A DNA stretch of 64,000 nt from Eubacteriales bacterium (GTDB lineage Bacteria; Bacillota; Clostridia; Oscillospirales; CAG-272). The number at the start of each line of letters is the position of its first letter. The stretch's first letter is position 1. This document shows positions 1 to 64,000 of this stretch, in pieces. A program made the position numbers and the translations under genes. The stretch is taken from assembly GCA_045658965.1 (NCBI GenBank), contig JAZOVZ010000086.1, positions 43,175 to 107,174 on the forward strand. The letters are read 5' to 3'. The notes beneath the pieces are model-generated. The model was not told the origin of the DNA. It did no database searches and was given only the letters and a program-made list of their open reading frames with translations.

Positions 1-1
1 C

Positions 2-2449
2 AAGCCCAGCACGCACGATATTGAATCGATCGGCATGAACGACGGTGTACTGACCGCGATTGTCGGTAACACCAACGACCCCTATTTCCATTGGGCAGTA
101 AAATATCAGGCTGCGGATTATAACGCGATTGAGCTTACCATTCGCACCGAGCATGCAACCAACGTTACGCTGTATCTCCGCACCGATTCGGTTGGAAACT
201 TTAACAGCGAGCAGCTCGTTTCCTGCTCTGTTGTTCCCGGTGAAGAATTTTGCACGGTGATCATTCCCCTGGCTACCATACCCAATTATACGGGCAAGGT
301 TGAAGGCATTCGCGTTGACTGCGGCAACAAGGTTGGCGAGAAGATCGAGATCAAGGAAATGAAGGCTGTCAAGATCACCACCTCTGCGGCAACCACTATG
401 AAGCTCGACAGAAATTATCACGTTTACGGTGACAAGCTGCACCAGCAGATCCGCGTTGTTTCCGATGGCGACACCAAGGGCTTTTGCGGCTTCGGTACGG
501 TGACCCGCATTGAGCAAAGCCGCGTATCCTCGCTTGTTATTGCTGATAAGAACGGCAAGCATACGGATATTGGCAGCATTGATGCCGCATCCGTGGAATA
601 CGTTGGCTTTGATATCACCGACGCCGGCGTGTTCGGCTATATCTTCCCTGCCGACGACAAATACACAGGTGAAGTAACCGTAACGCTTGAAGACGGCTAT
701 TACGTTATCACGCAAACCTATACGCCCGACTCAACCAGCTTGAAATCTCACGAAAGCTATTCCATCGGTCACCGCATTTATACCGACGAGGGACATTCGT
801 TTGATGAGCTGGAAAGACAGGCTTACATCGAGCGCAACCCGCTGGCCGACGTCAAGATCGTAACCGCGCGCGACAATGCAAAGTTTGCAGGCTATAACAG
901 CCTTATCGGCTGCTACACCTATACGCTGAACGGTACTGATTTCAATCCTGCTTACTACAGAGATCCTCAAATGCAATTTATCGTTGATACGCAAATCAAC
1001 GGCGACGACTACGACCGCAATATTTACGTATTCGCACATACGACAACGTCCGGTGCGCTGGAGTGCAGCGTTGTACTGGATGGAAACGATGCTCTGCTGC
1101 CCATTAACGTAGAGGTTTGCAAAAACTTCAAGGGCGAATACGAAGAAAAGCTGTTTGACCCCGAGGATATGCACTACGGCTACGCGATCTTCCCCGTACG
1201 CATTGAAAAGAACCAGACCAAGCACTTCAAATCTGTCAATCTGTATCAGAACTGGGGTAACGTGCCGCTCAAGCAGCTTTCCTCCATTCAGTTTATCGCA
1301 CCCTACTATCACCTCTCCTGCGGTGTCACCGAGACCAACTGCATCGCCCCCTACTACGTGTACGATAAGGATTACTGGACGCTGCCCGATTTCCGCGCAA
1401 TGTCCTCGCCTCTGTGGAACAATCAGCCCCAGCACACCAGTGCAGGCAGACTGTACTGGCTGCAATACACCGATGCCCAGGGTAATTTCTACGGCTCCGA
1501 ATCGCAAACTGCGGACATTTCCTCGTCGGGTCCCGTTTACGTGGATATTGACATGAGTTATCTTTCCGACGACGGTAAGATCCAGGTCGATTACAGACAG
1601 GTAGAGATGGCACAATCCGACGAGACCAGAACCTACTACACGCTGGAGCTGACCGTTCTTGAAGACCTTGAAATTAAGGATTTCGTCAATAACTTCTCGT
1701 TCTTCTCTATGGACGGCAGAGCGATCGTGTATAAGAAGCTCGGTTATCTTGACGAGAACAATCAGCCCCAGACGGTTGATCTCAAGCTCAGCGAGCATAC
1801 AGATTACTACAAGCTGGGCAAAGAGGGCGCATACTTTGATTACTACGTCGACTCCGATCCTACCCACAAGACTACAGACTCGGTTAACATGGCTGTTGTG
1901 ATCAAGGATTACGCGATGATCATTGGCGGCAAGACCTATGACGGCAACCTTGTGCTCAAGGAAAGCTATGACGGCACAGTCAACCTTGCAACCCTGACCG
2001 CAGACCTTGGCGACGTCACCCTGCGCACAGGTGACACGGTACGCATTGACATGATCCTGCTGCCTTGGGGTCAGCCCGAAAGCACGGATGATTCCAACGT
2101 GCGCGGCGTCAGAGAGGATTCGGTTCTCTCGCCTATCAAGACCGAGGCAAGCGTTGGCACGGTGATCGCAGACACTTACCTGCCTACCGTCATGGCACAA
2201 AACAACACCGCGGAATTTACCGTCAGCGGTGGCGGCTCTACCATTTACGCGGTACGCGTTTACGGCTTTGATTCCTTCACCAAGCCCACCATTCAGGTGC
2301 TTGATGGCGGCAACTGGGTCGATTACGATTACCAGCATTACAGCTATGACGGATATATGTCCTTCCGCGAGGATGACGGTACGTATTCTTTCGCCTTCTC
2401 GTTTGAAATGACAGACGGCGAAGCACGCACCTTCCGCGTGACGCAGTAA
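2..2449 (+). CDS. Large hypothetical protein (at least 804 aa), N-terminus probably off-window
   Basis: ORF track gives 35..2449. The frame stays open from ATG-35 back to nt 2, and no GGAG-type RBS precedes ATG-35, so the true start is probably upstream of the window. A strong hairpin terminator follows the stop. I recognise no catalytic or domain motif by eye. Confidence 0.6.
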   Translation, partial: KPSTHDIESIGMNDGVLTAIVGNTNDPYFHWAVKYQAADYNAIELTIRTEHATNVTLYLRTDSVGNFNSEQLVSCSVVPGEEFCTVIIPLATIPNYTGKVEGIRVDCGNKVGEKIEIKEMKAVKITTSAATTMKLDRNYHVYGDKLHQQIRVVSDGDTKGFCGFGTVTRIEQSRVSSLVIADKNGKHTDIGSIDAASVEYVGFDITDAGVFGYIFPADDKYTGEVTVTLEDGYYVITQTYTPDSTSLKSHESYSIGHRIYTDEGHSFDELERQAYIERNPLADVKIVTARDNAKFAGYNSLIGCYTYTLNGTDFNPAYYRDPQMQFIVDTQINGDDYDRNIYVFAHTTTSGALECSVVLDGNDALLPINVEVCKNFKGEYEEKLFDPEDMHYGYAIFPVRIEKNQTKHFKSVNLYQNWGNVPLKQLSSIQFIAPYYHLSCGVTETNCIAPYYVYDKDYWTLPDFRAMSSPLWNNQPQHTSAGRLYWLQYTDAQGNFYGSESQTADISSSGPVYVDIDMSYLSDDGKIQVDYRQVEMAQSDETRTYYTLELTVLEDLEIKDFVNNFSFFSMDGRAIVYKKLGYLDENNQPQTVDLKLSEHTDYYKLGKEGAYFDYYVDSDPTHKTTDSVNMAVVIKDYAMIIGGKTYDGNLVLKESYDGTVNLATLTADLGDVTLRTGDTVRIDMILLPWGQPESTDDSNVRGVREDSVLSPIKTEASVGTVIADTYLPTVMAQNNTAEFTVSGGGSTIYAVRVYGFDSFTKPTIQVLDGGNWVDYDYQHYSYDGYMSFREDDGTYSFAFSFEMTDGEARTFRVTQ

Positions 2450-2467
2450 ACAAAATCTATAAATATG

Positions 2468-2502
2468 GCGGGAGCACACTTGCATTGCAAATGTGCTCCC
2501 GC
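2468..2502 (+). terminator. Rho-independent terminator after the 804-aa ORF
   Basis: An 11-bp stem, GCGGGAGCACA (2468-2478) with TGTGCTCCCGC (2492-2502), starts 19 nt after the stop and is followed by a T-rich tract (ttcttatagtattttcgttttttt). Confidence 0.7.
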
Positions 2503-2536
2503 TTCTTATAGTATTTTCGTTTTTTTAGATGTACAT

Positions 2537-3214
2537 TTAGAAATGAGACAGATGATTTTTCATCCTATTTCTCAAAATGATAAATCGAATGATTCTATAA
2601 ATATAGACAACAAAGAAAAGATGAACGACTGCATAATAAATACCTATGCAGATCAGAAGTTTAAGATACCACTTTTTCCCTTGCATACGAATAGAATCAG
2701 TAATCAAAAAGGAGGCGTATACGATTTGAGCAACATCAATGATCATCAAAGGCACAAATAAATTGATGATAACCGAGGTTTGATAGTCGGCAGTAGGTGT
2801 CAAATCGATATTCGGATTTAATCCGAAATAGAGCCAAACACAGATAAAAATGAAGGTTGGAATAACGATAAGTGAATCCCTAAGCAACTGCTTTTTTATT
2901 CCTCTGTATTCCAATAGCGTATTTTGTTTTTTGACCTTTGTGCTTTTTTCTTGGATCTCTACACGAGGTTCCTTATTTGTAGTCAGTTCGGCTTCGGAAG
3001 TAACAAACTCTCCACGCAAGATCTCATCTACGGTGACGCCCAATTCTTTCGCTAAAAGCAATAACAAACTACTGTCGGGAAGTCCGCGTCCCGTTTCCCA
3101 CCGAGAAACCGCCTTATTGGTTACGTTTAACTTGTTGCCAAGTTCAGCCTGCGATAATCCTTTGCTTTTTCGCAGTTCGCATATAAAATTTCCTATCTTG
3201 AAGTTTTCATCCAT
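2537..3214 (-). CDS. XRE-family HTH transcriptional regulator with C-terminal multi-pass membrane domain
   Basis: The N-terminus KIGNFICELRKSKGLSQAELGNKLNVTNKAVSRWETGRGLPD is a classic HTH_3/XRE motif. The C-terminal half has several hydrophobic helices (LIVIPTFIFICVWLYFGL, VIINLFVPLMIIDVAQIVYASFLI, LLICIGIYYAVVHLFFVVYIY). The gene is visibly AT-richer than the core genes. Confidence 0.8.
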   Translation of the reverse strand: MDENFKIGNFICELRKSKGLSQAELGNKLNVTNKAVSRWETGRGLPDSSLLLLLAKELGVTVDEILRGEFVTSEAELTTNKEPRVEIQEKSTKVKKQNTLLEYRGIKKQLLRDSLIVIPTFIFICVWLYFGLNPNIDLTPTADYQTSVIINLFVPLMIIDVAQIVYASFLITDSIRMQGKKWYLKLLICIGIYYAVVHLFFVVYIYRIIRFIILRNRMKNHLSHF

Positions 3215-3374
3215 TCGTATCAGCTCCTTTAGTTATAGATGCACTACAAGTATAACGATATGTACATCGTAAGTCAATAGTTCTGCTGTCTACTTAAAAT
3301 AGATATTTGCTTTTCGTTGCTTTTCGTTAAATACATGATCCTATTATATCATATTTTTTGATAATATCAAGATA

Positions 3375-3401
3375 AGGCGAGCGCAAAAAATACGCTCGCC
3401 T
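3375..3401 (-). terminator. Hairpin downstream of the anti-sigma-like gene (same stem sequence as 5665..5689)
   Basis: AGGCGAGCG (3375-3383) pairs with CGCTCGCCT (3393-3401). The hairpin lies 10 nt past the stop at 3412. The T-run is better on the plus side (tttgtgtgtttt) than on the minus side, so orientation and function are uncertain. Confidence 0.45.
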
Positions 3402-3411
3402 TTTGTGTGTT

Positions 3412-4935
3412 TTATGCCATAGGATAAACTATATCGCGAACTTTACCGTACTCATCGTATTCGCCCGCAAAAATATATGATTTCTCATAATCAGCACCAA
3501 TTCTATCGAACAAAGCATCTTTATCAATCGGTACGCACTCATCAGATCCATATTCGATGATATAATATGCATCGTCAAAATAACTGTCATCATAATAATG
3601 ACGCAAATCTGTATCCTCGTAATACCATGACACCCGAACCACACCTATAACTCCATTTGCAGTTTTGGCATACCATCCAAAAACTCCGGAGCTTTTCAGC
3701 TTCTCTTGATTAGCGTTTTGTAAATGAGGGGGCTTTATTTCGCCTGCCTCAAACGTACTTATAACGGCAGCAACCGCCGCTTGTAGGTCGGGAAGATTTT
3801 GTTCATCTTCTTTTGAAAAACGTGCATTTGACCAATTAACGCTATCGGCATAAATCATTCCGTTTTCATTGGTTGCAAATCCATTGATATATCTTCGGAA
3901 TCCAAGCTGAACTTCCGGACCGTAAAAGAGTTTCCCAGCACCGAGCGTTGTCACATAAACACCATTTTCAAAGGACTTGATATAATCGAGTGCCTCTGCT
4001 GCTTCACCATTCACATCCGCGAGAGAATGAACATAGTAGTAATCCTCTCCGTGTCCGGAGTTACGTGCTTCTTCTTCGGCATCTTGTAATGTGTAACTTT
4101 GAAAATACTCAGCTCCGAAATACTCCGCTGTGGAGCGTGTGCTTGTTTTCCAACTCTCCGTTGCCTCCCACAGTCTCATATCGAAGTGATTATCAGAATC
4201 AAACGCTGTAATTTTTGCCCCCAACCAACTGAATACGGTGTTACTATATCCAAAAAGAACCATTTCAAGTTGTTCGGCACACGCCTGAGTTTTATTATAA
4301 ACGAGAGAATACTCATAACCATATTGAGCAATATCCATAAAGACAAGTTTGTCGAACAAACTATAATCTGTCATATGGCTGTTAGGAACAATAAAACAAA
4401 ATTCACTCGGGACATCAGCACCTTCAAGAACGGTTATTACCTCCATTCTTATAATACGAAACTCAACCTGTCGCCAATCGTCAAAGAACGTGTAGGTATC
4501 GGGAAGAGCTTCTACAAAACGTGCAGTAACGGATATTCCGCTTTGCACAATTTCTGCTTGTGCGGAACTTGACGAACTGTTTACACTCGACTCACTTCCG
4601 TAATATTGAGGTGCGGAAGAAGGAACTTGAACATTCACAATCGGTATATTCGGTCTGTTATTATCATTCGTCGTCCCCGGTCCCGGATTTACACCGACGT
4701 CATTGTTCGTTTCATCGGGAGGAGTGATAATCCCCGGATCATCCTCTCGCAGCATCGGCACAACAATGACCGCACTTAAAATCATCACGAAGCAAGCCGC
4801 GATTGCTCCAAAGCGAAGCCACACTCCTTTGGGCTTTTTGTTCTTCTGTCTGAGCCTATCCTTTTGCTCAACGTATTTTTCAACAAGGTCAGGATCAAGG
4901 TGATTCAAACCTTCGTTCCATTCTTTCTTTTTCAT
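3412..4935 (-). CDS. Membrane-anchored partner of the sigma factor (putative anti-sigma/sensor), cassette 1
   Basis: Its ATG overlaps the sigma gene stop as ATGA (4932-4935). A short cytoplasmic N-terminus (LNHLDPDLVEKYVEQKDRLRQKNKK) resembles the N-termini of the partners in the other 3 cassettes. It has a single TM helix (WLRFGAIAACFVMILSAVIVVPML) and a roughly 440-aa extracytoplasmic region whose fold I do not recognise. Confidence 0.6.
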   Translation of the reverse strand: MKKKEWNEGLNHLDPDLVEKYVEQKDRLRQKNKKPKGVWLRFGAIAACFVMILSAVIVVPMLREDDPGIITPPDETNNDVGVNPGPGTTNDNNRPNIPIVNVQVPSSAPQYYGSESSVNSSSSSAQAEIVQSGISVTARFVEALPDTYTFFDDWRQVEFRIIRMEVITVLEGADVPSEFCFIVPNSHMTDYSLFDKLVFMDIAQYGYEYSLVYNKTQACAEQLEMVLFGYSNTVFSWLGAKITAFDSDNHFDMRLWEATESWKTSTRSTAEYFGAEYFQSYTLQDAEEEARNSGHGEDYYYVHSLADVNGEAAEALDYIKSFENGVYVTTLGAGKLFYGPEVQLGFRRYINGFATNENGMIYADSVNWSNARFSKEDEQNLPDLQAAVAAVISTFEAGEIKPPHLQNANQEKLKSSGVFGWYAKTANGVIGVVRVSWYYEDTDLRHYYDDSYFDDAYYIIEYGSDECVPIDKDALFDRIGADYEKSYIFAGEYDEYGKVRDIVYPMA

Positions 4936-5528
4936 ATCGAATAACCCTCACTTCCAAGTTTTTCTTTCAAGGCACTTCTAATGGCGGCAAGCTCCTTGTT
5001 TACCATTGAACGGCTTAAGTTCAGATCACTTGCAATCGTGTCAATGGGATCGGCAACGTAGTACCTACTCATAAATATGAATTGTCTGCGCTCGGAAAGC
5101 GAGTGAACAAAGTTGCTGATGACGCGCCCCAGTCTCTCTGCGTCAAAATCTGCACCGACGTCCTCGTCACCGGCTACGAAATCTTCAAGCTCGGACAAAG
5201 ACACTGTCATTTCGGAAGGTATCACGTTCTGCCGCAGATTGCTGTGATAGCGTTTGATCGCAATTCTTCGTGCGATGGTCGTCAGAAATGCTTTGAGCAC
5301 ATTTGGTCTTGATGGCGGCATTGCGTTCCATGCACCAAGATATGTATCGTTCAGGCATTCCTCGCAGTCAAGCCTATCGTGAACGACATTGTAAGCAATA
5401 GAAAACAGATACTTCTTGTATTTGAAGTCGGTCTCCTCAATCGCTTTTTCATCGCGTTCCCAATAAAGCTCAACGATCTTTTCGTCGTCCATCGGCACTT
5501 TTGCCGTTTGTTTGCTTTGAAGTTCCAT
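4932..5528 (-). CDS. RNA polymerase sigma-70 family (ECF-like) factor, cassette 1
   Basis: It has a region-2-like block (ELYWERDEKAI...DCEECLNDTYLGAWNAMPPSRP) and a region-4 HTH (IDTIASDLNLSRSMVNKELAAIRSALKEKL). An RBS GGAAGGAGG sits upstream of the ATG. There are 3 paralogues in the window. Confidence 0.85.
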   Translation of the reverse strand: MELQSKQTAKVPMDDEKIVELYWERDEKAIEETDFKYKKYLFSIAYNVVHDRLDCEECLNDTYLGAWNAMPPSRPNVLKAFLTTIARRIAIKRYHSNLRQNVIPSEMTVSLSELEDFVAGDEDVGADFDAERLGRVISNFVHSLSERRQFIFMSRYYVADPIDTIASDLNLSRSMVNKELAAIRSALKEKLGSEGYSI

Positions 5529-5664
5529 AACTCGCCTCCTTCCTTGCGTATTGAAAGGCCCTTCATAAATAGTAGTACCAAAAAATTTGAAAGTGTGTAA
5601 TGATTTTTGAAAGTTTTTTATTATTATACCATAAAATTTTGTTTTTTGTGTGAATATGCAGAAA

Positions 5665-5689
5665 AGGCGAGCGCCAAATACGCTCGCCT
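5665..5689 (-). terminator. Rho-independent terminator of mntP
   Basis: AGGCGAGCG (5665-5673) pairs with CGCTCGCCT (5681-5689). On the minus strand it is followed by TTTTC and lies 25 nt after the mntP stop. Confidence 0.65.
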
Positions 5690-5713
5690 AAAATATTCGA
5701 TGAAAAATTGAAA

Positions 5714-6349
5714 TCAAGAAAACAACCCCGTGAACCAATTCCAGGCAAAGTCGATTACGCCATACTGGTCGAGCACGTTTTTGATGCCGAGCAGGCACAG
5801 GACGATACCGCCTGCGAGCTGGGCTTTCTTCTCGTATTTGTCGCCAAACACGTTACCGATCTTGACGCCAAGCGCGGAGAGCGCGAACGTGATGATACCG
5901 ATCAGAGTTACGCTGAGCAGCACGCGAGGCACTGTCATATCGGGGCGCAATCCGTAGCCGACACCGACCACCATGGCGTCAATGCTGGTAGCAACCGCCA
6001 TGGGAAACATGACGCGCGCGGTCAGCGAAGCGTCGGTATTTTCACAGCTTGAGCAGCCGTCTTCCTGCTTTTCGAGTGCTTCCTTGATCATACCGCCACC
6101 GATGATGGCAAGCAGCACAAAGGCGATCCAACCGGTAAACATTTCAAGATAATCACCGAAAAACTTATTCAAAATACCTGCCAAGACAAAGCCGAGCGCG
6201 GGCATGAGTGCCTGAAAAGCACCGAACCAACCGCCTACAACGGCAGCCTTGCCTAAGGTTGCCTTTTGCATCGAAAGGCCCTTACAAATGGCTACGGCAA
6301 AGGCGTCCATCGCAAGTGCTACAGCCAAAATCAAAAGTTCAATTACCAT
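5714..6349 (-). CDS. mntP: Manganese efflux pump MntP
   Basis: The N-terminus MVIELLILAVALAMDAFAVAICKG and the second half-repeat MFPMAVATSIDAMVVGV are the duplicated DAF/DAM-containing helices typical of MntP (DUF204). It is a roughly 6-TM protein of 211 aa. Confidence 0.85.
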   Translation of the reverse strand: MVIELLILAVALAMDAFAVAICKGLSMQKATLGKAAVVGGWFGAFQALMPALGFVLAGILNKFFGDYLEMFTGWIAFVLLAIIGGGMIKEALEKQEDGCSSCENTDASLTARVMFPMAVATSIDAMVVGVGYGLRPDMTVPRVLLSVTLIGIITFALSALGVKIGNVFGDKYEKKAQLAGGIVLCLLGIKNVLDQYGVIDFAWNWFTGLFS

Positions 6350-7229
6350 TTTTCTCTCCGTTACTTATGTGCAATTTTTGTCCATCAACCGTTTCGACGG
6401 TCGTGTCATAAAATCTCTCCTGAAAATAGATCTCGCGGCAGATCTCGTGCGCGTCAAAGTCGCGATCCAAGGGACACGCGACCAGCTTATCTTCCACGTC
6501 ATCCGCACGGTGCACGATCGCAATCACCCTACCCGAAAAACGCTCCAAAGGCTGCTTTTCGCCAAGGCAGTACACGTCAAGCTCTTCGACGTCACCGCCC
6601 AGCACCCCCGGAATGTAACCGTAATTAACGGGATAAAGCAATTGCTTGCTTCCCTTTACGTGCAAATATCCGATCGGTCTGTCGATCTCTGCCTCAATCT
6701 GCTTGCCGAGATACGACCAAACCATCGCCTTTCGAAGCGTGTATTTAATAAAATCTGCTTTGGATTCAGTGTAGGCATTTCGGTCGTTAGGGTAACGCTG
6801 TGCAAGCTCGGTTTTGAGAGCACCGTAAGAATTGCGCACCACAGGAAATTCGGTCAGATAAGCCTTAAAATTGATATAATTGCGCCATTCCATGCTCATG
6901 TGCTTGACAACGTGAATATGTGCAGTGCGCCACTCACCCTCACCCAGCACAAAAAAGAGCTGCCATTCGTTGTCATTGGCGGGTCTGTGCCAAAATCCTG
7001 CCGCTTCCATCAAAGAAACGATCTGAGCATCAAAGGAATGCACCGCGACCGCAACGTCAATAATGGGTTTGGCGCAAAGTCCCGGCACAGACGTGCTGCC
7101 TACGTGCTCCACCGCTACGGCAAGCTCTCCAAGAGCACTCTTGATACGTGCACAGTACTGCACGCCAAGGTCTTCCCACGCATGCTCATGCGCACAAAGC
7201 CTTACAGTTCCCCTTTCAAGCCCCAGCAT
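6339..7229 (-). CDS. GrpB-domain protein fused to an inorganic-pyrophosphatase-like C-terminal domain
   Basis: The N-terminal half matches GrpB (MLGLERGTVRL..., HVGSTSVPGLCAKPIIDV). The C-terminal ~110 aa resemble a family-I PPase core (DRPIGYLH...YPVNYGYIPGVLGGDVEELDVY...DDVEDKLV). I chose ATG-7229, which is preceded by GGAGGG-ATAAT; the ORF-track start at 7250 is a TTG. The stop overlaps the mntP start by 11 nt. Confidence 0.65.
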   Translation of the reverse strand: MLGLERGTVRLCAHEHAWEDLGVQYCARIKSALGELAVAVEHVGSTSVPGLCAKPIIDVAVAVHSFDAQIVSLMEAAGFWHRPANDNEWQLFFVLGEGEWRTAHIHVVKHMSMEWRNYINFKAYLTEFPVVRNSYGALKTELAQRYPNDRNAYTESKADFIKYTLRKAMVWSYLGKQIEAEIDRPIGYLHVKGSKQLLYPVNYGYIPGVLGGDVEELDVYCLGEKQPLERFSGRVIAIVHRADDVEDKLVACPLDRDFDAHEICREIYFQERFYDTTVETVDGQKLHISNGEKNGN

Positions 7230-7338
7230 ATTATCCCTCCAAACGCACAAATCTCACATATTTTATCACAAATACTCCGTATTGTCTATAGGTTCACAAA
7301 ATATTTACATTTATTGTTAAATAATTATCACACTTTAC

Positions 7339-7367
7339 TTGACTAAAGCGATTCTTTGTAGTATAAT
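7339..7367 (+). promoter_or_regulatory. SigA-type promoter of the his operon
   Basis: TTGACT (7339-7344), a 17-nt spacer, then TATAAT (7362-7367). It lies about 35 nt upstream of the AAGGAGG RBS of hisZ. Confidence 0.7.
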
Positions 7368-7402
7368 CTTGGTATCCTTTTATTATTAAGGAGGATTTTC
7401 GA

Positions 7403-8467
7403 ATGGCAATCAACCAATATGCAATGACTCCTGCGGAACAGACCATCACCAAATGCGCCCAGCTTTATGCAAAATACGGCTATCGCAGGTTTACTATGAA
7501 TAAATTCGAAGACTATGCCCTGTATGCCGACAACAAGAACTTTTTGGTGGATGGCAGACTTTTGACCTTTACCGACGGCTCCAAGCTCAAGGCTCTCAAG
7601 CCCGATATCACACTCTCTATCGTCAAGAGCCTGGCTGCAAATCCCCGACTCCCCCTCAAGGCGTTTTATAACGAAACCGTCTACCGCGTAAAAAAGGGAG
7701 AAAAGGAATTCAGCGAGCTGCATCAGATGGGACTTGAGCTGATCGGCGACGGCTCCATTTATGCCACAAGCGAGGTGCTTGCGCTGGCAAAAACTTCGCT
7801 GGACGCAATTGACGCGCAAAACATTCTTGATATTTCGCACATGGGTATTCTCATGCCGCTGATTGATCAAGCGTGCGAAAGCGGTGCTGATCGCGACCGG
7901 TTGATCTCAATGATCACGCAAAAGAACGCGGACGGTATTGCTGCTATGCTGGGTGCAAAACATCCGCTTACGGTACTGGTGAATTCCTACGCTCCTATCG
8001 GCAAAATGATCCCCGTACTGCAAGAGATGCTGCCCGATATGCCTGCGGTAAACGAGCTTGCACAGACCGCTGACGTGCTTGGTGCAATGGGACTTGATGC
8101 GGGCGTGTATCTTGATTTCTCGCTCATGCACGATTTCGGCTACTACAACGGCATTATTTTCAAGGGATACATCAAGGACGTTCCGGTCTCCGTGCTTTCG
8201 GGCGGTCGTTACGATCCCCTGCTCGACCGTTTTGGTATCAGCACAGCCGCTCTCGGATTTGCCATTTATCTTGACTATATCCGTTACAGCGAAACCAAGC
8301 ACGATACGGACGCTCTGCTTTTGTACACCGAACAGGACAAAGCGGCAGACGTTGCTCGTGCCGTTAAGACGCTGACCGAGCAAGGATATCTTGTGCTCGC
8401 AGCGCAAACGCAGCCCGAAAACCGCAGCTTTGTCAAAGTTTTCCACGTCAAGGAGGTGCTCGCATGA
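7403..8467 (+). CDS. hisZ: ATP phosphoribosyltransferase regulatory subunit HisZ
   Basis: It is a HisRS-like paralogue without an anticodon domain (354 aa). It sits directly upstream of, and ATGA-coupled to, a short-form hisG, and is the first gene of the his operon. Confidence 0.85.
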   Translation: MAINQYAMTPAEQTITKCAQLYAKYGYRRFTMNKFEDYALYADNKNFLVDGRLLTFTDGSKLKALKPDITLSIVKSLAANPRLPLKAFYNETVYRVKKGEKEFSELHQMGLELIGDGSIYATSEVLALAKTSLDAIDAQNILDISHMGILMPLIDQACESGADRDRLISMITQKNADGIAAMLGAKHPLTVLVNSYAPIGKMIPVLQEMLPDMPAVNELAQTADVLGAMGLDAGVYLDFSLMHDFGYYNGIIFKGYIKDVPVSVLSGGRYDPLLDRFGISTAALGFAIYLDYIRYSETKHDTDALLLYTEQDKAADVARAVKTLTEQGYLVLAAQTQPENRSFVKVFHVKEVLA

Positions 8468-9081
8468 TCAGAATTGCATTACCCAAGGGCAGACTTGGCG
8501 ATAAGGTGCTTGCGCAGTTTGAAGCTGCGGGGTACGCCTGCCCCGAGATCCATACGCCCTCCAGAAAGCTTGTTTTTTCCACAGACGAGGTCTCTTACTT
8601 CTTCGTCAAGCCCTCAGACGTGCCGATCTACGTAGAACGCGGCGTGGCTGACATTGGCGTTGCAGGCAGCGATATTCTCATGGAATACCAGCCCGACGTC
8701 TATTCCCTGCTCGATCTCGGCATAGGCAAATGCCGCATTTGCGTGGCAGCCAAGGCAGAATTTGAGGATGATTACGGTCGCCCCTTACGCGTGGCAACCA
8801 AGTTTACCCACGTTGCATCCCAATATTACAATTCGCTTGGCAGAACCATTGATATCATCAAGCTCAACGGCTCGATCGAGCTTGCCCCCATTCTCGGGCT
8901 CTCGGACGTGATCGTTGACATTGTGGAAACAGGCACGACGCTCAAAGAAAACGGGCTTGTGGTCAAGCAGGATATTGCCTCGGTCAGCGCAAGGCTGATT
9001 GCCAACAAGACCTCTTACAAATTTAACAGCGCGCAGATCTCCGAGCTGCAGCAAAAGCTTCAGGAGCAAAGAAAGGACTAA
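8464..9081 (+). CDS. hisG: ATP phosphoribosyltransferase, short form
   Basis: MIRIALPKGRL...VATKF...ETGTTLKENGL is a typical short HisG of 205 aa. Confidence 0.9.
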   Translation: MIRIALPKGRLGDKVLAQFEAAGYACPEIHTPSRKLVFSTDEVSYFFVKPSDVPIYVERGVADIGVAGSDILMEYQPDVYSLLDLGIGKCRICVAAKAEFEDDYGRPLRVATKFTHVASQYYNSLGRTIDIIKLNGSIELAPILGLSDVIVDIVETGTTLKENGLVVKQDIASVSARLIANKTSYKFNSAQISELQQKLQEQRKD

Positions 9082-9086
9082 ATCCC

Positions 9087-10364
9087 ATGATTCGCATATA
9101 TGATTTTAACGCCGTTTCGGACGAAGAAATTTTCAACCGTTCCGAGGACGCCTTCAACGTAGAGGACGCAGTTACCGAGATCATTGCAAGCGTCAAAGCG
9201 CAAAAGGACGCTGCCCTGCTTGCATACACCGAGAAATTTGACAAGGTCAAGCTGGATGCGCTGCAGGTTTCCGAGCAGGAGATCGCAGAGGCGTTTGCAG
9301 GCAGCGACCCCGAATTTATCCGCGTGATGCGCGACGCAGCTGCCAATATTGAAGCTTACCATAAAAACCAGGTAAGAACCGGATTTGAGATGCAAAAGGA
9401 CGGCGGCATTGTACTTGGTCAGAAGATCACTCCCTTAGCCAAGGTTGGCATTTACGTGCCCGGTGGCACGGCGGCTTACCCCTCCACCGTGCTCATGAAC
9501 AGCATTCCCGCCAAGCTTGCGGGCGTTGGTGAGATCGTCATGGTCACGCCCCCCATGCGCGATGGCAAGGTGAATCCCGCAATTCTTTGTGCGGCAAAGA
9601 TTGCAGGTGTGGATAAGATCTTCAAGATCGGCGGCGCACAGGCGGTTGCCGCATTGGCATACGGTACGGAGTCTGTACCCGCGGTAGACAAGATCGTCGG
9701 TCCCGGCAATGCGTTCGTGGCAGAAGCAAAGCGTCAGGTCTACGGCAAGGTCGCCATTGACATGATCGCAGGCCCCTCCGAGATTCTGGTACTGGCAGAT
9801 GGCAAGTCCAATCCCGCATTCGTGGCTGCCGACCTGCTCTCTCAGGCTGAGCACGATAAGATGGCAAGCGCAGTGCTTGTCACCGACAGCGAGCAGCTTG
9901 CTTATGCGGTACAATCCGAGGTGGAGCGTCAGCTTTCCATTCTGCCCCGTGAACAAATCGCGCGCCCCTCTATTGATAACTTCGGCAAGATCATCGTTTG
10001 CGCGGACTTGTGGCAAGGCATTGAGGTTGCCAACCGCATCGCTCCCGAGCACCTTGAGATTTGCGTGGACAATCCTTTTGATTATCTTGATAAGATCGAA
10101 AATGCGGGTTCGGTATTCCTTGGCAGGTACTGCCCCGAAGCCCTTGGCGATTATTATGCAGGCACAAACCACACGCTCCCCACAAGCGGCACGGCAAAAT
10201 TCTCCAGCCCCTTGTCGGTTGACGATTTTATCAAAAAGATCTCCTATACCTACTACGACCGCAACGCTATACAGAAAGCAGCGCCCGATATTGCTCTGTT
10301 TGCCCGCAAGGAGGGCCTTGAGGCACATGCAAGAAGCGCTGAGATCAGGTTGACAAATGAGTAA
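9087..10364 (+). CDS. hisD: Histidinol dehydrogenase
   Basis: 425 aa with HisD-typical blocks (GVYVPGGTAAYPSTVLM, SQAEHD, PEHLE, AGTNHTLPT). Confidence 0.92.
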   Translation: MIRIYDFNAVSDEEIFNRSEDAFNVEDAVTEIIASVKAQKDAALLAYTEKFDKVKLDALQVSEQEIAEAFAGSDPEFIRVMRDAAANIEAYHKNQVRTGFEMQKDGGIVLGQKITPLAKVGIYVPGGTAAYPSTVLMNSIPAKLAGVGEIVMVTPPMRDGKVNPAILCAAKIAGVDKIFKIGGAQAVAALAYGTESVPAVDKIVGPGNAFVAEAKRQVYGKVAIDMIAGPSEILVLADGKSNPAFVAADLLSQAEHDKMASAVLVTDSEQLAYAVQSEVERQLSILPREQIARPSIDNFGKIIVCADLWQGIEVANRIAPEHLEICVDNPFDYLDKIENAGSVFLGRYCPEALGDYYAGTNHTLPTSGTAKFSSPLSVDDFIKKISYTYYDRNAIQKAAPDIALFARKEGLEAHARSAEIRLTNE

Positions 10365-11412
10365 ATTTTTCTCCCGTAAGCCTGGTGAGCTCAAGGCGTA
10401 CGTACCGGGTGAACAACCCAGAAACGTACAGCAGCTCATCAAGCTTAATACAAACGAGTCTCCATTCCCGCCCGCTCCCGAGGTTATAGATGCAGTAGCG
10501 AGTGCGGCGCAAAAGGCAAACTTATACTGCGATCCCACCATGTTAAAGCTGCGCGAGGATCTTGCAAGTATTTACGGCTATACCCCCGATTATTTTACGC
10601 TGGGCAACGGCTCGGACGAGCTTTTGTCCTTTGCATTCCTTGCTTTTTGCAACAAGGAGATCGGTGCGGCGTATGCAGATATTACCTACGGCTTTTACAG
10701 CGTTCTTTCGCGTCTGTATGCGACCGATACTAAGATCGTACCGCTGGACGAGCAATATTGCATCAATCCCGATGACTATGCAGGTCTTGGCAGGACCTTG
10801 TTCATTGCCAACCCCAACGCTCCCACCGGCATTGCTCTGACGCGTGCGCAGATCGAGCGCATCCTGCAAGCCAACCCCGATAACGTGGTGGTCATAGACC
10901 AGGCGTACGTGGACTTCGGTGCAGAATGTGCAATCCCTCTGGTGGAAAAGTACGACAATCTGCTTGTGATCAACACCTTTTCCAAATCCCGCAGCTTTGC
11001 GGGCGGCAGAGTGGGCTTTGCAGTAGCCCAGCCTGCGCTGATTGCAGACCTGGAGACCATACGCAATTCCATCAATCCTTATAACGTAAACTCGCTCTCG
11101 CAGGCTGCCGCGCACGCCATTCTGCAGCATAACGACTATTACATGCAGAATTGCAGCATCGTTGCGCAGAACCGCATCTATCTGACAGAGCAGCTTGATG
11201 CGATGGGCTTTACCACGCTTCCCTCTTTGACCAATTTCGTATTTACCAAGCATCCCACCATTTCGGGTGAACAGCTGTATCTGCAGCTCAAGTCACGCGC
11301 AATTCTTGTACGTTACTTTGACGCGCCCCGCCTTAGCGACTTCTGCCGTATTACGGTAGGGACACGCGAGCAGGTCGATGCCCTGCTGGATGCCATCAGA
11401 TCCATCCTCTGA
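10357..11412 (+). CDS. hisC: Histidinol-phosphate aminotransferase
   Basis: It carries LNTNESPFPP and the class-II aminotransferase lysine block FSKSRSFAGGRVGF. It overlaps hisD by 8 nt. Confidence 0.9.
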   Translation: MSKFFSRKPGELKAYVPGEQPRNVQQLIKLNTNESPFPPAPEVIDAVASAAQKANLYCDPTMLKLREDLASIYGYTPDYFTLGNGSDELLSFAFLAFCNKEIGAAYADITYGFYSVLSRLYATDTKIVPLDEQYCINPDDYAGLGRTLFIANPNAPTGIALTRAQIERILQANPDNVVVIDQAYVDFGAECAIPLVEKYDNLLVINTFSKSRSFAGGRVGFAVAQPALIADLETIRNSINPYNVNSLSQAAAHAILQHNDYYMQNCSIVAQNRIYLTEQLDAMGFTTLPSLTNFVFTKHPTISGEQLYLQLKSRAILVRYFDAPRLSDFCRITVGTREQVDALLDAIRSIL

Positions 11413-11426
11413 AAGGAGAACTTTTC

Positions 11427-12014
11427 ATGAGAACCTGTAAAATTAACAGAAAAACCAATGAAACCGATATCGCACTTACCTTAAATCTTGACGGCACGGG
11501 CAGCTGTGAGATCACGACCGATTGCGGCTTTCTTACGCACATGCTGACCTTATTTGCAAGACACGGCGGTTTTGATCTGACCGTGAACTGCAAGGGTGAC
11601 AGTGAGGTGGACTTCCACCACACCGCCGAGGATATCGGCATTTGCCTTGGACAGGCGTTTGCAAAAGCGCTGGGTGATTGCAAGGGCATTTACAGATACG
11701 GTGATATCATTCTGCCCATGGACGAAGCACTCATACTTTGTGCGGTGGACGTTTCGGGTCGCCCCTATCTTGGCTACAGCGTGGAAATACCCGCTGCACG
11801 CGTGGGTGATTTTGACACCGAGCTTGCCGAGGAATTCTGGTTGGCGTTCGTGCGTCACGCAGGCATGACGCTGCACTTCAGAATGCTTGCGGGCAAAAAC
11901 TCGCACCACATCATTGAAGCAGAATTCAAGGCAGCTGCGCGCGTGCTTGCCAAGGCTTGCGCTGTTGACGCTGCGAAAGCAGACCAAATTCCTTCCACCA
12001 AGGGTGTATTATGA
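11427..12014 (+). CDS. hisB: Imidazoleglycerol-phosphate dehydratase
   Basis: RKTNETDI...DGTG, HHTAEDIGI and NSHHIIEAEFKA are the IGPD signature blocks. An RBS GAAAGGAG is present. Confidence 0.92.
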   Translation: MRTCKINRKTNETDIALTLNLDGTGSCEITTDCGFLTHMLTLFARHGGFDLTVNCKGDSEVDFHHTAEDIGICLGQAFAKALGDCKGIYRYGDIILPMDEALILCAVDVSGRPYLGYSVEIPAARVGDFDTELAEEFWLAFVRHAGMTLHFRMLAGKNSHHIIEAEFKAAARVLAKACAVDAAKADQIPSTKGVL

Positions 12015-12649
12015 TTACGATTATCGACTACGGCGTGGGAAACCTCTTTTCCCTTGCCTGCTCGTTTGAAAAAATAGGCGAGCAAGTATGCATCACGTCG
12101 GATGCGCAAACGATTCTGCATGCAGAGCGCATTGTATTGCCGGGCGTTGGTGCATTTGAAGATGCAGCGAATAAGCTTCGCCAAAGCGGGTTGGATACCA
12201 TTGTCAAGCAAAAAGCGGCTGAAGGCACGCCTATCTTGGGCATTTGCCTTGGTATGCAGATGCTGTTTGACAAAAGCTTTGAGTTTGGTGAACACGAGGG
12301 ACTTGGCTTGATTCCCGGTGCAGTTTGTCCGATCGCGCCCGTGATCGGCAACCTAAAGACCCCGCAGATGGGCTGGAATGCGCTCATTTTCCCCAAGGAT
12401 AAGCCCAAGCACCCCATTTTCAAGTACGTAAACGAGGGGGATCACGTATATTTCGTGCACTCCTATGCTGCCATGCAGTGTGATGCCTCGGTCAGTGCTC
12501 TGACCGAATACGGCGCGCTTTTGACCGCTGCCGCATGCCGCGGCAACGTATGCGGCACACAGTTCCACCCCGAAAAGAGCGGGCGCGTAGGGCTTGAGAT
12601 TCTGCGTGCATTCGCTGAATTTGATCCCAAATCCACCAAGGAGGTTTGA
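12011..12649 (+). CDS. hisH: Imidazole glycerol phosphate synthase, glutaminase subunit
   Basis: MITIIDYGVGNLFS, GICLGMQML and FHPEKS form a class-I amidotransferase triad. It is ATGA-coupled to hisB. Confidence 0.92.
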   Translation: MITIIDYGVGNLFSLACSFEKIGEQVCITSDAQTILHAERIVLPGVGAFEDAANKLRQSGLDTIVKQKAAEGTPILGICLGMQMLFDKSFEFGEHEGLGLIPGAVCPIAPVIGNLKTPQMGWNALIFPKDKPKHPIFKYVNEGDHVYFVHSYAAMQCDASVSALTEYGALLTAAACRGNVCGTQFHPEKSGRVGLEILRAFAEFDPKSTKEV

Positions 12650-12653
12650 TAAC

Positions 12654-13373
12654 ATGATACTTTTTCCTGCAATAGACCTCATTGGCGGTAAGGCGGTACG
12701 CCTGACCAAGGGCGATTACGCACAAATGACGGTTTATCATGATAATCCCGTTGCGGTTGCACAGTCGTTCGAGGCTGCGGGCGCAACGCATATTCACGTG
12801 GTTGACTTAGAAGGCGCGCGTGACGGCACGCCCCCCAATTTTGAAACGGTTTGTGCCATTATCCGAAATACTTCCCTCAAATTAGAAATAGGCGGCGGCA
12901 TCCGAGATATGCAGACCGTGGAAAAATACCTGAACGCAGGCGCGTATCGCGTCATTCTCGGCACGGCTGCATTGACCGATCCCACATTTTTGAAGCTGGC
13001 AGTTGCTACGTATGGCGACCAAATCGCGGTTGGAGCAGACCTGCGCGACGGCATGGTCGCCACGCACGGCTGGCTGCAGACCTCGCGTGTGTCGGGTGCG
13101 GAGTTTATCCGTTCCATGCAGGAAATCGGCGTGCGCGTAATCATTTGCACCGACATTTCCAAGGACGGCGTGATGGGCGGCACAAACCGTGCACTTTACC
13201 AGTCTCTGCAAGCAGAGTTTCCGCAGATGTGCTTCACCGCATCGGGCGGCATTTCGGATATTGAGACAGTCAAGGCACTTGCCGATATGCACATGTACGG
13301 TGCGATTTTAGGCAAAGCACTTTACACAGGTGCGATTGATCTTGTGGACGCGGTACGGGAGGTGGCAGAATGA
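12654..13373 (+). CDS. hisA: ProFAR isomerase HisA
   Basis: I moved the start to ATG-12654 (MILFPAIDLIGGKAVRL), which is preceded by AAGGAGG. The ORF-track start at 12594 overlaps hisH and lacks an RBS. Confidence 0.9.
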   Translation: MILFPAIDLIGGKAVRLTKGDYAQMTVYHDNPVAVAQSFEAAGATHIHVVDLEGARDGTPPNFETVCAIIRNTSLKLEIGGGIRDMQTVEKYLNAGAYRVILGTAALTDPTFLKLAVATYGDQIAVGADLRDGMVATHGWLQTSRVSGAEFIRSMQEIGVRVIICTDISKDGVMGGTNRALYQSLQAEFPQMCFTASGGISDIETVKALADMHMYGAILGKALYTGAIDLVDAVREVAE

Positions 13374-14128
13374 TCACCAAGCGCATTATTCCCTGCCTGG
13401 ACGTCAAGGACGGCAGAGTGGTCAAGGGCGTCAACTTTGCAGGACTCCGCGACGTCAATTCGCCCGTCGAGCTTGCCAAATACTACAGCGACAACGGTGC
13501 TGACGAGCTTGTTTTTTACGATATCGCAGCATCTGCTACCGAACGTGCCCTGTTTACCGATATTTTGACAGAGACCGCGAGAAACGTTTTTATACCGCTT
13601 ACGGTGGGCGGCGGCATCAATGCACTTGCAGACTTTGAACGCGTACTTGCCTGCGGTGCGGATAAGGTCAGCGTCAACACGGGTGCTATCAAGAATCCCG
13701 ATCTGATCTATGACGCAGCGCGCAGATACGGCAGCCAATGCGTCGTGCTTTCCGCCGATATCAAGCGCGTGGACGGCACCTTCCGCATTTTTGCCAAGGG
13801 CGGACGCGAAAACACCGGCATTGAGGCACTGGAATGGGTCAGACGCGCCGAGCAAAACGGCGCGGGCGAGATCGTGGTCAATTCGATTGACACAGACGGT
13901 GTCAAGCAGGGCTTTGACATTGAAATGCTGCAGGCGGTTTGCGATACCGTCAAGATCCCGGTCATTGCATCGGGCGGTGCGGGCAGCGTGCAGGACTTTA
14001 TTACTCTTTTCCATTCGGTTCCGGGTGTAGATGCGGGGCTTGCCGCATCGGTCTTCCATTTCGGAGAAATCAAAATTCCCTCGCTCAAAGCAGAACTTGC
14101 CGAGCAAGGGATCATCGTGAGGTTATAA
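13370..14128 (+). CDS. hisF: Imidazole glycerol phosphate synthase, cyclase subunit
   Basis: [19 protein letters not shown]...VIASGGAG. It is ATGA-coupled to hisA. Confidence 0.92.
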
Positions 14129-14129
14129 T

Positions 14130-14777
14130 ATGTTGAATATCAAGGATTTGAAATTTGATAGTAATGGGCTGATCCCCGCCATTGTGGTGGACGCAGTCGA
14201 CGGCAAGGTGCTTATGCTTGCCTATATGAACGCAGAAAGCCTGCAGATCACCATGGACGAGGGCACGACCTGCTTCTGGTCGCGCTCCAGACAAGAACTC
14301 TGGAGAAAGGGCGAAACCTCGGGCAACCGCCAGCACGTGCTGTGCATCAAGGCGGACTGCGACCGTGACACCTTGACCGTGCTTGTCAATAAGGACGGCC
14401 CCGCCTGCCACACGGGAGCGGAGACCTGCTTTAACGATCTTGTTTACACAAGCGGCACGCAAGAACCCTTTTCGATGAAAACACTTGAGGCATTGCTTGC
14501 AGACAGACGCGAAAAGATGCCCGAGGGCTCTTATACCACCTATCTGTTTGCCAAGGGCATGGATAAGATCCTCAAAAAGGTGGGCGAGGAATCCACCGAG
14601 GTCATCATCGCGGGCAAGAATCAGGATAAGGCGGAAGCCATCTACGAGATCGCAGATCTTGCCTATCACGTCATGGTCATGATGAACGAAATGGGCATCT
14701 CGGTTGACGAGGTCAAAGCAGAGCTTGCGTCCAGACACATCATTGACCATAAGGTCAAGCAGGAAAAGATGAAATAA
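14130..14777 (+). CDS. hisIE: Bifunctional phosphoribosyl-AMP cyclohydrolase / phosphoribosyl-ATP pyrophosphatase
   Basis: The N-terminus is HisI-like (LIPAIVVD...LMLAYMN, CDRDTL...GPACHTG). The C-terminus is HisE-like ([22 protein letters not shown]...EESTEVIIA). Confidence 0.9.
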
Positions 14778-14783
14778 CAAAAA

Positions 14784-14814
14784 GGAACTTGCCCCAAGGC
14801 AAGTTCCTTTTTTT
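14784..14814. terminator. Bidirectional rho-independent terminator between the his operon and the convergent gene
   Basis: GGAACTTGCC (14784-14793) pairs with GGCAAGTTCC (14798-14807). It has an A-run upstream and TTTTTTT downstream. Confidence 0.85.
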
Positions 14815-14820
14815 GCTCAA

Positions 14821-16017
14821 TTATCGGTCACAAAACGCGCCGTTGGTGAAGTCCGGGAAGTCGACGGGGGCGCCGCCCTTGGCAATAGACATTTCGGACA
14901 GCGGCGTGACAGCCATCCAGGCGGCTGCGTCATAGACGTCGATGGGGCAAGGTGTACCGTTGCGGACTGCCTCGATAAAGGCGTCGTAAACAAGTCCGTC
15001 CATGCCGCCGTGGCCGCCGCGCAAGCCTTCCTTGAGATACTTCTCCCAAACAGGATGCTCGTACTTTTCCAGGTACTTTTCCGCGTTGTTCCACTGTACG
15101 GACCAATTCCAATGGTCAGCGGGAGTAAAATCGGAATCCAAATAAATCGAGTTATTATCTTCCATATACATACCCAGCGTGCCGCGCACGGTAAATCTGC
15201 GGCTGTAGGCTCTGGGCAGTGTGGTATCCAGGCTGAGCGTGATGGTCTCGCCGTTCGCACATTTGATGATGGTGGTGACCACGTCGCCCTGCGCAAAGCT
15301 TGCGGTCTGCAGCGCGGGATTGACGTTATCATGCTGCTTTGCATATTCGTTCATGCCGCGCGCCTTGCTTGCCACGGACACAAGCGACAAAAAGCGGTTG
15401 CCACGGTTGATATCCAAAATCTGTGCGATGGGGCCAAGCTCATGCGTGGGATAATTCTCGCAGTTTCTGTGCAGATAATTGCGCAGTCTGTAGTGTCTGT
15501 TTTCCTTACCAAACGCGATCTCGTCACGCAGATCGTGGCAATAGCCGCCTTCGCAATGCACGATCTCGCCAAACAGACCTTGCTTGATCATGTTCATGAC
15601 CATCATTTCAATTCTGCCGTAGCAGCAGTTCTCAAGGAACATAAAGGGCGTACCGGTCTGCTCATAGGTGCGCACCATATCCCAGCATTGATCGATGGAG
15701 TACGCGCCTCCAACCTCCATGCCGACGGCAATGCCCTTCTGCATTGCTTCAATGGCGATCGGCACGTGGGATTCCCAAGAGGAAAGAATGAGCACGGCAT
15801 CTGCAAGCTCCTTATTGAGGACGTCATGCCAATTCGTGCTTGCAAAGGGTGCAGGCTGACCGTGGCGCACAACGGCATCCACGCCCCATTGCACTCTGTC
15901 TTCGTACGTGTCGCATACTGCGGTCACGACCATATTATCCATATCTAACAGACAATGCTCCATCATATATTGACCGCGGCAACCAATGCCCACTACCGCA
16001 ACTCTTACCTTTTCCAT
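14821..16017 (-). CDS. Gfo/Idh/MocA-fold NAD-dependent enzyme, GH109-like glycosidase candidate
   Basis: It has an N-terminal Rossmann motif VAVVGIGCRGQ and a C-terminal GGHGGMD...DVYDAAAWMAVTPLSEMS block. From memory, that block is characteristic of NAD-dependent GH109-type glycosidases; I did not verify this by search. Confidence 0.55.
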   Translation of the reverse strand: MEKVRVAVVGIGCRGQYMMEHCLLDMDNMVVTAVCDTYEDRVQWGVDAVVRHGQPAPFASTNWHDVLNKELADAVLILSSWESHVPIAIEAMQKGIAVGMEVGGAYSIDQCWDMVRTYEQTGTPFMFLENCCYGRIEMMVMNMIKQGLFGEIVHCEGGYCHDLRDEIAFGKENRHYRLRNYLHRNCENYPTHELGPIAQILDINRGNRFLSLVSVASKARGMNEYAKQHDNVNPALQTASFAQGDVVTTIIKCANGETITLSLDTTLPRAYSRRFTVRGTLGMYMEDNNSIYLDSDFTPADHWNWSVQWNNAEKYLEKYEHPVWEKYLKEGLRGGHGGMDGLVYDAFIEAVRNGTPCPIDVYDAAAWMAVTPLSEMSIAKGGAPVDFPDFTNGAFCDR

Positions 16018-16100
16018 AACTGACCTCCGGGGTTGATATTAAAAATTACATTGATAATATATCATATTTCCGCATTTTTGTCAAGAATTTCTCAAAACTA

Positions 16101-16129
16101 TTGCAATGTTTTCACGGTTGTGATATAAT
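16101..16129 (+). promoter_or_regulatory. SigA-type promoter of trkA-trkH (extended -10)
   Basis: TTGCAA (16101-16106), a 17-nt spacer, then TGA-TATAAT (16121-16129). Confidence 0.7.
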
Positions 16130-16164
16130 TGTTATATATGTAAACTTCTATATGGAGATTTGTT

Positions 16165-17520
16165 ATGAGAATTATTATCGTTGGTGCGGGCACGGTCGGT
16201 ACTGTCATTTGCACTCGACTTGCACAAGAACATCATAATATTACGCTGATCGACCATAACGTTGCAGTTTTGAATGAAATGAATACCAAGTTTGACGTGA
16301 TTGGTATCGAGGGTAACGGCGCATCCGTCTCCACGTTGCGCAAGGCAGGAGCTGACAAGGCTGATTTGCTGATTGCAGTAACCAATCAGGACGAGCTGAA
16401 TATTCTTTGCTGTGCATCCGCAAAAAAGCTTGGAACCAAGCACACCATCGCGCGCGTGCGTAACCCCGAGTACAGCGAGCTGATGCAAATGATCAAGCAG
16501 GACCTTAACCTCTCTTTGACCATCAATCCCGAGCTGGCTGTTGCCAAAGAGATATCACGTATGCTGCGCTTCCCTTTTGCTACCAAGGTGGATACTTGCT
16601 ATCACGGCAGAGTGGAGCTTGCAGAGCTTGTCATTGGCGAAGGGTCGGCTCTTTGCGGTATGACCATGGCGCAGCTGCACACCAAACTCAATCTGCGCTT
16701 TTTGATTTGCGGAGTTTTGCGCCAAGGCAAGGCTTACATCCCTAAAGGTGATTTTATCCTCGCAGCAGGAGATCAGGTCTGCGTCACCGCTCACGACGAG
16801 GAGTTGGTCAACTTCTTTAAGGTGATCGGTGCGTACAAGCACCCCGTACGAGACGTGCTGATCGTAGGCGGTGGCAGAATGACCTATTATCTGCTCAATC
16901 ACCTGCAAAAAACCAAGATCCGAGCTACCGTCATTGAGCCGGACAAGACGCTTTGCCGCGGACTTGCCGAGCGATTTGACTGCAACGTCATCCGTGACGA
17001 CGGCACCAATCAATCCGTACTCAAGGAAGAAGGCATTGCGAAAGCCGATGCATTCCTTGCTCTTTCCTCCGAGGACGAAGAAAACGCTATCGTTTCCTTG
17101 TATGCAAAAACGCAAGGCACCAAAAAAATTATTACGCTGATCAGTGCCATGCAGTACGTTGATCTCTTCAAGGGCATGGGACTTGACGGAATCGTATCGC
17201 CCAAATACTCCACGTCTAACGAAATCTTACGTTACGTCAGATCGCTGGCTGTTACCAAGGATATTGAGATCGAATCTCTGCACAAGCTCATGGAGGACAA
17301 CTTTGAAGCACTGGAATGTGTGATCAAAGAGCCTGTCGAAGGCATTACGGGCATTCCGCTCAAAAACCTCAAGCTCAGACGTGACGTGATTATCGCAAGC
17401 ATCGTACATAAGGACAAGATCGTTATCCCTTCCGGTAATGATAAAATGGAAAGCGGCGACACGGTCATTCTGTTTACCACGGGTGTTGAAATCAACGACA
17501 TAAAGGATATTTTGAAATAA
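16165..17520 (+). CDS. trkA: Trk K+ uptake system NAD-binding subunit TrkA (tandem RCK)
   Basis: MRIIIVGAGTVG and a second VLIVGGGRMTYYL Rossmann motif give the two RCK_N/RCK_C units. 451 aa. Confidence 0.88.
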   Translation: MRIIIVGAGTVGTVICTRLAQEHHNITLIDHNVAVLNEMNTKFDVIGIEGNGASVSTLRKAGADKADLLIAVTNQDELNILCCASAKKLGTKHTIARVRNPEYSELMQMIKQDLNLSLTINPELAVAKEISRMLRFPFATKVDTCYHGRVELAELVIGEGSALCGMTMAQLHTKLNLRFLICGVLRQGKAYIPKGDFILAAGDQVCVTAHDEELVNFFKVIGAYKHPVRDVLIVGGGRMTYYLLNHLQKTKIRATVIEPDKTLCRGLAERFDCNVIRDDGTNQSVLKEEGIAKADAFLALSSEDEENAIVSLYAKTQGTKKIITLISAMQYVDLFKGMGLDGIVSPKYSTSNEILRYVRSLAVTKDIEIESLHKLMEDNFEALECVIKEPVEGITGIPLKNLKLRRDVIIASIVHKDKIVIPSGNDKMESGDTVILFTTGVEINDIKDILK

Positions 17521-17521
17521 T

Positions 17522-18961
17522 ATGAATTATCGCATGCTACGGTATCTGCTGGGATGCATCTTGTTCATCGAAGCAATTCTGATGACGCTGCCCTTAGCAG
17601 TATCATTGATCTCGCATGAGGATATCATGCCTTTCGTTTATACGATCGTAATTCTGCTCGTCATTTCGCTGCCGTGCGTGATCCTCAAGCCCAAAAACAC
17701 GCAGATCTATGCCAGAGAAGGCTTTGTTTGCGTCAGCGCGGCTTGGATCTTGCTGGCAGTATTCGGCGCACTCCCCTTTATTTTCAGCGGAGCGATCAGC
17801 AATCCCATAGACGCATTTTTCGAAACGGTATCCGGCTTTACCACCACGGGCGCAACCATTCTGCCCGCTGTGGAGCATCTGCCGCGCGGCATTTTGTTCT
17901 GGCGCAGCTTTACGCACTGGATAGGCGGTATGGGTGTGCTGGTATTTATGCTCGCAATTCTGCCCAGCGCAGGCGGCGAGGCAATACACCTGATGCGCGC
18001 GGAAGTGCCCGGCCCCACAAAGGGAAAGCTTGTGCCGAAAATGCGCCAGACCGCGCTGATTCTGTACGGCATTTATATTGCGCTGACCGTTCTGCAGATC
18101 ATTGTATTGCTGCTTTGTAAAATGCCGTTATACGATGCAATCGTCAATTCGTTTGCAACCGCGGGCACGGGTGGCTTCTCGGTGCTTAATAATTCCGTTG
18201 CCGGCTATAACAGCCCCGCCGTTGAATGGGTGATTGGCATATTTATGCTGCTGTTCGGTATCAACTTCAATTTGTTCTTTTTCATCTTGGTTGGTAAAAT
18301 CAAAGATGTGTTCAAAAGCGAAGAGCTCCGTGCTTATCTTGGCGTGGTGATCGCGTCAGTAACAGTCATTTTGATCAACACATACCGCATGTTCGACTCA
18401 TTCGGTCAAGGCTTACGCACCGTGTTCTTCCAAGTTTCATCGATCATGACAACGACCGGCTTTTGCACGGTGGAATTCAATGATTGGCCTGTGCTTTCCA
18501 AGACCGTGATCGTCATGCTGATGATGATCGGCGCGTGCGCCGGCTCTACCGGTGGCGGCTTGAAAATCTCGCGTATCATGATCTTATGTAAAAATATTGT
18601 ACGTGAGATCAAGCATATGATCAGACCGCGCTCGGTTAACGTCGTTCGTGTAGACGGAGAGGTAGTTCCCGACGAAACGCTTCGCTCCGCTACGGGATAC
18701 CTGACGGTTTACATTCTGGTAACGATAGTTACAATGCTGGTCATTTCAATTGACGGTATCAGCATGGAAACAAATCTGACCGCAGCGATCTCCTGCGTCA
18801 ATAATATCGGTCCCGCACTTGGTGAATTCGGAGCTTTTGGCAACTTTGCTCCCTATTCCGATCTTTCCACGTTTGTGCTGTCTTTTGCAATGCTGTTTGG
18901 CAGATTGGAGCTTGTACCCATGCTGGTGCTGTTCTCCCCTTACGTTTGGAAAAAGAGATAA
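17522..18961 (+). CDS. trkH: TrkH/KtrB-family K+ transporter membrane subunit
   Basis: A 479-aa polytopic protein with repeated selectivity-filter-like motifs (SGFTTTGAT, ATAGTGGFS, MTTTGF, GSTGGGLK). It starts 1 nt after the trkA stop. Confidence 0.88.
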   Translation: MNYRMLRYLLGCILFIEAILMTLPLAVSLISHEDIMPFVYTIVILLVISLPCVILKPKNTQIYAREGFVCVSAAWILLAVFGALPFIFSGAISNPIDAFFETVSGFTTTGATILPAVEHLPRGILFWRSFTHWIGGMGVLVFMLAILPSAGGEAIHLMRAEVPGPTKGKLVPKMRQTALILYGIYIALTVLQIIVLLLCKMPLYDAIVNSFATAGTGGFSVLNNSVAGYNSPAVEWVIGIFMLLFGINFNLFFFILVGKIKDVFKSEELRAYLGVVIASVTVILINTYRMFDSFGQGLRTVFFQVSSIMTTTGFCTVEFNDWPVLSKTVIVMLMMIGACAGSTGGGLKISRIMILCKNIVREIKHMIRPRSVNVVRVDGEVVPDETLRSATGYLTVYILVTIVTMLVISIDGISMETNLTAAISCVNNIGPALGEFGAFGNFAPYSDLSTFVLSFAMLFGRLELVPMLVLFSPYVWKKR

Positions 18962-18971
18962 TCATAAAATT

Positions 18972-18999
18972 ACGGCGAAGGCTTAAAAGCCTTCGCCGT
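18972..18999. terminator. Bidirectional terminator between trkH and the convergent oxidoreductase operon
   Basis: ACGGCGAAGGC (18972-18982) pairs with GCCTTCGCCGT (18989-18999), followed by tgtctttattt. Confidence 0.8.
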
Positions 19000-19004
19000 T
19001 GTCT

Positions 19005-19973
19005 TTATTTGGTTACGTTTTCGGATTTCCCTTGGCTTCTGTATGCCGCCAGTACAAGACGTACTACCTTTGCGGCTTCCGTACCGTTGATCTCAAAACG
19101 TCTGCCCGTTGCCACGCAGTCGTAGAAATCTGCGATCAGCGCACCGTGGCTGGAGCCGTAGCATGCTTTCCCCAGACTCAAAGCAACGTCATCATAATGC
19201 TCGTGCCTCTCACCGTACAAAACGTCCTTGGGCATGACCTTGATCCATTCACCGTCCGCGCGCACGGTCAGCTCTACCGGGCAATCTGTCGCACCGCCGT
19301 TGGTAGCGTAGAAGGTAAAGCCCTGACCGGACTTGCCGGCTAATATCACGGCTGTATCCTCAACCTCGATATCATCCGACAGCGTCATGCAGGAAATGCT
19401 TGCGCGCAGCTGCTCGGGCATACCGACGAACCATTGCACCAGATCCAGCGTATGTAATGCCTGATTGATCAGCACACCGCCGCCCTCGGTCTCCCATTTT
19501 CCTCTCCAAGCGCCTGAAGCGTAATATGCGGCATCTCTGTACCAAGTCACGCTTGCGGCCGCACAGAGACTTTTTTTGCCCTCTAAGTACGTCTTTACCG
19601 CAATGTTGGCTGCATTGTATCTGTTTTGCAAACAAACGCCCAACTGCGCCTTGCTGTTTTTCTCCGCTTCAAGAATACGAGGGATATCCTCCTCGCTGAT
19701 GCACAACGGCTTTTCGCAAAGCACGTTGATTCCCCTCTCCAAAGCTGCGACAATCATATCGGCATGCAGGTAATGCGGCGTGCAGATATGTACCACGTCG
19801 ATCTGCTCACGGTCCAACATCTCAGCGTAGTCCGTATAATGACATTGACCGGGTGCGTTACGCAAAGCGGCTTCACTGACGTCACATACCGCTACGATCT
19901 CATGCCCTTGACCTTTGAGCACCTGCTCGTGCAGCTTTGCAATATTACCGTAACCGATAATGGCAGATCTCAT
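19005..19973 (-). CDS. Gfo/Idh/MocA family oxidoreductase
   Basis: I moved the start to ATG-19973 (MRSAIIGYGNIAKLHEQ), which is preceded by AAGGAG. The ORF-track start at 20030 would overlap the upstream gene. It has an N-terminal Rossmann fold and an EKP motif (VLCEKP). Confidence 0.8.
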   Translation of the reverse strand: MRSAIIGYGNIAKLHEQVLKGQGHEIVAVCDVSEAALRNAPGQCHYTDYAEMLDREQIDVVHICTPHYLHADMIVAALERGINVLCEKPLCISEEDIPRILEAEKNSKAQLGVCLQNRYNAANIAVKTYLEGKKSLCAAASVTWYRDAAYYASGAWRGKWETEGGGVLINQALHTLDLVQWFVGMPEQLRASISCMTLSDDIEVEDTAVILAGKSGQGFTFYATNGGATDCPVELTVRADGEWIKVMPKDVLYGERHEHYDDVALSLGKACYGSSHGALIADFYDCVATGRRFEINGTEAAKVVRLVLAAYRSQGKSENVTK

Positions 19974-19983
19974 ACAATTCTCC

Positions 19984-21162
19984 TTATTTTGAGCCAAACG
20001 TACCTGCGGTATCTGCGACAGCACCGTCATTACACGTCTTCTTTTGGGAATTTGCTACGTGCTGCTCAAGCTCGCGCAGGTATCTGTCCTCATCAACGGG
20101 CAGCATGATAGCCTCACCGTTGTTCCAGCCCGAAAGCTCCATGGCATTCATCAGCTCAACGCCGTTGATGCCCTCTTTACCGTCAACAAACAAGGGCTCT
20201 TCTCCGCGAATTGCCGCAATGAAGTTGTTGATGATACCCATATGCTGGGGGTTCTCTCCGTCGGTCTCAACCTCGGTCATGGTGCACTTAGGAGGAACGA
20301 AGCCGATGGTTGCAGACTTAGACCACTCCTGAGAGTCCTGCTCATTCTGCCAATAGTAGAGCTTGTTGTTCTCAACCAGCAGCTTGCCCTTGGTGCCGGA
20401 AATTTCAAATCTGTTGGTACCGGGAGCCTCACCCGTGGTGGTAATGAACATGCCGGTCGCGCCGTTCTTGTAGCGCAAATATGCGGTTACGTCATCCTCA
20501 ACCTCAATATCGTGCCACTTACCGTACTGGCAGAAGCCGTTGACCTGTACGGGCAGTTCACCGACTACCCACTGCACAAGGTCGATCTGGTGCGGGCACT
20601 GATTAAACAACACGCCACCGCCTTCACCTTCCCAGGTTGCTCTCCAGCTACCGCTATCGTAATACTGCTGGGTGCGGTACCAGTCGGTAATGATCCAGGT
20701 CACTCTCTGCAGCTCACCAATGCCGCCTGCCTGCACGATCTCACGCATTTTGCGGTATACGCAGTTGGTGCGCTGATTGAACATCATGGCAAACAGTGCG
20801 TTTGACTGCTTGGCAACCTCGTTCATCTCCTTGACCTGCTTGGTATAGACGCCTGCAGGCTTATCACAGATCACGTGAATGCCGCGCTTGAGTGCTTCAA
20901 TGACCATTTCGGGGTGGAAATAGTGCGGAACAACGACCATGACCATATCGCAAAGACCGCTATCAAGCATGTCGATGTAATTATCAAAATATGCGATGTC
21001 CTGACCCACGGTTCTTGCTTTCATAGCCTCAATCTTGACAGGATTGTTATCGCAAAGCGCGGTGATCACACCGTTCGGGATCTTGCCGGGGTTAAACAAG
21101 CCCGCCATATAGTGCGTGCCCTGATTACCAAGACCAATAATACCAACTCTTACCTTTTCCAT
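19984..21162 (-). CDS. Gfo/Idh/MocA family oxidoreductase
   Basis: VRVGIIGLGNQG Rossmann motif and a VICDKP motif. 392 aa. Confidence 0.8.
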   Translation of the reverse strand: MEKVRVGIIGLGNQGTHYMAGLFNPGKIPNGVITALCDNNPVKIEAMKARTVGQDIAYFDNYIDMLDSGLCDMVMVVVPHYFHPEMVIEALKRGIHVICDKPAGVYTKQVKEMNEVAKQSNALFAMMFNQRTNCVYRKMREIVQAGGIGELQRVTWIITDWYRTQQYYDSGSWRATWEGEGGGVLFNQCPHQIDLVQWVVGELPVQVNGFCQYGKWHDIEVEDDVTAYLRYKNGATGMFITTTGEAPGTNRFEISGTKGKLLVENNKLYYWQNEQDSQEWSKSATIGFVPPKCTMTEVETDGENPQHMGIINNFIAAIRGEEPLFVDGKEGINGVELMNAMELSGWNNGEAIMLPVDEDRYLRELEQHVANSQKKTCNDGAVADTAGTFGSK

Positions 21163-21175
21163 GTCTGTGTCCTCC

Positions 21176-21946
21176 TTAAAGGTGTGCTTTGATGTATTTG
21201 ATGCTGCGGCCGACCTGCTCCATGGTATCGGGCAGCGTTGCTGCGTTGTCCTGCTCTACGAGGAAATACTGCGCGCCTGCGGCTCTCATGCGAGGCAGCA
21301 GCGAGACAAAATCAATGTTACCGTCACCAACGGGTGCAAATATGGGTGTGAATGCACCGGGATTTTCGGGAGTATTGGTGATCATATAGTCCTTTAAGTG
21401 GACACAGCAGATCCTTCCCTTCAATCTGTCAATCGTTGCACCAACGTCCACGCCACCGTACTGCAGCCAGTAGGTGTCCAGCGTGTAGTTGATATACGGT
21501 GCGTTTTCAATGATGTAATCAAACACGGTTTGTCCGCCGTGCTTGAAAAATTCAAAGTGGTGATGGTGATAGAAGAAGGAGAAGCCGTTTTGCTGCATGA
21601 CCTCACCCGCTTTATTGAGCTGCTCGATCATTTGCTTGCATCTGACCTCATTTGCAATGGCATCGGGCGGCATAGCGCCAAGACCGATATTTTTGCAGCC
21701 GAATTTCGCGTGCTCCTCCATGAGTGCCTGCGTATCGCTTACAATGCGATCCATGGGCACGTGGGTCAGCACCACGGGCAGCCCCGATTGTGCGCTGACG
21801 CGCGCGATTCTGTCCGCGTCAAAAGCTCCGCCCGAATACTGCATATAGGAGTATCCCATCTCCTTGAGTGCCATGGCAGCCTCCAGGAAATGCTCCTCGG
21901 TATCCAGATAATTGCGGATGGAATACAAATTAAGTCCTGCTTGCAT
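21176..21946 (-). CDS. Sugar phosphate isomerase/epimerase (xylose-isomerase-like TIM barrel)
   Basis: Its size and pattern (GYSYMQYSG..., CVHLKD, FLVEQD) are typical of the AP-endonuclease-2/XylA-like TIM barrel family. I chose ATG-21946; the ORF-track start is a TTG. Confidence 0.65.
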   Translation of the reverse strand: MQAGLNLYSIRNYLDTEEHFLEAAMALKEMGYSYMQYSGGAFDADRIARVSAQSGLPVVLTHVPMDRIVSDTQALMEEHAKFGCKNIGLGAMPPDAIANEVRCKQMIEQLNKAGEVMQQNGFSFFYHHHHFEFFKHGGQTVFDYIIENAPYINYTLDTYWLQYGGVDVGATIDRLKGRICCVHLKDYMITNTPENPGAFTPIFAPVGDGNIDFVSLLPRMRAAGAQYFLVEQDNAATLPDTMEQVGRSIKYIKAHL

Positions 21947-22799
21947 CTTTCTCAAATCCCTCCATGGTCTGCGCGTAGCCGTTTTGCAGCAGCAACGCTT
22001 TCAGAGCTGCAACAGCTGCGTCAAACGCCTGATCGTTGGTTTCAAACGTAAACTTGTTTTTCATTTCACTTGCATCGATCTGGGCATATCCCGCAAACAC
22101 GCGCAAGTGCGGCTCCAGCGTCAGTACCGCGTCCGCGTTTGTGTCGATCATGGCGATCAGCTGCCCGATTCTGCCGTCACCGTATCCTGCAGGCACGATC
22201 TCACCAGTCTCTGCTACCACGTCCTTGACGTGGAAATAGTTTGTATCCGCGTGCAGAGCTGCCAGCGTTTGCGCCGAATCCTGTCCGCATTGCAGATAGT
22301 TTGCAGGATCATACACGTGGGCAAGCCCGGGCACGTTTTGCTTGATCAACTGCACGCGCTCCAAGGTGTCACCGAAAATGTCCTTTTCATTTTCATGGCA
22401 AAGCAGCACGCCGTATTTGTCGGCAGTCTCTACCATGCGCGCAAGATACGTATATACCTTCTCGGACTGATCGTACGCACCGAAAAAGCTGAACATGCGG
22501 ATCCTTCTGCAATCAAATGCGTTTGCAAGCGCGCAAACGTGCTCCACGGTTTGCAGATACTCCTCAATATCCACGGTAATATCCACTTTTCCAAGCGGTG
22601 ATCCGATCGACCAGACCGCAATGCCCGCAGCATCCAGCTCCGCCTTGATCTGCGCAGCCTCATCAAGCGTCAGATCCTTGACGTTCTTTCCGTCTACCGA
22701 GCGCAGCTCTGTCAAAGCAATACCGTTTCTCGTCATTGCGGCAATCTGCCCTTGCAGAGATGCAGATGCTTCATCCGAAAATGCGCAAAGTCTTATCAT
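21930..22799 (-). CDS. Sugar phosphate isomerase/epimerase (xylose-isomerase-like TIM barrel)
   Basis: MIRLCAFSDEAS...LCHENE...YFHVKD...LTLEPH is the TIM-barrel metal-ligand pattern. I chose ATG-22799, which has an AAAGGGA RBS. Confidence 0.65.
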   Translation of the reverse strand: MIRLCAFSDEASASLQGQIAAMTRNGIALTELRSVDGKNVKDLTLDEAAQIKAELDAAGIAVWSIGSPLGKVDITVDIEEYLQTVEHVCALANAFDCRRIRMFSFFGAYDQSEKVYTYLARMVETADKYGVLLCHENEKDIFGDTLERVQLIKQNVPGLAHVYDPANYLQCGQDSAQTLAALHADTNYFHVKDVVAETGEIVPAGYGDGRIGQLIAMIDTNADAVLTLEPHLRVFAGYAQIDASEMKNKFTFETNDQAFDAAVAALKALLLQNGYAQTMEGFEKDASRT

Positions 22800-22959
22800 A
22801 ATGTCCCTTTCCGGAAATTCCCTCATTTTGACAGAAAAAATTCCTCATATAATTCGCAAATCCCATTGCTTTTTCCATGATTATATTGTACAATATATAT
22901 AAAGCTCTGTCAAGGGCATGGGCAAAACTATTTTTATTTTTTACAAACAGAGGTGCTAC

Positions 22960-24354
22960 ATGAAGCAATTTATGGACCGCGACTTTTTGCTTGAAAATGA
23001 TACTGCAAAAGCTCTCTATCACGACTACGCTGCGCAGCTTCCCTTAGTAGATTACCATTGTCACATTGATCCGCGTGAGATCTATGAAAACAGACAGTTT
23101 GAAAATCTGACGCAGATCTGGCTGGGGGGCGATCATTACAAGTGGCGCATCATGCGCTCCAACGGTGTTCCCGAAGAATACATCACGGGAAATGCTCCCG
23201 ATCGCGAAAAATTTCAAAAATTCGCAGAGACGCTTCCTCGCTGCGTGGGCAACCCCATGTATCATTGGTGTCACCTTGAACTGAAAACCTATTTCGGTTA
23301 CGAGGGCGTACTCAACGGCAAGACCGCAGAAGAGGTCTGGAATCTTTGCAACGAAAAACTCAAGACCATGCGCGCGAGAGATTTTGTGGCGCAGAGCAAG
23401 GTTGCCATGATCGGTACGACGGATGACCCCTGCAGCGATCTCGGCTATCACGCGCTGATTGCAAACGAAGGACTTGACTGCAAGGTTTGCCCCAGCTTCC
23501 GTCCCGACCCCGCGCTCAATATGCACAAGCCGGGCTTTGCCGCTTATATCGAAAAGCTTGGCAAGGCAGCAGGGACCCGGATCAAAACCGTTGCAGACGT
23601 CAAGGCTGCGCTTTCTGCAAGAATGGATCACTTTGCCGCACACGGCTGCCGTGCAAGTGACCATGGGCTTGATTATATCATGTACCGCGAAGCAAGTGAG
23701 GACGAGATCAACGCGTCCCTGACTACTGCCCTTGCAGGTGGTGCGGTTACCAAGGAACAGACCGAAGCGTATCAGACCGCGCTGCTGCTCTTCTGCGGGC
23801 GCGAATATGCACGCCGCGGTTGGGTCATGCAGCTGCACTTTTCCTGCATGCGTAATCCCAACAGCCGCAGATTTGCCGAGCTTGGCCCCGATACCGGCTT
23901 TGACTGCATTGCCGTCACCGATAGCTGCGCACCGCTGTACAGACTGATGGACGCATGGGATAAGGACGGGCAGCTGCCCCGCACCGTGCTCTACAGCCTC
24001 AACCCCGCCGATAACCAATGGATCGACACGCTGCTGGGTGCTTTCCAGGATAGCTCGATCCCCGGTAAGGTGCAGCACGGCAGCGCATGGTGGTTCAACG
24101 ATAACAAGGTGGGCATGCAGGATCAGCTGACCAGCCTTGCCAACCTTGGCATTCTTGGCAACTTTATCGGTATGCTGACCGACTCGCGCTCGTTCCTGAG
24201 CTACACAAGACACGAATACTTCCGCCGCATTCTCTGCAACCTGATCGGCACGTGGATCGAAAACGGCGAGTACCCCTGCGATATTCCCGCGGTAGGTGCA
24301 CTTGTACAGGATATCTGCTACTACAACGCAGCCCGCTATTTTGGACTTGAATAA
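22960..24354 (+). CDS. uxaC: Glucuronate isomerase
   Basis: MKQFMDRDFLLENDTAKALYHDYAAQLPLVDYHCHIDPREI is a textbook UxaC N-terminus. I moved the start to ATG-22960 (RBS AGAGGTG). Confidence 0.92.
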   Translation: MKQFMDRDFLLENDTAKALYHDYAAQLPLVDYHCHIDPREIYENRQFENLTQIWLGGDHYKWRIMRSNGVPEEYITGNAPDREKFQKFAETLPRCVGNPMYHWCHLELKTYFGYEGVLNGKTAEEVWNLCNEKLKTMRARDFVAQSKVAMIGTTDDPCSDLGYHALIANEGLDCKVCPSFRPDPALNMHKPGFAAYIEKLGKAAGTRIKTVADVKAALSARMDHFAAHGCRASDHGLDYIMYREASEDEINASLTTALAGGAVTKEQTEAYQTALLLFCGREYARRGWVMQLHFSCMRNPNSRRFAELGPDTGFDCIAVTDSCAPLYRLMDAWDKDGQLPRTVLYSLNPADNQWIDTLLGAFQDSSIPGKVQHGSAWWFNDNKVGMQDQLTSLANLGILGNFIGMLTDSRSFLSYTRHEYFRRILCNLIGTWIENGEYPCDIPAVGALVQDICYYNAARYFGLE

Positions 24355-24367
24355 AGGAGAAAGCGCT

Positions 24368-25450
24368 ATGCAAATGACGTTTCGCTGGTACGGCGAGGGC
24401 AACGATAAGATCAGCCTTGCCGATATCAAACAAATTCCCGGTGTGACGGGGATCGTTTGGGCATTGCACGATAAAATGCCCGGTGAAGTTTGGCAGCCCG
24501 AAGAAATTGCCAAGGTCAAAGAGCAGCTTGACGCTTACGGCTTCAACATGGACGTGGTGGAATCGGTCAACGTGCACGACGATATCAAGATCGGTCTTCC
24601 CTCCCGCGATGCTTATATTGAAAACTACAAGCAGACCATTCGCAACTTAGCTCCCTTTGGCGTAAAGGTCATCTGCTACAATTTCATGCCTATCTTTGAC
24701 TGGACCAGATCCAATCTGTTCCACCCCGTTGGCGACGGCTCGACCGCGCTGTTCTATGAAAAGAACATGATCCAGGACGACTACAATGCCATGGCGAAGT
24801 ACATTCTGGATTTCACCGAGAAATACAACATGTCCTTCCCCGGCTGGGAGCCCGAGCGTATGGCAAAGCTGGACCAGCTGTTCAAGGCGTACGCCGACGT
24901 AGACCACGAAAAGCTGTGGGCAAACCTCAAGTATTTCCTGGAAGCACTTATGCCCGTATGCGAGGAGACCGGCATCAAAATGGCGATCCACATGGATGAC
25001 CCGCCTTGGGATATTTTCGGTCTGCCCAGACTTCTGGTGGACGAGCCCTCGATCGACCGTTTCCTTTCTATGGTCGATCACCCCTGCAACTGCCTGACGC
25101 TTTGCTCGGGCAGCTTGAATGCCAACCCCGATACCAACGTAGCAGACATTGTGCGCAAGCATTGCGACCGCATTGCGTTTGCGCATATCCGTAACGTCAA
25201 GCACTTCGAAAACGGCGACTTCTCCGAGGCTTCCCACCGCGACTGCGACGGTGACACGGGCATTCTTGACATTCTCAAGGCTTACCACGATTGCGGCTTT
25301 GACGGCTATATCCGACCCGACCACGGCAGACACCTGTGGGGCGAGGGTCCCGGTACGGTTCGCCCCGGTTACGGACTTTACGACCGCGCACTTGGCATTA
25401 TGTACATGCTGGGCGTTTGGGACATGCTTGATAAATTGGAGGAAAAATAA
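24368..25450 (+). CDS. uxuA: Mannonate dehydratase
   Basis: MQMTFRWYGEGNDKISLADIKQIPGVTGIV is typical of UxuA. I moved the start to ATG-24368, which follows AAGGAGAA. Confidence 0.9.
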   Translation: MQMTFRWYGEGNDKISLADIKQIPGVTGIVWALHDKMPGEVWQPEEIAKVKEQLDAYGFNMDVVESVNVHDDIKIGLPSRDAYIENYKQTIRNLAPFGVKVICYNFMPIFDWTRSNLFHPVGDGSTALFYEKNMIQDDYNAMAKYILDFTEKYNMSFPGWEPERMAKLDQLFKAYADVDHEKLWANLKYFLEALMPVCEETGIKMAIHMDDPPWDIFGLPRLLVDEPSIDRFLSMVDHPCNCLTLCSGSLNANPDTNVADIVRKHCDRIAFAHIRNVKHFENGDFSEASHRDCDGDTGILDILKAYHDCGFDGYIRPDHGRHLWGEGPGTVRPGYGLYDRALGIMYMLGVWDMLDKLEEK

Positions 25451-25451
25451 T

Positions 25452-26294
25452 ATGATCAACTTACCTTTGAAAATAGACTATACCGATAAGGTTGTCGTGA
25501 TTACCGGTGCCGGCGGACTGATCTGCGGCGCAATGGCACGTGCATTTGCACAGTGCGGTGCCAAGGTGGCAGCTCTTGACTTAAACCTTGACGCTGTGAC
25601 CAAGCTTGCCGACGAGCTGACTGCAGAAGGCTTTATCTGTAAGGGATACAAGGCAAACGTGCTTGATCCCGCAGCTCTGGAAGAGGTACACGCGCAGGTG
25701 CTTGCCGATCTTGGCAAGTGCGACGTACTGGTCAACGGTGCGGGCGGCAATAACCCCAGAGCAACCACCTCTAACGAATACCATCACGAGGCAACTCCCG
25801 AGGGCAAGTCCTTCTTTGATCTGGATGCAGACGGCGTTGACTTCGTATTCAAGCTCAACTTCCAGGGCACGCTGCTGCCGACGCAGGCGTTTGCCAAGGA
25901 TATGCTGGAGACGGGCGGCTGCATTCTTAACATTTCCTCGATGAACGCATATACCCCCTTGACCAAGATCCCCGCTTACTCTGCAGCAAAGGCAGGTATT
26001 TCCAACTTCACGCAATGGCTGGCAACACACTTTGCAGGCACCAACATCCGCTGCAACGCCATCGCTCCCGGTTTCCTTGTTTCCGCGCAGAACTACTCCC
26101 TGCTCTTTCATGAGGACGGCACTCCCACCGCAAGAAGCGCAAAGATCCTGAACGGTACGCCCTGCCACAGATACGTACAGGCTGAGGAGCTGCTTGGTGC
26201 AACGCTGTTCCTTTGCGACGATCGCAGCGCATCCGCCATTACCGGTGTCGTGCTTCCCATTGACTGCGGTTTTGCCGCTTATTCGGGCGTTTAA
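25452..26294 (+). CDS. uxuB: SDR-family D-mannonate (fructuronate) oxidoreductase
   Basis: I set the start at ATG-25452 (MINLPLKIDYTDKVVVITGAGGLICG). It has the SDR motifs TGxxGxxG, NISS and YSAAK. Its position between uxuA and kdgA matches the Firmicute SDR-type UxuB (YjmF-like). Confidence 0.75.
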   Translation: MINLPLKIDYTDKVVVITGAGGLICGAMARAFAQCGAKVAALDLNLDAVTKLADELTAEGFICKGYKANVLDPAALEEVHAQVLADLGKCDVLVNGAGGNNPRATTSNEYHHEATPEGKSFFDLDADGVDFVFKLNFQGTLLPTQAFAKDMLETGGCILNISSMNAYTPLTKIPAYSAAKAGISNFTQWLATHFAGTNIRCNAIAPGFLVSAQNYSLLFHEDGTPTARSAKILNGTPCHRYVQAEELLGATLFLCDDRSASAITGVVLPIDCGFAAYSGV

Positions 26295-26306
26295 GGAGGC
26301 TACATC

Positions 26307-26933
26307 ATGACCGTACTTGAAAGATTTTCCCGCGTGGGCATCGTCCCCGTTGTGGTCATTGACAAGGTTGAGGATGCCGTTCCCACCGCAAAGGCTTTAC
26401 TTGCGGGCGGCGTGGACGTCATGGAAATCACATTCCGCACCGCTGCTGCTCCCGAGGCGATCAAGGCTGTTGCTGACGAGTGCCCCGACATGCTGGTTGG
26501 CGCAGGCACCATTCTCAACGTAGAGCAATGTAAACAGGCGATCGAAATGGGCGCGAAATTCATCGTTTCCCCCGGTTTTGACCGCGACGTGGTTGCTTAC
26601 TGCATCGAAAATGACATCGCCACCACGCCCGGCTGCGTCACTCCCACCGAGATCACGGCTGCTCTTAACATGGGGCTTAAGGTCATCAAGTTCTTCCCTG
26701 CCAACATTTACGGCGGCTTGAACGCAATGAAGAACCTCTCCGCACCCTTCGTAGGCGTCAAATTCCTGCCCACGGGCGGCATTAGCACCGCAAACGTGCG
26801 CGAATATATCGATGCACCCTTTATTCAGGCAGTGGGCGGCTCTTGGATCTGCCCCCGTGCCGATATTGCGGCAGGCAACTTCGATAAGATCACCGCGCTC
26901 TGCAAGGAAGCGCGCAGCGCGGCATTTGATTGA
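26307..26933 (+). CDS. kdgA: 2-dehydro-3-deoxyphosphogluconate (KDPG) aldolase
   Basis: VPVVVIDKVEDAVPTAKALLAGGVDVMEITFRT...KFFPA...GG is the Eda/KdgA family pattern. 208 aa. Confidence 0.88.
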   Translation: MTVLERFSRVGIVPVVVIDKVEDAVPTAKALLAGGVDVMEITFRTAAAPEAIKAVADECPDMLVGAGTILNVEQCKQAIEMGAKFIVSPGFDRDVVAYCIENDIATTPGCVTPTEITAALNMGLKVIKFFPANIYGGLNAMKNLSAPFVGVKFLPTGGISTANVREYIDAPFIQAVGGSWICPRADIAAGNFDKITALCKEARSAAFD

Positions 26934-26945
26934 TAGGAGGCTATT

Positions 26946-27974
26946 ATGGGAAAGATTATTACGTTTGGCGAGCTGATGCTCAGACTTCAGCCCTTTAACT
27001 ATGAAAGATTCGTACAGGCAAGTCAGGTAGAATTCTCCTTTGGCGGCGGTGAAGCCAACGTGGCTGTTTCTCTTGCCAACTACGGTATGGACGCTGCTTT
27101 TGTGACCAAGCTCCCCGCACACGCGATCGGTCAGGCTGCGGTCAATTCCCTGCGCAGATATGGGGTAGACACCTCTATGATCGTGCGCGGTGGCGACCGC
27201 GTGGGCATCTACTACAACGAAAAGGGTGCTTCGCAACGCGGTTCTGTCTGCATTTATGACCGTGCAAACTCGGCAATCGCAAAGGCTGACGCTGCGGATT
27301 TTGATTGGGACACCATTTTTGACGGTGCGGATTGGTTCCACTTTACCGGAATTACCCCTGCACTTGGCGAAAACGTGGCTGCGATTTGTCTTGATGCCTG
27401 CAAGGCTGCAAAGGCACGCGGCATCAAGATCTCTTGCGACCTTAATTACCGCGGCAAGCTTTGGACGCGCGCACAGGCAAGAGAGACCATGACCAAGCTT
27501 TGCGAGTACGTAGACGTTTGCATTTCCAACGAAGAAGATGCAAAGGACGTTTTCGGCATTGAGGCTGAGGCGACCGACATTTACGGCGGCACGCTCAACC
27601 ACGAGGGCTACAAGTCGGTAGCAAAGCAGCTGGCTGACAAGTTCGGATTTGAGATGGTTGCCATCACGTTGCGTGAGAGCCACAGCGCAAGCGCGAACGG
27701 CTGGAGCGCAATGCTCTACAATGTGGCAGAAGATGCGTACTGCTTCTCCAAGAAGTACGAGCTGACCATCATTGACCGCGTTGGCGGCGGTGACTCGTTC
27801 GGCGGCGGCTTGATCTACGCAGTGCTTAACGGCAAGACCACGCAGCAGGCTGTTGAATTTGCAGTTGCTGCATCCGCACTCAAGCACACTATCGGCGGTG
27901 ACTACAACATGGTCACGGTTGCCGAGGTAGAAAAGCTGGCAGGCGGCGACGGCTCGGGCAGAATCCAGAGATAA
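26946..27974 (+). CDS. kdgK: 2-dehydro-3-deoxygluconokinase (PfkB family)
   Basis: MGKIITFGELMLRLQP...GGGEANVAVSLANYG...DRVGGGDSFGGGLIY are the PfkB motifs. It completes the KDG pathway. Confidence 0.88.
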   Translation: MGKIITFGELMLRLQPFNYERFVQASQVEFSFGGGEANVAVSLANYGMDAAFVTKLPAHAIGQAAVNSLRRYGVDTSMIVRGGDRVGIYYNEKGASQRGSVCIYDRANSAIAKADAADFDWDTIFDGADWFHFTGITPALGENVAAICLDACKAAKARGIKISCDLNYRGKLWTRAQARETMTKLCEYVDVCISNEEDAKDVFGIEAEATDIYGGTLNHEGYKSVAKQLADKFGFEMVAITLRESHSASANGWSAMLYNVAEDAYCFSKKYELTIIDRVGGGDSFGGGLIYAVLNGKTTQQAVEFAVAASALKHTIGGDYNMVTVAEVEKLAGGDGSGRIQR

Positions 27975-27992
27975 GCAACAATAACGTGAGAA

Positions 27993-28019
27993 AACCCACA
28001 GGGTCATGCCCTGTGGGTT
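27993..28019. terminator. Bidirectional terminator between kdgK and the convergent LRR gene
   Basis: AACCCACAGGG (27993-28003) pairs with CCCTGTGGGTT (28009-28019), followed by CTTGTT. Confidence 0.75.
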
Positions 28020-28023
28020 CTTG

Positions 28024-29478
28024 TTATTCAATCAGAACTTTACCATCTGTACAAATGACTTGAATTTGGTGATCGGTACAAAGAACATCTCCGCTCCCTA
28101 CATGCATAATCCATTCGGCTTTTGTACCATTATAATTTATGGTACGAAGCGTACTCTTGGAAAACGCCCAACTTCCAATAATCACGTATGGGTATGGTAT
28201 ATTAAGAATCTCAATAGTGCAGCCATAAAATGCTTTATCCTGAATTGTTTTAGTGTTTTTCGAAAGCTCTACTACATTCAAATCTTCACAACCCGAAAAC
28301 GCCTCCCAACTGATTGTCTCCAAACTAACGGGAATGATGATTTTGATCAGGCCCGATCCGTAGAACGCACCAGATCCTAAAGTTAACAAACTATCCGGCA
28401 GAGTAATTTTTTGCAGTGCTGAACAGTTTCTAAATGCGTAATCCCCAATCGTTAACACGTTTCCATTGAACGTAACCTGCTTTAGATACGCGTTAGACGA
28501 ACACATTTCCTCGGGGATATGGAGCACGTTTGATGGAATTACAATTTCTTTTAGCTTTGCATTTTTAAACGCAGCTTTTCCAATAGCGACCAAACTTTCC
28601 GGCAAATTAATGGTCTCAAGATTTGGACAGGCAAACGCATATGATCCTATTTCATTCAATCTTTCAGGCAATATCACCTCTTGCAGTCCCGTGTGATTTT
28701 CAAATGCATGATCCGCTATACTTTTGACGGGTATGCCCTCTATTTCTTCCGGAATAATCACGCGATATCGATAATCGGATTCACTCTGTGATTCATTCGT
28801 GAATCCTAAAACCACAAATAAGTCTCCACGCTCGTTCAATTGATACTGTACATCCTGATCATCCACACGAATCACACCGGGTTCTAACGGAGGCAAAGTT
28901 TCTGTTTCCGATTCAAATTCAGTATCCGTTTCCGTTTGGGTATCCGTCTCACCTATGATTGCATCAACCTCATCCTTATGATCGATATAATACTCATAAA
29001 GTCTTTCCAGGAAATCTCCAAGATCCTGCATGCTCTCGCCTACCAATCCATCGCTTTGCATGGATTGCAGCTTGTTGATGACCGAATCATCCGTACCTGC
29101 GCCGAGAGCGTTGAAGAGCTCTTCGGTAAACTTCCATTCGATCCAATTCAGCTGCAACAGACTTTGCGCAGGCGGTGTGGGTGCATCGGGATCGTCCGGA
29201 TCTGCGGGCTGCTGATCCAACGGGAACAGCACGTTCTCGATGACTTGGCTGCCCCATTCTTGCACGGGCTTGCTGCCAAGCACGATAAAAGACAGCGGCA
29301 GAGAGACAAGCAGCATGGAGAACACCAAAGCAAGGCAGGCTGCGCTGATCAGGATGCCGCGGTTTCTCTTTCGGCGTCTTGATTTGAGAATAGACAGCTT
29401 GGTTTCATACTGCACGTACTCAATGATATACTTTTGGTCAATGGCGGAAATCGCATCAATCATCACGTTTTTGTTCAT
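28024..29478 (-). CDS. Membrane-anchored sigma partner with BspA-type leucine-rich-repeat ectodomain, cassette 2
   Basis: Its ATG overlaps the sigma stop (ATGA 29475-29478). Order of parts: N-terminal IDAISAIDQKYIIEYV, a basic stretch, a TM helix (GILISAACLALVFSMLLVSLPLSFIVL), a conserved juxtamembrane module, an acidic T/E linker, then repeats of about 23 aa of the type IPxxVxxIGxxAFxxCxxLxxI (LRR_5/BspA-like). Confidence 0.7.
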   Translation of the reverse strand: MNKNVMIDAISAIDQKYIIEYVQYETKLSILKSRRRKRNRGILISAACLALVFSMLLVSLPLSFIVLGSKPVQEWGSQVIENVLFPLDQQPADPDDPDAPTPPAQSLLQLNWIEWKFTEELFNALGAGTDDSVINKLQSMQSDGLVGESMQDLGDFLERLYEYYIDHKDEVDAIIGETDTQTETDTEFESETETLPPLEPGVIRVDDQDVQYQLNERGDLFVVLGFTNESQSESDYRYRVIIPEEIEGIPVKSIADHAFENHTGLQEVILPERLNEIGSYAFACPNLETINLPESLVAIGKAAFKNAKLKEIVIPSNVLHIPEEMCSSNAYLKQVTFNGNVLTIGDYAFRNCSALQKITLPDSLLTLGSGAFYGSGLIKIIIPVSLETISWEAFSGCEDLNVVELSKNTKTIQDKAFYGCTIEILNIPYPYVIIGSWAFSKSTLRTINYNGTKAEWIMHVGSGDVLCTDHQIQVICTDGKVLIE

Positions 29479-30050
29479 AGCCCGATTCCCTCCTCTGCCA
29501 GCTTTTGTTTGAGGGATTGCTTGATGTACGCGATCTGCTTGGAGACCTTGGAGCGACTCACGCCCATTTCGCTTGCAATGTCATCGATCGACTTGCCGAA
29601 ATAGTATCTGCCAAGGAAAATATACCGTTGATCCTTGTCAAGGCTTGCAATATACGCCTCAATGACCATAGCCAGCATGCGTACATCATCGGTTTCGCGC
29701 GCATCTGCCAGCACGTCTTCCAGATCTGAGAGCGATACGGCTTGGCTCATCGCGGCTCTTTTCTGCGCCTTTTGCCTGCGACCGACCATCAAGGACTGGT
29801 TGCGGATAATGGCAGCCAAAAAGGCTTTGAGCAAATACGGACGCTCGGGCGGAATGGTGTTCCAGGCAGACAGGTAGGTGTCATTCAGGCATTCCTCACA
29901 GTCTTGCATGTCTTTTAAAATGTTATATGCCACCTTGAGCAAATACGCTCTGTATTTGTCATCGGTGTGTTTGATAGCATTCTCATTGCGCGCCCAATAT
30001 AGTGCAATGATCTCTTCGTCACTCAGAATGCGGACGTAATTCGTTTCCAT
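29475..30050 (-). CDS. RNA polymerase sigma-70 family (ECF-like) factor, cassette 2
   Basis: ALYWARNENAIKHTDDKYRAYLLKVAYNILKDMQDCEECLNDTYLSAWNTIPPERP plus a C-terminal HTH (IDDIASEMGVSRSKVSKQIAYIKQSLKQKL). Confidence 0.85.
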   Translation of the reverse strand: METNYVRILSDEEIIALYWARNENAIKHTDDKYRAYLLKVAYNILKDMQDCEECLNDTYLSAWNTIPPERPYLLKAFLAAIIRNQSLMVGRRQKAQKRAAMSQAVSLSDLEDVLADARETDDVRMLAMVIEAYIASLDKDQRYIFLGRYYFGKSIDDIASEMGVSRSKVSKQIAYIKQSLKQKLAEEGIGL

Positions 30051-30141
30051 ATCGTTCTCCTTTCAGCATCCTTCACCCTTATAGATGCGTTTTTTTAGAA
30101 AAAGTGTACGGTTTTGCTAAAATTTTTTTATTTTTTTAAAA

Positions 30142-30165
30142 TCGGTGGGAGCAAGCCCCCACCGA
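30142..30165 (-). terminator. Rho-independent terminator of the 3xTM-protein/fucosidase operon
   Basis: TCGGTGGG (30142-30149) pairs with CCCACCGA (30158-30165). On the minus strand it is followed by TTTTAAAAAAATAAAAAAA and lies 9 nt after the fucosidase stop. Confidence 0.7.
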
Positions 30166-30173
30166 AAGTAATG

Positions 30174-31142
30174 TTATTCCTCTCTCTTGCCAACCTCGCG
30201 CAGAATTTCAAGCGCGGGCACGGGGATACGTCCTAAGTGGTCGGGGCCTACGTTGAGCAGGTAGTTGACGCCGCGGTCGTTGAGGTGTTTCTTGATGCGA
30301 ATGACCTCGTCGGCATTCTTCCAGTTATCGTCGAAATACTTAAAGCCCCAGGTATCGTTGAGCGTGGTGGGAGATTCCACCAGAATATCCTCCATATACT
30401 CATTGGGGATGACATTGTCGCCCATGGATACGTAGTCGCCAAGTCCGTTACCAATGCGGGAATTCAGCAGGCATTCGGGCTGCAGCTCCTTGACAAGATC
30501 GCGCAATTCCTTGGATTGCTCGGGCGTGATCTGAAAAGGCGTATCACACCAAAGCAGGCAAATATCGCCGTACTTGGTCAAAATTTCGCGGATCTGCGGC
30601 AGGATCTTTGCGCGGAAGCATTGCTCGTAATTCTTTTGATCGTCGTTCGGGAAATCCCAGTTGTTGGTCCAATGCGTGTCGTCAATATTGAGGTGCGAGG
30701 GGTGATAACCGCCACCGTTGGGCTCGTGCCAATCAAGCTCCTGCGAATAATACAGACCCAGCTTCAGACCGTGCTTTTTGCAAGCCGCAGCGATCTCACC
30801 GATCACGTCTCTGCCAAAGGGCGTTGCGTCCACCACGTTGTAGTTGTCGTACTCGGATTTGAACATGCAAAAACCGTCGTGGTGCTTACTGGTCACGACC
30901 ATGTAATTCATGCCCGCATCCTTGGCAAGCTTGACCCATTCCTCGGCGTCAAAATAAATGGGATTGAACGCCTTTGCAAGCTGCGAGTATTCCTCGTTCG
31001 GAATACGGAAATACGCCTGCGCCCATTCTGCGATCATGCCGATGCGCTTTCCGCGGTGCTCCCCTGCCAGCAGCGAATACAGACCCCAGTGGATCATCAA
31101 ACCGAATTTAGCCTCTTTTTTGAACCATTCCTTATTGGTCAT
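30174..31142 (-). CDS. Alpha-L-fucosidase, GH29 catalytic domain, no signal peptide
   Basis: FGLMIHWGLYSLLA...EWVKLAKDAGMNYMVVTSKHHDGFCMFKS...YN are hallmark GH29 blocks. It is 322 aa and starts directly with MTNKEWFKKE, with no hydrophobic leader. Confidence 0.85.
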   Translation of the reverse strand: MTNKEWFKKEAKFGLMIHWGLYSLLAGEHRGKRIGMIAEWAQAYFRIPNEEYSQLAKAFNPIYFDAEEWVKLAKDAGMNYMVVTSKHHDGFCMFKSEYDNYNVVDATPFGRDVIGEIAAACKKHGLKLGLYYSQELDWHEPNGGGYHPSHLNIDDTHWTNNWDFPNDDQKNYEQCFRAKILPQIREILTKYGDICLLWCDTPFQITPEQSKELRDLVKELQPECLLNSRIGNGLGDYVSMGDNVIPNEYMEDILVESPTTLNDTWGFKYFDDNWKNADEVIRIKKHLNDRGVNYLLNVGPDHLGRIPVPALEILREVGKREE

Positions 31143-31146
31143 TGCC

Positions 31147-31731
31147 TTACTCTCCTATCTTACCGTTATATGTAAAGAATTTGGTGTTATATGCATATGC
31201 GACCTCTGCGTCACCCAAGCGTCTGACTATATAAAACTTGTCACCGCGCAACGAGGTGTTCTCCAGCCCCTTGGGCGAGATGTACATTTCCTTACTCCAA
31301 GCGTACAGCGTTTCGATCTCGGGCACACGCCATTGCGAGTTATAGAATTTGAACACGGTCACGCTCTTGGTATAGTGCATCCTGTTCCCGCCTCTGGTAT
31401 AGCTACGTTGCACGTGCGGCTCATACACGGTTTCCTGATCGATATGCGAAAGCGTGTCGATCTCTACGACAAAATCACAATTATGCTCGACCTCAAACAC
31501 AACATCATTGTCGGCTTGATTTTGCTTGAAATATAAGTAAATCGGCACGATAGCAACAAGACCGATCAGCACACCAAGCAACACGTGCACGTAAATGCCC
31601 GCCGCCAAAGCCGCAGCAGCAATCGGCATTACCCAAACCAGTGTTTTGTTATCGTTATTTTTCGCTTTTTTGACTTCATTGCCCAGCACGTCACGGCGAA
31701 TCGCCTCGTCTGTCAATATCTCTTTGGTCAT
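31147..31731 (-). CDS. Hypothetical 2-TM membrane protein, paralogue 1 of 3
   Basis: A charged N-terminus, 2 TM helices (VWVMPIAAAALAAGIYVHVLLGVLIGLVAIVPIYLYF), then a roughly 110-aa soluble domain ending GDKFYIVRRL...YNTKFFTY. The SD for the fucosidase gene (GGAGAG) lies in its last codons. Confidence 0.7.
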   Translation of the reverse strand: MTKEILTDEAIRRDVLGNEVKKAKNNDNKTLVWVMPIAAAALAAGIYVHVLLGVLIGLVAIVPIYLYFKQNQADNDVVFEVEHNCDFVVEIDTLSHIDQETVYEPHVQRSYTRGGNRMHYTKSVTVFKFYNSQWRVPEIETLYAWSKEMYISPKGLENTSLRGDKFYIVRRLGDAEVAYAYNTKFFTYNGKIGE

Positions 31732-31737
31732 ATCGTT

Positions 31738-32304
31738 TTACTCCTTATATACAAAGAACTTTTCGCTGTACAGATCCACGACCGTTTGCGGATCGTTTTT
31801 CATGGTGACAACGATATATGTATCACCGTATTCGGACATCTGCAGCCAGACCGATAATCTTGACGGGCAGCTTGAGCCGTTTCGCTTATCATGGTAAATG
31901 CGATATTCCTTGCCGCCCTCAAAGGAAACGACATCATAACCGTAATCCCTCAAGGAATGCCACGGGTCAAACTCCACGAAGCTTAAAAACTTGGCGCGCT
32001 CAATGACGACCTGCGAGCCGTCCTCGTTTTTGACCGCGCGGATCAGCGTAACCGTTTTGTATATCAGATATGCGCATACCGCTGCAAGCGCCAGCATAAC
32101 AACGCCGCAAAACGCCATAAAACCCACCGCTTGATCTGCGGGCTCTTTTGCAAGCTCTTTGAACAGCCGGGATGCAAAGATCGCAAACACGATTGCCGTG
32201 ATCACGCCTGCCGCACCGTATATCGGGAAATAGAAATACGCGCCGCGGTTGAATTTTTTAAGCAGCATTTCCCTTGTAATAACTTCTCTTCTGTCTTCTT
32301 GCAC
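31738..32304 (-). CDS. Hypothetical 2-TM membrane protein, paralogue 2 of 3
   Basis: I reassigned the start to GTG-32304, which is preceded by GGAGGG-ATAAC and lies 1 nt after the stop of the upstream paralogue. The ORF-track TTG-32337 would overlap by 32 nt. It has 2 TM helices and a C-terminal domain ending GDTYIVVTM...YSEKFFVY. Confidence 0.65.
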   Translation of the reverse strand: MQEDRREVITREMLLKKFNRGAYFYFPIYGAAGVITAIVFAIFASRLFKELAKEPADQAVGFMAFCGVVMLALAAVCAYLIYKTVTLIRAVKNEDGSQVVIERAKFLSFVEFDPWHSLRDYGYDVVSFEGGKEYRIYHDKRNGSSCPSRLSVWLQMSEYGDTYIVVTMKNDPQTVVDLYSEKFFVYKE

Positions 32305-32305
32305 G

Positions 32306-32890
32306 TTATCCCTCCGTTCCTTGTGCCATATCGTCAACGTATTCGTACATTGCCTCGGGATAAATCATCTGCAGCTCCCAGCTCTTTTTCTGATAGATCA
32401 CCAAAATAAAAGACTGCCCCACGCCGAACTTGTCGCGTGCGCGGTTTTTCTCGGACTCTGTCCACAGCCCCTCTTTCATGGTAAAGGTGTTTCCGCGCGC
32501 AAATTCAAACACGTCGTATTCGATTTCTTTTAACGTGTGCGTGCGGTGGCTGTAATAGGTTTCCACGCACTTGCGCACTTCGGTCAGCGTGTCAATCACC
32601 ACGGTGACGTCGCCTTCCATAATGCTCTGCTTCTTTTGGTGCATTTCCCCAACCCGCCTGAAGCCTCCATAGAGCAAAACAGGTATTGCGGCACAAGGTA
32701 TAATGCCAAAAACAAAGCCACCCAATCTGTTGACGTCGCTCCACATCCAGTTTGCCACGAAAAGCATGACCAAAAAAGGGACGCACGCACCGAACGAGAT
32801 AGCGATCATCATACCGAATTTGTCGGTCGCGCGCTCAGTCATGGTACGCAATATATCGGATTTTTTGAGTATTTTTCTCTGCTCTTCCAT
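32306..32890 (-). CDS. Hypothetical 2-TM membrane protein, paralogue 3 of 3
   Basis: I set the start at ATG-32890 (MEEQRKILKK), preceded by AAGGAGAAGCGC. The ORF-track start at 32965 lies upstream of the mapped promoter. It has 2 TM helices and a C-terminal domain ending GQSFILVIY...YPEAMYEY. Confidence 0.7.
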   Translation of the reverse strand: MEEQRKILKKSDILRTMTERATDKFGMMIAISFGACVPFLVMLFVANWMWSDVNRLGGFVFGIIPCAAIPVLLYGGFRRVGEMHQKKQSIMEGDVTVVIDTLTEVRKCVETYYSHRTHTLKEIEYDVFEFARGNTFTMKEGLWTESEKNRARDKFGVGQSFILVIYQKKSWELQMIYPEAMYEYVDDMAQGTEG

Positions 32891-32923
32891 GCGCTTCTCC
32901 TTGCTTTGGCAATCATTATACAC

Positions 32924-32952
32924 ATTATACCAAATACACACACAAATGTCAA
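32924..32952 (-). promoter_or_regulatory. SigA-type promoter of the 3xTM-protein/fucosidase operon
   Basis: On the minus strand: TTGACA (32952-32947), a 17-nt spacer, then TATAAT (32929-32924). Confidence 0.75.
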
Positions 32953-32973
32953 CAAATCGCAACAAAAAGAGAT

Positions 32974-32999
32974 GCCCCGACGGGAAATCCCGTCGGGGC
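32974..32999 (-). terminator. Rho-independent terminator of sigma/LRR cassette 3
   Basis: GCCCCGACGGG (32974-32984) pairs with CCCGTCGGGGC (32989-32999). On the minus strand it is followed by ATCTCTTTTTGTTG. Confidence 0.8.
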
Positions 33000-33012
33000 T
33001 TGCGTATGTCGT

Positions 33013-35343
33013 TTAAGCAATTGTTTCACCGTCCGTACAAACAACGGTGATATTAATATAATTAAAACCTACAAAATTGATTTGCCGCCACTCTTCCAAC
33101 GTGCCTTCGTAGTAGATATGCGTCATAGAATCGCAGCCTTTGAATGCGGATTTTCCAATCGTTTTCACACTTACGGGTATCGTAATCGATTCTAACTGCT
33201 TTGCATCGTAAAACGCAAAGGTTTCGATCTTTTCGATCCCTGCGGGCACAACGTAATCCACTACACCGGAATAACTGAAGGTACTCTCGGGAATATTCAC
33301 GATGCGTTCGGGGAATACGACCTCTTGAATATTGTCGCAATATTGAAAGAGTCGCTTACCGATCGTGTCCACGGAGTCGGGAAATGCAATATAGGTCAAG
33401 GCGTTGCAATACTCAAATGCATTATTACCGATCTTTCTCAAACTACTGTTCTCTGCAAAATGCACATCGGTCAGCGAAACGCATCTGTTAAACGCGTCAT
33501 CTCCGATGCTGACTACGTTTGCTCCAATATTCACGGTCTTCAAGCTCCGACAAAGGAAAAACGCACTTTTGCCGATCGAATTGATCGAGCTGCTTAACTC
33601 AAGCTGCTCCAAAGAGGTACAGCCGTAGAATGCGCTTCCGCCGATATTTTTCACGCCTTTTTCAAGCACAACCGTTTTGAGCGCAGTACAGTCCATAAAT
33701 GCCGAGGTTGGAATGGATTCAAGGCTTCCGGGAATCGTCAGCTCCACAAGAGACGTGCATTCCTTGAAGGCATCGACCTCCATGACCTTCAGATCGTTTG
33801 GCAGCACCAGCTTCTGTAATTTCATGCATCCGGAAAATGCATGCTCGCGGATGGTTCGGTATTCCACAGTTGCGGGATCGCCATCCTCAAACACAACCTC
33901 CTCAAGATACGAGCACTCGTCAAACGTATACTTTTCAATAGTGGCAACACCCTTGGGGATGTGCACACGCTTCAGCGATGAGCATCTATGGAAGGCGCGT
34001 TCACCAAGCGTAACCAGTCCGCCTGGAAGATCAGCGCTGACCAATGCTTTGCAATCCTTGAAGGCATCGTTTTCAATGGTGTGTACAGAATCGGGCAGAT
34101 CTATGCTGCGCAAAGAAAGACATCCATTAAACGCGCTTTCTCTGATATGCTCAAGCGTGTCGGGAAGGCTGACCGAGTAAAGCACATTACACGCATTGAA
34201 CATATTGGCATTCAGAATCTTGATCGGTGCAAGGATTTCCACTTGGACGACTCCGGACGCTGCAAAGATTTCTCCGTCAAGCTCAGTACAGCTTTCGGGG
34301 ATGGTAAACTCTGTCAGTTCCCTGCAATTTTTGAATACTCTGACACCGATCGACTGCAAATTAGGTGAGCAGTATACTTCTTTTAGGAAAATGCACCCCA
34401 TAAACAATTCGTGCTCCAGCGCAATGACGCTGTCGGGGATATGAATACTCTTAAGTGATGAGCAATTCACAAAGGCTTGCTGCCCGATGGTTTGCAGGCT
34501 TTCGGGCAACGTAATATTAGACAATTTTGTGCAATCGCGGAAGGCTTCCCTACCGATCGCGCTCACACCATCGGGAATATAGATCTCTTCAATATCGGTC
34601 TTTCGAAAAGCCTCCTCCCAAATCTCGGTAACGGGCTTTCCGTCGTAGGTAACGGGAATGATGATGACCTTATCCGTGCAATCTCCTATACCTGATACGG
34701 CATAGCTTTCACCGCCCGACAGTTCCTTGTACTTAAGCCCTTTGCTTCCATCCACATCATAACTCGGGTCGGGCTCGGGCTCGGGCTCGGGCTCGGTTTC
34801 GGATTCCTGCTGGCTTTCGGTCTCCTTTTCATCAGGCGGTAAATCCGTACCGTCTTTATGCTTCAGGTAATACTCATAAAGCTTGGCAAGGAACTCTCCA
34901 AGGCTTTGCATGCTATCGCCTGCAAGCGTACCGCCTTGCATGGATTGCATCTTATCAATGACAGAATCCTCGGTGCCCGCTCCTAAAGCATTAAAGAATT
35001 CCTCTGCGAATTTCCATTCGACCCAATTGATCAGCAGGTCCTCGGGGTTGATATTCTCCCCGTCGTCAGTTTCCTTATCAAGCGGGAACAGGATATTCTC
35101 CACGCCCTCGGATACGGCTGAGTTGATCTTTTCCGCATTGAAGACGTAAATAAGCGGTACAGACGTGATAAGCAGCGCGAAAATCAATATCATTGCAACG
35201 GCAGCGGCAAGCAAAGTCACCAGATATTTTTTGGTTTTGCCTGTCCTGCGGCGGCTGCGCAATCTTTGATCCATAAGCACGTAGGACTCCAGCAGTTCGG
35301 GATCGATCATGCCTACGGCATCAAACAACATGGCTTTTTTCAT
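33013..35343 (-). CDS. Membrane-anchored sigma partner with long BspA-type LRR ectodomain, cassette 3
   Basis: It overlaps the sigma stop as ATGA (35340-35343). Order of parts: N-terminal FDAVGMIDPELLESYV, a basic stretch, a TM helix (YLVTLLAAAVAMILIFALLITSVPLIYVF), a juxtamembrane module shared with cassette 2 (ENILFPLD...INWVEWKFAEEFFNALGAGTEDSVIDKMQSMQ...LYEYYLKHKD), an acidic EPEPEPEP linker, then more than 20 LRR_5-like repeats (ITLPESLQTIGQQAFVNCSSLKSIHIPDSV...). Confidence 0.75.
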   Translation of the reverse strand: MKKAMLFDAVGMIDPELLESYVLMDQRLRSRRRTGKTKKYLVTLLAAAVAMILIFALLITSVPLIYVFNAEKINSAVSEGVENILFPLDKETDDGENINPEDLLINWVEWKFAEEFFNALGAGTEDSVIDKMQSMQGGTLAGDSMQSLGEFLAKLYEYYLKHKDGTDLPPDEKETESQQESETEPEPEPEPDPSYDVDGSKGLKYKELSGGESYAVSGIGDCTDKVIIIPVTYDGKPVTEIWEEAFRKTDIEEIYIPDGVSAIGREAFRDCTKLSNITLPESLQTIGQQAFVNCSSLKSIHIPDSVIALEHELFMGCIFLKEVYCSPNLQSIGVRVFKNCRELTEFTIPESCTELDGEIFAASGVVQVEILAPIKILNANMFNACNVLYSVSLPDTLEHIRESAFNGCLSLRSIDLPDSVHTIENDAFKDCKALVSADLPGGLVTLGERAFHRCSSLKRVHIPKGVATIEKYTFDECSYLEEVVFEDGDPATVEYRTIREHAFSGCMKLQKLVLPNDLKVMEVDAFKECTSLVELTIPGSLESIPTSAFMDCTALKTVVLEKGVKNIGGSAFYGCTSLEQLELSSSINSIGKSAFFLCRSLKTVNIGANVVSIGDDAFNRCVSLTDVHFAENSSLRKIGNNAFEYCNALTYIAFPDSVDTIGKRLFQYCDNIQEVVFPERIVNIPESTFSYSGVVDYVVPAGIEKIETFAFYDAKQLESITIPVSVKTIGKSAFKGCDSMTHIYYEGTLEEWRQINFVGFNYINITVVCTDGETIA

Positions 35344-35924
35344 ACCGTGTAGCCCTCCTTTTCAAGTGCACTTTTCAAGGAAGTCCTGATGTAGGCAACG
35401 TCTGCATTGACCGTAGAGCGTGCAACGCCAAGCACCTGCGCGATCTCGTCAAGCGGTTGCGCATCGTAATAACGGGCAAAGAATACGTATCTCTTTCGTT
35501 CGTCCAGCGTGCGCAGCCATGCGCTGATCACCTCGGCAAGCTGCGCTGCATCACTTTCGGTGTAATCATCGCCATCCTCAAGGGCATATCCCTGCAGATC
35601 CTCAAAGGATGCAACAAAGCATGGGGGTATGCTCTTTTTGCGGTGCTTTTGTCGGTAGCGGTCAATTGCCTGATTACGCATGATGCTGCCAACAAAGGCT
35701 TGCAGCACGCGCGGTCGCTTGGGCGGAATGGCATTCCATGTGTCTAAATAGGTGTTGTTAAGGCATTCCTCACTATCCTGCATATCCTGCAGGACGTTAT
35801 ATGCCGTCCTGAGCAGATAATTGCGATATTTTTGATCCGTATGCTTGATCGCGGCTTCATCCCGCGCCCAATACAGCTCAATGATCGCTTCATCGCTGAG
35901 CATATAGCTGTTTTCTTGCTTCAT
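35340..35924 (-). CDS. RNA polymerase sigma-70 family (ECF-like) factor, cassette 3
   Basis: ELYWARDEAAIKHTDQKYRNYLLRTAYNVLQDMQDSEECLNNTYLDTWNAIPPKRP plus an HTH (LDEIAQVLGVARSTVNADVAYIRTSLKSALEKE). An RBS AAAGGAG is present. Confidence 0.85.
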   Translation of the reverse strand: MKQENSYMLSDEAIIELYWARDEAAIKHTDQKYRNYLLRTAYNVLQDMQDSEECLNNTYLDTWNAIPPKRPRVLQAFVGSIMRNQAIDRYRQKHRKKSIPPCFVASFEDLQGYALEDGDDYTESDAAQLAEVISAWLRTLDERKRYVFFARYYDAQPLDEIAQVLGVARSTVNADVAYIRTSLKSALEKEGYTV

Positions 35925-36007
35925 AATGCTTCTCCTTTATATGTCCTTCACCTATATAGACGATGATTTGTCGGGAAATGTCCGACGTTTTTTGAAATTT
36001 TTTCAAA

Positions 36008-36033
36008 AAACGGGCGAAAAATTTCGCCCGTTT
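36008..36033 (-). terminator. Rho-independent terminator of asnS
   Basis: AAACGGGCG (36008-36016) pairs with CGCCCGTTT (36025-36033). On the minus strand it is followed by a T-run (TTTTTTGAAAAAATTT) and lies 10 nt after the asnS stop. Confidence 0.8.
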
Positions 36034-36043
36034 CTGTTTTTGA

Positions 36044-37438
36044 TTAATATTCTGCGTTGCCAACCGTTCTGGGGTAAGGAATGACGTCACGGATGTTGGA
36101 AACACCGGTCAGGTACATGATAATACGCTCAAAGCCCAGACCGTAGCCTGCGTGCTTGGTGCCACCGTACTTGCGCAGGTTGACGTACCACCAGTAGTCC
36201 TCTTCCTTAAGGTTGCACTCTGCCATTCTTTCAAGCAGAACGTCCAATCTCTCTTCTCTCTGGCTACCGCCGATGATCTCACCAACGCCGGGAACCAGCA
36301 GGTCCATAGCGGCAACCGTCTTGCCGTCGTCGTTGAGTCTCATATAGAAGGACTTGATCTCCTTGGGATAGTCGATGACGAATACGGGACAACCGTAGAC
36401 CTGCTCGGTCAGGTATCTCTCATGCTCGGTCTGCAGGTCGCAGCCCCAGGATACGGGATACTTGAAGTCTGCGCCCGACTTGGACAGCAGCTCAACAGCC
36501 TCGGTGTAGGTCACCTTCTTATATTCGCTCTTTGCCAGCGTGTTAAGTCTGTCAAGCAGGGTCTTATCCACAAAGCTGTTAAAGAAGTTGAGCTCGCGCT
36601 CGCAGTTCTTGAGCACGTGCTTGATGATATACTGGATCATATCCCATGCAAGCTGCATGTTATCGTTCAGATCTGCAAATGCGATCTCGGGCTCGATCAT
36701 CCAGAACTCAGCCGCATGACGTGCGGTGTTGGAGTTCTCTGCGCGGAAGGTGGGGCCAAAGGTGTAAATGTTACCAAACGCCATAGCGTAGGTCTCGCCC
36801 TCCAGCTGACCGGACACGGTCAGGTTTGCGGACTTGCCAAAGAAGTCCTGCGAGTAATCGATCTTGCCGTCCTCGGTCTTGGGCGGGTTCTCCATGTCCA
36901 TGGTAGTTACACGGAACATCTCGCCTGCACCCTCACAGTCGGATGCGGTGATCAGAGGGGTGTGTACGTATACGAATCCACGCTCGTGGAAGAAGGTGTG
37001 GATGGCGTAAGCAACCTCGCTGCGTACGCGGAAAACTGCCGAGAACAGGTTGGTTCTGGGACGCAGATATGCCTGCTCACGCAGATACTCAACGGTATGA
37101 CGCTTCTTCTGCAGGGGGTAATCGGGGGTAGAGGTTCCCTCCACCTCAACGGAGATAGCCTTGATCTCAAAGGGCTGCTTCATTTCGGGAGTCAGCTCCA
37201 CGGTACCGACAACGACCAACGATGCGCCAACGTTCTGCTTTGCAATCTCGGTATAATTGTCGATCTTATCTCTCTCAAAAACGATCTGTGCGCCGGTAAA
37301 GCAGCTACCGTCGTTAAGATCGATAAAGCCAAACGCCTTGCTATCGCGAATGCTTCTTGCCCAACCGCCAAGCACAACCTGCTTGCCGGAGTAGGCTTCC
37401 ATATCTTCATAAATGCTTCTGATCAGATCACGTTTCAT
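36044..37438 (-). CDS. asnS: Asparagine--tRNA ligase
   Basis: 464 aa. It has an N-terminal OB-fold ([25 protein letters not shown]) and class-II motifs ([45 protein letters not shown]). Confidence 0.92.
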
Positions 37439-37461
37439 ATTGTTTCGCTCCTTGCAAATTT

Positions 37462-38196
37462 TTACTGTCCAAATCCGCCCATAAGGCCGCCAAGCTGTCC
37501 GTATCCGGGAATCATTTCTTCCAGAATGCCGTCCATATATCCGTCATTCCCCTTCATGGCGTTATATACCGAGTCGTAAATGGCATCGTATATCGCGCCG
37601 CCCACAACCTCATTAATGCGTTCCACAACCGAGTTTGCCACAGCCTCTGCGGTTTTATCTGCGATGTAGTCGCGCAAATCGTCCTCATTGTCCTCGGGCA
37701 GCTGCTCCTCGGTGGTCTCCTCATCCGTCGGCTGTTCGGTGGTTTGCTCGGTCTTTTCAAAATTATCCTCGATCCAAGCCTTGATCAGCCCTTTGATAAA
37801 CTCAGAGGTCGTGCTGCTGCCTATGTAAAGATCCAACACCTCGGTGATGATCTCCTTATAGTCATAGTCACCGTTGCCAAGTCCGCCAAGTGAACCAAGC
37901 AGATCCTCTACTATGCCGCCGTACTCGGTGGTCACTTCTTCCTCGGTGGTAGGCTCTTCGGTCGTTTGCTCGAACTTACCAATTGCTTCTAAGATCGACT
38001 CTGCCATCTCATTCTTGAGCTCCTCGATCTCTTGCTCGGAAAGCTCGGGTTCGGTCTCTATTTCAGTCTCTCTTTCGGTCTCGCGTTCTGTTTCCTTGGG
38101 GTCGTCTTTATTATCCTTGTCACCGCATGCGGCAAGCACGGATACAGTCATCAGCAACACAAGCAGCAATGCAACAAGTCTCAAATACTGTTTCAT
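37462..38196 (-). CDS. Acidic lipoprotein of unknown function
   Basis: I set the start at ATG-38196 ([26 protein letters not shown]), which gives a signal peptide plus lipobox. The mature protein is very acidic ([25 protein letters not shown]...) and has a Gly-rich tail ([14 protein letters not shown]). Its stop lies 23 nt upstream of asnS. Confidence 0.7.
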
Positions 38197-38243
38197 ATGT
38201 ATGCTGTTCCTTTCTCTTATCAGGTATTTGTAAAACAACTATC

Positions 38244-38272
38244 ATTATAACATTATTTATCCGCAATGTCAA
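38244..38272 (-). promoter_or_regulatory. SigA-type promoter of lipoprotein-asnS unit
   Basis: On the minus strand: TTGACA (38272-38267), a 17-nt spacer, then TATAAT (38249-38244). Confidence 0.75.
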
Positions 38273-38318
38273 CCTTTTTGCAAAAATACAGAAAATTCCT
38301 TGCATTTTTTCGCATCAA

Positions 38319-38348
38319 AAAGCCGCTTTCGTATTTGAAAGCGGCTTT
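38319..38348 (-). terminator. Rho-independent terminator ending the long minus-strand gene string
   Basis: AAAGCCGCTTTC (38319-38330) pairs with GAAAGCGGCTTT (38337-38348). On the minus strand it is followed by TTTTTG and lies 6 nt after the stop at 38355. Confidence 0.8.
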
Positions 38349-38354
38349 GAAGGC

Positions 38355-40298
38355 TTATTGCAGGTATTCCACGGTGCAGGACACCGAGGTTGAGTCGAAC
38401 GAGTTATGCCCGTTTTTGTTGAGTACGATGGCAATGCGGTCACCGCTTTGCACGTCGATATCGATCGTTTGCTCGTCAACTCGCCCTGTGGGCAAGAAGA
38501 CGTAACCGCCCTCTGCATCCAGAACGTGCTCTCCGTTCAAAAGCAACGCATACTTGACGCCGTCTCCCTCTTCGGAATTGACGCCTATGACAAAGCTGAC
38601 ACACACCTTGCCGCTCTTGGGTGCTTCAAACACCAACGCGCTGTCGTATTCGTCGGGGTGCATCGCGCCGCTCATGATCAGCGTAAAAGTTCCCTCGATC
38701 GCCCAGCGGTTGTTGGCGGTATCAAAGCTCAATTCACCAAACTCACCGCGCTTCTTGTCATAGCTCATATAGAACCAGCCGTCCTTACCCTGCTCTGTAC
38801 TAAAGCTGCTGGGGAAGGAATAGACCGCCAAGGGCTGATCGATCGTCTTGTCGGTCAGATCGTCTATAATGCGGAGCTTAACAAATTCACCCTTGGTTGC
38901 AAGTGCGTAGTAGCGCGTGATGAATACACCGGGCGTGCCCTTGCGCAAATGGTCGGTCAGAGAGATATCCATAGTCAGATCCGTCTTGGTCGTATCGATG
39001 ACCTCGGGGGCGTTGTCGCCCAACCACGTATCGATGAGCTGTTTCCATACCCACTCATATTCGCGGTATTTCTGATCGATCTCCCAGTTGGCAATACTCA
39101 CATAGGTACAGCCTCTGCCATACGCATCCATGCCCTGCTCCAGATAGTTTTCGGGAGTAGCTGCGACCTGAACGGGTCCGTCGATCTCCTGCGCAAGCAT
39201 GACGTGCGGCGGGAAGGTCGCGTGTGCATGGTCCATGGAAAACTCATGATCGGTCAGAGGACCGTCGTCGATCCACACCACGTCGGCATGCTCGGCAAGA
39301 TCGCCTGCAGCCAGCGTGCAACGCAGAAGAGATGCAGTATCGTAGATGCTGCCGAACTGCAGCGCGTACTTGGAATCGGGGCTGATCTGCTTTTGCACAA
39401 TTGCCAGCGAGTCGATCATTTCCTTGAGCTTTTGATGGCGGAACTGATACCAAAGCTGACCGAGATTATCCGATGCCGTGCAGGACGGAGGCTGAATCTG
39501 ATCAAAGGAGGCATATTCCGTACCCAAAACGCAGTTCAAAGCGTCAATATCGGTATATTTTTCCTGCAAGAACGCACGGAACTGTGCTTTTGCAGGATCG
39601 GAATAATCGTATTCCCCTGCGCACCAGTATTCACTCTCGGCAAACTGCGAGAATGCGGGGAGATAGAACAACACGTCCTCTGCATACAAAGCCTCGTACC
39701 GTTCAACAGCCGCCGCATAGAAATTCACAGCGGAGCTGACCGCGCTCTCGGAGCAAAACGAGATCATGGTACGCATACCGTCGATCGAGCCGCCCTGGCA
39801 AAGGTTGCCGTTCGGGTCATACTGCATCTGATCCAAGGGAATGATCTTATCGTCAGCACGGCGGGTCAGGTCGATCGAAATCGCCACCTTAAGCCCCTTA
39901 GTCTTGACAACGTAATTGATCATGTCGTCAAATGCGGCAAAATCGTACTCGCCTGCTTTGGTTGACTCCACGCGACTCCACGGAATGTGCACCTTGATCG
40001 CATTAAAGCCGGTCTTGGCAGCCTCGTCCACGATCTGCTCAAAAGCGTCTTGGGTCATGGGGGTAAAATTCCAGATGCGGTAAACGAAATAGCGTTCTCC
40101 AACGTTGCGCGGCTGATCCATGGGTATTACCTCCTGCGTAGTCTCTTCCCCGGTAGGTTGCCCGGTTTGCGTCTGCACGTTCTGCTCGGGCTGCGTTGTC
40201 TGCTCACTTCCCTGCTCGGGATGCGTTTGGCAGGCAACTGCACCGATCGTCAGTATGCAAAGTAAAAGGCAAAGTGCTCTTGCTCGAAAGTTTCTCAT
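38355..40298 (-). CDS. Secreted lipoprotein, clan GH-A (GH42-like) glycoside hydrolase candidate
   Basis: A lipobox signal peptide (ALCLLLCILTIGAVAC) and a Q/T/E-rich linker are followed by a TIM-barrel-like block, GFNAIKVHIPWSRVESTKAGEYDFAAFDDMINYVVKTKGLKV...FRAFLQEKYTDIDALNCVLGTEYASFDQI, which is reminiscent of GH42 N-terminal domains. I chose ATG-40298 (RBS AAGAGG); the ORF-track start at 40304 is a GTG. Confidence 0.5.
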   Translation of the reverse strand: MRNFRARALCLLLCILTIGAVACQTHPEQGSEQTTQPEQNVQTQTGQPTGEETTQEVIPMDQPRNVGERYFVYRIWNFTPMTQDAFEQIVDEAAKTGFNAIKVHIPWSRVESTKAGEYDFAAFDDMINYVVKTKGLKVAISIDLTRRADDKIIPLDQMQYDPNGNLCQGGSIDGMRTMISFCSESAVSSAVNFYAAAVERYEALYAEDVLFYLPAFSQFAESEYWCAGEYDYSDPAKAQFRAFLQEKYTDIDALNCVLGTEYASFDQIQPPSCTASDNLGQLWYQFRHQKLKEMIDSLAIVQKQISPDSKYALQFGSIYDTASLLRCTLAAGDLAEHADVVWIDDGPLTDHEFSMDHAHATFPPHVMLAQEIDGPVQVAATPENYLEQGMDAYGRGCTYVSIANWEIDQKYREYEWVWKQLIDTWLGDNAPEVIDTTKTDLTMDISLTDHLRKGTPGVFITRYYALATKGEFVKLRIIDDLTDKTIDQPLAVYSFPSSFSTEQGKDGWFYMSYDKKRGEFGELSFDTANNRWAIEGTFTLIMSGAMHPDEYDSALVFEAPKSGKVCVSFVIGVNSEEGDGVKYALLLNGEHVLDAEGGYVFLPTGRVDEQTIDIDVQSGDRIAIVLNKNGHNSFDSTSVSCTVEYLQ

Positions 40299-40313
40299 GC
40301 GCACCTCTTATTA

Positions 40314-41261
40314 TCAGTAAAAAGTTGCTACTTCTTGTGTGGGCTTGGTGGCAAATTCGGTCTTTTCCGCGTAAAGCACGGGACCGGGTCTGCCGTAAAG
40401 CTTATGCTTTTCGATCTTGATCTTGGCGGTCACGACAGTCCAATCACGGGTCTTGAAGTTGGTTGCCGTCGGGAAATAGCAGACGAGTGCGTTATATGCA
40501 ATATCGTCTGCGCAGCAGGTCATAACGTGTCTGCCGATGACAAGTCCGTTCTTGCCAAGCGCGCGGTCACGCGCCACGATGCCCTTGAAGCGTACCGTCT
40601 TGCCGTCGTACTTTTCGGTATCCTCGGCAAGATCGCGGTACCAAACGGCATAGTCCTCATCCTTGACGTCAATGACAGGTGCATCAATATCAAAGGGCAG
40701 CGGATCCTCGATCTCATCGTATTCCACGTGTCCGTCGGGATAATCGTAGGTGATGGACGCGCGCGTGCTTACGCTGCGCACAACGCGGTGGATCTCCTCT
40801 TTATCAATGACCTCGGGCGTGCGGTTGAGCACGATCATTTCGCAATCCTGCAGCTTATCCACCATAAGCTGACGCATGTTTGCGTTATAGGTCAAAAAGG
40901 TTTTTGCGTCCGCAAACATCATGTTCTGGAAAATAAACCAGTCTGCGGGCAATGCGGCATACAGCTTGGAGAGCAGCCACATGCCATTATATTCGATGAT
41001 CACGCGGTCGATCTTGTGCTTTTTGTAAAGTAGGGTCAGATAGTCGCGCGTCAGCATTTCGGGATCGTCAAGCAGCTCAAGGTAAACGTTCTTGCCCCAG
41101 AAGCGGTCAAGATCCAGCTCCTCAATGCCCTCTTCGCACATGATCAGCAGCGTTTTTTCACCCGAATTGAAGCGCTGATCCTCCATGGACTCCTGAATGA
41201 TGTGCGTTTTGCCCCCTTCCAGGAAGCCCGTGAAGACGTATACGGGAATTTTGTTAGCCAT
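40314..41261 (-). CDS. Divergent G3E (CobW-like) P-loop protein fused to a CCADD-motif C-terminal domain
   Basis: The N-terminus IPVYVFTGFLEGGKTHII is a Walker A in CobW context. However, the CxCC motif is absent (LIMCEEGIEE replaces ENEFGE..GCICC) and NKxD is degenerate (VLNRTPE). The C-terminus VRFKGIVARD...VIGRHVMTCCADDIAY...DWTVVTAKI resembles the C-terminal domain of DUF1980/TIGR03943-type proteins; this is from memory, not from a search. Confidence 0.55.
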   Translation of the reverse strand: MANKIPVYVFTGFLEGGKTHIIQESMEDQRFNSGEKTLLIMCEEGIEELDLDRFWGKNVYLELLDDPEMLTRDYLTLLYKKHKIDRVIIEYNGMWLLSKLYAALPADWFIFQNMMFADAKTFLTYNANMRQLMVDKLQDCEMIVLNRTPEVIDKEEIHRVVRSVSTRASITYDYPDGHVEYDEIEDPLPFDIDAPVIDVKDEDYAVWYRDLAEDTEKYDGKTVRFKGIVARDRALGKNGLVIGRHVMTCCADDIAYNALVCYFPTATNFKTRDWTVVTAKIKIEKHKLYGRPGPVLYAEKTEFATKPTQEVATFY

Positions 41262-41392
41262 AGTAATCTCCTTGCCGCCTATGGCGGCTAAAATAGTTTT
41301 GAAATCTTATCTGAAAATGGGCTGTGCCCCATTTTCAAGTAAGATTTATGCGTGAACACCAGCCTAAACGAAAGGAGGTGTGAAAATTCACG
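41262..41392 (-). promoter_or_regulatory. Conserved structured intercistronic element, copy 1 of 2
   Basis: This 131-nt spacer runs from the TAG stop to the ATG. With 44712..44843 it shares, read on the minus strand, the blocks TAGCGTGAA, TTCACGC, TAAATCT, AAAATGGG-6nt-CCCATTTT, AAAACT and GGAGATTA. It contains nested hairpins. Confidence 0.6.
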
Positions 41393-42628
41393 CTATCCCT
41401 CCGACTTATGCAATGCTACACCCAGCAGCTCACCGATGGCATCAATGTTCAGATTCGAGCCGATAACGCACAGTCTGCCGATGATGCCTGCAGCACCCGT
41501 ACGAATGTCGGGCTCACCGGGAACGTAGTCAAAGTGGATCCAGCTGCCGTCGTCCCCTGCTACGATGCCCTTTGCACGCAGTACGATGCCGAATTTGCCC
41601 TCATCGCAAAGCTCGTCAAGCTGCTCAGCAAGCAGTTTTGCATTGAACTTAGCCGTGGTTTCTGCGCCTGCGCTGATGAATACCTCGTCTGCATGGTGGT
41701 GATGGTGATGACCGCCGCAGCCGCAGCTGCAGGTCTCGTCATGCTCGTGATGATGGTGATGTTCGTGCTCATGCTCATGCTCATGCTCGTGCTCATGATC
41801 ATGGCAGCCGCACTCGCAGTGCTCATCATGATCGTGATGATGGTGATGTTCGTGCTCGTGCTCATGGTCATGGCAACCGCACTCGCAATGGTCGTCATGG
41901 TCATGATGATGGTGATGCTCATGCTCATGCTCATGATCATGCTCATGGCAACCGCACTCGCAGTGCTCGTCATGATCGTGATCATGGTGATGGTGGTGCG
42001 CATGCTCCAATCTTTCAAGCTCAGCCTGTAAAGTGTCCTTGCGCTCCATGGCTTCCAGCAGCTGCTCTGCGCTCAGAATATCCCAATCGGTCGTGACGAT
42101 GGTTGCGGTAGTATTGTGCTCACGCAGCATTGCAACGCACTCGGAAATCTTCTTTTCGCTTGCAGTACCGGTATGAGAAAGCACGATACAGCCTGCGTTG
42201 GCAACCTGATCGTTGAAAAACTCGCCGAAGTTTTTCATGTACATCTTGCACTTGCCTGCATCCACAACGGTAGTGAATGCATTAAGCTCTGCGCCCTCTA
42301 CGTGCAGATTCTGCACCGCTCTGATCACGTCGGACAGCTTGCCGACACCCGAGGGCTCGATCAGAATTCTGTCGGGTGCGTACTGCTCCAGCACCTGCGT
42401 CAGCGCCTTACCAAAGTCGCCAACCAAGGAGCAGCAAATGCAGCCCGAATTCATTTCGTTGATCTGAATGCCTGCCTCTGCAAGAAAGCCGCCATCAATG
42501 CCGATCTCACCGAATTCGTTTTCGATCAGCACCAGCTTCTCTCCCTTGTAAGCCTGCTCGATCATCTTCTTGATCAGCGTGGTCTTACCCGCGCCCAAAA
42601 ATCCGGAAAAAATATCTATCTTAGTCAT
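41393..42628 (-). CDS. COG0523/CobW-family G3E GTPase (putative metallochaperone) with giant His/Cys-rich insert
   Basis: Walker A FSGFLGAGKTTLI, ENEFGEIGID, the canonical metal motif NSGCICCSL, and IEPSGVGK. A 104-aa His/Cys array is followed by a CobW_C-like C-terminus (FGIVLRAKGIV...WIHFDYVPGE). The start is 6 nt after the upstream stop. Confidence 0.85.
   Translation of the reverse strand: MTKIDIFSGFLGAGKTTLIKKMIEQAYKGEKLVLIENEFGEIGIDGGFLAEAGIQINEMNSGCICCSLVGDFGKALTQVLEQYAPDRILIEPSGVGKLSDVIRAVQNLHVEGAELNAFTTVVDAGKCKMYMKNFGEFFNDQVANAGCIVLSHTGTASEKKISECVAMLREHNTTATIVTTDWDILSAEQLLEAMERKDTLQAELERLEHAHHHHHDHDHDEHCECGCHEHDHEHEHEHHHHHDHDDHCECGCHDHEHEHEHHHHHDHDEHCECGCHDHEHEHEHEHEHEHHHHHEHDETCSCGCGGHHHHHHADEVFISAGAETTAKFNAKLLAEQLDELCDEGKFGIVLRAKGIVAGDDGSWIHFDYVPGEPDIRTGAAGIIGRLCVIGSNLNIDAIGELLGVALHKSEG
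41693..42004 (-). repeat. In-frame tandem repeat encoding the His/Cys array
   Basis: ATGGCArCCGCACTCGCArTG recurs at 41801, 41870 and 41945 (69- and 75-bp periods). It encodes 3 units HHHHHDHD(E/D)HCECGCH(D/E)H(E/D)HEHEH plus a 4th degenerate unit (ETCSCGCGGHHHHHH). Confidence 0.9.
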
Positions 42629-42634
42629 GTTATC

Positions 42635-44323
42635 TTAATCCTTTTTCTTAGTGCCTCTGTATACGTAGTTGAGTCTGCCCAGAGGTGCGGCATCACCCTT
42701 ATCGTAAAAGTCCTCAATGCTTGTCAGCTCTTCGGTGCTGTCCGCGACCTTGAACCAAACGGTAAAGTCGTCCTTGTCAAGACCAATGACCGCGCGAGGT
42801 GCGATCACCAGCAGCATATTGCCCTGGCAGCGGTACACGATATCACCGAAATCAGCGGCACGCAAGCCATCCACAATGACACCAACCGTACTGGTGCGGT
42901 CATCCACGGGCTTGTTGTTGAGCACGTACTGATATTCCTTACCGCCATCGGTATTGAGGTAAATTCTCAGCCAGGTACCCGTTCCGTCATAAGGCTTGAC
43001 GTCTCCCTTGGTCACGATGCCGAAATAGATGAAATCGTCGTCGTGGCTGACGGTCACGCCCGTGATGGCATTGCGCTGGGTGTGATTTTCATATACGGTG
43101 CCATATCCCTTTGCTTCTCTTGCAAAATCACCGTCCGAGAAGTTGTGGTACTCTGCCCAGATCTCCTCTGCCTCGTCCTGCTCGGAATCGTTGTTGTAAT
43201 CCACGGGCACAAGCTCGGCAAAGCTGTCGTATTCATCCACGCCCTTATACTTGCGAACGTAATCGACAAGCTGCATAAAGTAGTTATCAAAGTAGCCGCC
43301 GCGCATCATTTCAAGGTCACGGCTATATTCGTAGTTGGCACAGTCCACGAACATGATGGGTCTGTGCGGAAAGCCCTTCCATCTGCCTGCGATCCATTCA
43401 TTCCAGCCCGTGACAAGCACGATGGGCGGATCGGTTTCGATGGCGCGCTCAAACTGCTCGGCAAAATTATAGCCGTGGAGATACGCATCGGGATCGGGGT
43501 CGTTGTGCATATCGTGGAAACCGCGACCGTTGTTATCGGTCTCGCCATACATCACAGAGTCGCCAAAGCGCAGCTGCGGATGCTGGGCAACGGATACGTT
43601 GATGACCTCGTCCTCACCCTTGAGATTGGCAAACACGCGCTGCGGACGGGTAAAGTCCATCCAAGGCCAGCCGCCAAGCTTATCGGGCTCATTGGGCCAC
43701 TGCGACATTTTAATGTTAAAGAACTCTCTGCATTCGGCAGAGCACTCCTCCTCTATCGCGATGATAACAGGCTTGCCCTCAAAGTAGAACCACGTATCGG
43801 GGCAATATTTTGCCGCATAGATCTTGTCGTAGATCTCCTGCACGGTCTTGCCCGAGTGGGTATTGGTATAGAACATCACCTTGGGGATCTTCCAGCCGTC
43901 CTTGGCGTATTCGTCCAGCACGCGCATGACGAGCTTGACGTTATGCTCGTAAATGCAGGCATTGGTGGTATCAAAGAACAAAAAGTCAATGTCTGCCTGG
44001 ATCAGCAGCTTCATGTGACGGCGCACGACCCACTCGTCATCCGAGTAGTAGTAGCCGTAGAAGGGTTCACCCCAATGGTGATAGGTGCCGATCTTGCCCC
44101 AGTATTCCGCATCCACGTGCTCTCCCGCATCGGGGTGCTCTGCCGTGATCTTGGAAATATCGTAAGGCTTATGTCTGCCGTGCTCACCCAACCACAGGAA
44201 ATAGAACATACCCACAAGGCGGCCTTCTCTGCGCGCGGGGGCGTTTTCGCGGTCTGCGGTCTTTCTGCCCAGCGCGTCGGTTGCCATCAAGGGGCCGTTG
44301 GCGTAATTCTTATACTGTTCCAT
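42635..44323 (-). CDS. Cytoplasmic hypothetical protein, possible GH99/WbsX-like glycoside-hydrolase fold
   Basis: 562 aa with no signal peptide. Blocks FYFLWLGEHG, TYHHWGEPFYGYYYSDDEWVVRRHMKLLIQADIDFLFFDTTN and VTGWNEWIAGRW resemble TIM-barrel GH99-like/WbsX-like families. This is a weak, by-eye call. The C-terminal ~150 aa look beta-rich. Confidence 0.35.
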   Translation of the reverse strand: MEQYKNYANGPLMATDALGRKTADRENAPARREGRLVGMFYFLWLGEHGRHKPYDISKITAEHPDAGEHVDAEYWGKIGTYHHWGEPFYGYYYSDDEWVVRRHMKLLIQADIDFLFFDTTNACIYEHNVKLVMRVLDEYAKDGWKIPKVMFYTNTHSGKTVQEIYDKIYAAKYCPDTWFYFEGKPVIIAIEEECSAECREFFNIKMSQWPNEPDKLGGWPWMDFTRPQRVFANLKGEDEVINVSVAQHPQLRFGDSVMYGETDNNGRGFHDMHNDPDPDAYLHGYNFAEQFERAIETDPPIVLVTGWNEWIAGRWKGFPHRPIMFVDCANYEYSRDLEMMRGGYFDNYFMQLVDYVRKYKGVDEYDSFAELVPVDYNNDSEQDEAEEIWAEYHNFSDGDFAREAKGYGTVYENHTQRNAITGVTVSHDDDFIYFGIVTKGDVKPYDGTGTWLRIYLNTDGGKEYQYVLNNKPVDDRTSTVGVIVDGLRAADFGDIVYRCQGNMLLVIAPRAVIGLDKDDFTVWFKVADSTEELTSIEDFYDKGDAAPLGRLNYVYRGTKKKD

Positions 44324-44354
44324 GATAACACTCCTTTACCTGTATTTGTTGTAA

Positions 44355-44711
44355 TTATTCAACGTAAGAGGTTACGATGATATCTGCGCCCGTACCAAGC
44401 AGGTTAGCAATGACCACGTCACCCTGCTTGACGGTAACGGGGGCTATGCAAGCGTTGATCTCCTTCATGCAATCAAACAGCAGCTCCTTGGGGACTGCCT
44501 TATTGGACTTGACGGCAACCACTTCACCGCTCTCGGTCATAACAGTGGTCGTCAGCGTTCTCGTGGGTGCGGTGCATTCCGCAACGGCATAATCCGTGCC
44601 GCGCTTGCAAGCGTTGCCCTTAACGCTCAGCACCTTTTTGTCCTCCAACTCCACGGTCAGCGTGCAGCCGCGGGGACAAATGATACAAGTCATTTCTCTT
44701 TTATTTTCCAT
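44355..44711 (-). CDS. DUF1667 domain protein (third member of the glpA-like trio)
   Basis: MTCIICPRGCTLTVE...VKGNACKRGTDYAVAE is the CxxCPxGC...C cysteine pattern typical of DUF1667. I chose ATG-44711, which follows GGAGATTATT; the ORF-track ATG-44723 lacks spacing to an SD. Confidence 0.75.
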   Translation of the reverse strand: MENKREMTCIICPRGCTLTVELEDKKVLSVKGNACKRGTDYAVAECTAPTRTLTTTVMTESGEVVAVKSNKAVPKELLFDCMKEINACIAPVTVKQGDVVIANLLGTGADIIVTSYVE

Positions 44712-44843
44712 AATAATCTCCATTCCACAAAGTTTTAAAATTTCACCGTGGAGCTTTGCTCCAAAAATGGGTTGGGTCCCATTTTTAGGTGAGATTTAAG
44801 CGTGAATCGTAAAGTTATCAGATGGGTTGCGTGCGCTTTCACG
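44712..44843 (-). promoter_or_regulatory. Conserved structured intercistronic element, copy 2 of 2
   Basis: This 132-nt spacer runs from the TAG stop (44844-44846) to ATG-44711. It has the same block order as 41262..41392. The invariant stem GCGTGAA:TTCACGC encloses 31 nt here, versus 30 nt in copy 1. Confidence 0.6.
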
Positions 44844-46088
44844 CTATTCCTCCAATCCAATGGTTATAGTGCCCTCTGCCAGCTCGGCAAGCACCTGGGC
44901 GGTCAGCTTGACCGTCTCCATCTCACCGGGGGCGAGCTTGATCTTCTTTTTATTCGAAATGACGCGATCACCGCACTTGACCACGACTCGCTTGTCGCGG
45001 AACACGTCGGCAACGCGGAAATAAACGGTGGTGTCCTGTGCGCTGGTGATCTTCTGCGGTACGGTATAGCGTACGCCGCCTACGGGCTGCAAGGTAATAT
45101 CCACGCGCTCGCTTTGCTTGTTAGCCAGATAATCGGCAGCAGCGCAGCCGGCGATCTCTGCTTCCTCGGATACGTAGTCCACAAGGTCGTGCACGTGCAG
45201 CACGTTACCGCATGCAAACACACCGGGAATAGAGGTCTGTCTGCTCTGGTCGGTCACGGCGCCGCCCGTAATTCTGTCCATGGTAATGCCTGCGCCCTTG
45301 GTCAGCTCGTTTTCGGGCAGCAGACCGCAGGAAAGCAGCAGCGTGTCGCACGCGATATACTGCTCGGTCTCCTTGATGGGATTGCGTCTCTCATCCACCT
45401 TGGCAATGGTCACGCCCGTGACTCTGTCCTTACCGTGGATCTGTACGACGGTGTGCGACAGCATCAGCGGAATGCCGAAATCATTCAGACACTGCTCGAT
45501 GTTACGCGCCAGACCGCCCGAATAAGGCATCAGCTCGCAAACTGCCTTGACCTTTGCACCCTCCAGCGTCATGCGGCGTGCCATGATCAGACCGATATCG
45601 CCCGAGCCGAGGATAACGACCTCTTTACCGGGCATATAGCCCTTGATATTAACGTATTTCTGTGCAGTACCCGCGGTATAGATACCCGAGGGACGTGCAC
45701 CTGCGATATTCAGCGCACCCTTGGGACGCTCGCGGCAACCCATGGCGAGAATGATCGCCTCTGCTTGAATATGCATAATACCGTCGGTGGGATTGACTGC
45801 GGTGATCACCTTATCCTCGGTGATGCCGGTCACCATAGTGCCCACCTTATAAGGAATGCCCAGCTCCTTGACCTGCTCGGCATAGCGAGCGGCATACTCG
45901 GGGCCTGTCAGCTCCTCACCGAATTTGTGAAGACCGAAGCCGTTATGAATGCACTGGCGCAGAATACCGCCCAGGTGCGCTTCACGCTCCAGGATCAGCA
46001 GATCGGTTACGCCTGCCTTATATGCGGCAACTGCCGCGCTCATGCCTGCGGGGCCGCCGCCGACGATTACAAGAGAAACCTTACGCAT
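44844..46088 (-). CDS. FAD/NAD(P)-dependent pyridine nucleotide-disulfide-type oxidoreductase
   Basis: I set the start at ATG-46088 (MRKVSLVIVGGGPAGMSAAVAAYKAG). A second dinucleotide motif is VVILGSGDIGLIMA. It overlaps the upstream stop by 8 nt (ATGCGTAA). Confidence 0.8.
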   Translation of the reverse strand: MRKVSLVIVGGGPAGMSAAVAAYKAGVTDLLILEREAHLGGILRQCIHNGFGLHKFGEELTGPEYAARYAEQVKELGIPYKVGTMVTGITEDKVITAVNPTDGIMHIQAEAIILAMGCRERPKGALNIAGARPSGIYTAGTAQKYVNIKGYMPGKEVVILGSGDIGLIMARRMTLEGAKVKAVCELMPYSGGLARNIEQCLNDFGIPLMLSHTVVQIHGKDRVTGVTIAKVDERRNPIKETEQYIACDTLLLSCGLLPENELTKGAGITMDRITGGAVTDQSRQTSIPGVFACGNVLHVHDLVDYVSEEAEIAGCAAADYLANKQSERVDITLQPVGGVRYTVPQKITSAQDTTVYFRVADVFRDKRVVVKCGDRVISNKKKIKLAPGEMETVKLTAQVLAELAEGTITIGLEE

Positions 46089-47529
46089 CGTTCTTATCCC
46101 CCTTGGTTCTTCCGTAGTTAATAATAGATGCACCGCCCGACTTGGTGACCTGCTCGTAAGGAATGCCCATCTCTCTGGACAGAATCTCTACGATGATAGA
46201 GGAGCAGAAGCCTCCCTGGCATCTGCCCATGCCGCTTCTCGTGCGGCGCTTGACACCGTCCACGTCGCGTGCACCGGGATTGGTACGGATGGCTGCCACG
46301 ATCTCGCCCTCGCTGACGCCCTCGCAACGGCAGACCATATTGCCGTAGGCAGGGTTTTCTTTGATGATCTCGTTCTTTTGCTCGTCGGTCATCTTACTGA
46401 ATTTGATCGCGCCCTTGGTGCGTACGGGCGACCAATCTGCCTTTTTCTCAAGAGCCAAGCCCTCGAGAGCAAGCAGCTCTGCGCAATACTCTGCAAGTGC
46501 GGGTGCGCTGGTCAGACCGGGGCTTTCAATGCCGCCGAAGGTGATAAAGCCGGGAGCGGATGCATGGATGATAAAGTCACCCGTGCTGCCAACGGCACGC
46601 AAGCCGGTAAAGCTTGTAATGACAGCGTTAAAAGGAATGTTCTGCACGTATCTTGCACTCTGTGCGCGGATAGATGCAGTACCTGCTGCCGTGGTATCAA
46701 GGTCTTCCTTATCGGTCAGTTCCTCTGCGGTAGGACCGAGCATAACGTTGCCGCCCGTGGTGGCGGTCACAAGGATGCCCTTACCCTTGGGGGTGGGGGT
46801 GGAAAACAGAGTAAAGTTGGTCAAGGAAGGCGTGAACGCCTTGTCCAGCACCATATATTCACCGCGTCTGGGGTGAACGGTAAAGGAATCGTCACCGACC
46901 ATAGCGGCGATCTTATCGGAATACAGACCTGCGCAGTTGACAACGTACTTGGCACGTACGGTCTGCTCTCCTGCATACAGCACGTAAGCGTCGTCCTCAC
47001 GCTCGATTCTGTCAACCTCAAAATTGCGGATAAACTCGGCACCGTTGTCCATTGCATGTCCAAGACCTGCATCGCAAAGCCCGAAGGGGCTGACGATGGC
47101 ACCCGTGGGTGCGTAGAGTGCGCAGGTGACCTCCTCGGTCACGTGGGGCTCGAGTGCTACCACGCCCTCGCGGTCAAGCAGCTGCAGATCCTTCACGCCG
47201 TTTTTAACACCGCGCTCGTAAAGGTCGCCGAGGGTTGCCTTGTCCTCATCGGAATATCCAAGCACCAGCGAGCCGTTACGCACGTATTTGACACCGAGGT
47301 CGCGGCAAACCTGCTCCATCATTTCAGAGCCGCGCACGTTAAATCTTGCCTTTAAGGTGCCGGGCTTTGCATCAAAGCCTGCGTGCACAATGGCACTGTT
47401 GGCACGGGATGCGCCCGTGCAGACGTCGTTTGCGCGATCAACAACGCAAACGTTCAGCTTATAAGCGGACAGCTCGCGCGCACAAAGTGCACCGACCACA
47501 CCCGCTCCGACGATACATACGTCAAACAT
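46081..47529 (-). CDS. FAD-dependent glycerol-3-phosphate-dehydrogenase-like oxidoreductase with BFD-like [2Fe-2S] domain
   Basis: I set the start at ATG-47529 (MFDVCIVGAGVVGALCARELS), preceded by GGAGG. It has a DAO-type fold and a C-terminal VCRCEGVSEGEIV...MGRCQGGFC, which is the BFD-like Cys pattern. This is the GlpA/GlpD-like class. Confidence 0.75.
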   Translation of the reverse strand: MFDVCIVGAGVVGALCARELSAYKLNVCVVDRANDVCTGASRANSAIVHAGFDAKPGTLKARFNVRGSEMMEQVCRDLGVKYVRNGSLVLGYSDEDKATLGDLYERGVKNGVKDLQLLDREGVVALEPHVTEEVTCALYAPTGAIVSPFGLCDAGLGHAMDNGAEFIRNFEVDRIEREDDAYVLYAGEQTVRAKYVVNCAGLYSDKIAAMVGDDSFTVHPRRGEYMVLDKAFTPSLTNFTLFSTPTPKGKGILVTATTGGNVMLGPTAEELTDKEDLDTTAAGTASIRAQSARYVQNIPFNAVITSFTGLRAVGSTGDFIIHASAPGFITFGGIESPGLTSAPALAEYCAELLALEGLALEKKADWSPVRTKGAIKFSKMTDEQKNEIIKENPAYGNMVCRCEGVSEGEIVAAIRTNPGARDVDGVKRRTRSGMGRCQGGFCSSIIVEILSREMGIPYEQVTKSGGASIINYGRTKGDKNDA

Positions 47530-47637
47530 AAAAATCCTCCGTTTTCCCATAGTATGGCATTATATTATTATTCAAAATATATTATATCACCGATCCCCTT
47601 TCCCGTCAAGAAAATTCCGCGTTTTTATTGACAAAAT

Positions 47638-47666
47638 TTCATGCGTATGATACACTAAAATCAAAC
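47638..47666 (+). promoter_or_regulatory. SigA-type promoter (extended -10) of the beta-propeller GH gene
   Basis: TTGACA (47638-47643), a 17-nt spacer, then TGA-TACACT (47658-47666). Confidence 0.65.
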
Positions 47667-47690
47667 AGTTCATACAAACAGGAGGTAGTT

Positions 47691-49307
47691 ATGTCAAAGC
47701 ATTTCAAATTGAGATTGCCCGATGCGGGCAAGGACGTTTACATGCCCCGCGAAGGACAGACCTGGGGGTATCGCTACGGCCCCTCGATCATGGTCGAGGG
47801 CGACGTTTGCCGTGCATGGTTTGCCTCACCCGGAGATTGCTTTGAGGCAGACTGGTTTACTTACCGCGAATCGCGTGACAAGGGCGAAACTTGGACGACC
47901 GAGCGCGTGGTGCTTGTTCCTACGCCCGACTCTATGGACTGGTTCTCGGTTTGCGACCCTGCCGTATTCAAGTACGGTAAGTATTATTATATCGGCTACA
48001 CCTCCACCATTTTTGCCGACGGTGGCGGCGTTTGCAACAACGGCTTTGTGGCAAGAAGCGAGCATCCCGACGGCCCCTTCTTCAAATGGACGGGTGACGG
48101 CTGGGGTGAATACCGCGACGGCTGCGCATGGATGGGCAAGCCTGCTCCCATTATCTACTACGACGAGGATTGGCGCAACTGGGGCGCGGGTGAATTTTCA
48201 TTCGTTGTCAAGGATGACGTACTGTACATCTACTACACCTGGACCTCCAAAAAGATCGACGGCAAAACCTATTCACAGACCCGCGTAGCAACTGCGGATA
48301 TCACGCGCGAGGATTGGCCCGCAACCATCGTGCAGCACGGTGTTGCAGCGGTGCGCAATTCCACAAGCAACGACTCCTATGACGTGGTGTACTGCGAGGA
48401 GCTTGACAAGTTCATTTCCCTTTCCACCGACAAGCGGTTTTCGAGGGAAAGCTTTTTGTCGGTTTCCGAGTCGGATGACGGCTTGCGCTTTACGCGCGTC
48501 AACGACATTCGCACAAACACCTGCTTCATGCTGCACAACTGCGGCATTTCGGGTGACGCGCAGCACCATATCAAGCAGAGCGATACCCTGCTGCTGGGCT
48601 ACGCCTATGGCAACCAATGGGGCAAGTGGGGCACGCGCATGCACAGATACGAATACGGGATGATGGACGAGGACTACTGCTCCGAGCTGGAGCTGCCCAA
48701 CCTCGAAATGCCCACCGAGCTTTGGAAGCGCGAGGCAGAGCTGCCGCCCATCATTCTGACTGCCGAGAAGCCGCACTATTTGCGCGTCAAGCCCGGCATG
48801 AGCGCGCCTCTTGTATTTGTCACATATAACTCTTGCTACGAGCCAGAGATCATTGACGCGTCGCAGTTGACATTTGACAACTATGACAAGTCCACCGTGG
48901 AAATCAAGGACGGCACGGTGGTCGGCAAAAACGTGGGATATACGTATGTCGACGCGCACCTTGGCAATCTTTGCGGTACGGTGCTTGTGTACGTGGATAC
49001 GCCCGATACCTGTTACGATATCGAAACGCGCACGGTTGTTTCGTTTGAGCCGATGCTTGAGACCTACGTCATTTCCCTTTCCGATGGCGTCGCCAAGCAG
49101 CTGCGCGGTCTGGCTACATGGTCGGACGGCAAATGGTATGAAGTAAACCAACCCGAGCAGGGTGTGCGCTACCAAAACCACAATCCCGAGCTGATTTCGG
49201 TCAACGAGCGCGGTGTGGTCACCCCCGTGGGCGGTATTGGCACAGGCAAGGTCACAGTACGCTGCGGGGATCAGGCGTTTGACGTAAACGTGATTGTCAC
49301 CGAATAA
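47691..49307 (+). CDS. Putative beta-propeller glycoside hydrolase (GH43/GH32-like fold) with C-terminal Ig-like (Big_2-type) domains
   Basis: I set the start at ATG-47691, which follows GGAGG. Repeated blade-like motifs are present (WGYRYGPSIM, FSVCDPAVFKYGKYYYIGYTS, GEFSFVVKDDVLYIYYT). The C-terminal VVTPVGGIGTGKVTVRCGDQAFDVNVIV is typical of Big_2. There is no signal peptide. The family assignment is tentative. Confidence 0.45.
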   Translation: MSKHFKLRLPDAGKDVYMPREGQTWGYRYGPSIMVEGDVCRAWFASPGDCFEADWFTYRESRDKGETWTTERVVLVPTPDSMDWFSVCDPAVFKYGKYYYIGYTSTIFADGGGVCNNGFVARSEHPDGPFFKWTGDGWGEYRDGCAWMGKPAPIIYYDEDWRNWGAGEFSFVVKDDVLYIYYTWTSKKIDGKTYSQTRVATADITREDWPATIVQHGVAAVRNSTSNDSYDVVYCEELDKFISLSTDKRFSRESFLSVSESDDGLRFTRVNDIRTNTCFMLHNCGISGDAQHHIKQSDTLLLGYAYGNQWGKWGTRMHRYEYGMMDEDYCSELELPNLEMPTELWKREAELPPIILTAEKPHYLRVKPGMSAPLVFVTYNSCYEPEIIDASQLTFDNYDKSTVEIKDGTVVGKNVGYTYVDAHLGNLCGTVLVYVDTPDTCYDIETRTVVSFEPMLETYVISLSDGVAKQLRGLATWSDGKWYEVNQPEQGVRYQNHNPELISVNERGVVTPVGGIGTGKVTVRCGDQAFDVNVIVTE

Positions 49308-49323
49308 ACCCACATATAAAAAA

Positions 49324-49352
49324 CCTTCGCACAGTACGTGCGAAGGTTTTTT
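49324..49352. terminator. Bidirectional terminator
   Basis: CCTTCGCAC (49324-49332) pairs with GTGCGAAGG (49338-49346), followed by TTTTTTG. It has an A-run upstream and lies between convergent genes. Confidence 0.85.
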
Positions 49353-49356
49353 GTAA

Positions 49357-50811
49357 TTATTTCAGCCACTCGGAAAGCAGCAGATTGGCAGTGATATGCA
49401 TGCCGTCTGCTGACAGCGTACATACGGTTACCATTTCTTCGGTTTCGGTGCTTGCTATATAGGTGGTCAGATCCTTTTGCTTGTTATAAATGATGTTTTT
49501 GCCGTCATAGCCGCAGAACGTTTCGTACTTGGAAGTCCCTGCGAAGATCTGCTCCACAAACTTGTCATACGACGCTTGCGCAGTTGAGATGCGATTGGTA
49601 TTTGATTTTTGGGTGTCAATGAGATACGAAGTTTGATAGCCCATGTATCCCCAGGCAACAAGCACCGTGTGCCTGCCGTTACGGCTATCGGTAGGAGAAC
49701 GCGTACCCATAGGCAACAGCACGGTCTTGGCTTGCGTTGCATCGTAAATACTGCGCAAATTTTCCCAATCGTGCGTATCGTTCGCCCCCGTAGTTAAGCC
49801 GTGGTGCGTCATCTGGAATGCGCTTGCTGCAAATGCCGTGCTTTCATAGGTCTTGCACACAACGGCTGCCGCCTTGTCACCTGCATCACCCATATGCAAC
49901 ACGCGTGCGCCGCCGCAATCCGCAATAAAGATCAGGCTGGTATCATTTTCATAATCAATTCCCTTTAGCATATCGGGCGTATATAGCATATCCAACGTCA
50001 GGTTACCGATATAATAGCGCAGCCCCGCGTGTGGCGTGACGTGAATCGCATCGGGATATCTCCCACTCAGATAGTTGACAAAATACGGCACGTCAAGAGA
50101 TGCAAGCACGCTTGGATCCATCGGCAAGGAGTACATCAAATATTCCACGGTTGTACTATCCTTGTATGCTTCGGCAAAGCTATACAAAGCACCGAAATGA
50201 TCTCCATGACCGTGCGAGAGAATCCAGGCGGCAATTTGGTAGCGTCCGCGCGAATCCTTGACAATTCCCAAGGTTTCCAGCGTCTTGTATATCACGCTTT
50301 CGTTGCCGAAAATACCGCCGTCCAGAATGACCGCTCTGCCGTCCGAGAGCCGATACACGTAGCACATACCAATAGCAGGATTGTCGGTAGTGGCATTTCG
50401 CATTACTCCCACCTGTACCATGGTGACCTCGCCTATTCCCGTTTGCGCATTGGGCGTCAGCAATGCGTGTGCTGCAGAATCGTAGGTATCCCACATCACG
50501 CGCACACCGTCGTCCGTCTTGTACAGAGTAACAAGGTTGTTCCCTGCTGCAAGCACGTCGGGCGCGTTGTGCACACCCTCAACCGCGGTGGCTTGCACAG
50601 GCTTGTAGCCTGCATCGACAAATGACTTGCGTACCTCTTGTACGCTATCTGCGTGCAGCTCGGTCTGCCAGGTACTGTAGCCAAACTGCGACACAGTTGC
50701 GTTCGGGTCAACGTCGCCGACTACCCGGTCGGGCGACTCGGCGCGACCGCACGAAACCATCATACCCGCCATCAAGGCCACGCATAAGATCAACAATAAT
50801 CCCTTGTTCAT
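49357..50811 (-). CDS. Metallo-beta-lactamase-fold lipoprotein
   Basis: Lipobox signal peptide LLILCVALMAGMMVSC. The HxHxDH motif is in WILSHGHGDHFGAL. It is ATGA-coupled to the GH35 gene (50808-50811). Confidence 0.7.
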   Translation of the reverse strand: MNKGLLLILCVALMAGMMVSCGRAESPDRVVGDVDPNATVSQFGYSTWQTELHADSVQEVRKSFVDAGYKPVQATAVEGVHNAPDVLAAGNNLVTLYKTDDGVRVMWDTYDSAAHALLTPNAQTGIGEVTMVQVGVMRNATTDNPAIGMCYVYRLSDGRAVILDGGIFGNESVIYKTLETLGIVKDSRGRYQIAAWILSHGHGDHFGALYSFAEAYKDSTTVEYLMYSLPMDPSVLASLDVPYFVNYLSGRYPDAIHVTPHAGLRYYIGNLTLDMLYTPDMLKGIDYENDTSLIFIADCGGARVLHMGDAGDKAAAVVCKTYESTAFAASAFQMTHHGLTTGANDTHDWENLRSIYDATQAKTVLLPMGTRSPTDSRNGRHTVLVAWGYMGYQTSYLIDTQKSNTNRISTAQASYDKFVEQIFAGTSKYETFCGYDGKNIIYNKQKDLTTYIASTETEEMVTVCTLSADGMHITANLLLSEWLK

Positions 50812-52568
50812 GCGGTTAACTCCGGCGTGTCAACAAATTTGATCACCGGCTCAGCATACCCGTCCGACTCAAACACCACGATCTCGTTGTCGCCCTGCTT
50901 GAGCAGAGGCGCGGGAACGTACAGCGTTTTTTGCGGTCCTGCGGGGTTGAAATATCTGCCGATATTGAAGCCGTTGACCGTGACAAAGCCCTTGGTAAAG
51001 CCGTCAAGGCGGATAAACGTATCCTTGGGCTGCTCGTCAAGGTGCAGATTGCCGCGCAGGAAGGCAGGCTTACAGAAGCCGCTTTCGGGGGCAAAGGACA
51101 ACTTTGACAGATCATCCATAGTCAAGGGATACATCTCCCAGCCGTAGTGGTATCTCTGCCCCAGACGCACGCCGCCCAGTATGCCCTTTTTGTCAAGCAG
51201 ATTGATGCCGTAATTGACTCTGCCCATGTTCTCAACCAGTATTTCTACCACGGCACTCTCACCAAAATCAAGCGAGATCGTGACCTCATCGTCACGGCGG
51301 TCGCGTTCCTTAATGCCGACAAACTTGCCGTTGACAAAGATGATCGCGCGGTCATGCAGCTCACCAAAGCAAAGCGGCAGCGGCTCGATCGGTCCTTGAA
51401 TGGTAGTGCGGTACAGAATATAGCCAAAGTCCTGACCGATCTGCTCCATGGTCTTGGGGAACGCGGCTTTTACGGGTGTAGAAAGCGCGTCAAGGTTTGC
51501 AAACAAGTCCGCCTGTTCGGTCAGAGTCAGCGTGCCGTAGGCGGCTTTTTCGCTGTTTTTGACCGCGATATCGGGTGCGGGCTTACCTGTTCTGCGCGTG
51601 ATAAGCTCCTTGACCGCCTCATAAAGCGGCGTGATATCACCCGCCTCGCTGAGCAGGGCGCGATAATCATAGCTGGTAATGGTAGGCTGATACTGCCCCG
51701 GGTGATTAGCCCCGTTCCAGAATCCGAAGTTGGTGCCACCGTGGAACATATAGAGATTGAAGGACGCGCCGAGATCAAAGAATTGTTCGATCTCCTTGAC
51801 AAGGTCATCAATCGGGCGCAGCTGCGTGCCCGACTCGTACCAATGGTCAAACCAGCCGTCCCAGAACTCGCCGCACATCAAGGGGCGATCCTTTTGGAAC
51901 TCCTTGAGCGTAAGGATCTGCGGCACGTAGCTACCGAAATTGGCTACCGCCAGCACGTCGGGAAGCGTACCACCGCTCAGCATCCATTTTGCCGTGCCGT
52001 CCGAGGTGAACAGCAGGCAATCGATCCCGTTTTCGCGGTAGATATCCACGATCTTTTGCAAATAGACCTTATCGTCACCGTAGCTGCCGTATTCATTCTC
52101 GACCTGCACCATGATGACGTTGCCGCCGTTGGTGCACAGATGCGGACGGATGCGCGAGAGCAGCTCGCGGTAGTAGGGCTTGACCTTTTCCAAGTACAAG
52201 GGATCGTCACAGCGCAACGCGATATCGGGATAGGAAAGCAGCCACGAAGGCAGTCCTCCGAAATCCCATTCTGCGCAGATATAAGGACCGGGACGCAATA
52301 TCACGTACAGACCCAGCTTTTCTGCGGTTTCAATGAACCTTTCAATGTCAAGCAGCCCCGAGAAGTCAAACTCCCCTTCTCTGCGCTCATGCAGATTCCA
52401 GCAGGTATAGGTCTCAACGGTATTCAGACCGCACGCCTTAAGCTTTGCAAGTCTGTCCTCCCAGCATGCGGGCAGGGTGCGGAAGTAATGCACCGCTCCC
52501 GACATAAGCGTGATCGGCTGACCGTCCAGCATAAAGCGGTCGCCCTGATAAGTAAATGAATGCTTCAT
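50808..52568 (-). CDS. Beta-galactosidase, GH35
   Basis: I set the start at ATG-52568 (MKHSFTYQGDRFMLDGQPITLMSGAVHYFR). Hallmark GH35 blocks are GLNTVETYTCWNLHE...GEFDFSG, LYVILRPGPYICAEWDFGGLPSWL and MVQVENEYGSY. Confidence 0.88.
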   Translation of the reverse strand: MKHSFTYQGDRFMLDGQPITLMSGAVHYFRTLPACWEDRLAKLKACGLNTVETYTCWNLHERREGEFDFSGLLDIERFIETAEKLGLYVILRPGPYICAEWDFGGLPSWLLSYPDIALRCDDPLYLEKVKPYYRELLSRIRPHLCTNGGNVIMVQVENEYGSYGDDKVYLQKIVDIYRENGIDCLLFTSDGTAKWMLSGGTLPDVLAVANFGSYVPQILTLKEFQKDRPLMCGEFWDGWFDHWYESGTQLRPIDDLVKEIEQFFDLGASFNLYMFHGGTNFGFWNGANHPGQYQPTITSYDYRALLSEAGDITPLYEAVKELITRRTGKPAPDIAVKNSEKAAYGTLTLTEQADLFANLDALSTPVKAAFPKTMEQIGQDFGYILYRTTIQGPIEPLPLCFGELHDRAIIFVNGKFVGIKERDRRDDEVTISLDFGESAVVEILVENMGRVNYGINLLDKKGILGGVRLGQRYHYGWEMYPLTMDDLSKLSFAPESGFCKPAFLRGNLHLDEQPKDTFIRLDGFTKGFVTVNGFNIGRYFNPAGPQKTLYVPAPLLKQGDNEIVVFESDGYAEPVIKFVDTPELTA

Positions 52569-52569
52569 A

Positions 52570-53253
52570 TCAATCCTTTCCCGATGCAATATAAGGCGCA
52601 ATGGCAGCCGCGGTTGCCACGATGGGCATGGACTGAATCCAAACCTTACCGGGGCCGGTCACGCGGGTGTTAAACAGCCCTTCACCGCCAAACAGCACGT
52701 TCTTAAAGCCCTTGACGCTTTCTACGTCCATGGTGCAGGTCTCGCTCATAGCGGCAAGATAGCCCGTGCCGAGCACCAAGCTCTGCCCTGCCTCAAGGTC
52801 GTACTCAACGCAATGACCGTCGATCTCGATGAAGACAATACCGTCACCGGTGATCTTTTGCATGATAAAGCCTTCGCCGCCAACCAAGCCCGCGCCAAGC
52901 TTTTTGCGGAAATGGATGGACAGATCCAGTCCCTTTTCCATGGCAAGAAAGCCCTTTTTCTGCACGATGATGCCATTGCCGGGAGTGACGCGGTGTGCAA
53001 TGATAGAACCCGGGAAGGACGATGCGAACGCGATCATGCCCTGACCGCCCTGCGCAGTGTATTCGTTTAAGAAGATGGACTCACCCGAGAACATGCGTCC
53101 CATGGCTTTGCCAAAGCCGCCTGCGTTGGTCTCCATTTTCATATTGGGGCTCATCCAGCTCATGGCACCTCTTTCGGTGCACAGCGTTTCTCCCGCCTCG
53201 GGATAGCAGATGACTACGGGCAGATTGTCGCCCTTGATTTCATACTTGATCAT
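52570..53253 (-). CDS. TIGR00266/AIM24 (DUF124) family protein
   Basis: I set the start at ATG-53253 (MIKYEIKGDNLPVV), preceded by AAAGGAGA. GESIFLNEY...GEGFIMQKITGDG...GEGLFNTRVTGPGKVWIQSMP is the typical AIM24-family pattern. Its stop is 1 nt before the GH35 ATG. Confidence 0.7.
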   Translation of the reverse strand: MIKYEIKGDNLPVVICYPEAGETLCTERGAMSWMSPNMKMETNAGGFGKAMGRMFSGESIFLNEYTAQGGQGMIAFASSFPGSIIAHRVTPGNGIIVQKKGFLAMEKGLDLSIHFRKKLGAGLVGGEGFIMQKITGDGIVFIEIDGHCVEYDLEAGQSLVLGTGYLAAMSETCTMDVESVKGFKNVLFGGEGLFNTRVTGPGKVWIQSMPIVATAAAIAPYIASGKD

Positions 53254-53280
53254 AAGAGTTCTCCTTTCCCTTATAAGACA

Positions 53281-53309
53281 AAGCCTTGCACGGATTCCGT
53301 GCAAGGCTT
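53281..53309 (-). terminator. Strong hairpin between the SGNH gene and the AIM24-family gene (possible attenuator/terminator)
   Basis: AAGCCTTGCACGG (53281-53293) pairs with CCGTGCAAGGCTT (53297-53309). On the minus strand it is followed only by a weak T-rich tract (TGTCTTAT). Confidence 0.5.
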
Positions 53310-53320
53310 TTGATGATTTA

Positions 53321-54691
53321 TCAGTAACCGATCACGGTTTCGTAAACAACCTGGGCGTAAAGTCTGCCAAGGAAGTCGTTGGGGTGATTGATGTTATTAC
53401 CGGTGTGGTCGCGGAAACGCTTGTTTTCCAGAATTCTCTGGCTCATGCTGGTCATCTTTGCAACGGCACAGGACTTGCCTTCCTTAACGTAATCCGCTGC
53501 AAGGCTTTCAAATACGGATTCAAATCTGTGCTGATTGCCGTACCAGCCGTTGGTCGCCTCGGGATTGGGGATCATGGTCGCAACCAGCAGCATTTCTGCC
53601 TCGGGAGCGATTGCATACACCTCGTCAGCAATCTTCTTGATTGCCTTTTGCTCGTTCTTGGGAGAGTTGCCTGCATCGTTCATACCGAATGCCAAGAGGA
53701 AGAAATCACAGCCGTACTGCTCAACGAAGGGAGTGATGTACTCATCAAACTTGTTAAAGCCGTCCGCACTGGTCCAACCGCCTACTGCGGGATTGATGTA
53801 GGTAATGGTACCGTTGGTACCGAATACGGTATCCTCTGCGGGAGGCGGGCATGCACCGGTCAAGCCCGTGTTGACGTACTTGATGGTGTAACCGTACTTC
53901 TGTGCCAGATACTGCGTGAACATCTGGGTATAAGGAGGTGCGTAAGGATGCACGTTTGCACCGCTGGAGGAGGTTGCACCAAAGGTGATACTGTCACCGT
54001 AGAAGATCATGGTAACGTCCTCGCCTGCCTCCATCTTAGCGATCAGCTTGGTAAACTGATCGGACTTTTCGGGCTTGAAGCCTTCCCAGGTCTGGCTGTG
54101 GGTATAGGTCACGGCTACCTGCCACTGAGTCATGGTCGTGCCCTCGCCCCAGTATACGTAGTATCTCTGACCGTCTACCTTAACCTCAAGCTGCGCGGGC
54201 ATTCCTGCAATCTGCTGCTTGTGGTAATACTCGTCAAAAGCAATTACGGGAATGCTTGTGCCCTCCAAGAGCACCAGCTTGCCGTCTACTACGTCATAAT
54301 CCTTACCCTTTTCATAGGTGGTCTTAAGATCGTAGGAGGTCACGGAAAGGATCTCGTCGGGGGTGTACAGAAGTGCCGCCTGGTCGTCCATACCAACGAA
54401 CATCACGGTCTCGTTGTACACGTACTTGCCCTTCCAGATAGGCTTCATATACGCGTTAAGATTGAAAGTGTCGTAAGCGAGCAGCTCTTCGGGAGGCTCG
54501 GGCTCGGTGGTTGCCTCTTCGGTGGTGGGTGCATCGGTTGTCGGTGCATCGGTGGTCTGTGCAGGATCGCCCGTGGGTGCCTCGGTTTCGGCTTCGGTGG
54601 GATCCTCGGTCTGTCCTTGATCACAGCCTACAAAGCAAATGCCCAGCATCAGCATTGCAAGCAGCATAGAAAGAATTCTTTTTGCGTTCAT
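53321..54691 (-). CDS. SGNH/GDSL-family hydrolase lipoprotein
   Basis: Lipobox MLLAMLMLGICFVGC and a T/P/E-rich linker. The SGNH blocks are IFYGDSITFG, GGWTS, LAFGMNDAG and NHPND. Confidence 0.75.
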   Translation of the reverse strand: MNAKRILSMLLAMLMLGICFVGCDQGQTEDPTEAETEAPTGDPAQTTDAPTTDAPTTEEATTEPEPPEELLAYDTFNLNAYMKPIWKGKYVYNETVMFVGMDDQAALLYTPDEILSVTSYDLKTTYEKGKDYDVVDGKLVLLEGTSIPVIAFDEYYHKQQIAGMPAQLEVKVDGQRYYVYWGEGTTMTQWQVAVTYTHSQTWEGFKPEKSDQFTKLIAKMEAGEDVTMIFYGDSITFGATSSSGANVHPYAPPYTQMFTQYLAQKYGYTIKYVNTGLTGACPPPAEDTVFGTNGTITYINPAVGGWTSADGFNKFDEYITPFVEQYGCDFFLLAFGMNDAGNSPKNEQKAIKKIADEVYAIAPEAEMLLVATMIPNPEATNGWYGNQHRFESVFESLAADYVKEGKSCAVAKMTSMSQRILENKRFRDHTGNNINHPNDFLGRLYAQVVYETVIGY

Positions 54692-54729
54692 TGTGTTCCT
54701 CCAAAAATTTATATTGATTTATGAAAGCC

Positions 54730-55167
54730 TTATTTTGTACCGGTAGAGCCAAAACCGCCCGTACCGCGCTCGGTATCGCTCAAAGCATCCACCTCGCAGA
54801 ATGCAGCCTGATAAACGGGCGCGAACACCATCTGTGCCACTCTCTCGCCGGGTTCGACGTATTGGGGAGCGTCGGAATGGTTGTGCAAAGACACCATGAC
54901 CTGACCGCGATAGTCGCAATCAATGACACCTACCTTATTGGCAGGAGCAAGTCCGCGCTTGGTGGCAAGACCGCTGCGTGCGTAAATAAAGCCCGCAAAG
55001 CCCTGCTCTATCTCCATGCTAAGACCCGTGGGGATCAGCACGGTCTGCCCGGGCAGAATGGATACAGGCTTTTCAAGGCAAGCATACAGATCCGCACCTG
55101 CTGCATCGGTGCTACCGTACGTGGGAATTTTGGCGTTTTGCTGCAGCTTTACGATCTTAACTGTCAC
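54730..55167 (-). CDS. dut: dUTP diphosphatase
   Basis: KLQQNAKIPTYGSTDAAGADLYA...IYARSGLATKRGL...GVIDCDYRGQV...GGFGSTG are the 5 dUTPase motifs. I chose GTG-55167, which is preceded by GGAGG-TCGCT and gives a typical length of about 146 aa. The ORF-track start at 55293 adds about 40 non-conserved residues. Confidence 0.85.
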   Translation of the reverse strand: MTVKIVKLQQNAKIPTYGSTDAAGADLYACLEKPVSILPGQTVLIPTGLSMEIEQGFAGFIYARSGLATKRGLAPANKVGVIDCDYRGQVMVSLHNHSDAPQYVEPGERVAQMVFAPVYQAAFCEVDALSDTERGTGGFGSTGTK

Positions 55168-55244
55168 AGCGACCTCCGAATCATATCGATTTCTCATATT
55201 GTAGCAGAAATATTTTAACATAGTATGAACATACCTAATAATTC

Positions 55245-55273
55245 TTGACGATTTGCACTTTTTCGTGTATAAT
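55245..55273 (+). promoter_or_regulatory. SigA-type promoter of the Gfo/Idh/MocA gene
   Basis: TTGACG (55245-55250), a 17-nt spacer, then TATAAT (55268-55273). Confidence 0.7.
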
Positions 55274-55304
55274 ATGGCTAATAGCTTTATCAAGGAGGCA
55301 TATT

Positions 55305-56372
55305 ATGAGCAAAACCAAAGTTGCCGTGATCGGCTGCGGTACGATCGCCAACGGCGCACACATTCCCGCTTACATGAATAACCCCGAGGTGGAGATCAAG
55401 TATTTCTGCGACATCATTCCCGAAAAGGCACAGGCTGCCGTGGAAAAGTACGGCTGCGGTACTGCTATTGTGGACTACCACGACATTCTGGATGATCCGG
55501 ATCTGGACGCGGTTTCGGTTTGTACCCCCAACCGTATGCACACCACCATTGCCATTGACTTTTTGGAGCATGGCAAGCACGTGCTTTGCGAAAAGCCTGC
55601 CGCAAGAACCTATGCAGAGGCAAAGCTGATGCAGGAAGCGCAGCACAAGACGGGCAAGGTGCTCAATATCGGCGTGGTCAACCGCTTCAACACGGCTGTT
55701 AACGAGATCCGCAAGCTGATCGAGGACGGCGTGCTGGGTGAGGTATATCACGTGTACGTTTCCTTCCGCGCATGGCGTTCTATCCCCGGTCTGGGCGGCG
55801 CGTTTACCACCAAGGAGATCGCAGGCGGCGGTGCTTTGATCGACTGGGGCGTGCATTACCTTGATATCGTCATGTTCTGCACCGGCGACCCCAAGCCCCA
55901 AACCGTTTCGGGCAAGGCGTTCTGCAAGCTGGGCGCAGATATGCCCAATTACGTATATGAGGGCATGTGGGCTGAGGATACAAAGGATCTGAACGGCACC
56001 TATGACGTTGACGACAGCGTGACCGGCTTTATCCGCACCGAGGGTCCCACCATCACCTTCAACGGCGCATGGGCACAAAACATCGGCGTGGGCGAGTGCT
56101 ATATCGACTTCCTTGGCGACAAGGCAGGCGTGCGCCTCAATTACGGCGGCAACTTTACCGTGTTCGGCACCAAGGACGGCAAGCTGACCAAGGAAGTGCC
56201 CGAGTACGAGAGCGTGCACATGTTCCAGAACGAGATCGACTCCTTCATCCGTTGCATCAAGACGGGCGAGAAGCTTCCCTCTCACATCGACCAGGTCATC
56301 ATCACCGCACGTATGATGCAGGCGATCTACGACTCCTCCGAGCAGGATCAGGAGATCAAGCTGGAGTGGTAA
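55305..56372 (+). CDS. Gfo/Idh/MocA family oxidoreductase
   Basis: I set the start at ATG-55305 (MSKTKVAVIGCGTIANGAH), which follows AAGGAGG. It carries the VLCEKP motif. Confidence 0.8.
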   Translation: MSKTKVAVIGCGTIANGAHIPAYMNNPEVEIKYFCDIIPEKAQAAVEKYGCGTAIVDYHDILDDPDLDAVSVCTPNRMHTTIAIDFLEHGKHVLCEKPAARTYAEAKLMQEAQHKTGKVLNIGVVNRFNTAVNEIRKLIEDGVLGEVYHVYVSFRAWRSIPGLGGAFTTKEIAGGGALIDWGVHYLDIVMFCTGDPKPQTVSGKAFCKLGADMPNYVYEGMWAEDTKDLNGTYDVDDSVTGFIRTEGPTITFNGAWAQNIGVGECYIDFLGDKAGVRLNYGGNFTVFGTKDGKLTKEVPEYESVHMFQNEIDSFIRCIKTGEKLPSHIDQVIITARMMQAIYDSSEQDQEIKLEW

Positions 56373-56380
56373 AAAACAAA

Positions 56381-56415
56381 ACGACAGACACGCCGCGGCG
56401 TGTCTGTCGTTTTTA
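56381..56415 (+). terminator. Rho-independent terminator
   Basis: ACGACAGACACG (56381-56392) pairs with CGTGTCTGTCGT (56399-56410), followed by TTTTT. Confidence 0.85.
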
Positions 56416-56456
56416 TATGATGCGTGTCGTGGGGAATGTTCAGCGTGAATGCGCCT

Positions 56457-57092
56457 CTAATCAAACAGTTTGAAATTACCAAAGCCGGACACCTCAACTA
56501 TGTTTTCCACATGATCCAACGATGAAAACAATGCACTGTAATCTATCGTGATTTTATATTCACCCGGTTCTTTCGGTAAAGTATCCACAACCGTTCCGTT
56601 CACCGTAATCACCAATTCAACGTCTTTTACTTCATGACCATTGTCGGGTCTGTAATTTTTTGAGGGTGTAACAATGTCATATAGTTGTACTTTTTGGCGT
56701 CCAACCCCGTGCTCATCCGTCCATTCCTCCGTTACAATAAAGCCTCCGAATTTGAAATAAATTTGTGAGTCTTTTTCTTTTACAAGTGTAAAACTGCATG
56801 TATGGTTCTCCGTATCAACACTATGAAACGTCAGAGAACCGGCACTGTTCTGCACGGTTGCGCCAACGTAATAATATCTCAAAGTTTCTGATCCGATGAT
56901 ATCTTGAATATACGGGATCATAAGCGCACCCAATGCAATCACTACACAAATGCTCGCGGCAATTGCAGACCATTTCCACACGTGCGTTTTGCGTTTAGGT
57001 CTATGCCGCAGCCGATCCTTTTGCTGCAAATGCTGCGCAAGAATATCCGCATCCAGATATCCGACGGCATCCATGAAAATATCTTTATTCAT
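56457..57092 (-). CDS. Membrane-anchored sigma partner (short ectodomain), cassette 4
   Basis: It overlaps the sigma stop as ATGA (57089-57092). The N-terminus FMDAVGYLDADILAQHLQQKDRLRHRPKRK is followed by a TM helix (WSAIAASICVVIALGALMIPYI) and a roughly 140-aa beta-rich ectodomain. Confidence 0.65.
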   Translation of the reverse strand: MNKDIFMDAVGYLDADILAQHLQQKDRLRHRPKRKTHVWKWSAIAASICVVIALGALMIPYIQDIIGSETLRYYYVGATVQNSAGSLTFHSVDTENHTCSFTLVKEKDSQIYFKFGGFIVTEEWTDEHGVGRQKVQLYDIVTPSKNYRPDNGHEVKDVELVITVNGTVVDTLPKEPGEYKITIDYSALFSSLDHVENIVEVSGFGNFKLFD

Positions 57093-57679
57093 ACAAAAAT
57101 ATCATTCCTTTCCAAGTGTGATTTTAGTCCCTGCTTGATCTTATCGATCTCTCGATACACGGTTGCAGGCGAGATTTTCAGATCGGCGGCGATGGTCTCC
57201 ACCGATTCCGACAAATAGAATCGGTCGATAAATATGTAGCGTTGGCGGTCGGGCAGCGTCTTGACGTAGTCGTTAATGATCTTCCCTACCTCTGCTGCCT
57301 CGTATGCCGCTTCTACCGAGTCACCGTGATACAGCGTGCCCTGCGCATCTTCCAAAGCAACTGTCAGCTCGGACGGGATGCGCTTTTTGCTTGTTTTTTC
57401 CCTGTAGCGATTGATTGCAATGCGTCGCATGATCTGCACAAGAAACGCTCCAAGCACTGCAGGTCTTGTGGGTGGGATGGCATTCCACGCGCCAAGGTAG
57501 GTGTCGTTTTGGCATTCCTCAGAGTCCTGTCGGTCGTGCAGCATATTGTTGGCGATGCGAAACAGAAATTGCCCGAATTTTTTGTCGGTTTCCTGTATTG
57601 CATTCTCCTGCCGTGTCCAATACAGCTCGATGATCTGCTCGTCAGCCATCACCGTCTGTTGTTCAGTGCGTTTGCTCAT
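57089..57679 (-). CDS. RNA polymerase sigma-70 family (ECF-like) factor, cassette 4
   Basis: ELYWTRQENAIQETDKKFGQFLFRIANNMLHDRQDSEECQNDTYLGAWNAIPPTRP plus an HTH (VETIAADLKISPATVYREIDKIKQGLKSHL). Confidence 0.85.
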   Translation of the reverse strand: MSKRTEQQTVMADEQIIELYWTRQENAIQETDKKFGQFLFRIANNMLHDRQDSEECQNDTYLGAWNAIPPTRPAVLGAFLVQIMRRIAINRYREKTSKKRIPSELTVALEDAQGTLYHGDSVEAAYEAAEVGKIINDYVKTLPDRQRYIFIDRFYLSESVETIAADLKISPATVYREIDKIKQGLKSHLERNDIFV

Positions 57680-57865
57680 GTTTGCCTCCCTTCGTTTTGG
57701 TAGAAAGCGCTTTCATAAATGTATGTCAAGAAATTCTTGGATTTTTCTCATATTTTTCAAATTTTCTAAAAATTTTTTATTCGCGCCCTTGCAGATCCTT
57801 CGCTACGCTCGAGGATGACATATCCGCTGCGCGGATACGTCGCAAGGGCTTGGGAACAGAATAAT

Positions 57866-57995
57866 CCGTAGGGGCGACCTGCGGTCGCCTGCCTGCGTAG
57901 CCATTGGTTATACATATGAATGCCGTAGGGTCGATTCACGAATCGACCGCGCATCCTTATAACCCTTCGTTCGTAGGGGCGATCAGTGATCGCCC
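57866..57995 (+). repeat. Cluster of three REP-like GTAG-hairpin repeats
   Basis: The three units are CCGTAGGGGCGACC-tgc-GGTCGCC (57866-57889), CCGTAGGGTCGATT-cacg-AATCGACC (57923-57948) and TCGTAGGGGCGATC-agt-GATCGCCC (57971-57995). All have the same orientation and lie in a roughly 470-nt non-coding gap. Confidence 0.75.
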
Positions 57996-58149
57996 GCCAA
58001 AAAGCTATCAATCCACGACCCCATAGCCGCGCGAAAATTGTTGTAGACAAGGCGTACCGGAGCGGGCAAGGCGAAGGCTTACTTATCGTAAGTCGAGCCG
58101 CACGCGAGGAACAACGCAGTATACGGCAATTTTCGAAGGCGCATCATTT

Positions 58150-58203
58150 GGAGAAATAGAAAAGGTGAATGCAAAAACACGCATTCACCTTTTCTATTTC
58201 TCC
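58150..58203 (-). terminator. rplS terminator: perfect 23-bp inverted repeat
   Basis: GGAGAAATAGAAAAGGTGAATGC (58150-58172) pairs with GCATTCACCTTTTCTATTTCTCC (58181-58203), with an 8-nt loop. It starts 5 nt after the rplS stop. Confidence 0.7.
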
Positions 58204-58207
58204 AAGA

Positions 58208-58549
58208 TTAAATCTTTTCCTTAACCTTGGATGCCTTACCAACTCTGCCGCGCAGGTAGTACAGCTTTGCACGTCTAACCTTACCGTAACGGATGGTCTC
58301 AACAGCGACTACGTTGGGAGAGTGGATGGGGAAAGTCTTTTCAACGCCGCAGCCGTAAGAAATTCTTCTTACAGTGAAAGTAGCGGAAATGCCTGCACCG
58401 TGCTTAGCGATAACAGTGCCTTCGAAAAGCTGGATTCTCTCTCTGGAACCCTCTTTGATCTTGTTGTGTACACGTACGGTGTCACCAACGTTGACAGAAG
58501 GAATTTCCTTCTTCAATTGCTCGTTTGTAAAAGCCTCGATAATGTTCAT
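58208..58549 (-). CDS. rplS: 50S ribosomal protein L19
   Basis: I set the start at ATG-58549 ([28 protein letters not shown]...), preceded by AAGGAGG. This gives 114 aa. The ORF-track start at 58630 lies in the 5' UTR. Confidence 0.93.
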
Positions 58550-58635
58550 GATGGCCCTCCTTATCATTCGGATGTTCTTGCGAGCATGCAGCGGACCACC
58601 CGTTCTAATTGCCGTGCTCATAGCACGCAACGGAT

Positions 58636-58664
58636 ATTATACCATATACTTTTGAAAAATGCAA
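58636..58664 (-). promoter_or_regulatory. SigA-type promoter of rplS
   Basis: On the minus strand: TTGCAT (58664-58659), a 17-nt spacer, then TATAAT (58641-58636). This leaves a 5' UTR of about 80 nt with a GCGTGCT-atg-AGCACGGC hairpin. Confidence 0.75.
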
Positions 58665-58704
58665 TAGGTTTTGGAAAAATATTTTACATTTTTCTCATAT
58701 TTTT

Positions 58705-60120
58705 TTAGCGTTTTAATCTCCCCTTCACCATCTCGGGCAGCATCTTCAGCATGGACAGCAGCGCAGGCGCATTGATGCCTACCACGACAGCGGTGCAAAG
58801 TCCGATCCACAACATCCACATGGGCGGCGCGAGCATCATAATGGCGACCATGCCGCAAAGCAGTACGGTGTTGACCGTGATCTTGGGAATCTGCAAATTG
58901 AAGCGGATATACTTATGCATGGTTGCCGCGCGCAGTACAAATACTGCAAAGTAGCTGATCAGGGTGGCAACAGACGCGCCAACCGCACCCCACGTAGGAA
59001 TCCAGATCAGGTTAAGCGCGATATTGAGCACCGCGCCCGCCATGGAGGTATAGAAGGACACCATGGTCTTTTTCTTGGTGAAATACGCGGTGGCAAGGAA
59101 GGAATCAAACGAGGTGAACACGGTGGCGGCAACCAAAATGGGCACGTACAGCCAAGCCTCGTAATAGGAATCGGCAAACAAAATGATCGAGCACACTTTG
59201 GCAAACGCGATCAGGAACGCACCGCCCACGAATACGATCGCCACGTAATAGCGGAACACCTTGGAGAAGAATGCAGCGCACTCCCCTTCATCATCCGACT
59301 CTTTGACCGCGGACAGTCGCCACGCCTCGTTGAATACAGAGACCATATAGGTCAGCAGCGTGGGGATCTTATACGCGGCGGCGTACAAGCCGTTCTCGGC
59401 ATCCGAGCGCATGCGCGCAACCAGATAGCGGTCAGAGACACCCGTGATCCACCAGAACACCGTGGTGGGAATGAGCGGCAGCGAAAAACGCAGCATCTCG
59501 CCCATCAAGGGCTTGGATATCTTCTTGACAGAAAAAGCACGCCACAGACGGCAGAACAGGATCAGAACGACCGTAGTTGTAAAATCAGCGCACACGACGC
59601 TGAGCACGTAGCCCTCGACCTTCATGCCAAAGCCAAGCAGGAACAGCAAGTTGAACGCGATATTGAGTGCGGTATTGAGAATTCCCTGCGCGGCAAAGGT
59701 CTTGGTCCTGCCGATGGCGCACACGTACTGCGCGCAGACAGAATGAACGTTGGAGCAAAGCACAAACAGCACGATCAGCCACAGGTAGGGGGCAAAATAT
59801 TCCAGCAGCAACAGCAGCGGCGAGAGCAGCAGGAACGCAAGCGTACTGATGCCCAGTATCGCAACGCCGCTGGAGAAAAACGCTTGCTTATCCCCTTCCT
59901 TGGCAGCTGCATTGCGGAAAATGCCCTCACTGATGCCAAGGCAAGCAAGCGGAATGAGCAGATTTGCAAGCTGGGTGATAAGATCCGCGGTGGAATACTG
60001 CGCCTCGGACAGGCACGCGGTATACAGCGGCATCATGAAAAAGACCAACAGCTTGGAAATAAATTTTCCTGCCGTAAAGATCATGGTATTGCCAAACAAC
60101 CGCTTAAGTCTTGCATCCAC
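58705..60120 (-). CDS. MOP-superfamily polysaccharide/oligosaccharide flippase (Wzx/SpoVB/MurJ-like)
   Basis: A polytopic protein of about 14 TM helices with an N-terminus typical of polysaccharide biosynthesis proteins (LKRLFGNTMIFTAGKFISKLLVFFMMPLYT). I chose GTG-60120, which is preceded by GGGGGTGA and lies downstream of the mapped promoter. The ORF-track start at 60216 lies inside the upstream terminator. Confidence 0.7.
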   Translation of the reverse strand: MDARLKRLFGNTMIFTAGKFISKLLVFFMMPLYTACLSEAQYSTADLITQLANLLIPLACLGISEGIFRNAAAKEGDKQAFFSSGVAILGISTLAFLLLSPLLLLLEYFAPYLWLIVLFVLCSNVHSVCAQYVCAIGRTKTFAAQGILNTALNIAFNLLFLLGFGMKVEGYVLSVVCADFTTTVVLILFCRLWRAFSVKKISKPLMGEMLRFSLPLIPTTVFWWITGVSDRYLVARMRSDAENGLYAAAYKIPTLLTYMVSVFNEAWRLSAVKESDDEGECAAFFSKVFRYYVAIVFVGGAFLIAFAKVCSIILFADSYYEAWLYVPILVAATVFTSFDSFLATAYFTKKKTMVSFYTSMAGAVLNIALNLIWIPTWGAVGASVATLISYFAVFVLRAATMHKYIRFNLQIPKITVNTVLLCGMVAIMMLAPPMWMLWIGLCTAVVVGINAPALLSMLKMLPEMVKGRLKR

Positions 60121-60154
60121 GCGCTCACCCCCTTTGAAAAATCCGTACTGATTT

Positions 60155-60183
60155 ATTGTATCATTTTCGTGCGCGGGTGTCAA
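60155..60183 (-). promoter_or_regulatory. SigA-type promoter (extended -10) of the flippase gene
   Basis: On the minus strand: TTGACA (60183-60178), a 17-nt spacer ending in TGA, then TACAAT (60160-60155). Confidence 0.7.
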
Positions 60184-60201
60184 GGCAAAAACGCAAAAAA
60201 A

Positions 60202-60241
60202 AGCCGCGCCGGGCATACTACAGTATCACCCGTGCGCGGCT
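60202..60241 (-). terminator. Rho-independent terminator of argS-yebC
   Basis: AGCCGCGC (60202-60209) pairs with GCGCGGCT (60234-60241), with inner CGGG/CCCG pairs. On the minus strand it is followed by TTTTTTTTGCGTTTTTG. Confidence 0.8.
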
Positions 60242-60260
60242 GTTTTATGACTTTACAATA

Positions 60261-60995
60261 TCATTCATCCTGGTTTTCCCAGTTGTGGAATACGGTGAGC
60301 ACGTCGTCGTCCTCTTCCAGCTTTTCCAAGAGCAGATTCATGAACTTCTTGTCGTCGTCCGTGGTCAGCTCGGTGTAGGTAGAGGGGATCATGGTCTGCT
60401 CGGCGGAAAGCACGGGATAGCCCGCTGCCTTGATCGACTCAGCAACTGCAAATACGTCTGCGCTCTCGGTGTAGATCTCGAAAACCTCACCCTCAGCTGC
60501 AAAGTCCTCTGCACCTGCCTCCATTGCATCCTCCATCAGCTTATCCTCGTCGATGTCGCCGTCCTCGTTATCGATCACGATCAGTCCCTTTTCGGAGAAC
60601 ATAAAGCTGACGCTGCCCGTGGTACCGAGGTTGCCGTGGTACTTAGAGAAAGCGGCACGCACGTTGCCTGCGGTTCTGTTACGGTTATCGGTAGCAGCTC
60701 TTACGATAACTGCTACGCCTGCGGGACCGTAGCCCTCGTAGGTGATCTCTTCAAAGTTATCGCCGCCTGCGCCCAGTGCCTTTTCAATGCTTCTCTTGAT
60801 GTTATCGTTGGGCACGTTGTTTGCCTTTGCCTTAGCGATCAGATCACGAAGCTTGCTGTTATTGTTGGGGTCGCCGCCGCCAGCCTTAACGGCTACTGCG
60901 ATTTCCTTACCGATCTGGGTAAAGATCTTACCCTTAGCGGCGTCGGTCTTTTCCTTCTTGTGCTTGATATTCGCCCATTTGCTATGTCCGGACAT
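60261..60995 (-). CDS. yebC: YebC/PmpR family DNA-binding transcriptional regulator
   Basis: MSGHSKWANIKHKKEKTDAAKGKIFTQIGKEI...NVPNDNIKRSIEKA is an unmistakable YebC-family N-terminus. 244 aa. Confidence 0.92.
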   Translation of the reverse strand: MSGHSKWANIKHKKEKTDAAKGKIFTQIGKEIAVAVKAGGGDPNNNSKLRDLIAKAKANNVPNDNIKRSIEKALGAGGDNFEEITYEGYGPAGVAVIVRAATDNRNRTAGNVRAAFSKYHGNLGTTGSVSFMFSEKGLIVIDNEDGDIDEDKLMEDAMEAGAEDFAAEGEVFEIYTESADVFAVAESIKAAGYPVLSAEQTMIPSTYTELTTDDDKKFMNLLLEKLEEDDDVLTVFHNWENQDE

Positions 60996-61017
60996 GTTGT
61001 ATTACCTCACTTGTGTG

Positions 61018-62742
61018 TTAAATTTTTTCTGTTTTCTTAAGGCAGATCATCTCAAACGCGCTGCCAAGCACGTGCTTGGTTGCCTGCGTCAGCGCAATTC
61101 TGGTCTGCTTGATTGCCTCATCGCTCTCGGAGAGGATGCGGCAGTTATGATAGAAGCGGTTGAATGCCACGGCAACGTCCAGAATGAATCTGGTGATGAC
61201 CGAGGGCTCGTAGTCACGCAGCGCCATGAGCACCTTTTCCTCGTAGGTGGACAGCACCTTAAGCAGTGCTGCTTCCTCGGGAGCAGTGATCACGAAATCT
61301 GCAGCGCTACTCTCGCCTGCCTTTTCCAAGACAGAGCAAGCACGCGCGTAGGTGTACTGCACGTAAGGACCGGTGTTGCCGTCAAAGGACAGCGCGTCAT
61401 CCATATTAAAGTCGATATCCTTGATACGGTTGTTGGTCAGATAGTAGAATACGATCGCGCCAACACCGACTGCTTCTGCAACGTCGGTTCTGCCCTTCAT
61501 CTCGGGGTTCTTCTCCTCCATGATCTCGGTGACCTTATCGATAGCCGCACCGAACAAGTCACGCAGAAGCACCACGTTACCCGTTCTGGTTGCCAGCTTT
61601 GCACCGCCGATGCTGACCGTGCCGTAAGGAATGTGCACCAGCTGATCGTGCCAATCGTAGCCCATCAGCTCAACCACCTTGAACCACTGCTTGAAGTGCA
61701 GGATCTGCTGGGTGCTGGTGACGTAAATGCACTTATCAAAATGCAGGTTTTCCTTGCGGTAGACCGCCGCTGCGATGTCACGCGTGGGATACAGCGTGCT
61801 GCCGTCACGCTTAAGGATCAGGCAAGGAGGCATACCGTACTCGTCAAGGTCCACGATGGATGCACCGTCGTCGATCTTGAGAAGTCCCGCATCGCGCAGC
61901 TTTTGCACCTGTGCGGGCATCTTATCGGTATAGAAGGACTCACCAAGGTAGCTGTCAAAGGTAATGCCCAGCTGCTTGTAGGTCTTTTCGTATTCCTCAA
62001 GGCTGATCTGAATAAACCACTTCCAGAGCGCGAGATTTTGCTCATCGCCCATTTCCATCTTATGGAACTCGGCACGGGCTGCGTCTGCAAGCTCGGTGTT
62101 GCCCTGCTCCTTTTGCTCGGTAATGGCGTTGTTGATCCTAACGTAAAGCTCAACCAGCGTATCAATGCCGCCCTGCTCTACCATTTCCTTGCTGCCCCAC
62201 AGGTTATAAGCAAGGATCAGCTTGCCGAACTGGGTACCCCAGTCGCCAAGATAGTTGATGCCGTAGCACTCGTATCCAGCAAACTCGTGCATCTTCTTGA
62301 GCGAGTGACCGATGACCGTGGTGCCAAGGTGTCCTATATGGAAAGGCTTTGCCACGTTGGGAGAAGAATAGTCAAGAACTACCTTTTTGCCGCAGCCAAT
62401 GGTGGGAGCGCCGTACTTTTCCTTCTGTTCAAGCACCGCCGCAAGCACGTGGCTTGTCAGAAATGCGGGATCAAGACGGATATTGAGATAGCCGTTGAGT
62501 GCCTGCGCGCTTTGCACGCAAGGGCAATTCATGCCGTCGGCAAGCACCTGCGCGATCATAACGGGCGCGCGGCGCAAGGACTTTGCGAGCTTGAAGCAAG
62601 GCAGCGCAAGGTCGCCCATGGCGTCATCGGGGGGATATTCCAGCATGCCCGCAAGCTCGTCTGCCGTCAGCTCTGCTGCAGGATTGATACCCTTAACGCC
62701 CTCTAAAATGTTTTGTGCGATAAGTTGTTTGATTTTCAGCAT
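61018..62742 (-). CDS. argS: Arginine--tRNA ligase
   Basis: 574 aa. It has the class-I HIGH region (SSPNVAKPFHIGHLGTTVIGHSL), an N-terminal Arg_tRNA_synt_N-like domain, and a C-terminal DALR-type anticodon-binding region. Confidence 0.88.
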   Translation of the reverse strand: MLKIKQLIAQNILEGVKGINPAAELTADELAGMLEYPPDDAMGDLALPCFKLAKSLRRAPVMIAQVLADGMNCPCVQSAQALNGYLNIRLDPAFLTSHVLAAVLEQKEKYGAPTIGCGKKVVLDYSSPNVAKPFHIGHLGTTVIGHSLKKMHEFAGYECYGINYLGDWGTQFGKLILAYNLWGSKEMVEQGGIDTLVELYVRINNAITEQKEQGNTELADAARAEFHKMEMGDEQNLALWKWFIQISLEEYEKTYKQLGITFDSYLGESFYTDKMPAQVQKLRDAGLLKIDDGASIVDLDEYGMPPCLILKRDGSTLYPTRDIAAAVYRKENLHFDKCIYVTSTQQILHFKQWFKVVELMGYDWHDQLVHIPYGTVSIGGAKLATRTGNVVLLRDLFGAAIDKVTEIMEEKNPEMKGRTDVAEAVGVGAIVFYYLTNNRIKDIDFNMDDALSFDGNTGPYVQYTYARACSVLEKAGESSAADFVITAPEEAALLKVLSTYEEKVLMALRDYEPSVITRFILDVAVAFNRFYHNCRILSESDEAIKQTRIALTQATKHVLGSAFEMICLKKTEKI

Positions 62743-62783
62743 AGTATTTATATTTCCTCAATGATTATTTTTCACAATTTTGT

Positions 62784-62812
62784 ATTATAACACATACTTT
62801 GCAAAAATGCAA
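62784..62812 (-). promoter_or_regulatory. SigA-type promoter (extended -10) of argS-yebC
   Basis: On the minus strand: TTGCAT (62812-62807), a 17-nt spacer, then TGT-TATAAT (62792-62784). Confidence 0.7.
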
Positions 62813-62826
62813 CAGCAAATTTGCAA

Positions 62827-64000
62827 TTATTCGCAATCCTTACTCGACAGCATGTCTCTTGCCGCCTGCATCTGCGCCTCGGTGACCTTGATACCGCCCA
62901 AAATGCGTGCCACCTCGGCAACTCTTCCCTCACCCGTCAGCTCTGCAACCGAGGTAAAGGCGCGTCCGTCCTTTTCCTCCTTATAAATATGCAGGTGCTG
63001 ATCGCCAAGGGAGGCGACCTGCGCCGAGTGCGTAATGCAGATGATCTGCTGTCTTGCCGCCATATCGGAGAGGCGAATGCCGATCTTACGCGAGGTTTTA
63101 CCCGAAATGCCGGTGTCCACCTCGTCAAAAACCGTGGTAGGCACGCCGTCCTTTTGGTTCATGACGCATTTGATGGCAAGCATAATGCGAGACAGCTCAC
63201 CGCCCGATGCAATGCGCACCATGGAGGAAAGCGGCTCGCCGGGGTTGGTGGCGATCATGAACTCCACGCGGTCAATACCGCCGGCAGTCAGCTCCTTTTC
63301 GCGCGCGACAGCGATGCGAAAGCGCACGCCCGCCATATCGAGGTAGGACAGCTGCTCTGCGATCTGCTCCGCTGCCTTTTCTGCCGCCCTTGCACGCTTT
63401 TCGGACATTTGCTCTGCAATCTCCATTGCCTTTGCATGAGTCTCGGAGATCTGCGCGTCGTATTGCTCGCAAAGCTCGTCCGAGCTCTCGATCTCGTCAA
63501 GTCTTGCTCGGGCGTTTTCCAAAAATGCAAGCACCGCATCCACGCTGCCGCCGTATTTGCGCTTGAGCTTGGAGATGGCTTCCAGCCTGTCCTCGATCTT
63601 GTCAAGCATTGCTACGGGATCGTCGTCCAGATCCTCGGCATACGCCGAGATGCGGTCGGACAGATCCTTGACGCGATAGGAAAGATCGATCAGCTCCTCG
63701 CCCACCTCGGCAGCATCCGCTACGTAAGCGGAAAGCGCGTTCATGGAAGCCGCGCTGCGCTCCAGCAGATAGGAGACCGAGCCGTTCGAGCCGGCTTCGG
63801 TTAATAATTTGGTAGAAAAGCGCACCTGCTTTTGCACCTTTTCGGTGTTTTGCAGCTTATTTCGCTTTTCGATGAGTGCCTCTTCCTCGCCCGCCTTGAG
63901 CTTCAAAGAGGCGATATCGTTGATCTGGTAGGTCAACATTTCCACGGTGCGCAACCGCTCGCCCGCGTCGCGGATGAGCGCGTCACGTTTCTCACAAAGC
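62827..64000 (-). CDS. recN: DNA repair protein RecN, C-terminal part (5' end beyond window)
   Basis: The C-terminal ABC/SMC signature is present (ASGGELSRIMLAIK, TTVFDEVDTGISGKT, ITHSAQVA). The frame stays open from the ORF-track TTG at 63954 through nt 64000, so the gene continues off-window. Confidence 0.9.
   Translation of the reverse strand, partial: LCEKRDALIRDAGERLRTVEMLTYQINDIASLKLKAGEEEALIEKRNKLQNTEKVQKQVRFSTKLLTEAGSNGSVSYLLERSAASMNALSAYVADAAEVGEELIDLSYRVKDLSDRISAYAEDLDDDPVAMLDKIEDRLEAISKLKRKYGGSVDAVLAFLENARARLDEIESSDELCEQYDAQISETHAKAMEIAEQMSEKRARAAEKAAEQIAEQLSYLDMAGVRFRIAVAREKELTAGGIDRVEFMIATNPGEPLSSMVRIASGGELSRIMLAIKCVMNQKDGVPTTVFDEVDTGISGKTSRKIGIRLSDMAARQQIICITHSAQVASLGDQHLHIYKEEKDGRAFTSVAELTGEGRVAEVARILGGIKVTEAQMQAARDMLSSKDCE

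Follow-up and report, generated by a model that had tools for sequence, protein, structure and literature searches.

The two intercistronic spacers that lie between a His-rich cobW gene and a cobW/DUF1980_C gene, and between a Pyr_redox_2 gene and a DUF1667 gene of the same operon, are paralogous copies (copy 1 and copy 2, respectively) of a strongly folding and conserved element. It was inserted between stop and start codons that nearly touch in relatives, among which it is patchily distributed. We tentatively read this element as a sense-strand mRNA module that would hide the Shine-Dalgarno sequence (SD) and GUG orphaned at the junction, supply the downstream gene with a new SD and probably serve as an intercistronic processing or stability site. 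The features of both copies in the window (the whole 64-kb stretch of DNA analysed) are collected in Table 1, together with the states of the two junctions in related loci.

Table 1 Features of the two copies and of the junctions that carry or lack them.
Feature	Position or locus	Strand	Description
Copy 1 spacer	41262-41392	minus	131 nt, from TAG of the His-rich cobW gene to ATG of the cobW/DUF1980_C gene
Copy 2 spacer	44712-44843	minus	132 nt, between the Pyr_redox_2 gene and the DUF1667 gene
His-rich cobW gene	41393-42628	minus	5' neighbour of copy 1
cobW/DUF1980_C gene	40314-41261	minus	3' neighbour of copy 1
Pyr_redox_2 oxidoreductase gene	44844-46133	minus	5' neighbour of copy 2
DUF1667 gene	44355-44711	minus	3' neighbour of copy 2
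Likely operon promoter	47581-47609	minus	TTGACG-17-TGnTATAAT upstream of the DAO/GlpA-like gene; 11/12 consensus matches
Host SD orphaned by copy 1	41398-41402	minus	GGAGG at the end of the upstream gene; in empty and filled alleles
Copy 1 mini-ORF	41335-41391	minus	GTG 1 nt after the stop; 18 codons; TGA at the foot of P2a (MNFHTSFRLGWCSRINLT)
Copy 1 P1	41350-41393	minus	Base GCGTGAA:TTCACGC, invariant in 9 sequences except the first pair; 30-nt imperfect hairpin top with CCUCC
Copy 1 P2	41302-41347	minus	AAATCTTA:TAAGATTT; encloses P2a (AAAATGGG-N6-CCCATTTT, 41314-41335); P2b deleted
Copy 1 linker	41296-41301	minus	CAAAAC, single-stranded; AAAAC invariant in 9/9 copies
Copy 1 P3	41274-41288	minus	GCCGCC-ATA-GGCGGC, directly 5' of the new SD
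Copy 1 new SD and start codon	41259-41273	minus	AAGGAGATTACT-ATG
Host SD orphaned by copy 2	44849-44853	minus	GGAGG at the end of the Pyr_redox_2 gene
Copy 2 mini-ORF	44735-44842	minus	Same GTG; 35 codons; ends 13 nt before the SD; open in L001 too
Copy 2 P1	44800-44844	minus	Base GCGTGAA:TTCACGC; 31-nt top, sequence unrelated to the copy 1 top
Copy 2 P2	44738-44797	minus	AAATCTCACC:GGTGAAATTT; encloses P2a (44764-44785) and P2b (GGAGC-AAA-GCTCC, 44750-44762)
Copy 2 new SD and start codon	44709-44721	minus	GGAGATTATT-ATG; P3 largely deleted
Junction 1 (copy 1 site), empty	L021-24, L031-34		GGAGGGATAA-TC-ATGG
Junction 1, empty	L035/36		GGAGGGCTGA-TC-ATGG
Junction 1, empty	L013-16		GGAGGGCTGA-T-ATGG
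Junction 1, filled	window, L025-L030		element present
Junction 2 (copy 2 site), empty	L021, L025 and others		GGAGGATTAA-AGTC/GT-ATGG and similar
Junction 2, filled	window and L001 only		element present

Both copies belong to one same-strand gene string and are oriented as the operon, which runs DAO/GlpA-like, Pyr_redox_2, copy 2, DUF1667, GH99-like, His-rich cobW, copy 1, cobW/DUF1980_C and GH42-like, with a three-gene block between the copies. They lie downstream of the likely operon promoter on the same strand; an internal promoter was considered and rejected, the only candidates being weak 9/12 matches that overlap the SD of copy 2. A preliminary description, made from the letters of the window, had called the two spacers paralogues, and they do share the same blocks in the same order, namely GGAGGrATAG-CGTGAA, a variable stretch of 30/31 nt and TTCACGCwTAAATCTyAC in the 5' part, followed by AAAATGGG-N6-CCCATTTT, AAAACT and GGAGATTAyT-ATG in the 3' part. 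Searched with nhmmer, a profile built from the copies picks out both spacers at E 1e-42 to 1e-44, and across the profile HMM and the covariance model both copies are recovered at E 1e-36 to 1e-44. The core patterns each occur exactly twice in the window, where 0.18 and 0.31 occurrences would be expected. Neither model finds a third copy in the 64-kb window, as had been noted, or in ~416 kb of related DNA, and the ribosome-binding site described as identical at the two 3' ends proved to be invariant among all copies (GGAGATT-N3-ATG).

The evidence for insertion comes from junctions that lack the element. In loci of relatives, which were chosen from graded homologues of the 315-aa downstream protein, the same gene order is found with stop and start codons only 1-4 nt apart at both sites (L013-16, L021-24 and L031-36), and on the basis of these empty orthologous sites copies 1 and 2 are lineage-specific insertions. 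Both copies had been placed inside tightly packed same-strand gene strings, and the empty sites show that it is into junctions of this kind that they were inserted. The 5' GGAGG and the stop codon are found at empty and filled junctions alike and are therefore host-derived, the GGAGG being the former SD of a translationally coupled junction. The last sense codons, whose agreement between the copies (GGAGGG/GGAGGA) had been counted towards the element, do match, but they belong to this host SD. The inserted DNA itself reaches from CGTGAA to GGAGATTAYT and stands in place of a few gap bases. Its ends (CGTGAATTTT... and ...GGAGATTACT) carry no terminal inverted repeats (TIRs), and the comparison of filled with empty sites reveals no target-site duplication (TSD), the 1-4 gap bases having been replaced and not duplicated. 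Of the small mobile insertion that had been suggested, the insertion is thus borne out and the mobility is not: there is no third site, no TIR and no TSD, and only one or two copies were seen per genome.

The anatomy and the pairing counts were derived from nine distinct copies, seven at the copy 1 site and two at the copy 2 site. Both window copies are structured, in agreement with the preliminary description, and fold far better than shuffled sequences (z -5.6 and -4.1); their antisense strands fold as well as the sense strands. The first stem, P1, had been presented as an invariant 7-bp helix. The helix is real, but only 6 bp of it are invariant, its first pair using the G of TAG and being lost where the stop is TAA (L026 and L028-30). 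After a two-nt linker follows P2, with the general form AAAUCUYACC:GGURAGAUUU, which encloses P2a (AAAAUGGG-N6-CCCAUUUU) and P2b (GGAGC-NNN-GCUCC). This is the outer helix previously noticed in copy 1; it is present there and is not limited to that copy, since copy 2 has AAATCTCACC:GGTGAAATTT, where it encloses a second hairpin. The 3' part consists of the invariant single-stranded AAAAC, then P3 (GCCGCC-AUR-GGCGGC), then AAGGAGAUUAYU-AUG. Most copies at the copy 1 site have a ~145-nt form that includes P2b, and a 14-nt deletion common to the window's copy 1 and L026 removes P2b and leaves P2 intact. Because copy 2 does without P3 and the window's copy 1 without P2b, no single architecture is obligatory.

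When all copies are threaded onto the proposed structure, 84.6% of cells pair, compared with 32-46% when the partners are slid. Columns 63 and 110 covary as one clean compensatory pair (U-A in six sequences, C-G in three), two one-sided changes in P3 of copy 1 orthologues preserve G.U pairs, and among the one-sided changes six give G.U on the sense strand and three would do so on the antisense strand. The covariation score, which comes from nine related sequences only, is equalled by 12 of 500 shuffles. The base of P1, P2a and most of P2 show no variation, which leaves the support from covariation thin; because they never vary, a protein that recognises the sequence, or a role at the DNA level, is equally compatible with the invariant pairs.

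One explanation at the DNA level would be an attC-like folded single-stranded recombination site, or a protein operator, at the palindromes GCGTGAA/TTCACGC and AAAATGGG/CCCATTTT, and we regard it as highly improbable. It would accommodate palindrome arms that are absolutely invariant and free of covariation around a drifting intervening sequence, the equal folding of both strands and the position of the two copies on either side of a three-gene block. It would also suit the sole resemblance in Rfam, to the DUF1874 RNA motif (RF02953), which is found in successive intergenic regions and has been suspected of being an attC-like site (PMC5737381). Like our element, DUF1874 RNA has an outer stem around two hairpins, followed by an SD, and occupies more than one of the intergenic gaps along a string of genes. 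However, this best match, obtained when Rfam was searched with the 145-nt form alone, scores 17 bits against a gathering threshold of 42 (E 0.53); the highly conserved internal loop of DUF1874 RNA is absent from copies 1 and 2, which have a 6-nt loop; and there are two copies only, with genes between them that are not cassette-like. The arms also depart from the core sites RYYYAAC/GTTRRRY of integron attC sites, which come in cassette arrays and usually with an IntI integrase; the annotations of the relatives list no integrase or recombinase family within +/-10 kb, and filled and empty genomes have the same order of genes, which argues against cassette shuffling. An attC site was rejected on these three grounds, and the one-sided changes weakly favour the sense strand. 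A Zur operator was sought on account of the cobW context, the criterion being a close Zur/Fur-type palindrome in a promoter. The arms of P2, which we take to resemble Zur half-sites, lie ~40 nt apart, and AAATCTTAC was rejected as a Zur box: the fur-linked cobW promoter of a distant relative has AGAATAATTCT instead.

At the RNA level, the element matches no known class. Rfam 15 gives no match in the window at gathering thresholds and none in either spacer at E<=10, in line with the earlier impression that it belongs to no recognised family. The hairpin formed by AAAATGGG and CCCATTTT (P2a) had been called terminator-like, a label that we abandon. Intrinsic terminators have a G+C-rich stem with an unpaired U-run after it; a consensus scan for them does not report P2a, its stem has three or four G-C pairs (-3.4 to -12.2 kcal/mol), and its U-run is paired with an A-run and is broken in L025 and L026.

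The 5' part has a second possible fold. RNAalifold and our own count give an arrangement in which the host GGAGG pairs with the CCUCC of the P1 top and GUGA pairs with a proximal UCAC; it is 90% pair-compatible across the copies and is the predicted minimum free energy structure of the window's copy 1 with its flanks. The accessibility of the new SD predicted with flanks is inconsistent, ranging from 0.01 to 0.42. A further reading is a riboswitch-like element of a new type, responsive to a ligand or a protein, or else a self-cleaving ribozyme, with DUF1667 and cobW/DUF1980_C under its joint control. It would be in keeping with the two alternative pairings of the P1 5' strand, with the three-way junction of P2, P2a and P2b and its conserved junction and linker nucleotides, with the strongly conserved core and with the lack of a match to any known family. 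Yet P2b is deleted in the window's copy 1 and in L026, and P3 in copy 2, with the element still present; the junction strands are just 1-3 nt long, the distribution is very narrow with many relatives devoid of the element, and the two downstream genes have no obvious metabolite in common. Among the readings weighed here, we consider this one the least probable. Also very unlikely is that the copies represent a new class of cis-acting intercistronic RNA switch, in which P1 and the SD-hiding helix would alternate upon upstream translation or binding of a protein or ligand, and which would have been copied to the second junction to give DUF1667 and the metallochaperone-like cobW/DUF1980_C gene common post-transcriptional control. 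If true, it would constitute a portable 'junction cassette' by which coupling is converted to regulated independent initiation.

The conservation of the element is uneven. Outside the P1 top, the remaining ~100-nt core is 85-92% identical between lineages, as against 48-65% at the four-fold degenerate positions in the neighbouring gene (Fisher p 1e-6 to 1e-10), while the 30-nt P1 top of the same copies, at 57-77% identity, is indistinguishable from neutral. Because the core lies far above the neutral level and the P1 top drifts neutrally, the core is under purifying selection at fixed sites, and the element is neither a recent local duplication nor mere decaying junk. A simple recent local duplication, which according to the preliminary description would be indicated by a lack of other copies and of covariation, also disagrees with the retention of copy 1 at one and the same junction in no fewer than five further lineages.

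A separate reading starts from the GTG that lies 6 nt after the host GGAGG, almost exactly at the position of the old start codon. Ribosomes would re-initiate at this GUG by means of the orphaned SD, which is suitably spaced from it, and translate 18 codons (copy 1) or 35 codons (copy 2) through P1, P2 and P2a, and their passage would remodel the hairpins and so control read-through or downstream initiation. In its favour, a junction native to another part of the window is built alike (GGAGGGATAAC-GTG), the 18-codon frame is open in 7/7 copies at the copy 1 site although its middle ten codons drift, the three single differences that separate close pairs leave the amino acid unchanged (TTT/TTC, ACT/ACC and CGG/CGA), and the copy 2 frame stays open almost as far as the new SD. 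This relay or attenuator is nevertheless decidedly unlikely in our view. The peptide lacks conservation in its middle part (FRLGW, SCQNG, FRKER and SRLER), and copy 2 uses a different frame owing to one extra base in P1; by our own estimate, ten drifting codons would remain open across ~5 lineages by chance with p ~0.1. Moreover, not even third codon positions change within the conserved block, a sign that the constraint acts on the nucleotide sequence rather than the peptide; the predicted ensembles have the GUG paired in all copies (P unpaired <=0.06), and P2a is unconvincing as a terminator. A functional small protein was rejected on the freely differing middle residues of copy 1 and the other frame of copy 2. 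At most, the act of translation may matter, and the peptide would not.

The element has a narrow spread, being known from one clade of uncultured gut or rumen Clostridia and from two sites. In a scan of 185,579 genomes, with one genome per species, some of them incomplete MAGs and with diverged cores liable to escape, the strict core pattern matches once in each of three species-representative MAGs. All three matches are orthologous, L001 at the copy 2 site and L002 and L003 at the copy 1 site, and the hosts are Clostridia/Eubacteriales MAGs from cattle and human gut. A pattern scan of metagenomes returned nine matches, all without the rest of the motif and attributable to chance, and searches of plasmids, phages and viral contigs gave nothing similar. 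Five further lineages carry copy 1 at the orthologous junction, mostly in the ~145-nt form with the extra hairpin, and just one (L001) was found to carry copy 2. The ancestral form is ~145 nt, from which the window's copy 1 has lost one hairpin. Since many close relatives, including the window's sister clade, do without the element, any benefit is conditional or small.

These filled and empty alleles do not follow simple descent. A tree built from the downstream gene places the window beside a sister clade without the element at either junction (100% bootstrap), and it puts L035/36, which are empty as well, inside the filled clade. Because L035/36 keep the outgroup-type stop GGC-TGA, their sequence suggests that they were never filled. 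A single gain with vertical descent was discarded as a poor fit, as the gene tree would need at least two precise losses or recombination. Around copy 1, the window and L026 are 0.87-0.95 identical over ~400 nt, with flanks at 0.77-0.84, and they have the P2b deletion in common and P1 tops that are almost the same; around copy 2, the window and L001 are 0.95-0.96 identical, with flanks at 0.87-0.91. Such local patches of high identity indicate that filled alleles probably moved between lineages by short recombination tracts. Copy 2 resembles the copy 1 type of L025/L027 (P2b present, C-G at columns 63/110, ACCCAA loop), and directly 5' of CGTGAA it carries the ATAG of copy 1 where empty sites of junction 2 have TTAA; both features suggest that it was copied from a copy 1-type junction into the second, similar junction of the same operon. 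The 118-aa DUF1667 proteins of the copy 2 type occur on one contig each, compared with dozens of contigs for empty-type proteins of the same 90% cluster, and when the N-terminal 'MEII' extension was used as a proxy for the copy 2 site, the DUF1667 search returned no such cluster representatives.

A history of this kind could also be that of a selfish or near-neutral, non-autonomous insertion, a MITE- or PATE-like 'portable junction' that persists by virtue of its own SD, spreads by recombination between related genomes and similar junctions, and has no function for the host beyond sparing the operon. The patchy presence, with the sister clade and L035/36 empty, agrees with it, as do the locally raised identity around the element in both comparisons, the like nature of the two junctions, the ATAG flank of copy 2 and the rarity of copy 2-type DUF1667 contigs. 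We nonetheless judge it unlikely, if worth keeping in view: just two sites have ever been seen, at one or two copies per genome, gap bases were replaced with neither TIR nor TSD, plasmids, phages and viral contigs yielded nothing similar when searched, and the conserved core beside a drifted P1 top argues for purifying selection in place and against recent spread. Of the marks of a MITE or other dispersed repeat, filled and empty alleles do occur among close relatives, but many dispersed copies, TIRs and a TSD were not found in the DNA covered here. PATEs, which derive from IS200/IS605, were judged by insertion 3' of a fixed tetra- or pentanucleotide, no duplication, subterminal hairpins and a cognate TnpA. 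ATAR precedes both of our copies, and copy 1 has a hairpin close to each of its ends (P1 and P3), the two being unlike each other; copy 2 is without P3.

The reading that we tentatively prefer, a sense-strand mRNA module, can be set out in steps. The insertion replaced the short gap of a coupled junction, that is, an SD GGAGG in the upstream gene, a stop and a start. Its 5' module, either as P1 or as a GGAGG:CCUCC helix with a GUGA:UCAC mini-hairpin, would bury the orphaned SD and GUG, and its 3' end would bring a strong new SD (AAGGAG-N6-AUG), such that DUF1667 or cobW/DUF1980_C would be initiated on its own and no longer by coupling. Stable P1, P2 and P2a would stand upstream of the conserved A/U-rich single-stranded linker CAAAACUAUUU, with P3 downstream, and the hairpins with this linker would most likely form a processing or stability site that makes the proximal part of the operon and its distal part unequally abundant. 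Action as RNA and the uncoupling of translation are what we infer from this arrangement, and the processing or stability role, which the preliminary description had put forward beside an attenuator, is deduced from anatomy alone. If this reading is true, a compact RNA module fits exactly between a stop and a start codon, where it silences a leftover ribosome-binding site, brings another and rewires expression ratios within an operon, with both genes undisturbed. The natural filled and empty alleles in close relatives offer a ready-made experiment on coupling versus independent initiation and on how structure between cistrons governs the fate of the mRNA.

Nearest in kind to this element are intercistronic insertions of the REP/ERIC/Correia type and intra-operon RNAs such as EAR, and it is a member of none of them. 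REP/BIME, ERIC, Correia (NEMIS), RUP/BOX and bcr1 elements are multi-copy and dispersed, usually with TIRs and target duplications. The likeness lies in small size (~100-170 nt), strong folding, location in same-strand intergenic gaps, co-transcription with the operon, presence or absence between close relatives and a supposed effect on mRNA processing or stability. In contrast to them, our element has one or two copies per genome at two sites, lacks TIR and TSD, exactly fills the space between the two codons and comes with an SD of its own. EAR (eps-associated RNA), an Rfam family, is a structured RNA within an operon, between epsB and epsC of Bacillus. It is comparable as a conserved, ~120-nt structured RNA between genes inside an operon and not in a 5' leader, but copies 1 and 2 give no cmscan match to it, and EAR is not known as an insertion polymorphism or from a second position in its operon. 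The leader-peptide attenuators of ermC, cat and pyrBI share with our copies a short ORF with its own SD that runs over hairpins upstream of a second SD, its stop abutting a hairpin. They differ in that the peptide and frame of copies 1 and 2 are not conserved, that their second SD is not enclosed by a conserved hairpin, and that each copy has a gene on either side, whereas an attenuator heads its operon. A further comparison class is formed by bacterial 5' or 3' stabiliser hairpins together with the plastid intercistronic expression element (IEE). The IEE is a short sequence between cistrons by which, it is proposed, a polycistronic mRNA is converted into stable units that can be translated separately, and it acts through the footprint of a PPR protein (PMC2230500). 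Copies 1 and 2, whose role is read from their anatomy, resemble it in being short and intercistronic and in the role proposed, but have no homology to it.

The element, a folded insertion that fills a stop-to-start gap, carries a GTG one nucleotide after the upstream stop codon. Its 5' end matches 15 of 16 bases at a native coupled junction of the window, in which the stop codon of one gene (32306-32965) is joined to the GTG start of the following gene. This match places the element's GTG in a normal start-codon context. At the opposite end, the copy preceding the DUF1667 gene (c2) creates an extra in-frame ATG four codons 5' of the DUF1667 start. An ORF finder may use it and predict a 122-aa 'MEII...' product; this start was absent among the database representatives searched.

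Coordinates and sequence features (window positions unless a locus is named).
Feature	Position	Strand	Description
Native coupled junction	32300-32315	minus	reads GGAGGGATAAC-GTG
c2 3' end	44712-44723	minus	aATGGAGATTATT-ATG
AT-rich stretch	47540-47580	minus	ATATTTTGAATAATAATATAAT; between the operon's -10 box and first ATG
His-rich coding region of cobW gene	41666-42007		imperfect 69-87-nt repeats (family D1)
Diverged direct repeat pair	28973-29156 vs 34853-35036		
60-nt repeat family	at 5313, 29847, 35721, 57470		
cobW pair region of L019	L019 8430-8810		Fur-family gene, palindrome AGAATAATTCT, tRNA gene

Among the close strains represented by loci L028, L029 and L030, the copy between the two cobW genes (c1) differs at 3-7 positions within the 145-nt element, in contrast to the adjoining gene, which is 98-100% identical. 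One of them is a double change from ACC to CGC, by which two mismatches in the top of hairpin P1 become Watson-Crick pairs; others are length shuffling in the G-run and C-run of the P2a hairpin loop.

Elsewhere in the window, the direct repeat pair and the 60-nt family are diverged direct repeats (73-77%) with 6-kb spacing, and they probably reflect pairs of paralogous ECF-sigma and LRR_5 genes. Such gene pairs recur in the annotation 3' of the operon in the relatives L013, L021 and L026. Upstream, the AT-rich stretch could be an operator. On one metagenome contig (L032, 3053-4741), the GH99-like gene is broken into ORFs of 410 and 140 aa, possibly by a frameshift or an assembly error.

Among relatives, the length of the His-rich cobW gene itself ranges between 356 and 416 aa, and its repeats drew spurious weak miRNA matches in the Rfam search. 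In the distant relative L019 (protein about 70% identical), the cobW pair stands alone, preceded by a divergent Fur-family gene, a palindrome and a tRNA gene, an arrangement compatible with the ancestral cobW pair having been under Zur-type control.

Follow-up and report, generated by a model that had tools for sequence, protein, structure and literature searches.

Results

The host operon and its two structured spacers

The window (the whole 64-kb stretch of DNA analysed here) carries on its minus strand an operon whose genes encode, in order, a DAO/GlpA-like protein, a Pyr_redox_2 FAD oxidoreductase, a DUF1667 protein, a GH99-like protein, a His-rich CobW GTPase, a CobW/DUF1980_C protein, and a GH42-like protein. 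A good sigma-70-like promoter lies at its 5' end (Table 1), and the search for internal or antisense promoters yielded only weak 9/12 matches overlapping a start codon. Two junctions of this operon are occupied by structured spacers. At the first, designated J1, copy 1 fills the whole gap between the stop codon of the CobW GTPase gene (41393-42628) and the start of the CobW/DUF1980_C gene (40314-41261). At the second, J2, which lies 3.4 kb upstream of J1 in the same operon, copy 2 fills the whole gap from the TAG stop of the oxidoreductase gene (44844-46088) to the ATG of the DUF1667 gene (44355-44711). The remaining junction of the glpA-like trio is an 8-nt overlap (ATGCGTAA, 46088-46081), as had been reported in a preliminary description of this DNA. 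An exact-sequence look-up of the DUF1667 protein of the window, in its 118-aa and 122-aa versions, found neither on record.

The helices and hairpins listed in the preliminary description were likewise all present on the minus strand. Copy 2 contains the pair AAATCTCACC / GGTGAAATTT (with one C.A mismatch), AAAAATGGG-acccaa-CCCATTTTT, GGAGC-aaa-GCTCC, and GCGTGaaagcgCACGC, and copy 1 contains AAATCTTA / TAAGATTT, AAAATGGGGcacaGCCCATTTT, and GCCGCC-ata-GGCGGC. The motif AAAATGGG-N(3-12)-CCCATTTT had exactly two matches in the 64 kb, compared with 0.00 expected, and in a blastn search within the window copies 1 and 2 matched each other and nothing else. Together with the fold z-scores reported below, these results bear out the earlier proposal that both spacers are copies of a single structured element. 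The similarity between the copies reaches leftward into GGAGGnATAG; the GGAGGn is pre-existing target sequence that is also found at empty sites, and the target architecture of J1 and J2 is identical (GGAGGn, a stop codon, a few nucleotides, and ATGG).

One further helix, overlooked in the preliminary description, was observed in the element: P1, formed by (G)CGTGAA with TTCACG(C) over 6-7 bp, closes its 5' third. The interior of P1 in copy 2 is diverged and holds a local GCGTG/CACGC hairpin.

Table 1. Features of the host operon, of the two element copies in the window, and of the empty junctions in relatives
Feature	Coordinates	Strand	Details
Host operon	38355..47609	(-)	gene order the same in relatives
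Sigma-70-like promoter	47609-47581	(-)	TTGACG-17-TATAAT; 5' end of host operon; graded good
Old Shine-Dalgarno and stop at J2	44844..44853	(-)	GGAGG and TAG, last codons of the oxidoreductase gene; target sequence, not element
Copy 2 (J2 site)	44712..44843	(-)	132 nt, P3-less variant; covariance model 122 bits, E 6e-25
P1 of copy 2	44801..44843	(-)	base CGTGAA (44843-44838) with TTCACG (44806-44801)
P2 of copy 2	44738..44797	(-)	outer helix AAATCTCACC (44797-44788) with GGTGAAATTT (44747-44738)
Central hairpin of copy 2	44786-44763	(-)	inside P2
Side hairpin P2b of copy 2	44762-44750	(-)	GGAGCaaaGCTCC; inside P2
Candidate short ORF of copy 2	44735..44842	(-)	GTG, 35 codons, TAA; translation predicted
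New Shine-Dalgarno of copy 2	44718..44721	(-)	GGAG; 6 nt before the DUF1667 ATG (44711-44709)
Copy 1 (J1 site)	41262..41392	(-)	131 nt, P2b-less variant; covariance model 145 bits, E 5e-30
Candidate short ORF of copy 1	41335..41391	(-)	GTG, 18 codons, TGA just 5' of the central hairpin
P2 of copy 1	41302..41347	(-)	outer helix AAATCTTA (41347-41340) with TAAGATTT (41309-41302)
Central hairpin of copy 1	41336-41313	(-)	enclosed by the P2 outer helix; 14-nt P2b deleted
P3 of copy 1	41288-41274	(-)	GCCGCC-ata-GGCGGC; within 41268..41288
New Shine-Dalgarno of copy 1	41273-41268	(-)	AAGGAG; 6 nt before the ATG at 41261
J2 empty loci			L015-L025, L031-L036, L046-L049, L052-L056, L066
J1 empty loci			L015-L023, L036-L061

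Filled and empty junctions in related genomes

The operons of relatives were collected by way of homologous DUF1667 and CobW/DUF1980_C proteins and the contigs that encode them, and the gene order of the operon was conserved in all of the relatives fetched. In all of the 20+ syntenic contigs examined, J2 was a gap of 2-4 nt (GGAGGATTAAagtcATGG, GGAGGATTGAccATGG, or GGAGGACTGAtcATGG), and the downstream gene has its Shine-Dalgarno sequence in the final codons of the gene before it. A filled J2 (132 nt) was found only in the window and in L001, a cattle-caecum metagenome-assembled genome (MAG RGIG275). J1 was a gap of 1-4 nt (GGAGGGATAAtcATGG or similar) in many lineages, including those of P0161, P0148, and P0147. 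It was also empty in the lineages of P0123 and P0126, in which the downstream protein is 99% identical to that of the window at a nucleotide divergence of ~5-7%. Five lineages had a filled J1 (L003, L004, L062-L065, L066, and the window).

Because relatives have 1-4 nt at both junctions, some of them alongside a 99%-identical flanking protein, the element is an insertion at both sites. The statement in the preliminary description that the spacer splits the glpA-like trio was thus strongly supported by the comparison it had itself suggested, the same junction in relatives being GGAGGATTAAagtcATGG or GGAGGATTGAccATGG. Presence of the element is polymorphic, and independently so at J1 and J2. For example, the single contig of L066 has J1 filled and J2 empty, as does the one assembly that holds L004 and L034, and two contigs of one sample (L062 and L025) point to the same state; in the window, both junctions are filled. 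An artefact is excluded, because NCBI MAGs, ENA assemblies, and a Logan assembly all contain the element independently of one another. Since the closest relatives lack it, the element is a young and non-essential insertion, not a conserved regulatory switch.

A 145-nt form and its deletion derivatives

The family alignment comprised nine distinct copies, seven at J1 together with copy 2 and that of L001 at J2. The copies of L062-L066 and L003 share a 145-nt form that has all the hairpins. Its layout, from 5' to 3', is P1, consisting of a base helix (CGTGAA/TTCACG) and a variable interior stem; P2, whose outer helix (AAATCTyrCC/GGTrAGATTT) encloses both the central hairpin (AAAATGGG..CCCATTTT) and P2b (GGAGC..GCTCC); the linker CAAAACT; P3 (GCCGCC..GGCGGC); AAGGAGATTACT; and the ATG. 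The alignment indicates that the ancestral element was approximately 145 nt long. In copy 1 and L004, 14 nt of P2b are gone, and in copy 2 and L001, 14 nt containing P3 are gone. The two copies in the window are therefore independent derivatives, each by a 14-nt deletion, and the near-equality of their lengths (131 and 132 nt) is a coincidence. The preliminary description had seen one hairpin exchanged for another with overall length preserved, a view that the 145-nt copies, which have both hairpins, do not support. The element has evolved by substitutions in its loops and by the loss of whole hairpins.

P2 of copy 2 resembles that of the L003/L066-type copies at J1, and half of the P1 interior of copy 2 has no relative among the J1 copies; copy 2 is therefore not a recent copy of copy 1. 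We also considered whether copy 2 had arrived as a J1 copy that included the first four codons of the downstream gene. ATGGAAAATAAA does resemble ATGGCAAATAAA, but the natural N-termini of DUF1667 proteins vary (MANTR, MANIR, and MENIR, with MENKR also in P0027), and the idea was set aside as a mere possibility.

Conservation of sequence and fold

Between species, the divergence of the element was 0.07-0.20, compared with 0.35-0.53 at the 4-fold sites of the adjacent gene, a rate 2-6 times slower. This slowness could reflect functional constraint or recent horizontal spread and fits poorly with the reading of the element as a neutral passenger. However, a control intergenic spacer of 158 nt located downstream diverged by 0.09-0.19 in the same lineages, and because it is equally conserved, the slow rate does not single the element out.

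The fold z-score against shuffled sequences was -7.4 for copy 1 and -2.7 to -4.1 for copy 2; the full-length copies had a minimum free energy of approximately -57 kcal/mol and z-scores of -5.9 to -6.8. In the alignment, the loops vary and the stems are kept. Specifically, 6/6 pairs of the P1 base were invariant in the nine sequences, and the paired fractions were 95% in the P2 outer helix, 96% in the central hairpin, 96% in P2b, and 100% in P3 among the seven copies that possess it, with 53% in the P1 interior. Overall, 86% of cells were paired, compared with 31-47% in slid controls. The P1 base, the block CACGCnTAAATCT, and GGAGATT were invariant in all nine copies.

Five pairs showed changes on both sides among these nine closely related sequences, three of them in the poorly paired P1 interior. 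The other two were a U-A to C-G replacement in the outer helix and a G-C to A-U replacement, via G.U, at the base of the central hairpin. Of 500 shuffles, 31 attained the covariation score, a marginal result. Hairpin-templated mutation, known as quasipalindrome mutagenesis, yields apparently compensatory changes without selection, and one within-species variant looks like its product. Among L062-L064, which belong to one species, the flanking gene differs at 2-3/948 positions and the element at 3-7/145, and in one variant two adjacent bases have changed in such a way that the P1 palindrome has become perfect, mimicking compensation. The compensatory helix changes proposed in the preliminary description thus stand in part: two pairs do change on both sides, but the shuffle controls are marginal and one variant resembles hairpin-templated mutation. 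Taken together, the aligned copies weakly favour compensatory change.

The same pattern of conservation could be read at the level of DNA, with the inverted repeats CGTGAA..TTCACG and AAATCTyrCC..GGTrAGATTT serving as an operator or a recombination site. The P1 base and CACGCnTAAATCT are invariant in the nine copies while the P1 interior varies, and the central hairpin is symmetrical and similar on both strands, as seen in partial covariance-model matches on the reverse strand. We consider such a role highly improbable, since dimeric operators do not usually have arms as far apart as the 31-50 nt found here, and the element lies deep within the operon, far from the promoter at 47609-47581. Furthermore, no known operator architecture was recognised in it, and no candidate gene for a binding protein accompanies it.

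Translation signals at the junctions

The insertion parts the downstream start codon from its earlier Shine-Dalgarno sequence, the GGAGG near the 3' end of the upstream gene. All copies carry a new Shine-Dalgarno sequence (AAGGAG or TGGAG) 6 nt before the ATG, and this is invariant. At J1, 6 nt separate the stranded GGAGG from an invariant GTG, the start of a candidate 18-codon ORF that is open at the same length in 7/7 J1 copies; its peptide is not conserved, and the chance of an open 18-codon frame is ~40%. At J2, where the empty sites read GGAGGATTAAagtcATG or GGAGGACTGAtcATG, the old GGAGG likewise now stands 6 nt upstream of a GTG, the start of a candidate short ORF, which in copy 2 is shifted in frame by 1 nt relative to that of the J1 copies.

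The short ORF of the J1 copies contains an anti-Shine-Dalgarno sequence, CCTCCTT (CCUCCUU in the RNA), whose predicted partners are the old Shine-Dalgarno sequence, a decoy AAGGAG inside P1, and the new Shine-Dalgarno sequence. In partition-function folds that imitate a ribosome on the upstream stop codon, the predicted unpaired probability of the new Shine-Dalgarno sequence was 0.00-0.03 in 5/7 J1 copies, and in those in which the short ORF is occupied, it was 0.33-0.93 in 7/7, values that depend strongly on the length of the flank folded. Folds that hide this sequence and folds that expose it differ little in energy. In copy 2 and L001 the CCUCC stretch is missing and the ORF is frame-shifted, and a model of coupling built on this pairing is therefore not general.

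A cis-regulatory RNA (an attenuator, riboswitch, or thermosensor) that acts on the downstream gene through mutually exclusive folds, which was the view of the preliminary description, would account for several of these observations: the near-equal energies of the masked and unmasked folds, the ending of the invariant-GTG short ORF right at an A-tract/hairpin/U-tract structure, the kept stems and varying loops with two covarying pairs, and the conservation of the element above that of synonymous sites. Such an RNA could be metal-related, both downstream proteins being putative metal binders (a CobW-type GTPase and a CxxC-rich DUF1667 protein). We nevertheless regard this explanation as distinctly unlikely. 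Most orthologous operons lack the element, and the nearest relatives run the same operon with junctions of 2-4 nt and without it, which is unlike a dedicated sensor of the flanking genes. The copies have lost different hairpins, and in L003 and L004 the central hairpin has suffered damage that is not compensated. The two exclusive folds proposed by analogy with attenuators were not upheld, since the GCGTG/CACGC hairpin is peculiar to the copy-2 lineage and the loops are not conserved; no aptamer-like conserved single-stranded positions were seen. A simple terminator scan found nothing in either copy, the central hairpin not qualifying, and the U's pair with the 5' A-tract. Rfam 15 gave zero matches in the window at the gathering threshold and, even at E<=10, nothing overlapping either copy in the interval 40800-45300; for the full-length copy of L066, the only match at E<=10 was a chance sRNA match that took in the final 6 nt of the spacer together with coding sequence downstream. 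ARAGORN also found nothing.

Copy number and signs of mobility

A 20-base pattern that is invariant in the nine copies occurred at one site each in three of 185,579 species-representative genomes, the scan having returned three true loci and one chance match. The covariance model (R1), searched over the window and 42 loci (500 kb), found J1 and J2 only, and motif searches allowing mismatches and blastn searches (words 7 and 9) of the window and related DNA detected no further copies, with no partial ones found by blastn. The pattern had 10 matches in JGI metagenomes, all of them chance matches, and 0 in IMG/VR; no match to the element was found in plasmids and phages. In the genomes and loci searched, the element is present in 1-2 copies per genome, always in the host operon.

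The ends of the element (CGTGAATTTT... and ...AAGGAGATTACT) are not complementary, so that terminal inverted repeats are absent and the inverted repeats are all internal. P1 and P3 are subterminal hairpins of unrelated sequence, and copy 2 is without P3. No target-site duplication was found when empty sites (GGAGGGATAAtcATGG) were compared with filled ones (GGAGGGATAR[131-145 nt]ATGG), and the original junction spacer of 1-4 nt has been replaced by the element, not retained.

Copy 2 and the copy of L001 differ at 4/132 positions (3%), the flanking genes at 8.5-10.8%. The flanks diverge immediately outside the element, the tract of low divergence ending within ~13 to 35 nt. This mild excess of similarity could reflect functional constraint or a recent exchange, including horizontal spread. 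At J1, the nearest relative of copy 1 is the copy of L004 (9/131 differences and the shared deletion), whereas the flanking gene of the window is nearest to those of L066 and the empty L036, not L004. The flanks show mosaic ancestry, produced by recombination among lineages; binned counts of flank mismatches revealed no clear L004-like tract around J1 in the window.

These observations bear on the possibility that the insertion is a non-autonomous mobile element of the MITE, ERIC, REPIN, or IS200/IS605 style, which specifically targets GGAGGnnTRA..ATGG junctions and is moved in trans by an enzyme from another locus. The two filled sites are non-homologous yet share one target architecture, the patchy presence does not track flanking-gene distances, and the similarities of copy 1 to L004 and of copy 2 to L001 depart from those of the flanks. 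We judge this reading unlikely, because each genome has only one or two copies, both in one operon; the element has neither terminal inverted repeats nor a target-site duplication, and replaces a spacer of 1-4 nt; the 48 window ORFs scanned with Pfam include no transposase, integrase, or reverse transcriptase; and nothing similar was found in the virus, plasmid, and phage collections. Moreover, the mosaic ancestry of the flanks means that recombination among lineages can explain the patchy presence. The patchiness, the likeness of copy 1 to L004, and the shared target architecture need no more than allelic recombination and a single copying event, mediated by microhomology, inside the operon.

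Other candidates were rejected on the basis of sequence: bypassing in the style of T4 gene 60 (no landing codon in frame), an integron attC site (no core sites), and a retron or group II intron remnant (no reverse transcriptase and no Rfam match).

Discussion

On balance, and with moderate confidence, we interpret the element as a lineage-restricted, co-transcribed intercistronic insertion that is tolerated by virtue of its new Shine-Dalgarno sequence and is neutral or mildly modulatory, rather than a dedicated ligand-sensing or attenuation switch. The course of events may have been as follows. In some members of one uncultured clade of gut Clostridia, a form of ~145 nt would have replaced the 1-4 nt junction at J1 between the CobW and CobW/DUF1980_C genes, a pair that would have been translationally coupled before the insertion. 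A diverged copy would later have occupied the similar junction J2, between the oxidoreductase and DUF1667 genes of the same operon; the copying may have proceeded by recombination at microhomology or by a targeted mechanism. The element is presumably transcribed within the operon mRNA, and its insertion would have been tolerated through the correctly spaced Shine-Dalgarno sequence that it brings for the downstream gene. On the folding model of the J1 copies, ribosomes leaving the upstream gene would translate the short ORF and unmask the downstream start, thereby coupling the two genes again despite the spacer. Local mRNA processing, decay, or stability is probably affected by the stable hairpins as well, an effect that has been reported for ERIC and similar repeats (PMC3184786). 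The net effect of the element is most likely neutral or mildly modulatory.

A bolder version of this account would make the element a 'junction cassette', that is, a self-contained unit that inserts exactly at Shine-Dalgarno/stop/start junctions of operons, by a targeted, homing-like process or by copying through RNA or recombination, and rebuilds translational coupling there. Its parts would be the stop-proximal short ORF, the anti-Shine-Dalgarno sequence, and the new Shine-Dalgarno sequence, by which the expression of both neighbours would be spared. This would explain why two unrelated junctions of the same architecture are filled, why the copies resemble one another more closely than their flanking genes do, and why the tract of low divergence is short. 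If true, active targeting of junctions would be a new style of mobile DNA. However, two sites in one operon do not require such targeting, and we think the proposal very unlikely.

The tolerated intercistronic insertion that we favour offers a natural case in which filled and empty alleles occur in near-identical backgrounds, and in which an operon tolerates a structured insert of 130-145 nt at a translationally coupled gene pair. With the earlier ribosome-binding site stranded and another supplied by the insert, the locus provides a natural test of how intercistronic structure and short ORFs act on coupling, mRNA processing, and subunit stoichiometry. It also carries a caution for genome scans: two hairpin-bearing spacers that resemble each other and differ in a 'compensatory' way may have arisen by deletion from a young insertion and need not represent a conserved riboswitch.

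A full-text literature search for a described element of this type turned up only general reviews, which allow comparison with several known kinds of small insertion. ERIC sequences are imperfect palindromes of ~127 bp that lie in transcribed intergenic regions, often just after a gene in an operon; related genomes may have or lack them at orthologous sites, and they can change how mRNA is cleaved and how stable it is (PMC3184786). The present element is similarly rich in hairpins, located within an operon, and polymorphic among related genomes. In contrast to ERIC sequences, which have tens to hundreds of dispersed copies, terminal inverted repeats, and a flanking TA duplication (PMC3184786), it is limited to 1-2 copies in one operon, is without such ends, and brings a Shine-Dalgarno sequence of its own, and it occurs in a different phylum without sequence similarity. 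MIRUs are found between the genes of polycistronic operons and absent from the homologous site of related species, and they contain small ORFs positioned relative to the stop and start codons of the neighbouring genes; they measure 40-100 bp, are often in tandem, and number ~40-50 per genome, with ORF ends that overlap both flanking genes (PMC3184786). The short ORF of our element instead begins 1 nt after the upstream stop and leaves 85 nt (J1 copies) or 23 nt (copy 2) between its end and the downstream start, with no overlap of the flanking genes, and the element occupies two sites only, with no tandem copies. MITEs, REPINs, and palindromes derived from IS200/IS605 (such as Correia, RUP, and BOX) are small, non-coding, hairpin-forming intergenic insertions that are co-transcribed and sometimes polymorphic among strains (PMC3184786, PMC3049150). 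Searches for the terminal inverted repeats, target-site duplication, multi-copy spread, and transposase that would align the element with these gave nothing, the last among the 48 window ORFs scanned.

With regard to mechanism, one review covers translational coupling by the unmasking of a sequestered Shine-Dalgarno sequence, in which long-range anti-Shine-Dalgarno pairing is opened by upstream ribosomes (PMC12548453), and another paper gives an example with an intergenic short ORF (PMC8092293). The predicted logic of the J1 copies is similar, with an anti-Shine-Dalgarno sequence in a short ORF fed by the upstream Shine-Dalgarno sequence; copy 2 differs in having no anti-Shine-Dalgarno sequence, and the resemblance is one of mechanism, predicted throughout. 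Within the well-known kind of small, hairpin-forming intergenic insertions, the element represents a new family, one that is unusual in being located exactly at stop/start junctions and in carrying its own ribosome-binding site.

Variation of the element within a species

Within a single species in which the hairpin-rich spacer occupies the CobW/CobW-DUF1980_C junction (contigs L062–L064), the element at L062:35-179 differed at 3–7 positions from those at L064:955-1099 and L063:1215-1359, despite near-identical flanking genes. Two neighbouring changes in the L062 element (CACAC -> CACCG) yield a perfect palindrome in P1, the hairpin in its 5' third, and this replacement is, judged from the sequence, a signature of hairpin-templated mutation.

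Junctions and coding sequences of the operon

Junction spacing in the operon is generally fluid. Some relatives (L036:7085-8794 and L066:6990-8705) have a GH99-like gene that encodes 569–571 amino acids and runs 14 nt into the start of CobW, and its counterpart in the window (42635-44323) encodes 562 amino acids and is followed by a 6-nt gap to CobW. The CobW gene itself (41393-42628, minus strand) carries, within its coding sequence, an extended array of tandemly repeated His/Cys-rich units (HHHHHDHDEHCECGCHDHEHEHE...) that varies in length from strain to strain (CobW protein, 356–420 amino acids), and assemblies break inside these repeats, with the end of L034 and the start of L004, two contigs of one assembly, both lying within the array. 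The DUF1667 homologue P0027 (119 amino acids, 80% identity) has the unusual N-terminus MENKREM in common with the alleles that carry the element at the oxidoreductase/DUF1667 junction (the window and L001); on this sequence, it might mark a third, more distant lineage filled at that junction.

Genomic surroundings

Two strong sigma-70-like promoters lie back-to-back between the operon and a divergent Big-like gene. The window also holds four sigma-70/ECF-type sigma factor genes, all on the minus strand, each followed by either a large gene without a Pfam hit or a BspA-type LRR_5 gene; this module, repeated within the window, adjoins the operon in relatives too. The compact histidine biosynthesis cluster at 7403-13373 (plus strand; hisZ-like, hisG, hisD, hisC, hisB, hisH, hisA/F) is ordinary and has no relation to the spacer finding.

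Sigma factor modules and promoters in the window
Feature	Position	Strand	Motif
Sigma-factor gene / following gene pair	35340-35924/33013-35343	-	
Sigma-factor gene / following gene pair	29475-30050/28024-29478	-	
Sigma-factor gene / following gene pair	4932-5528/3412-4935	-	
Sigma-factor gene / following gene pair	57089-57679/56457-57092	-	
Sigma-70-like promoter, operon side	47581-47609	-	TTGACG-17-TATAAT, TG upstream
Sigma-70-like promoter, opposite strand	47628-47656	+	TTGACA-17-TACACT
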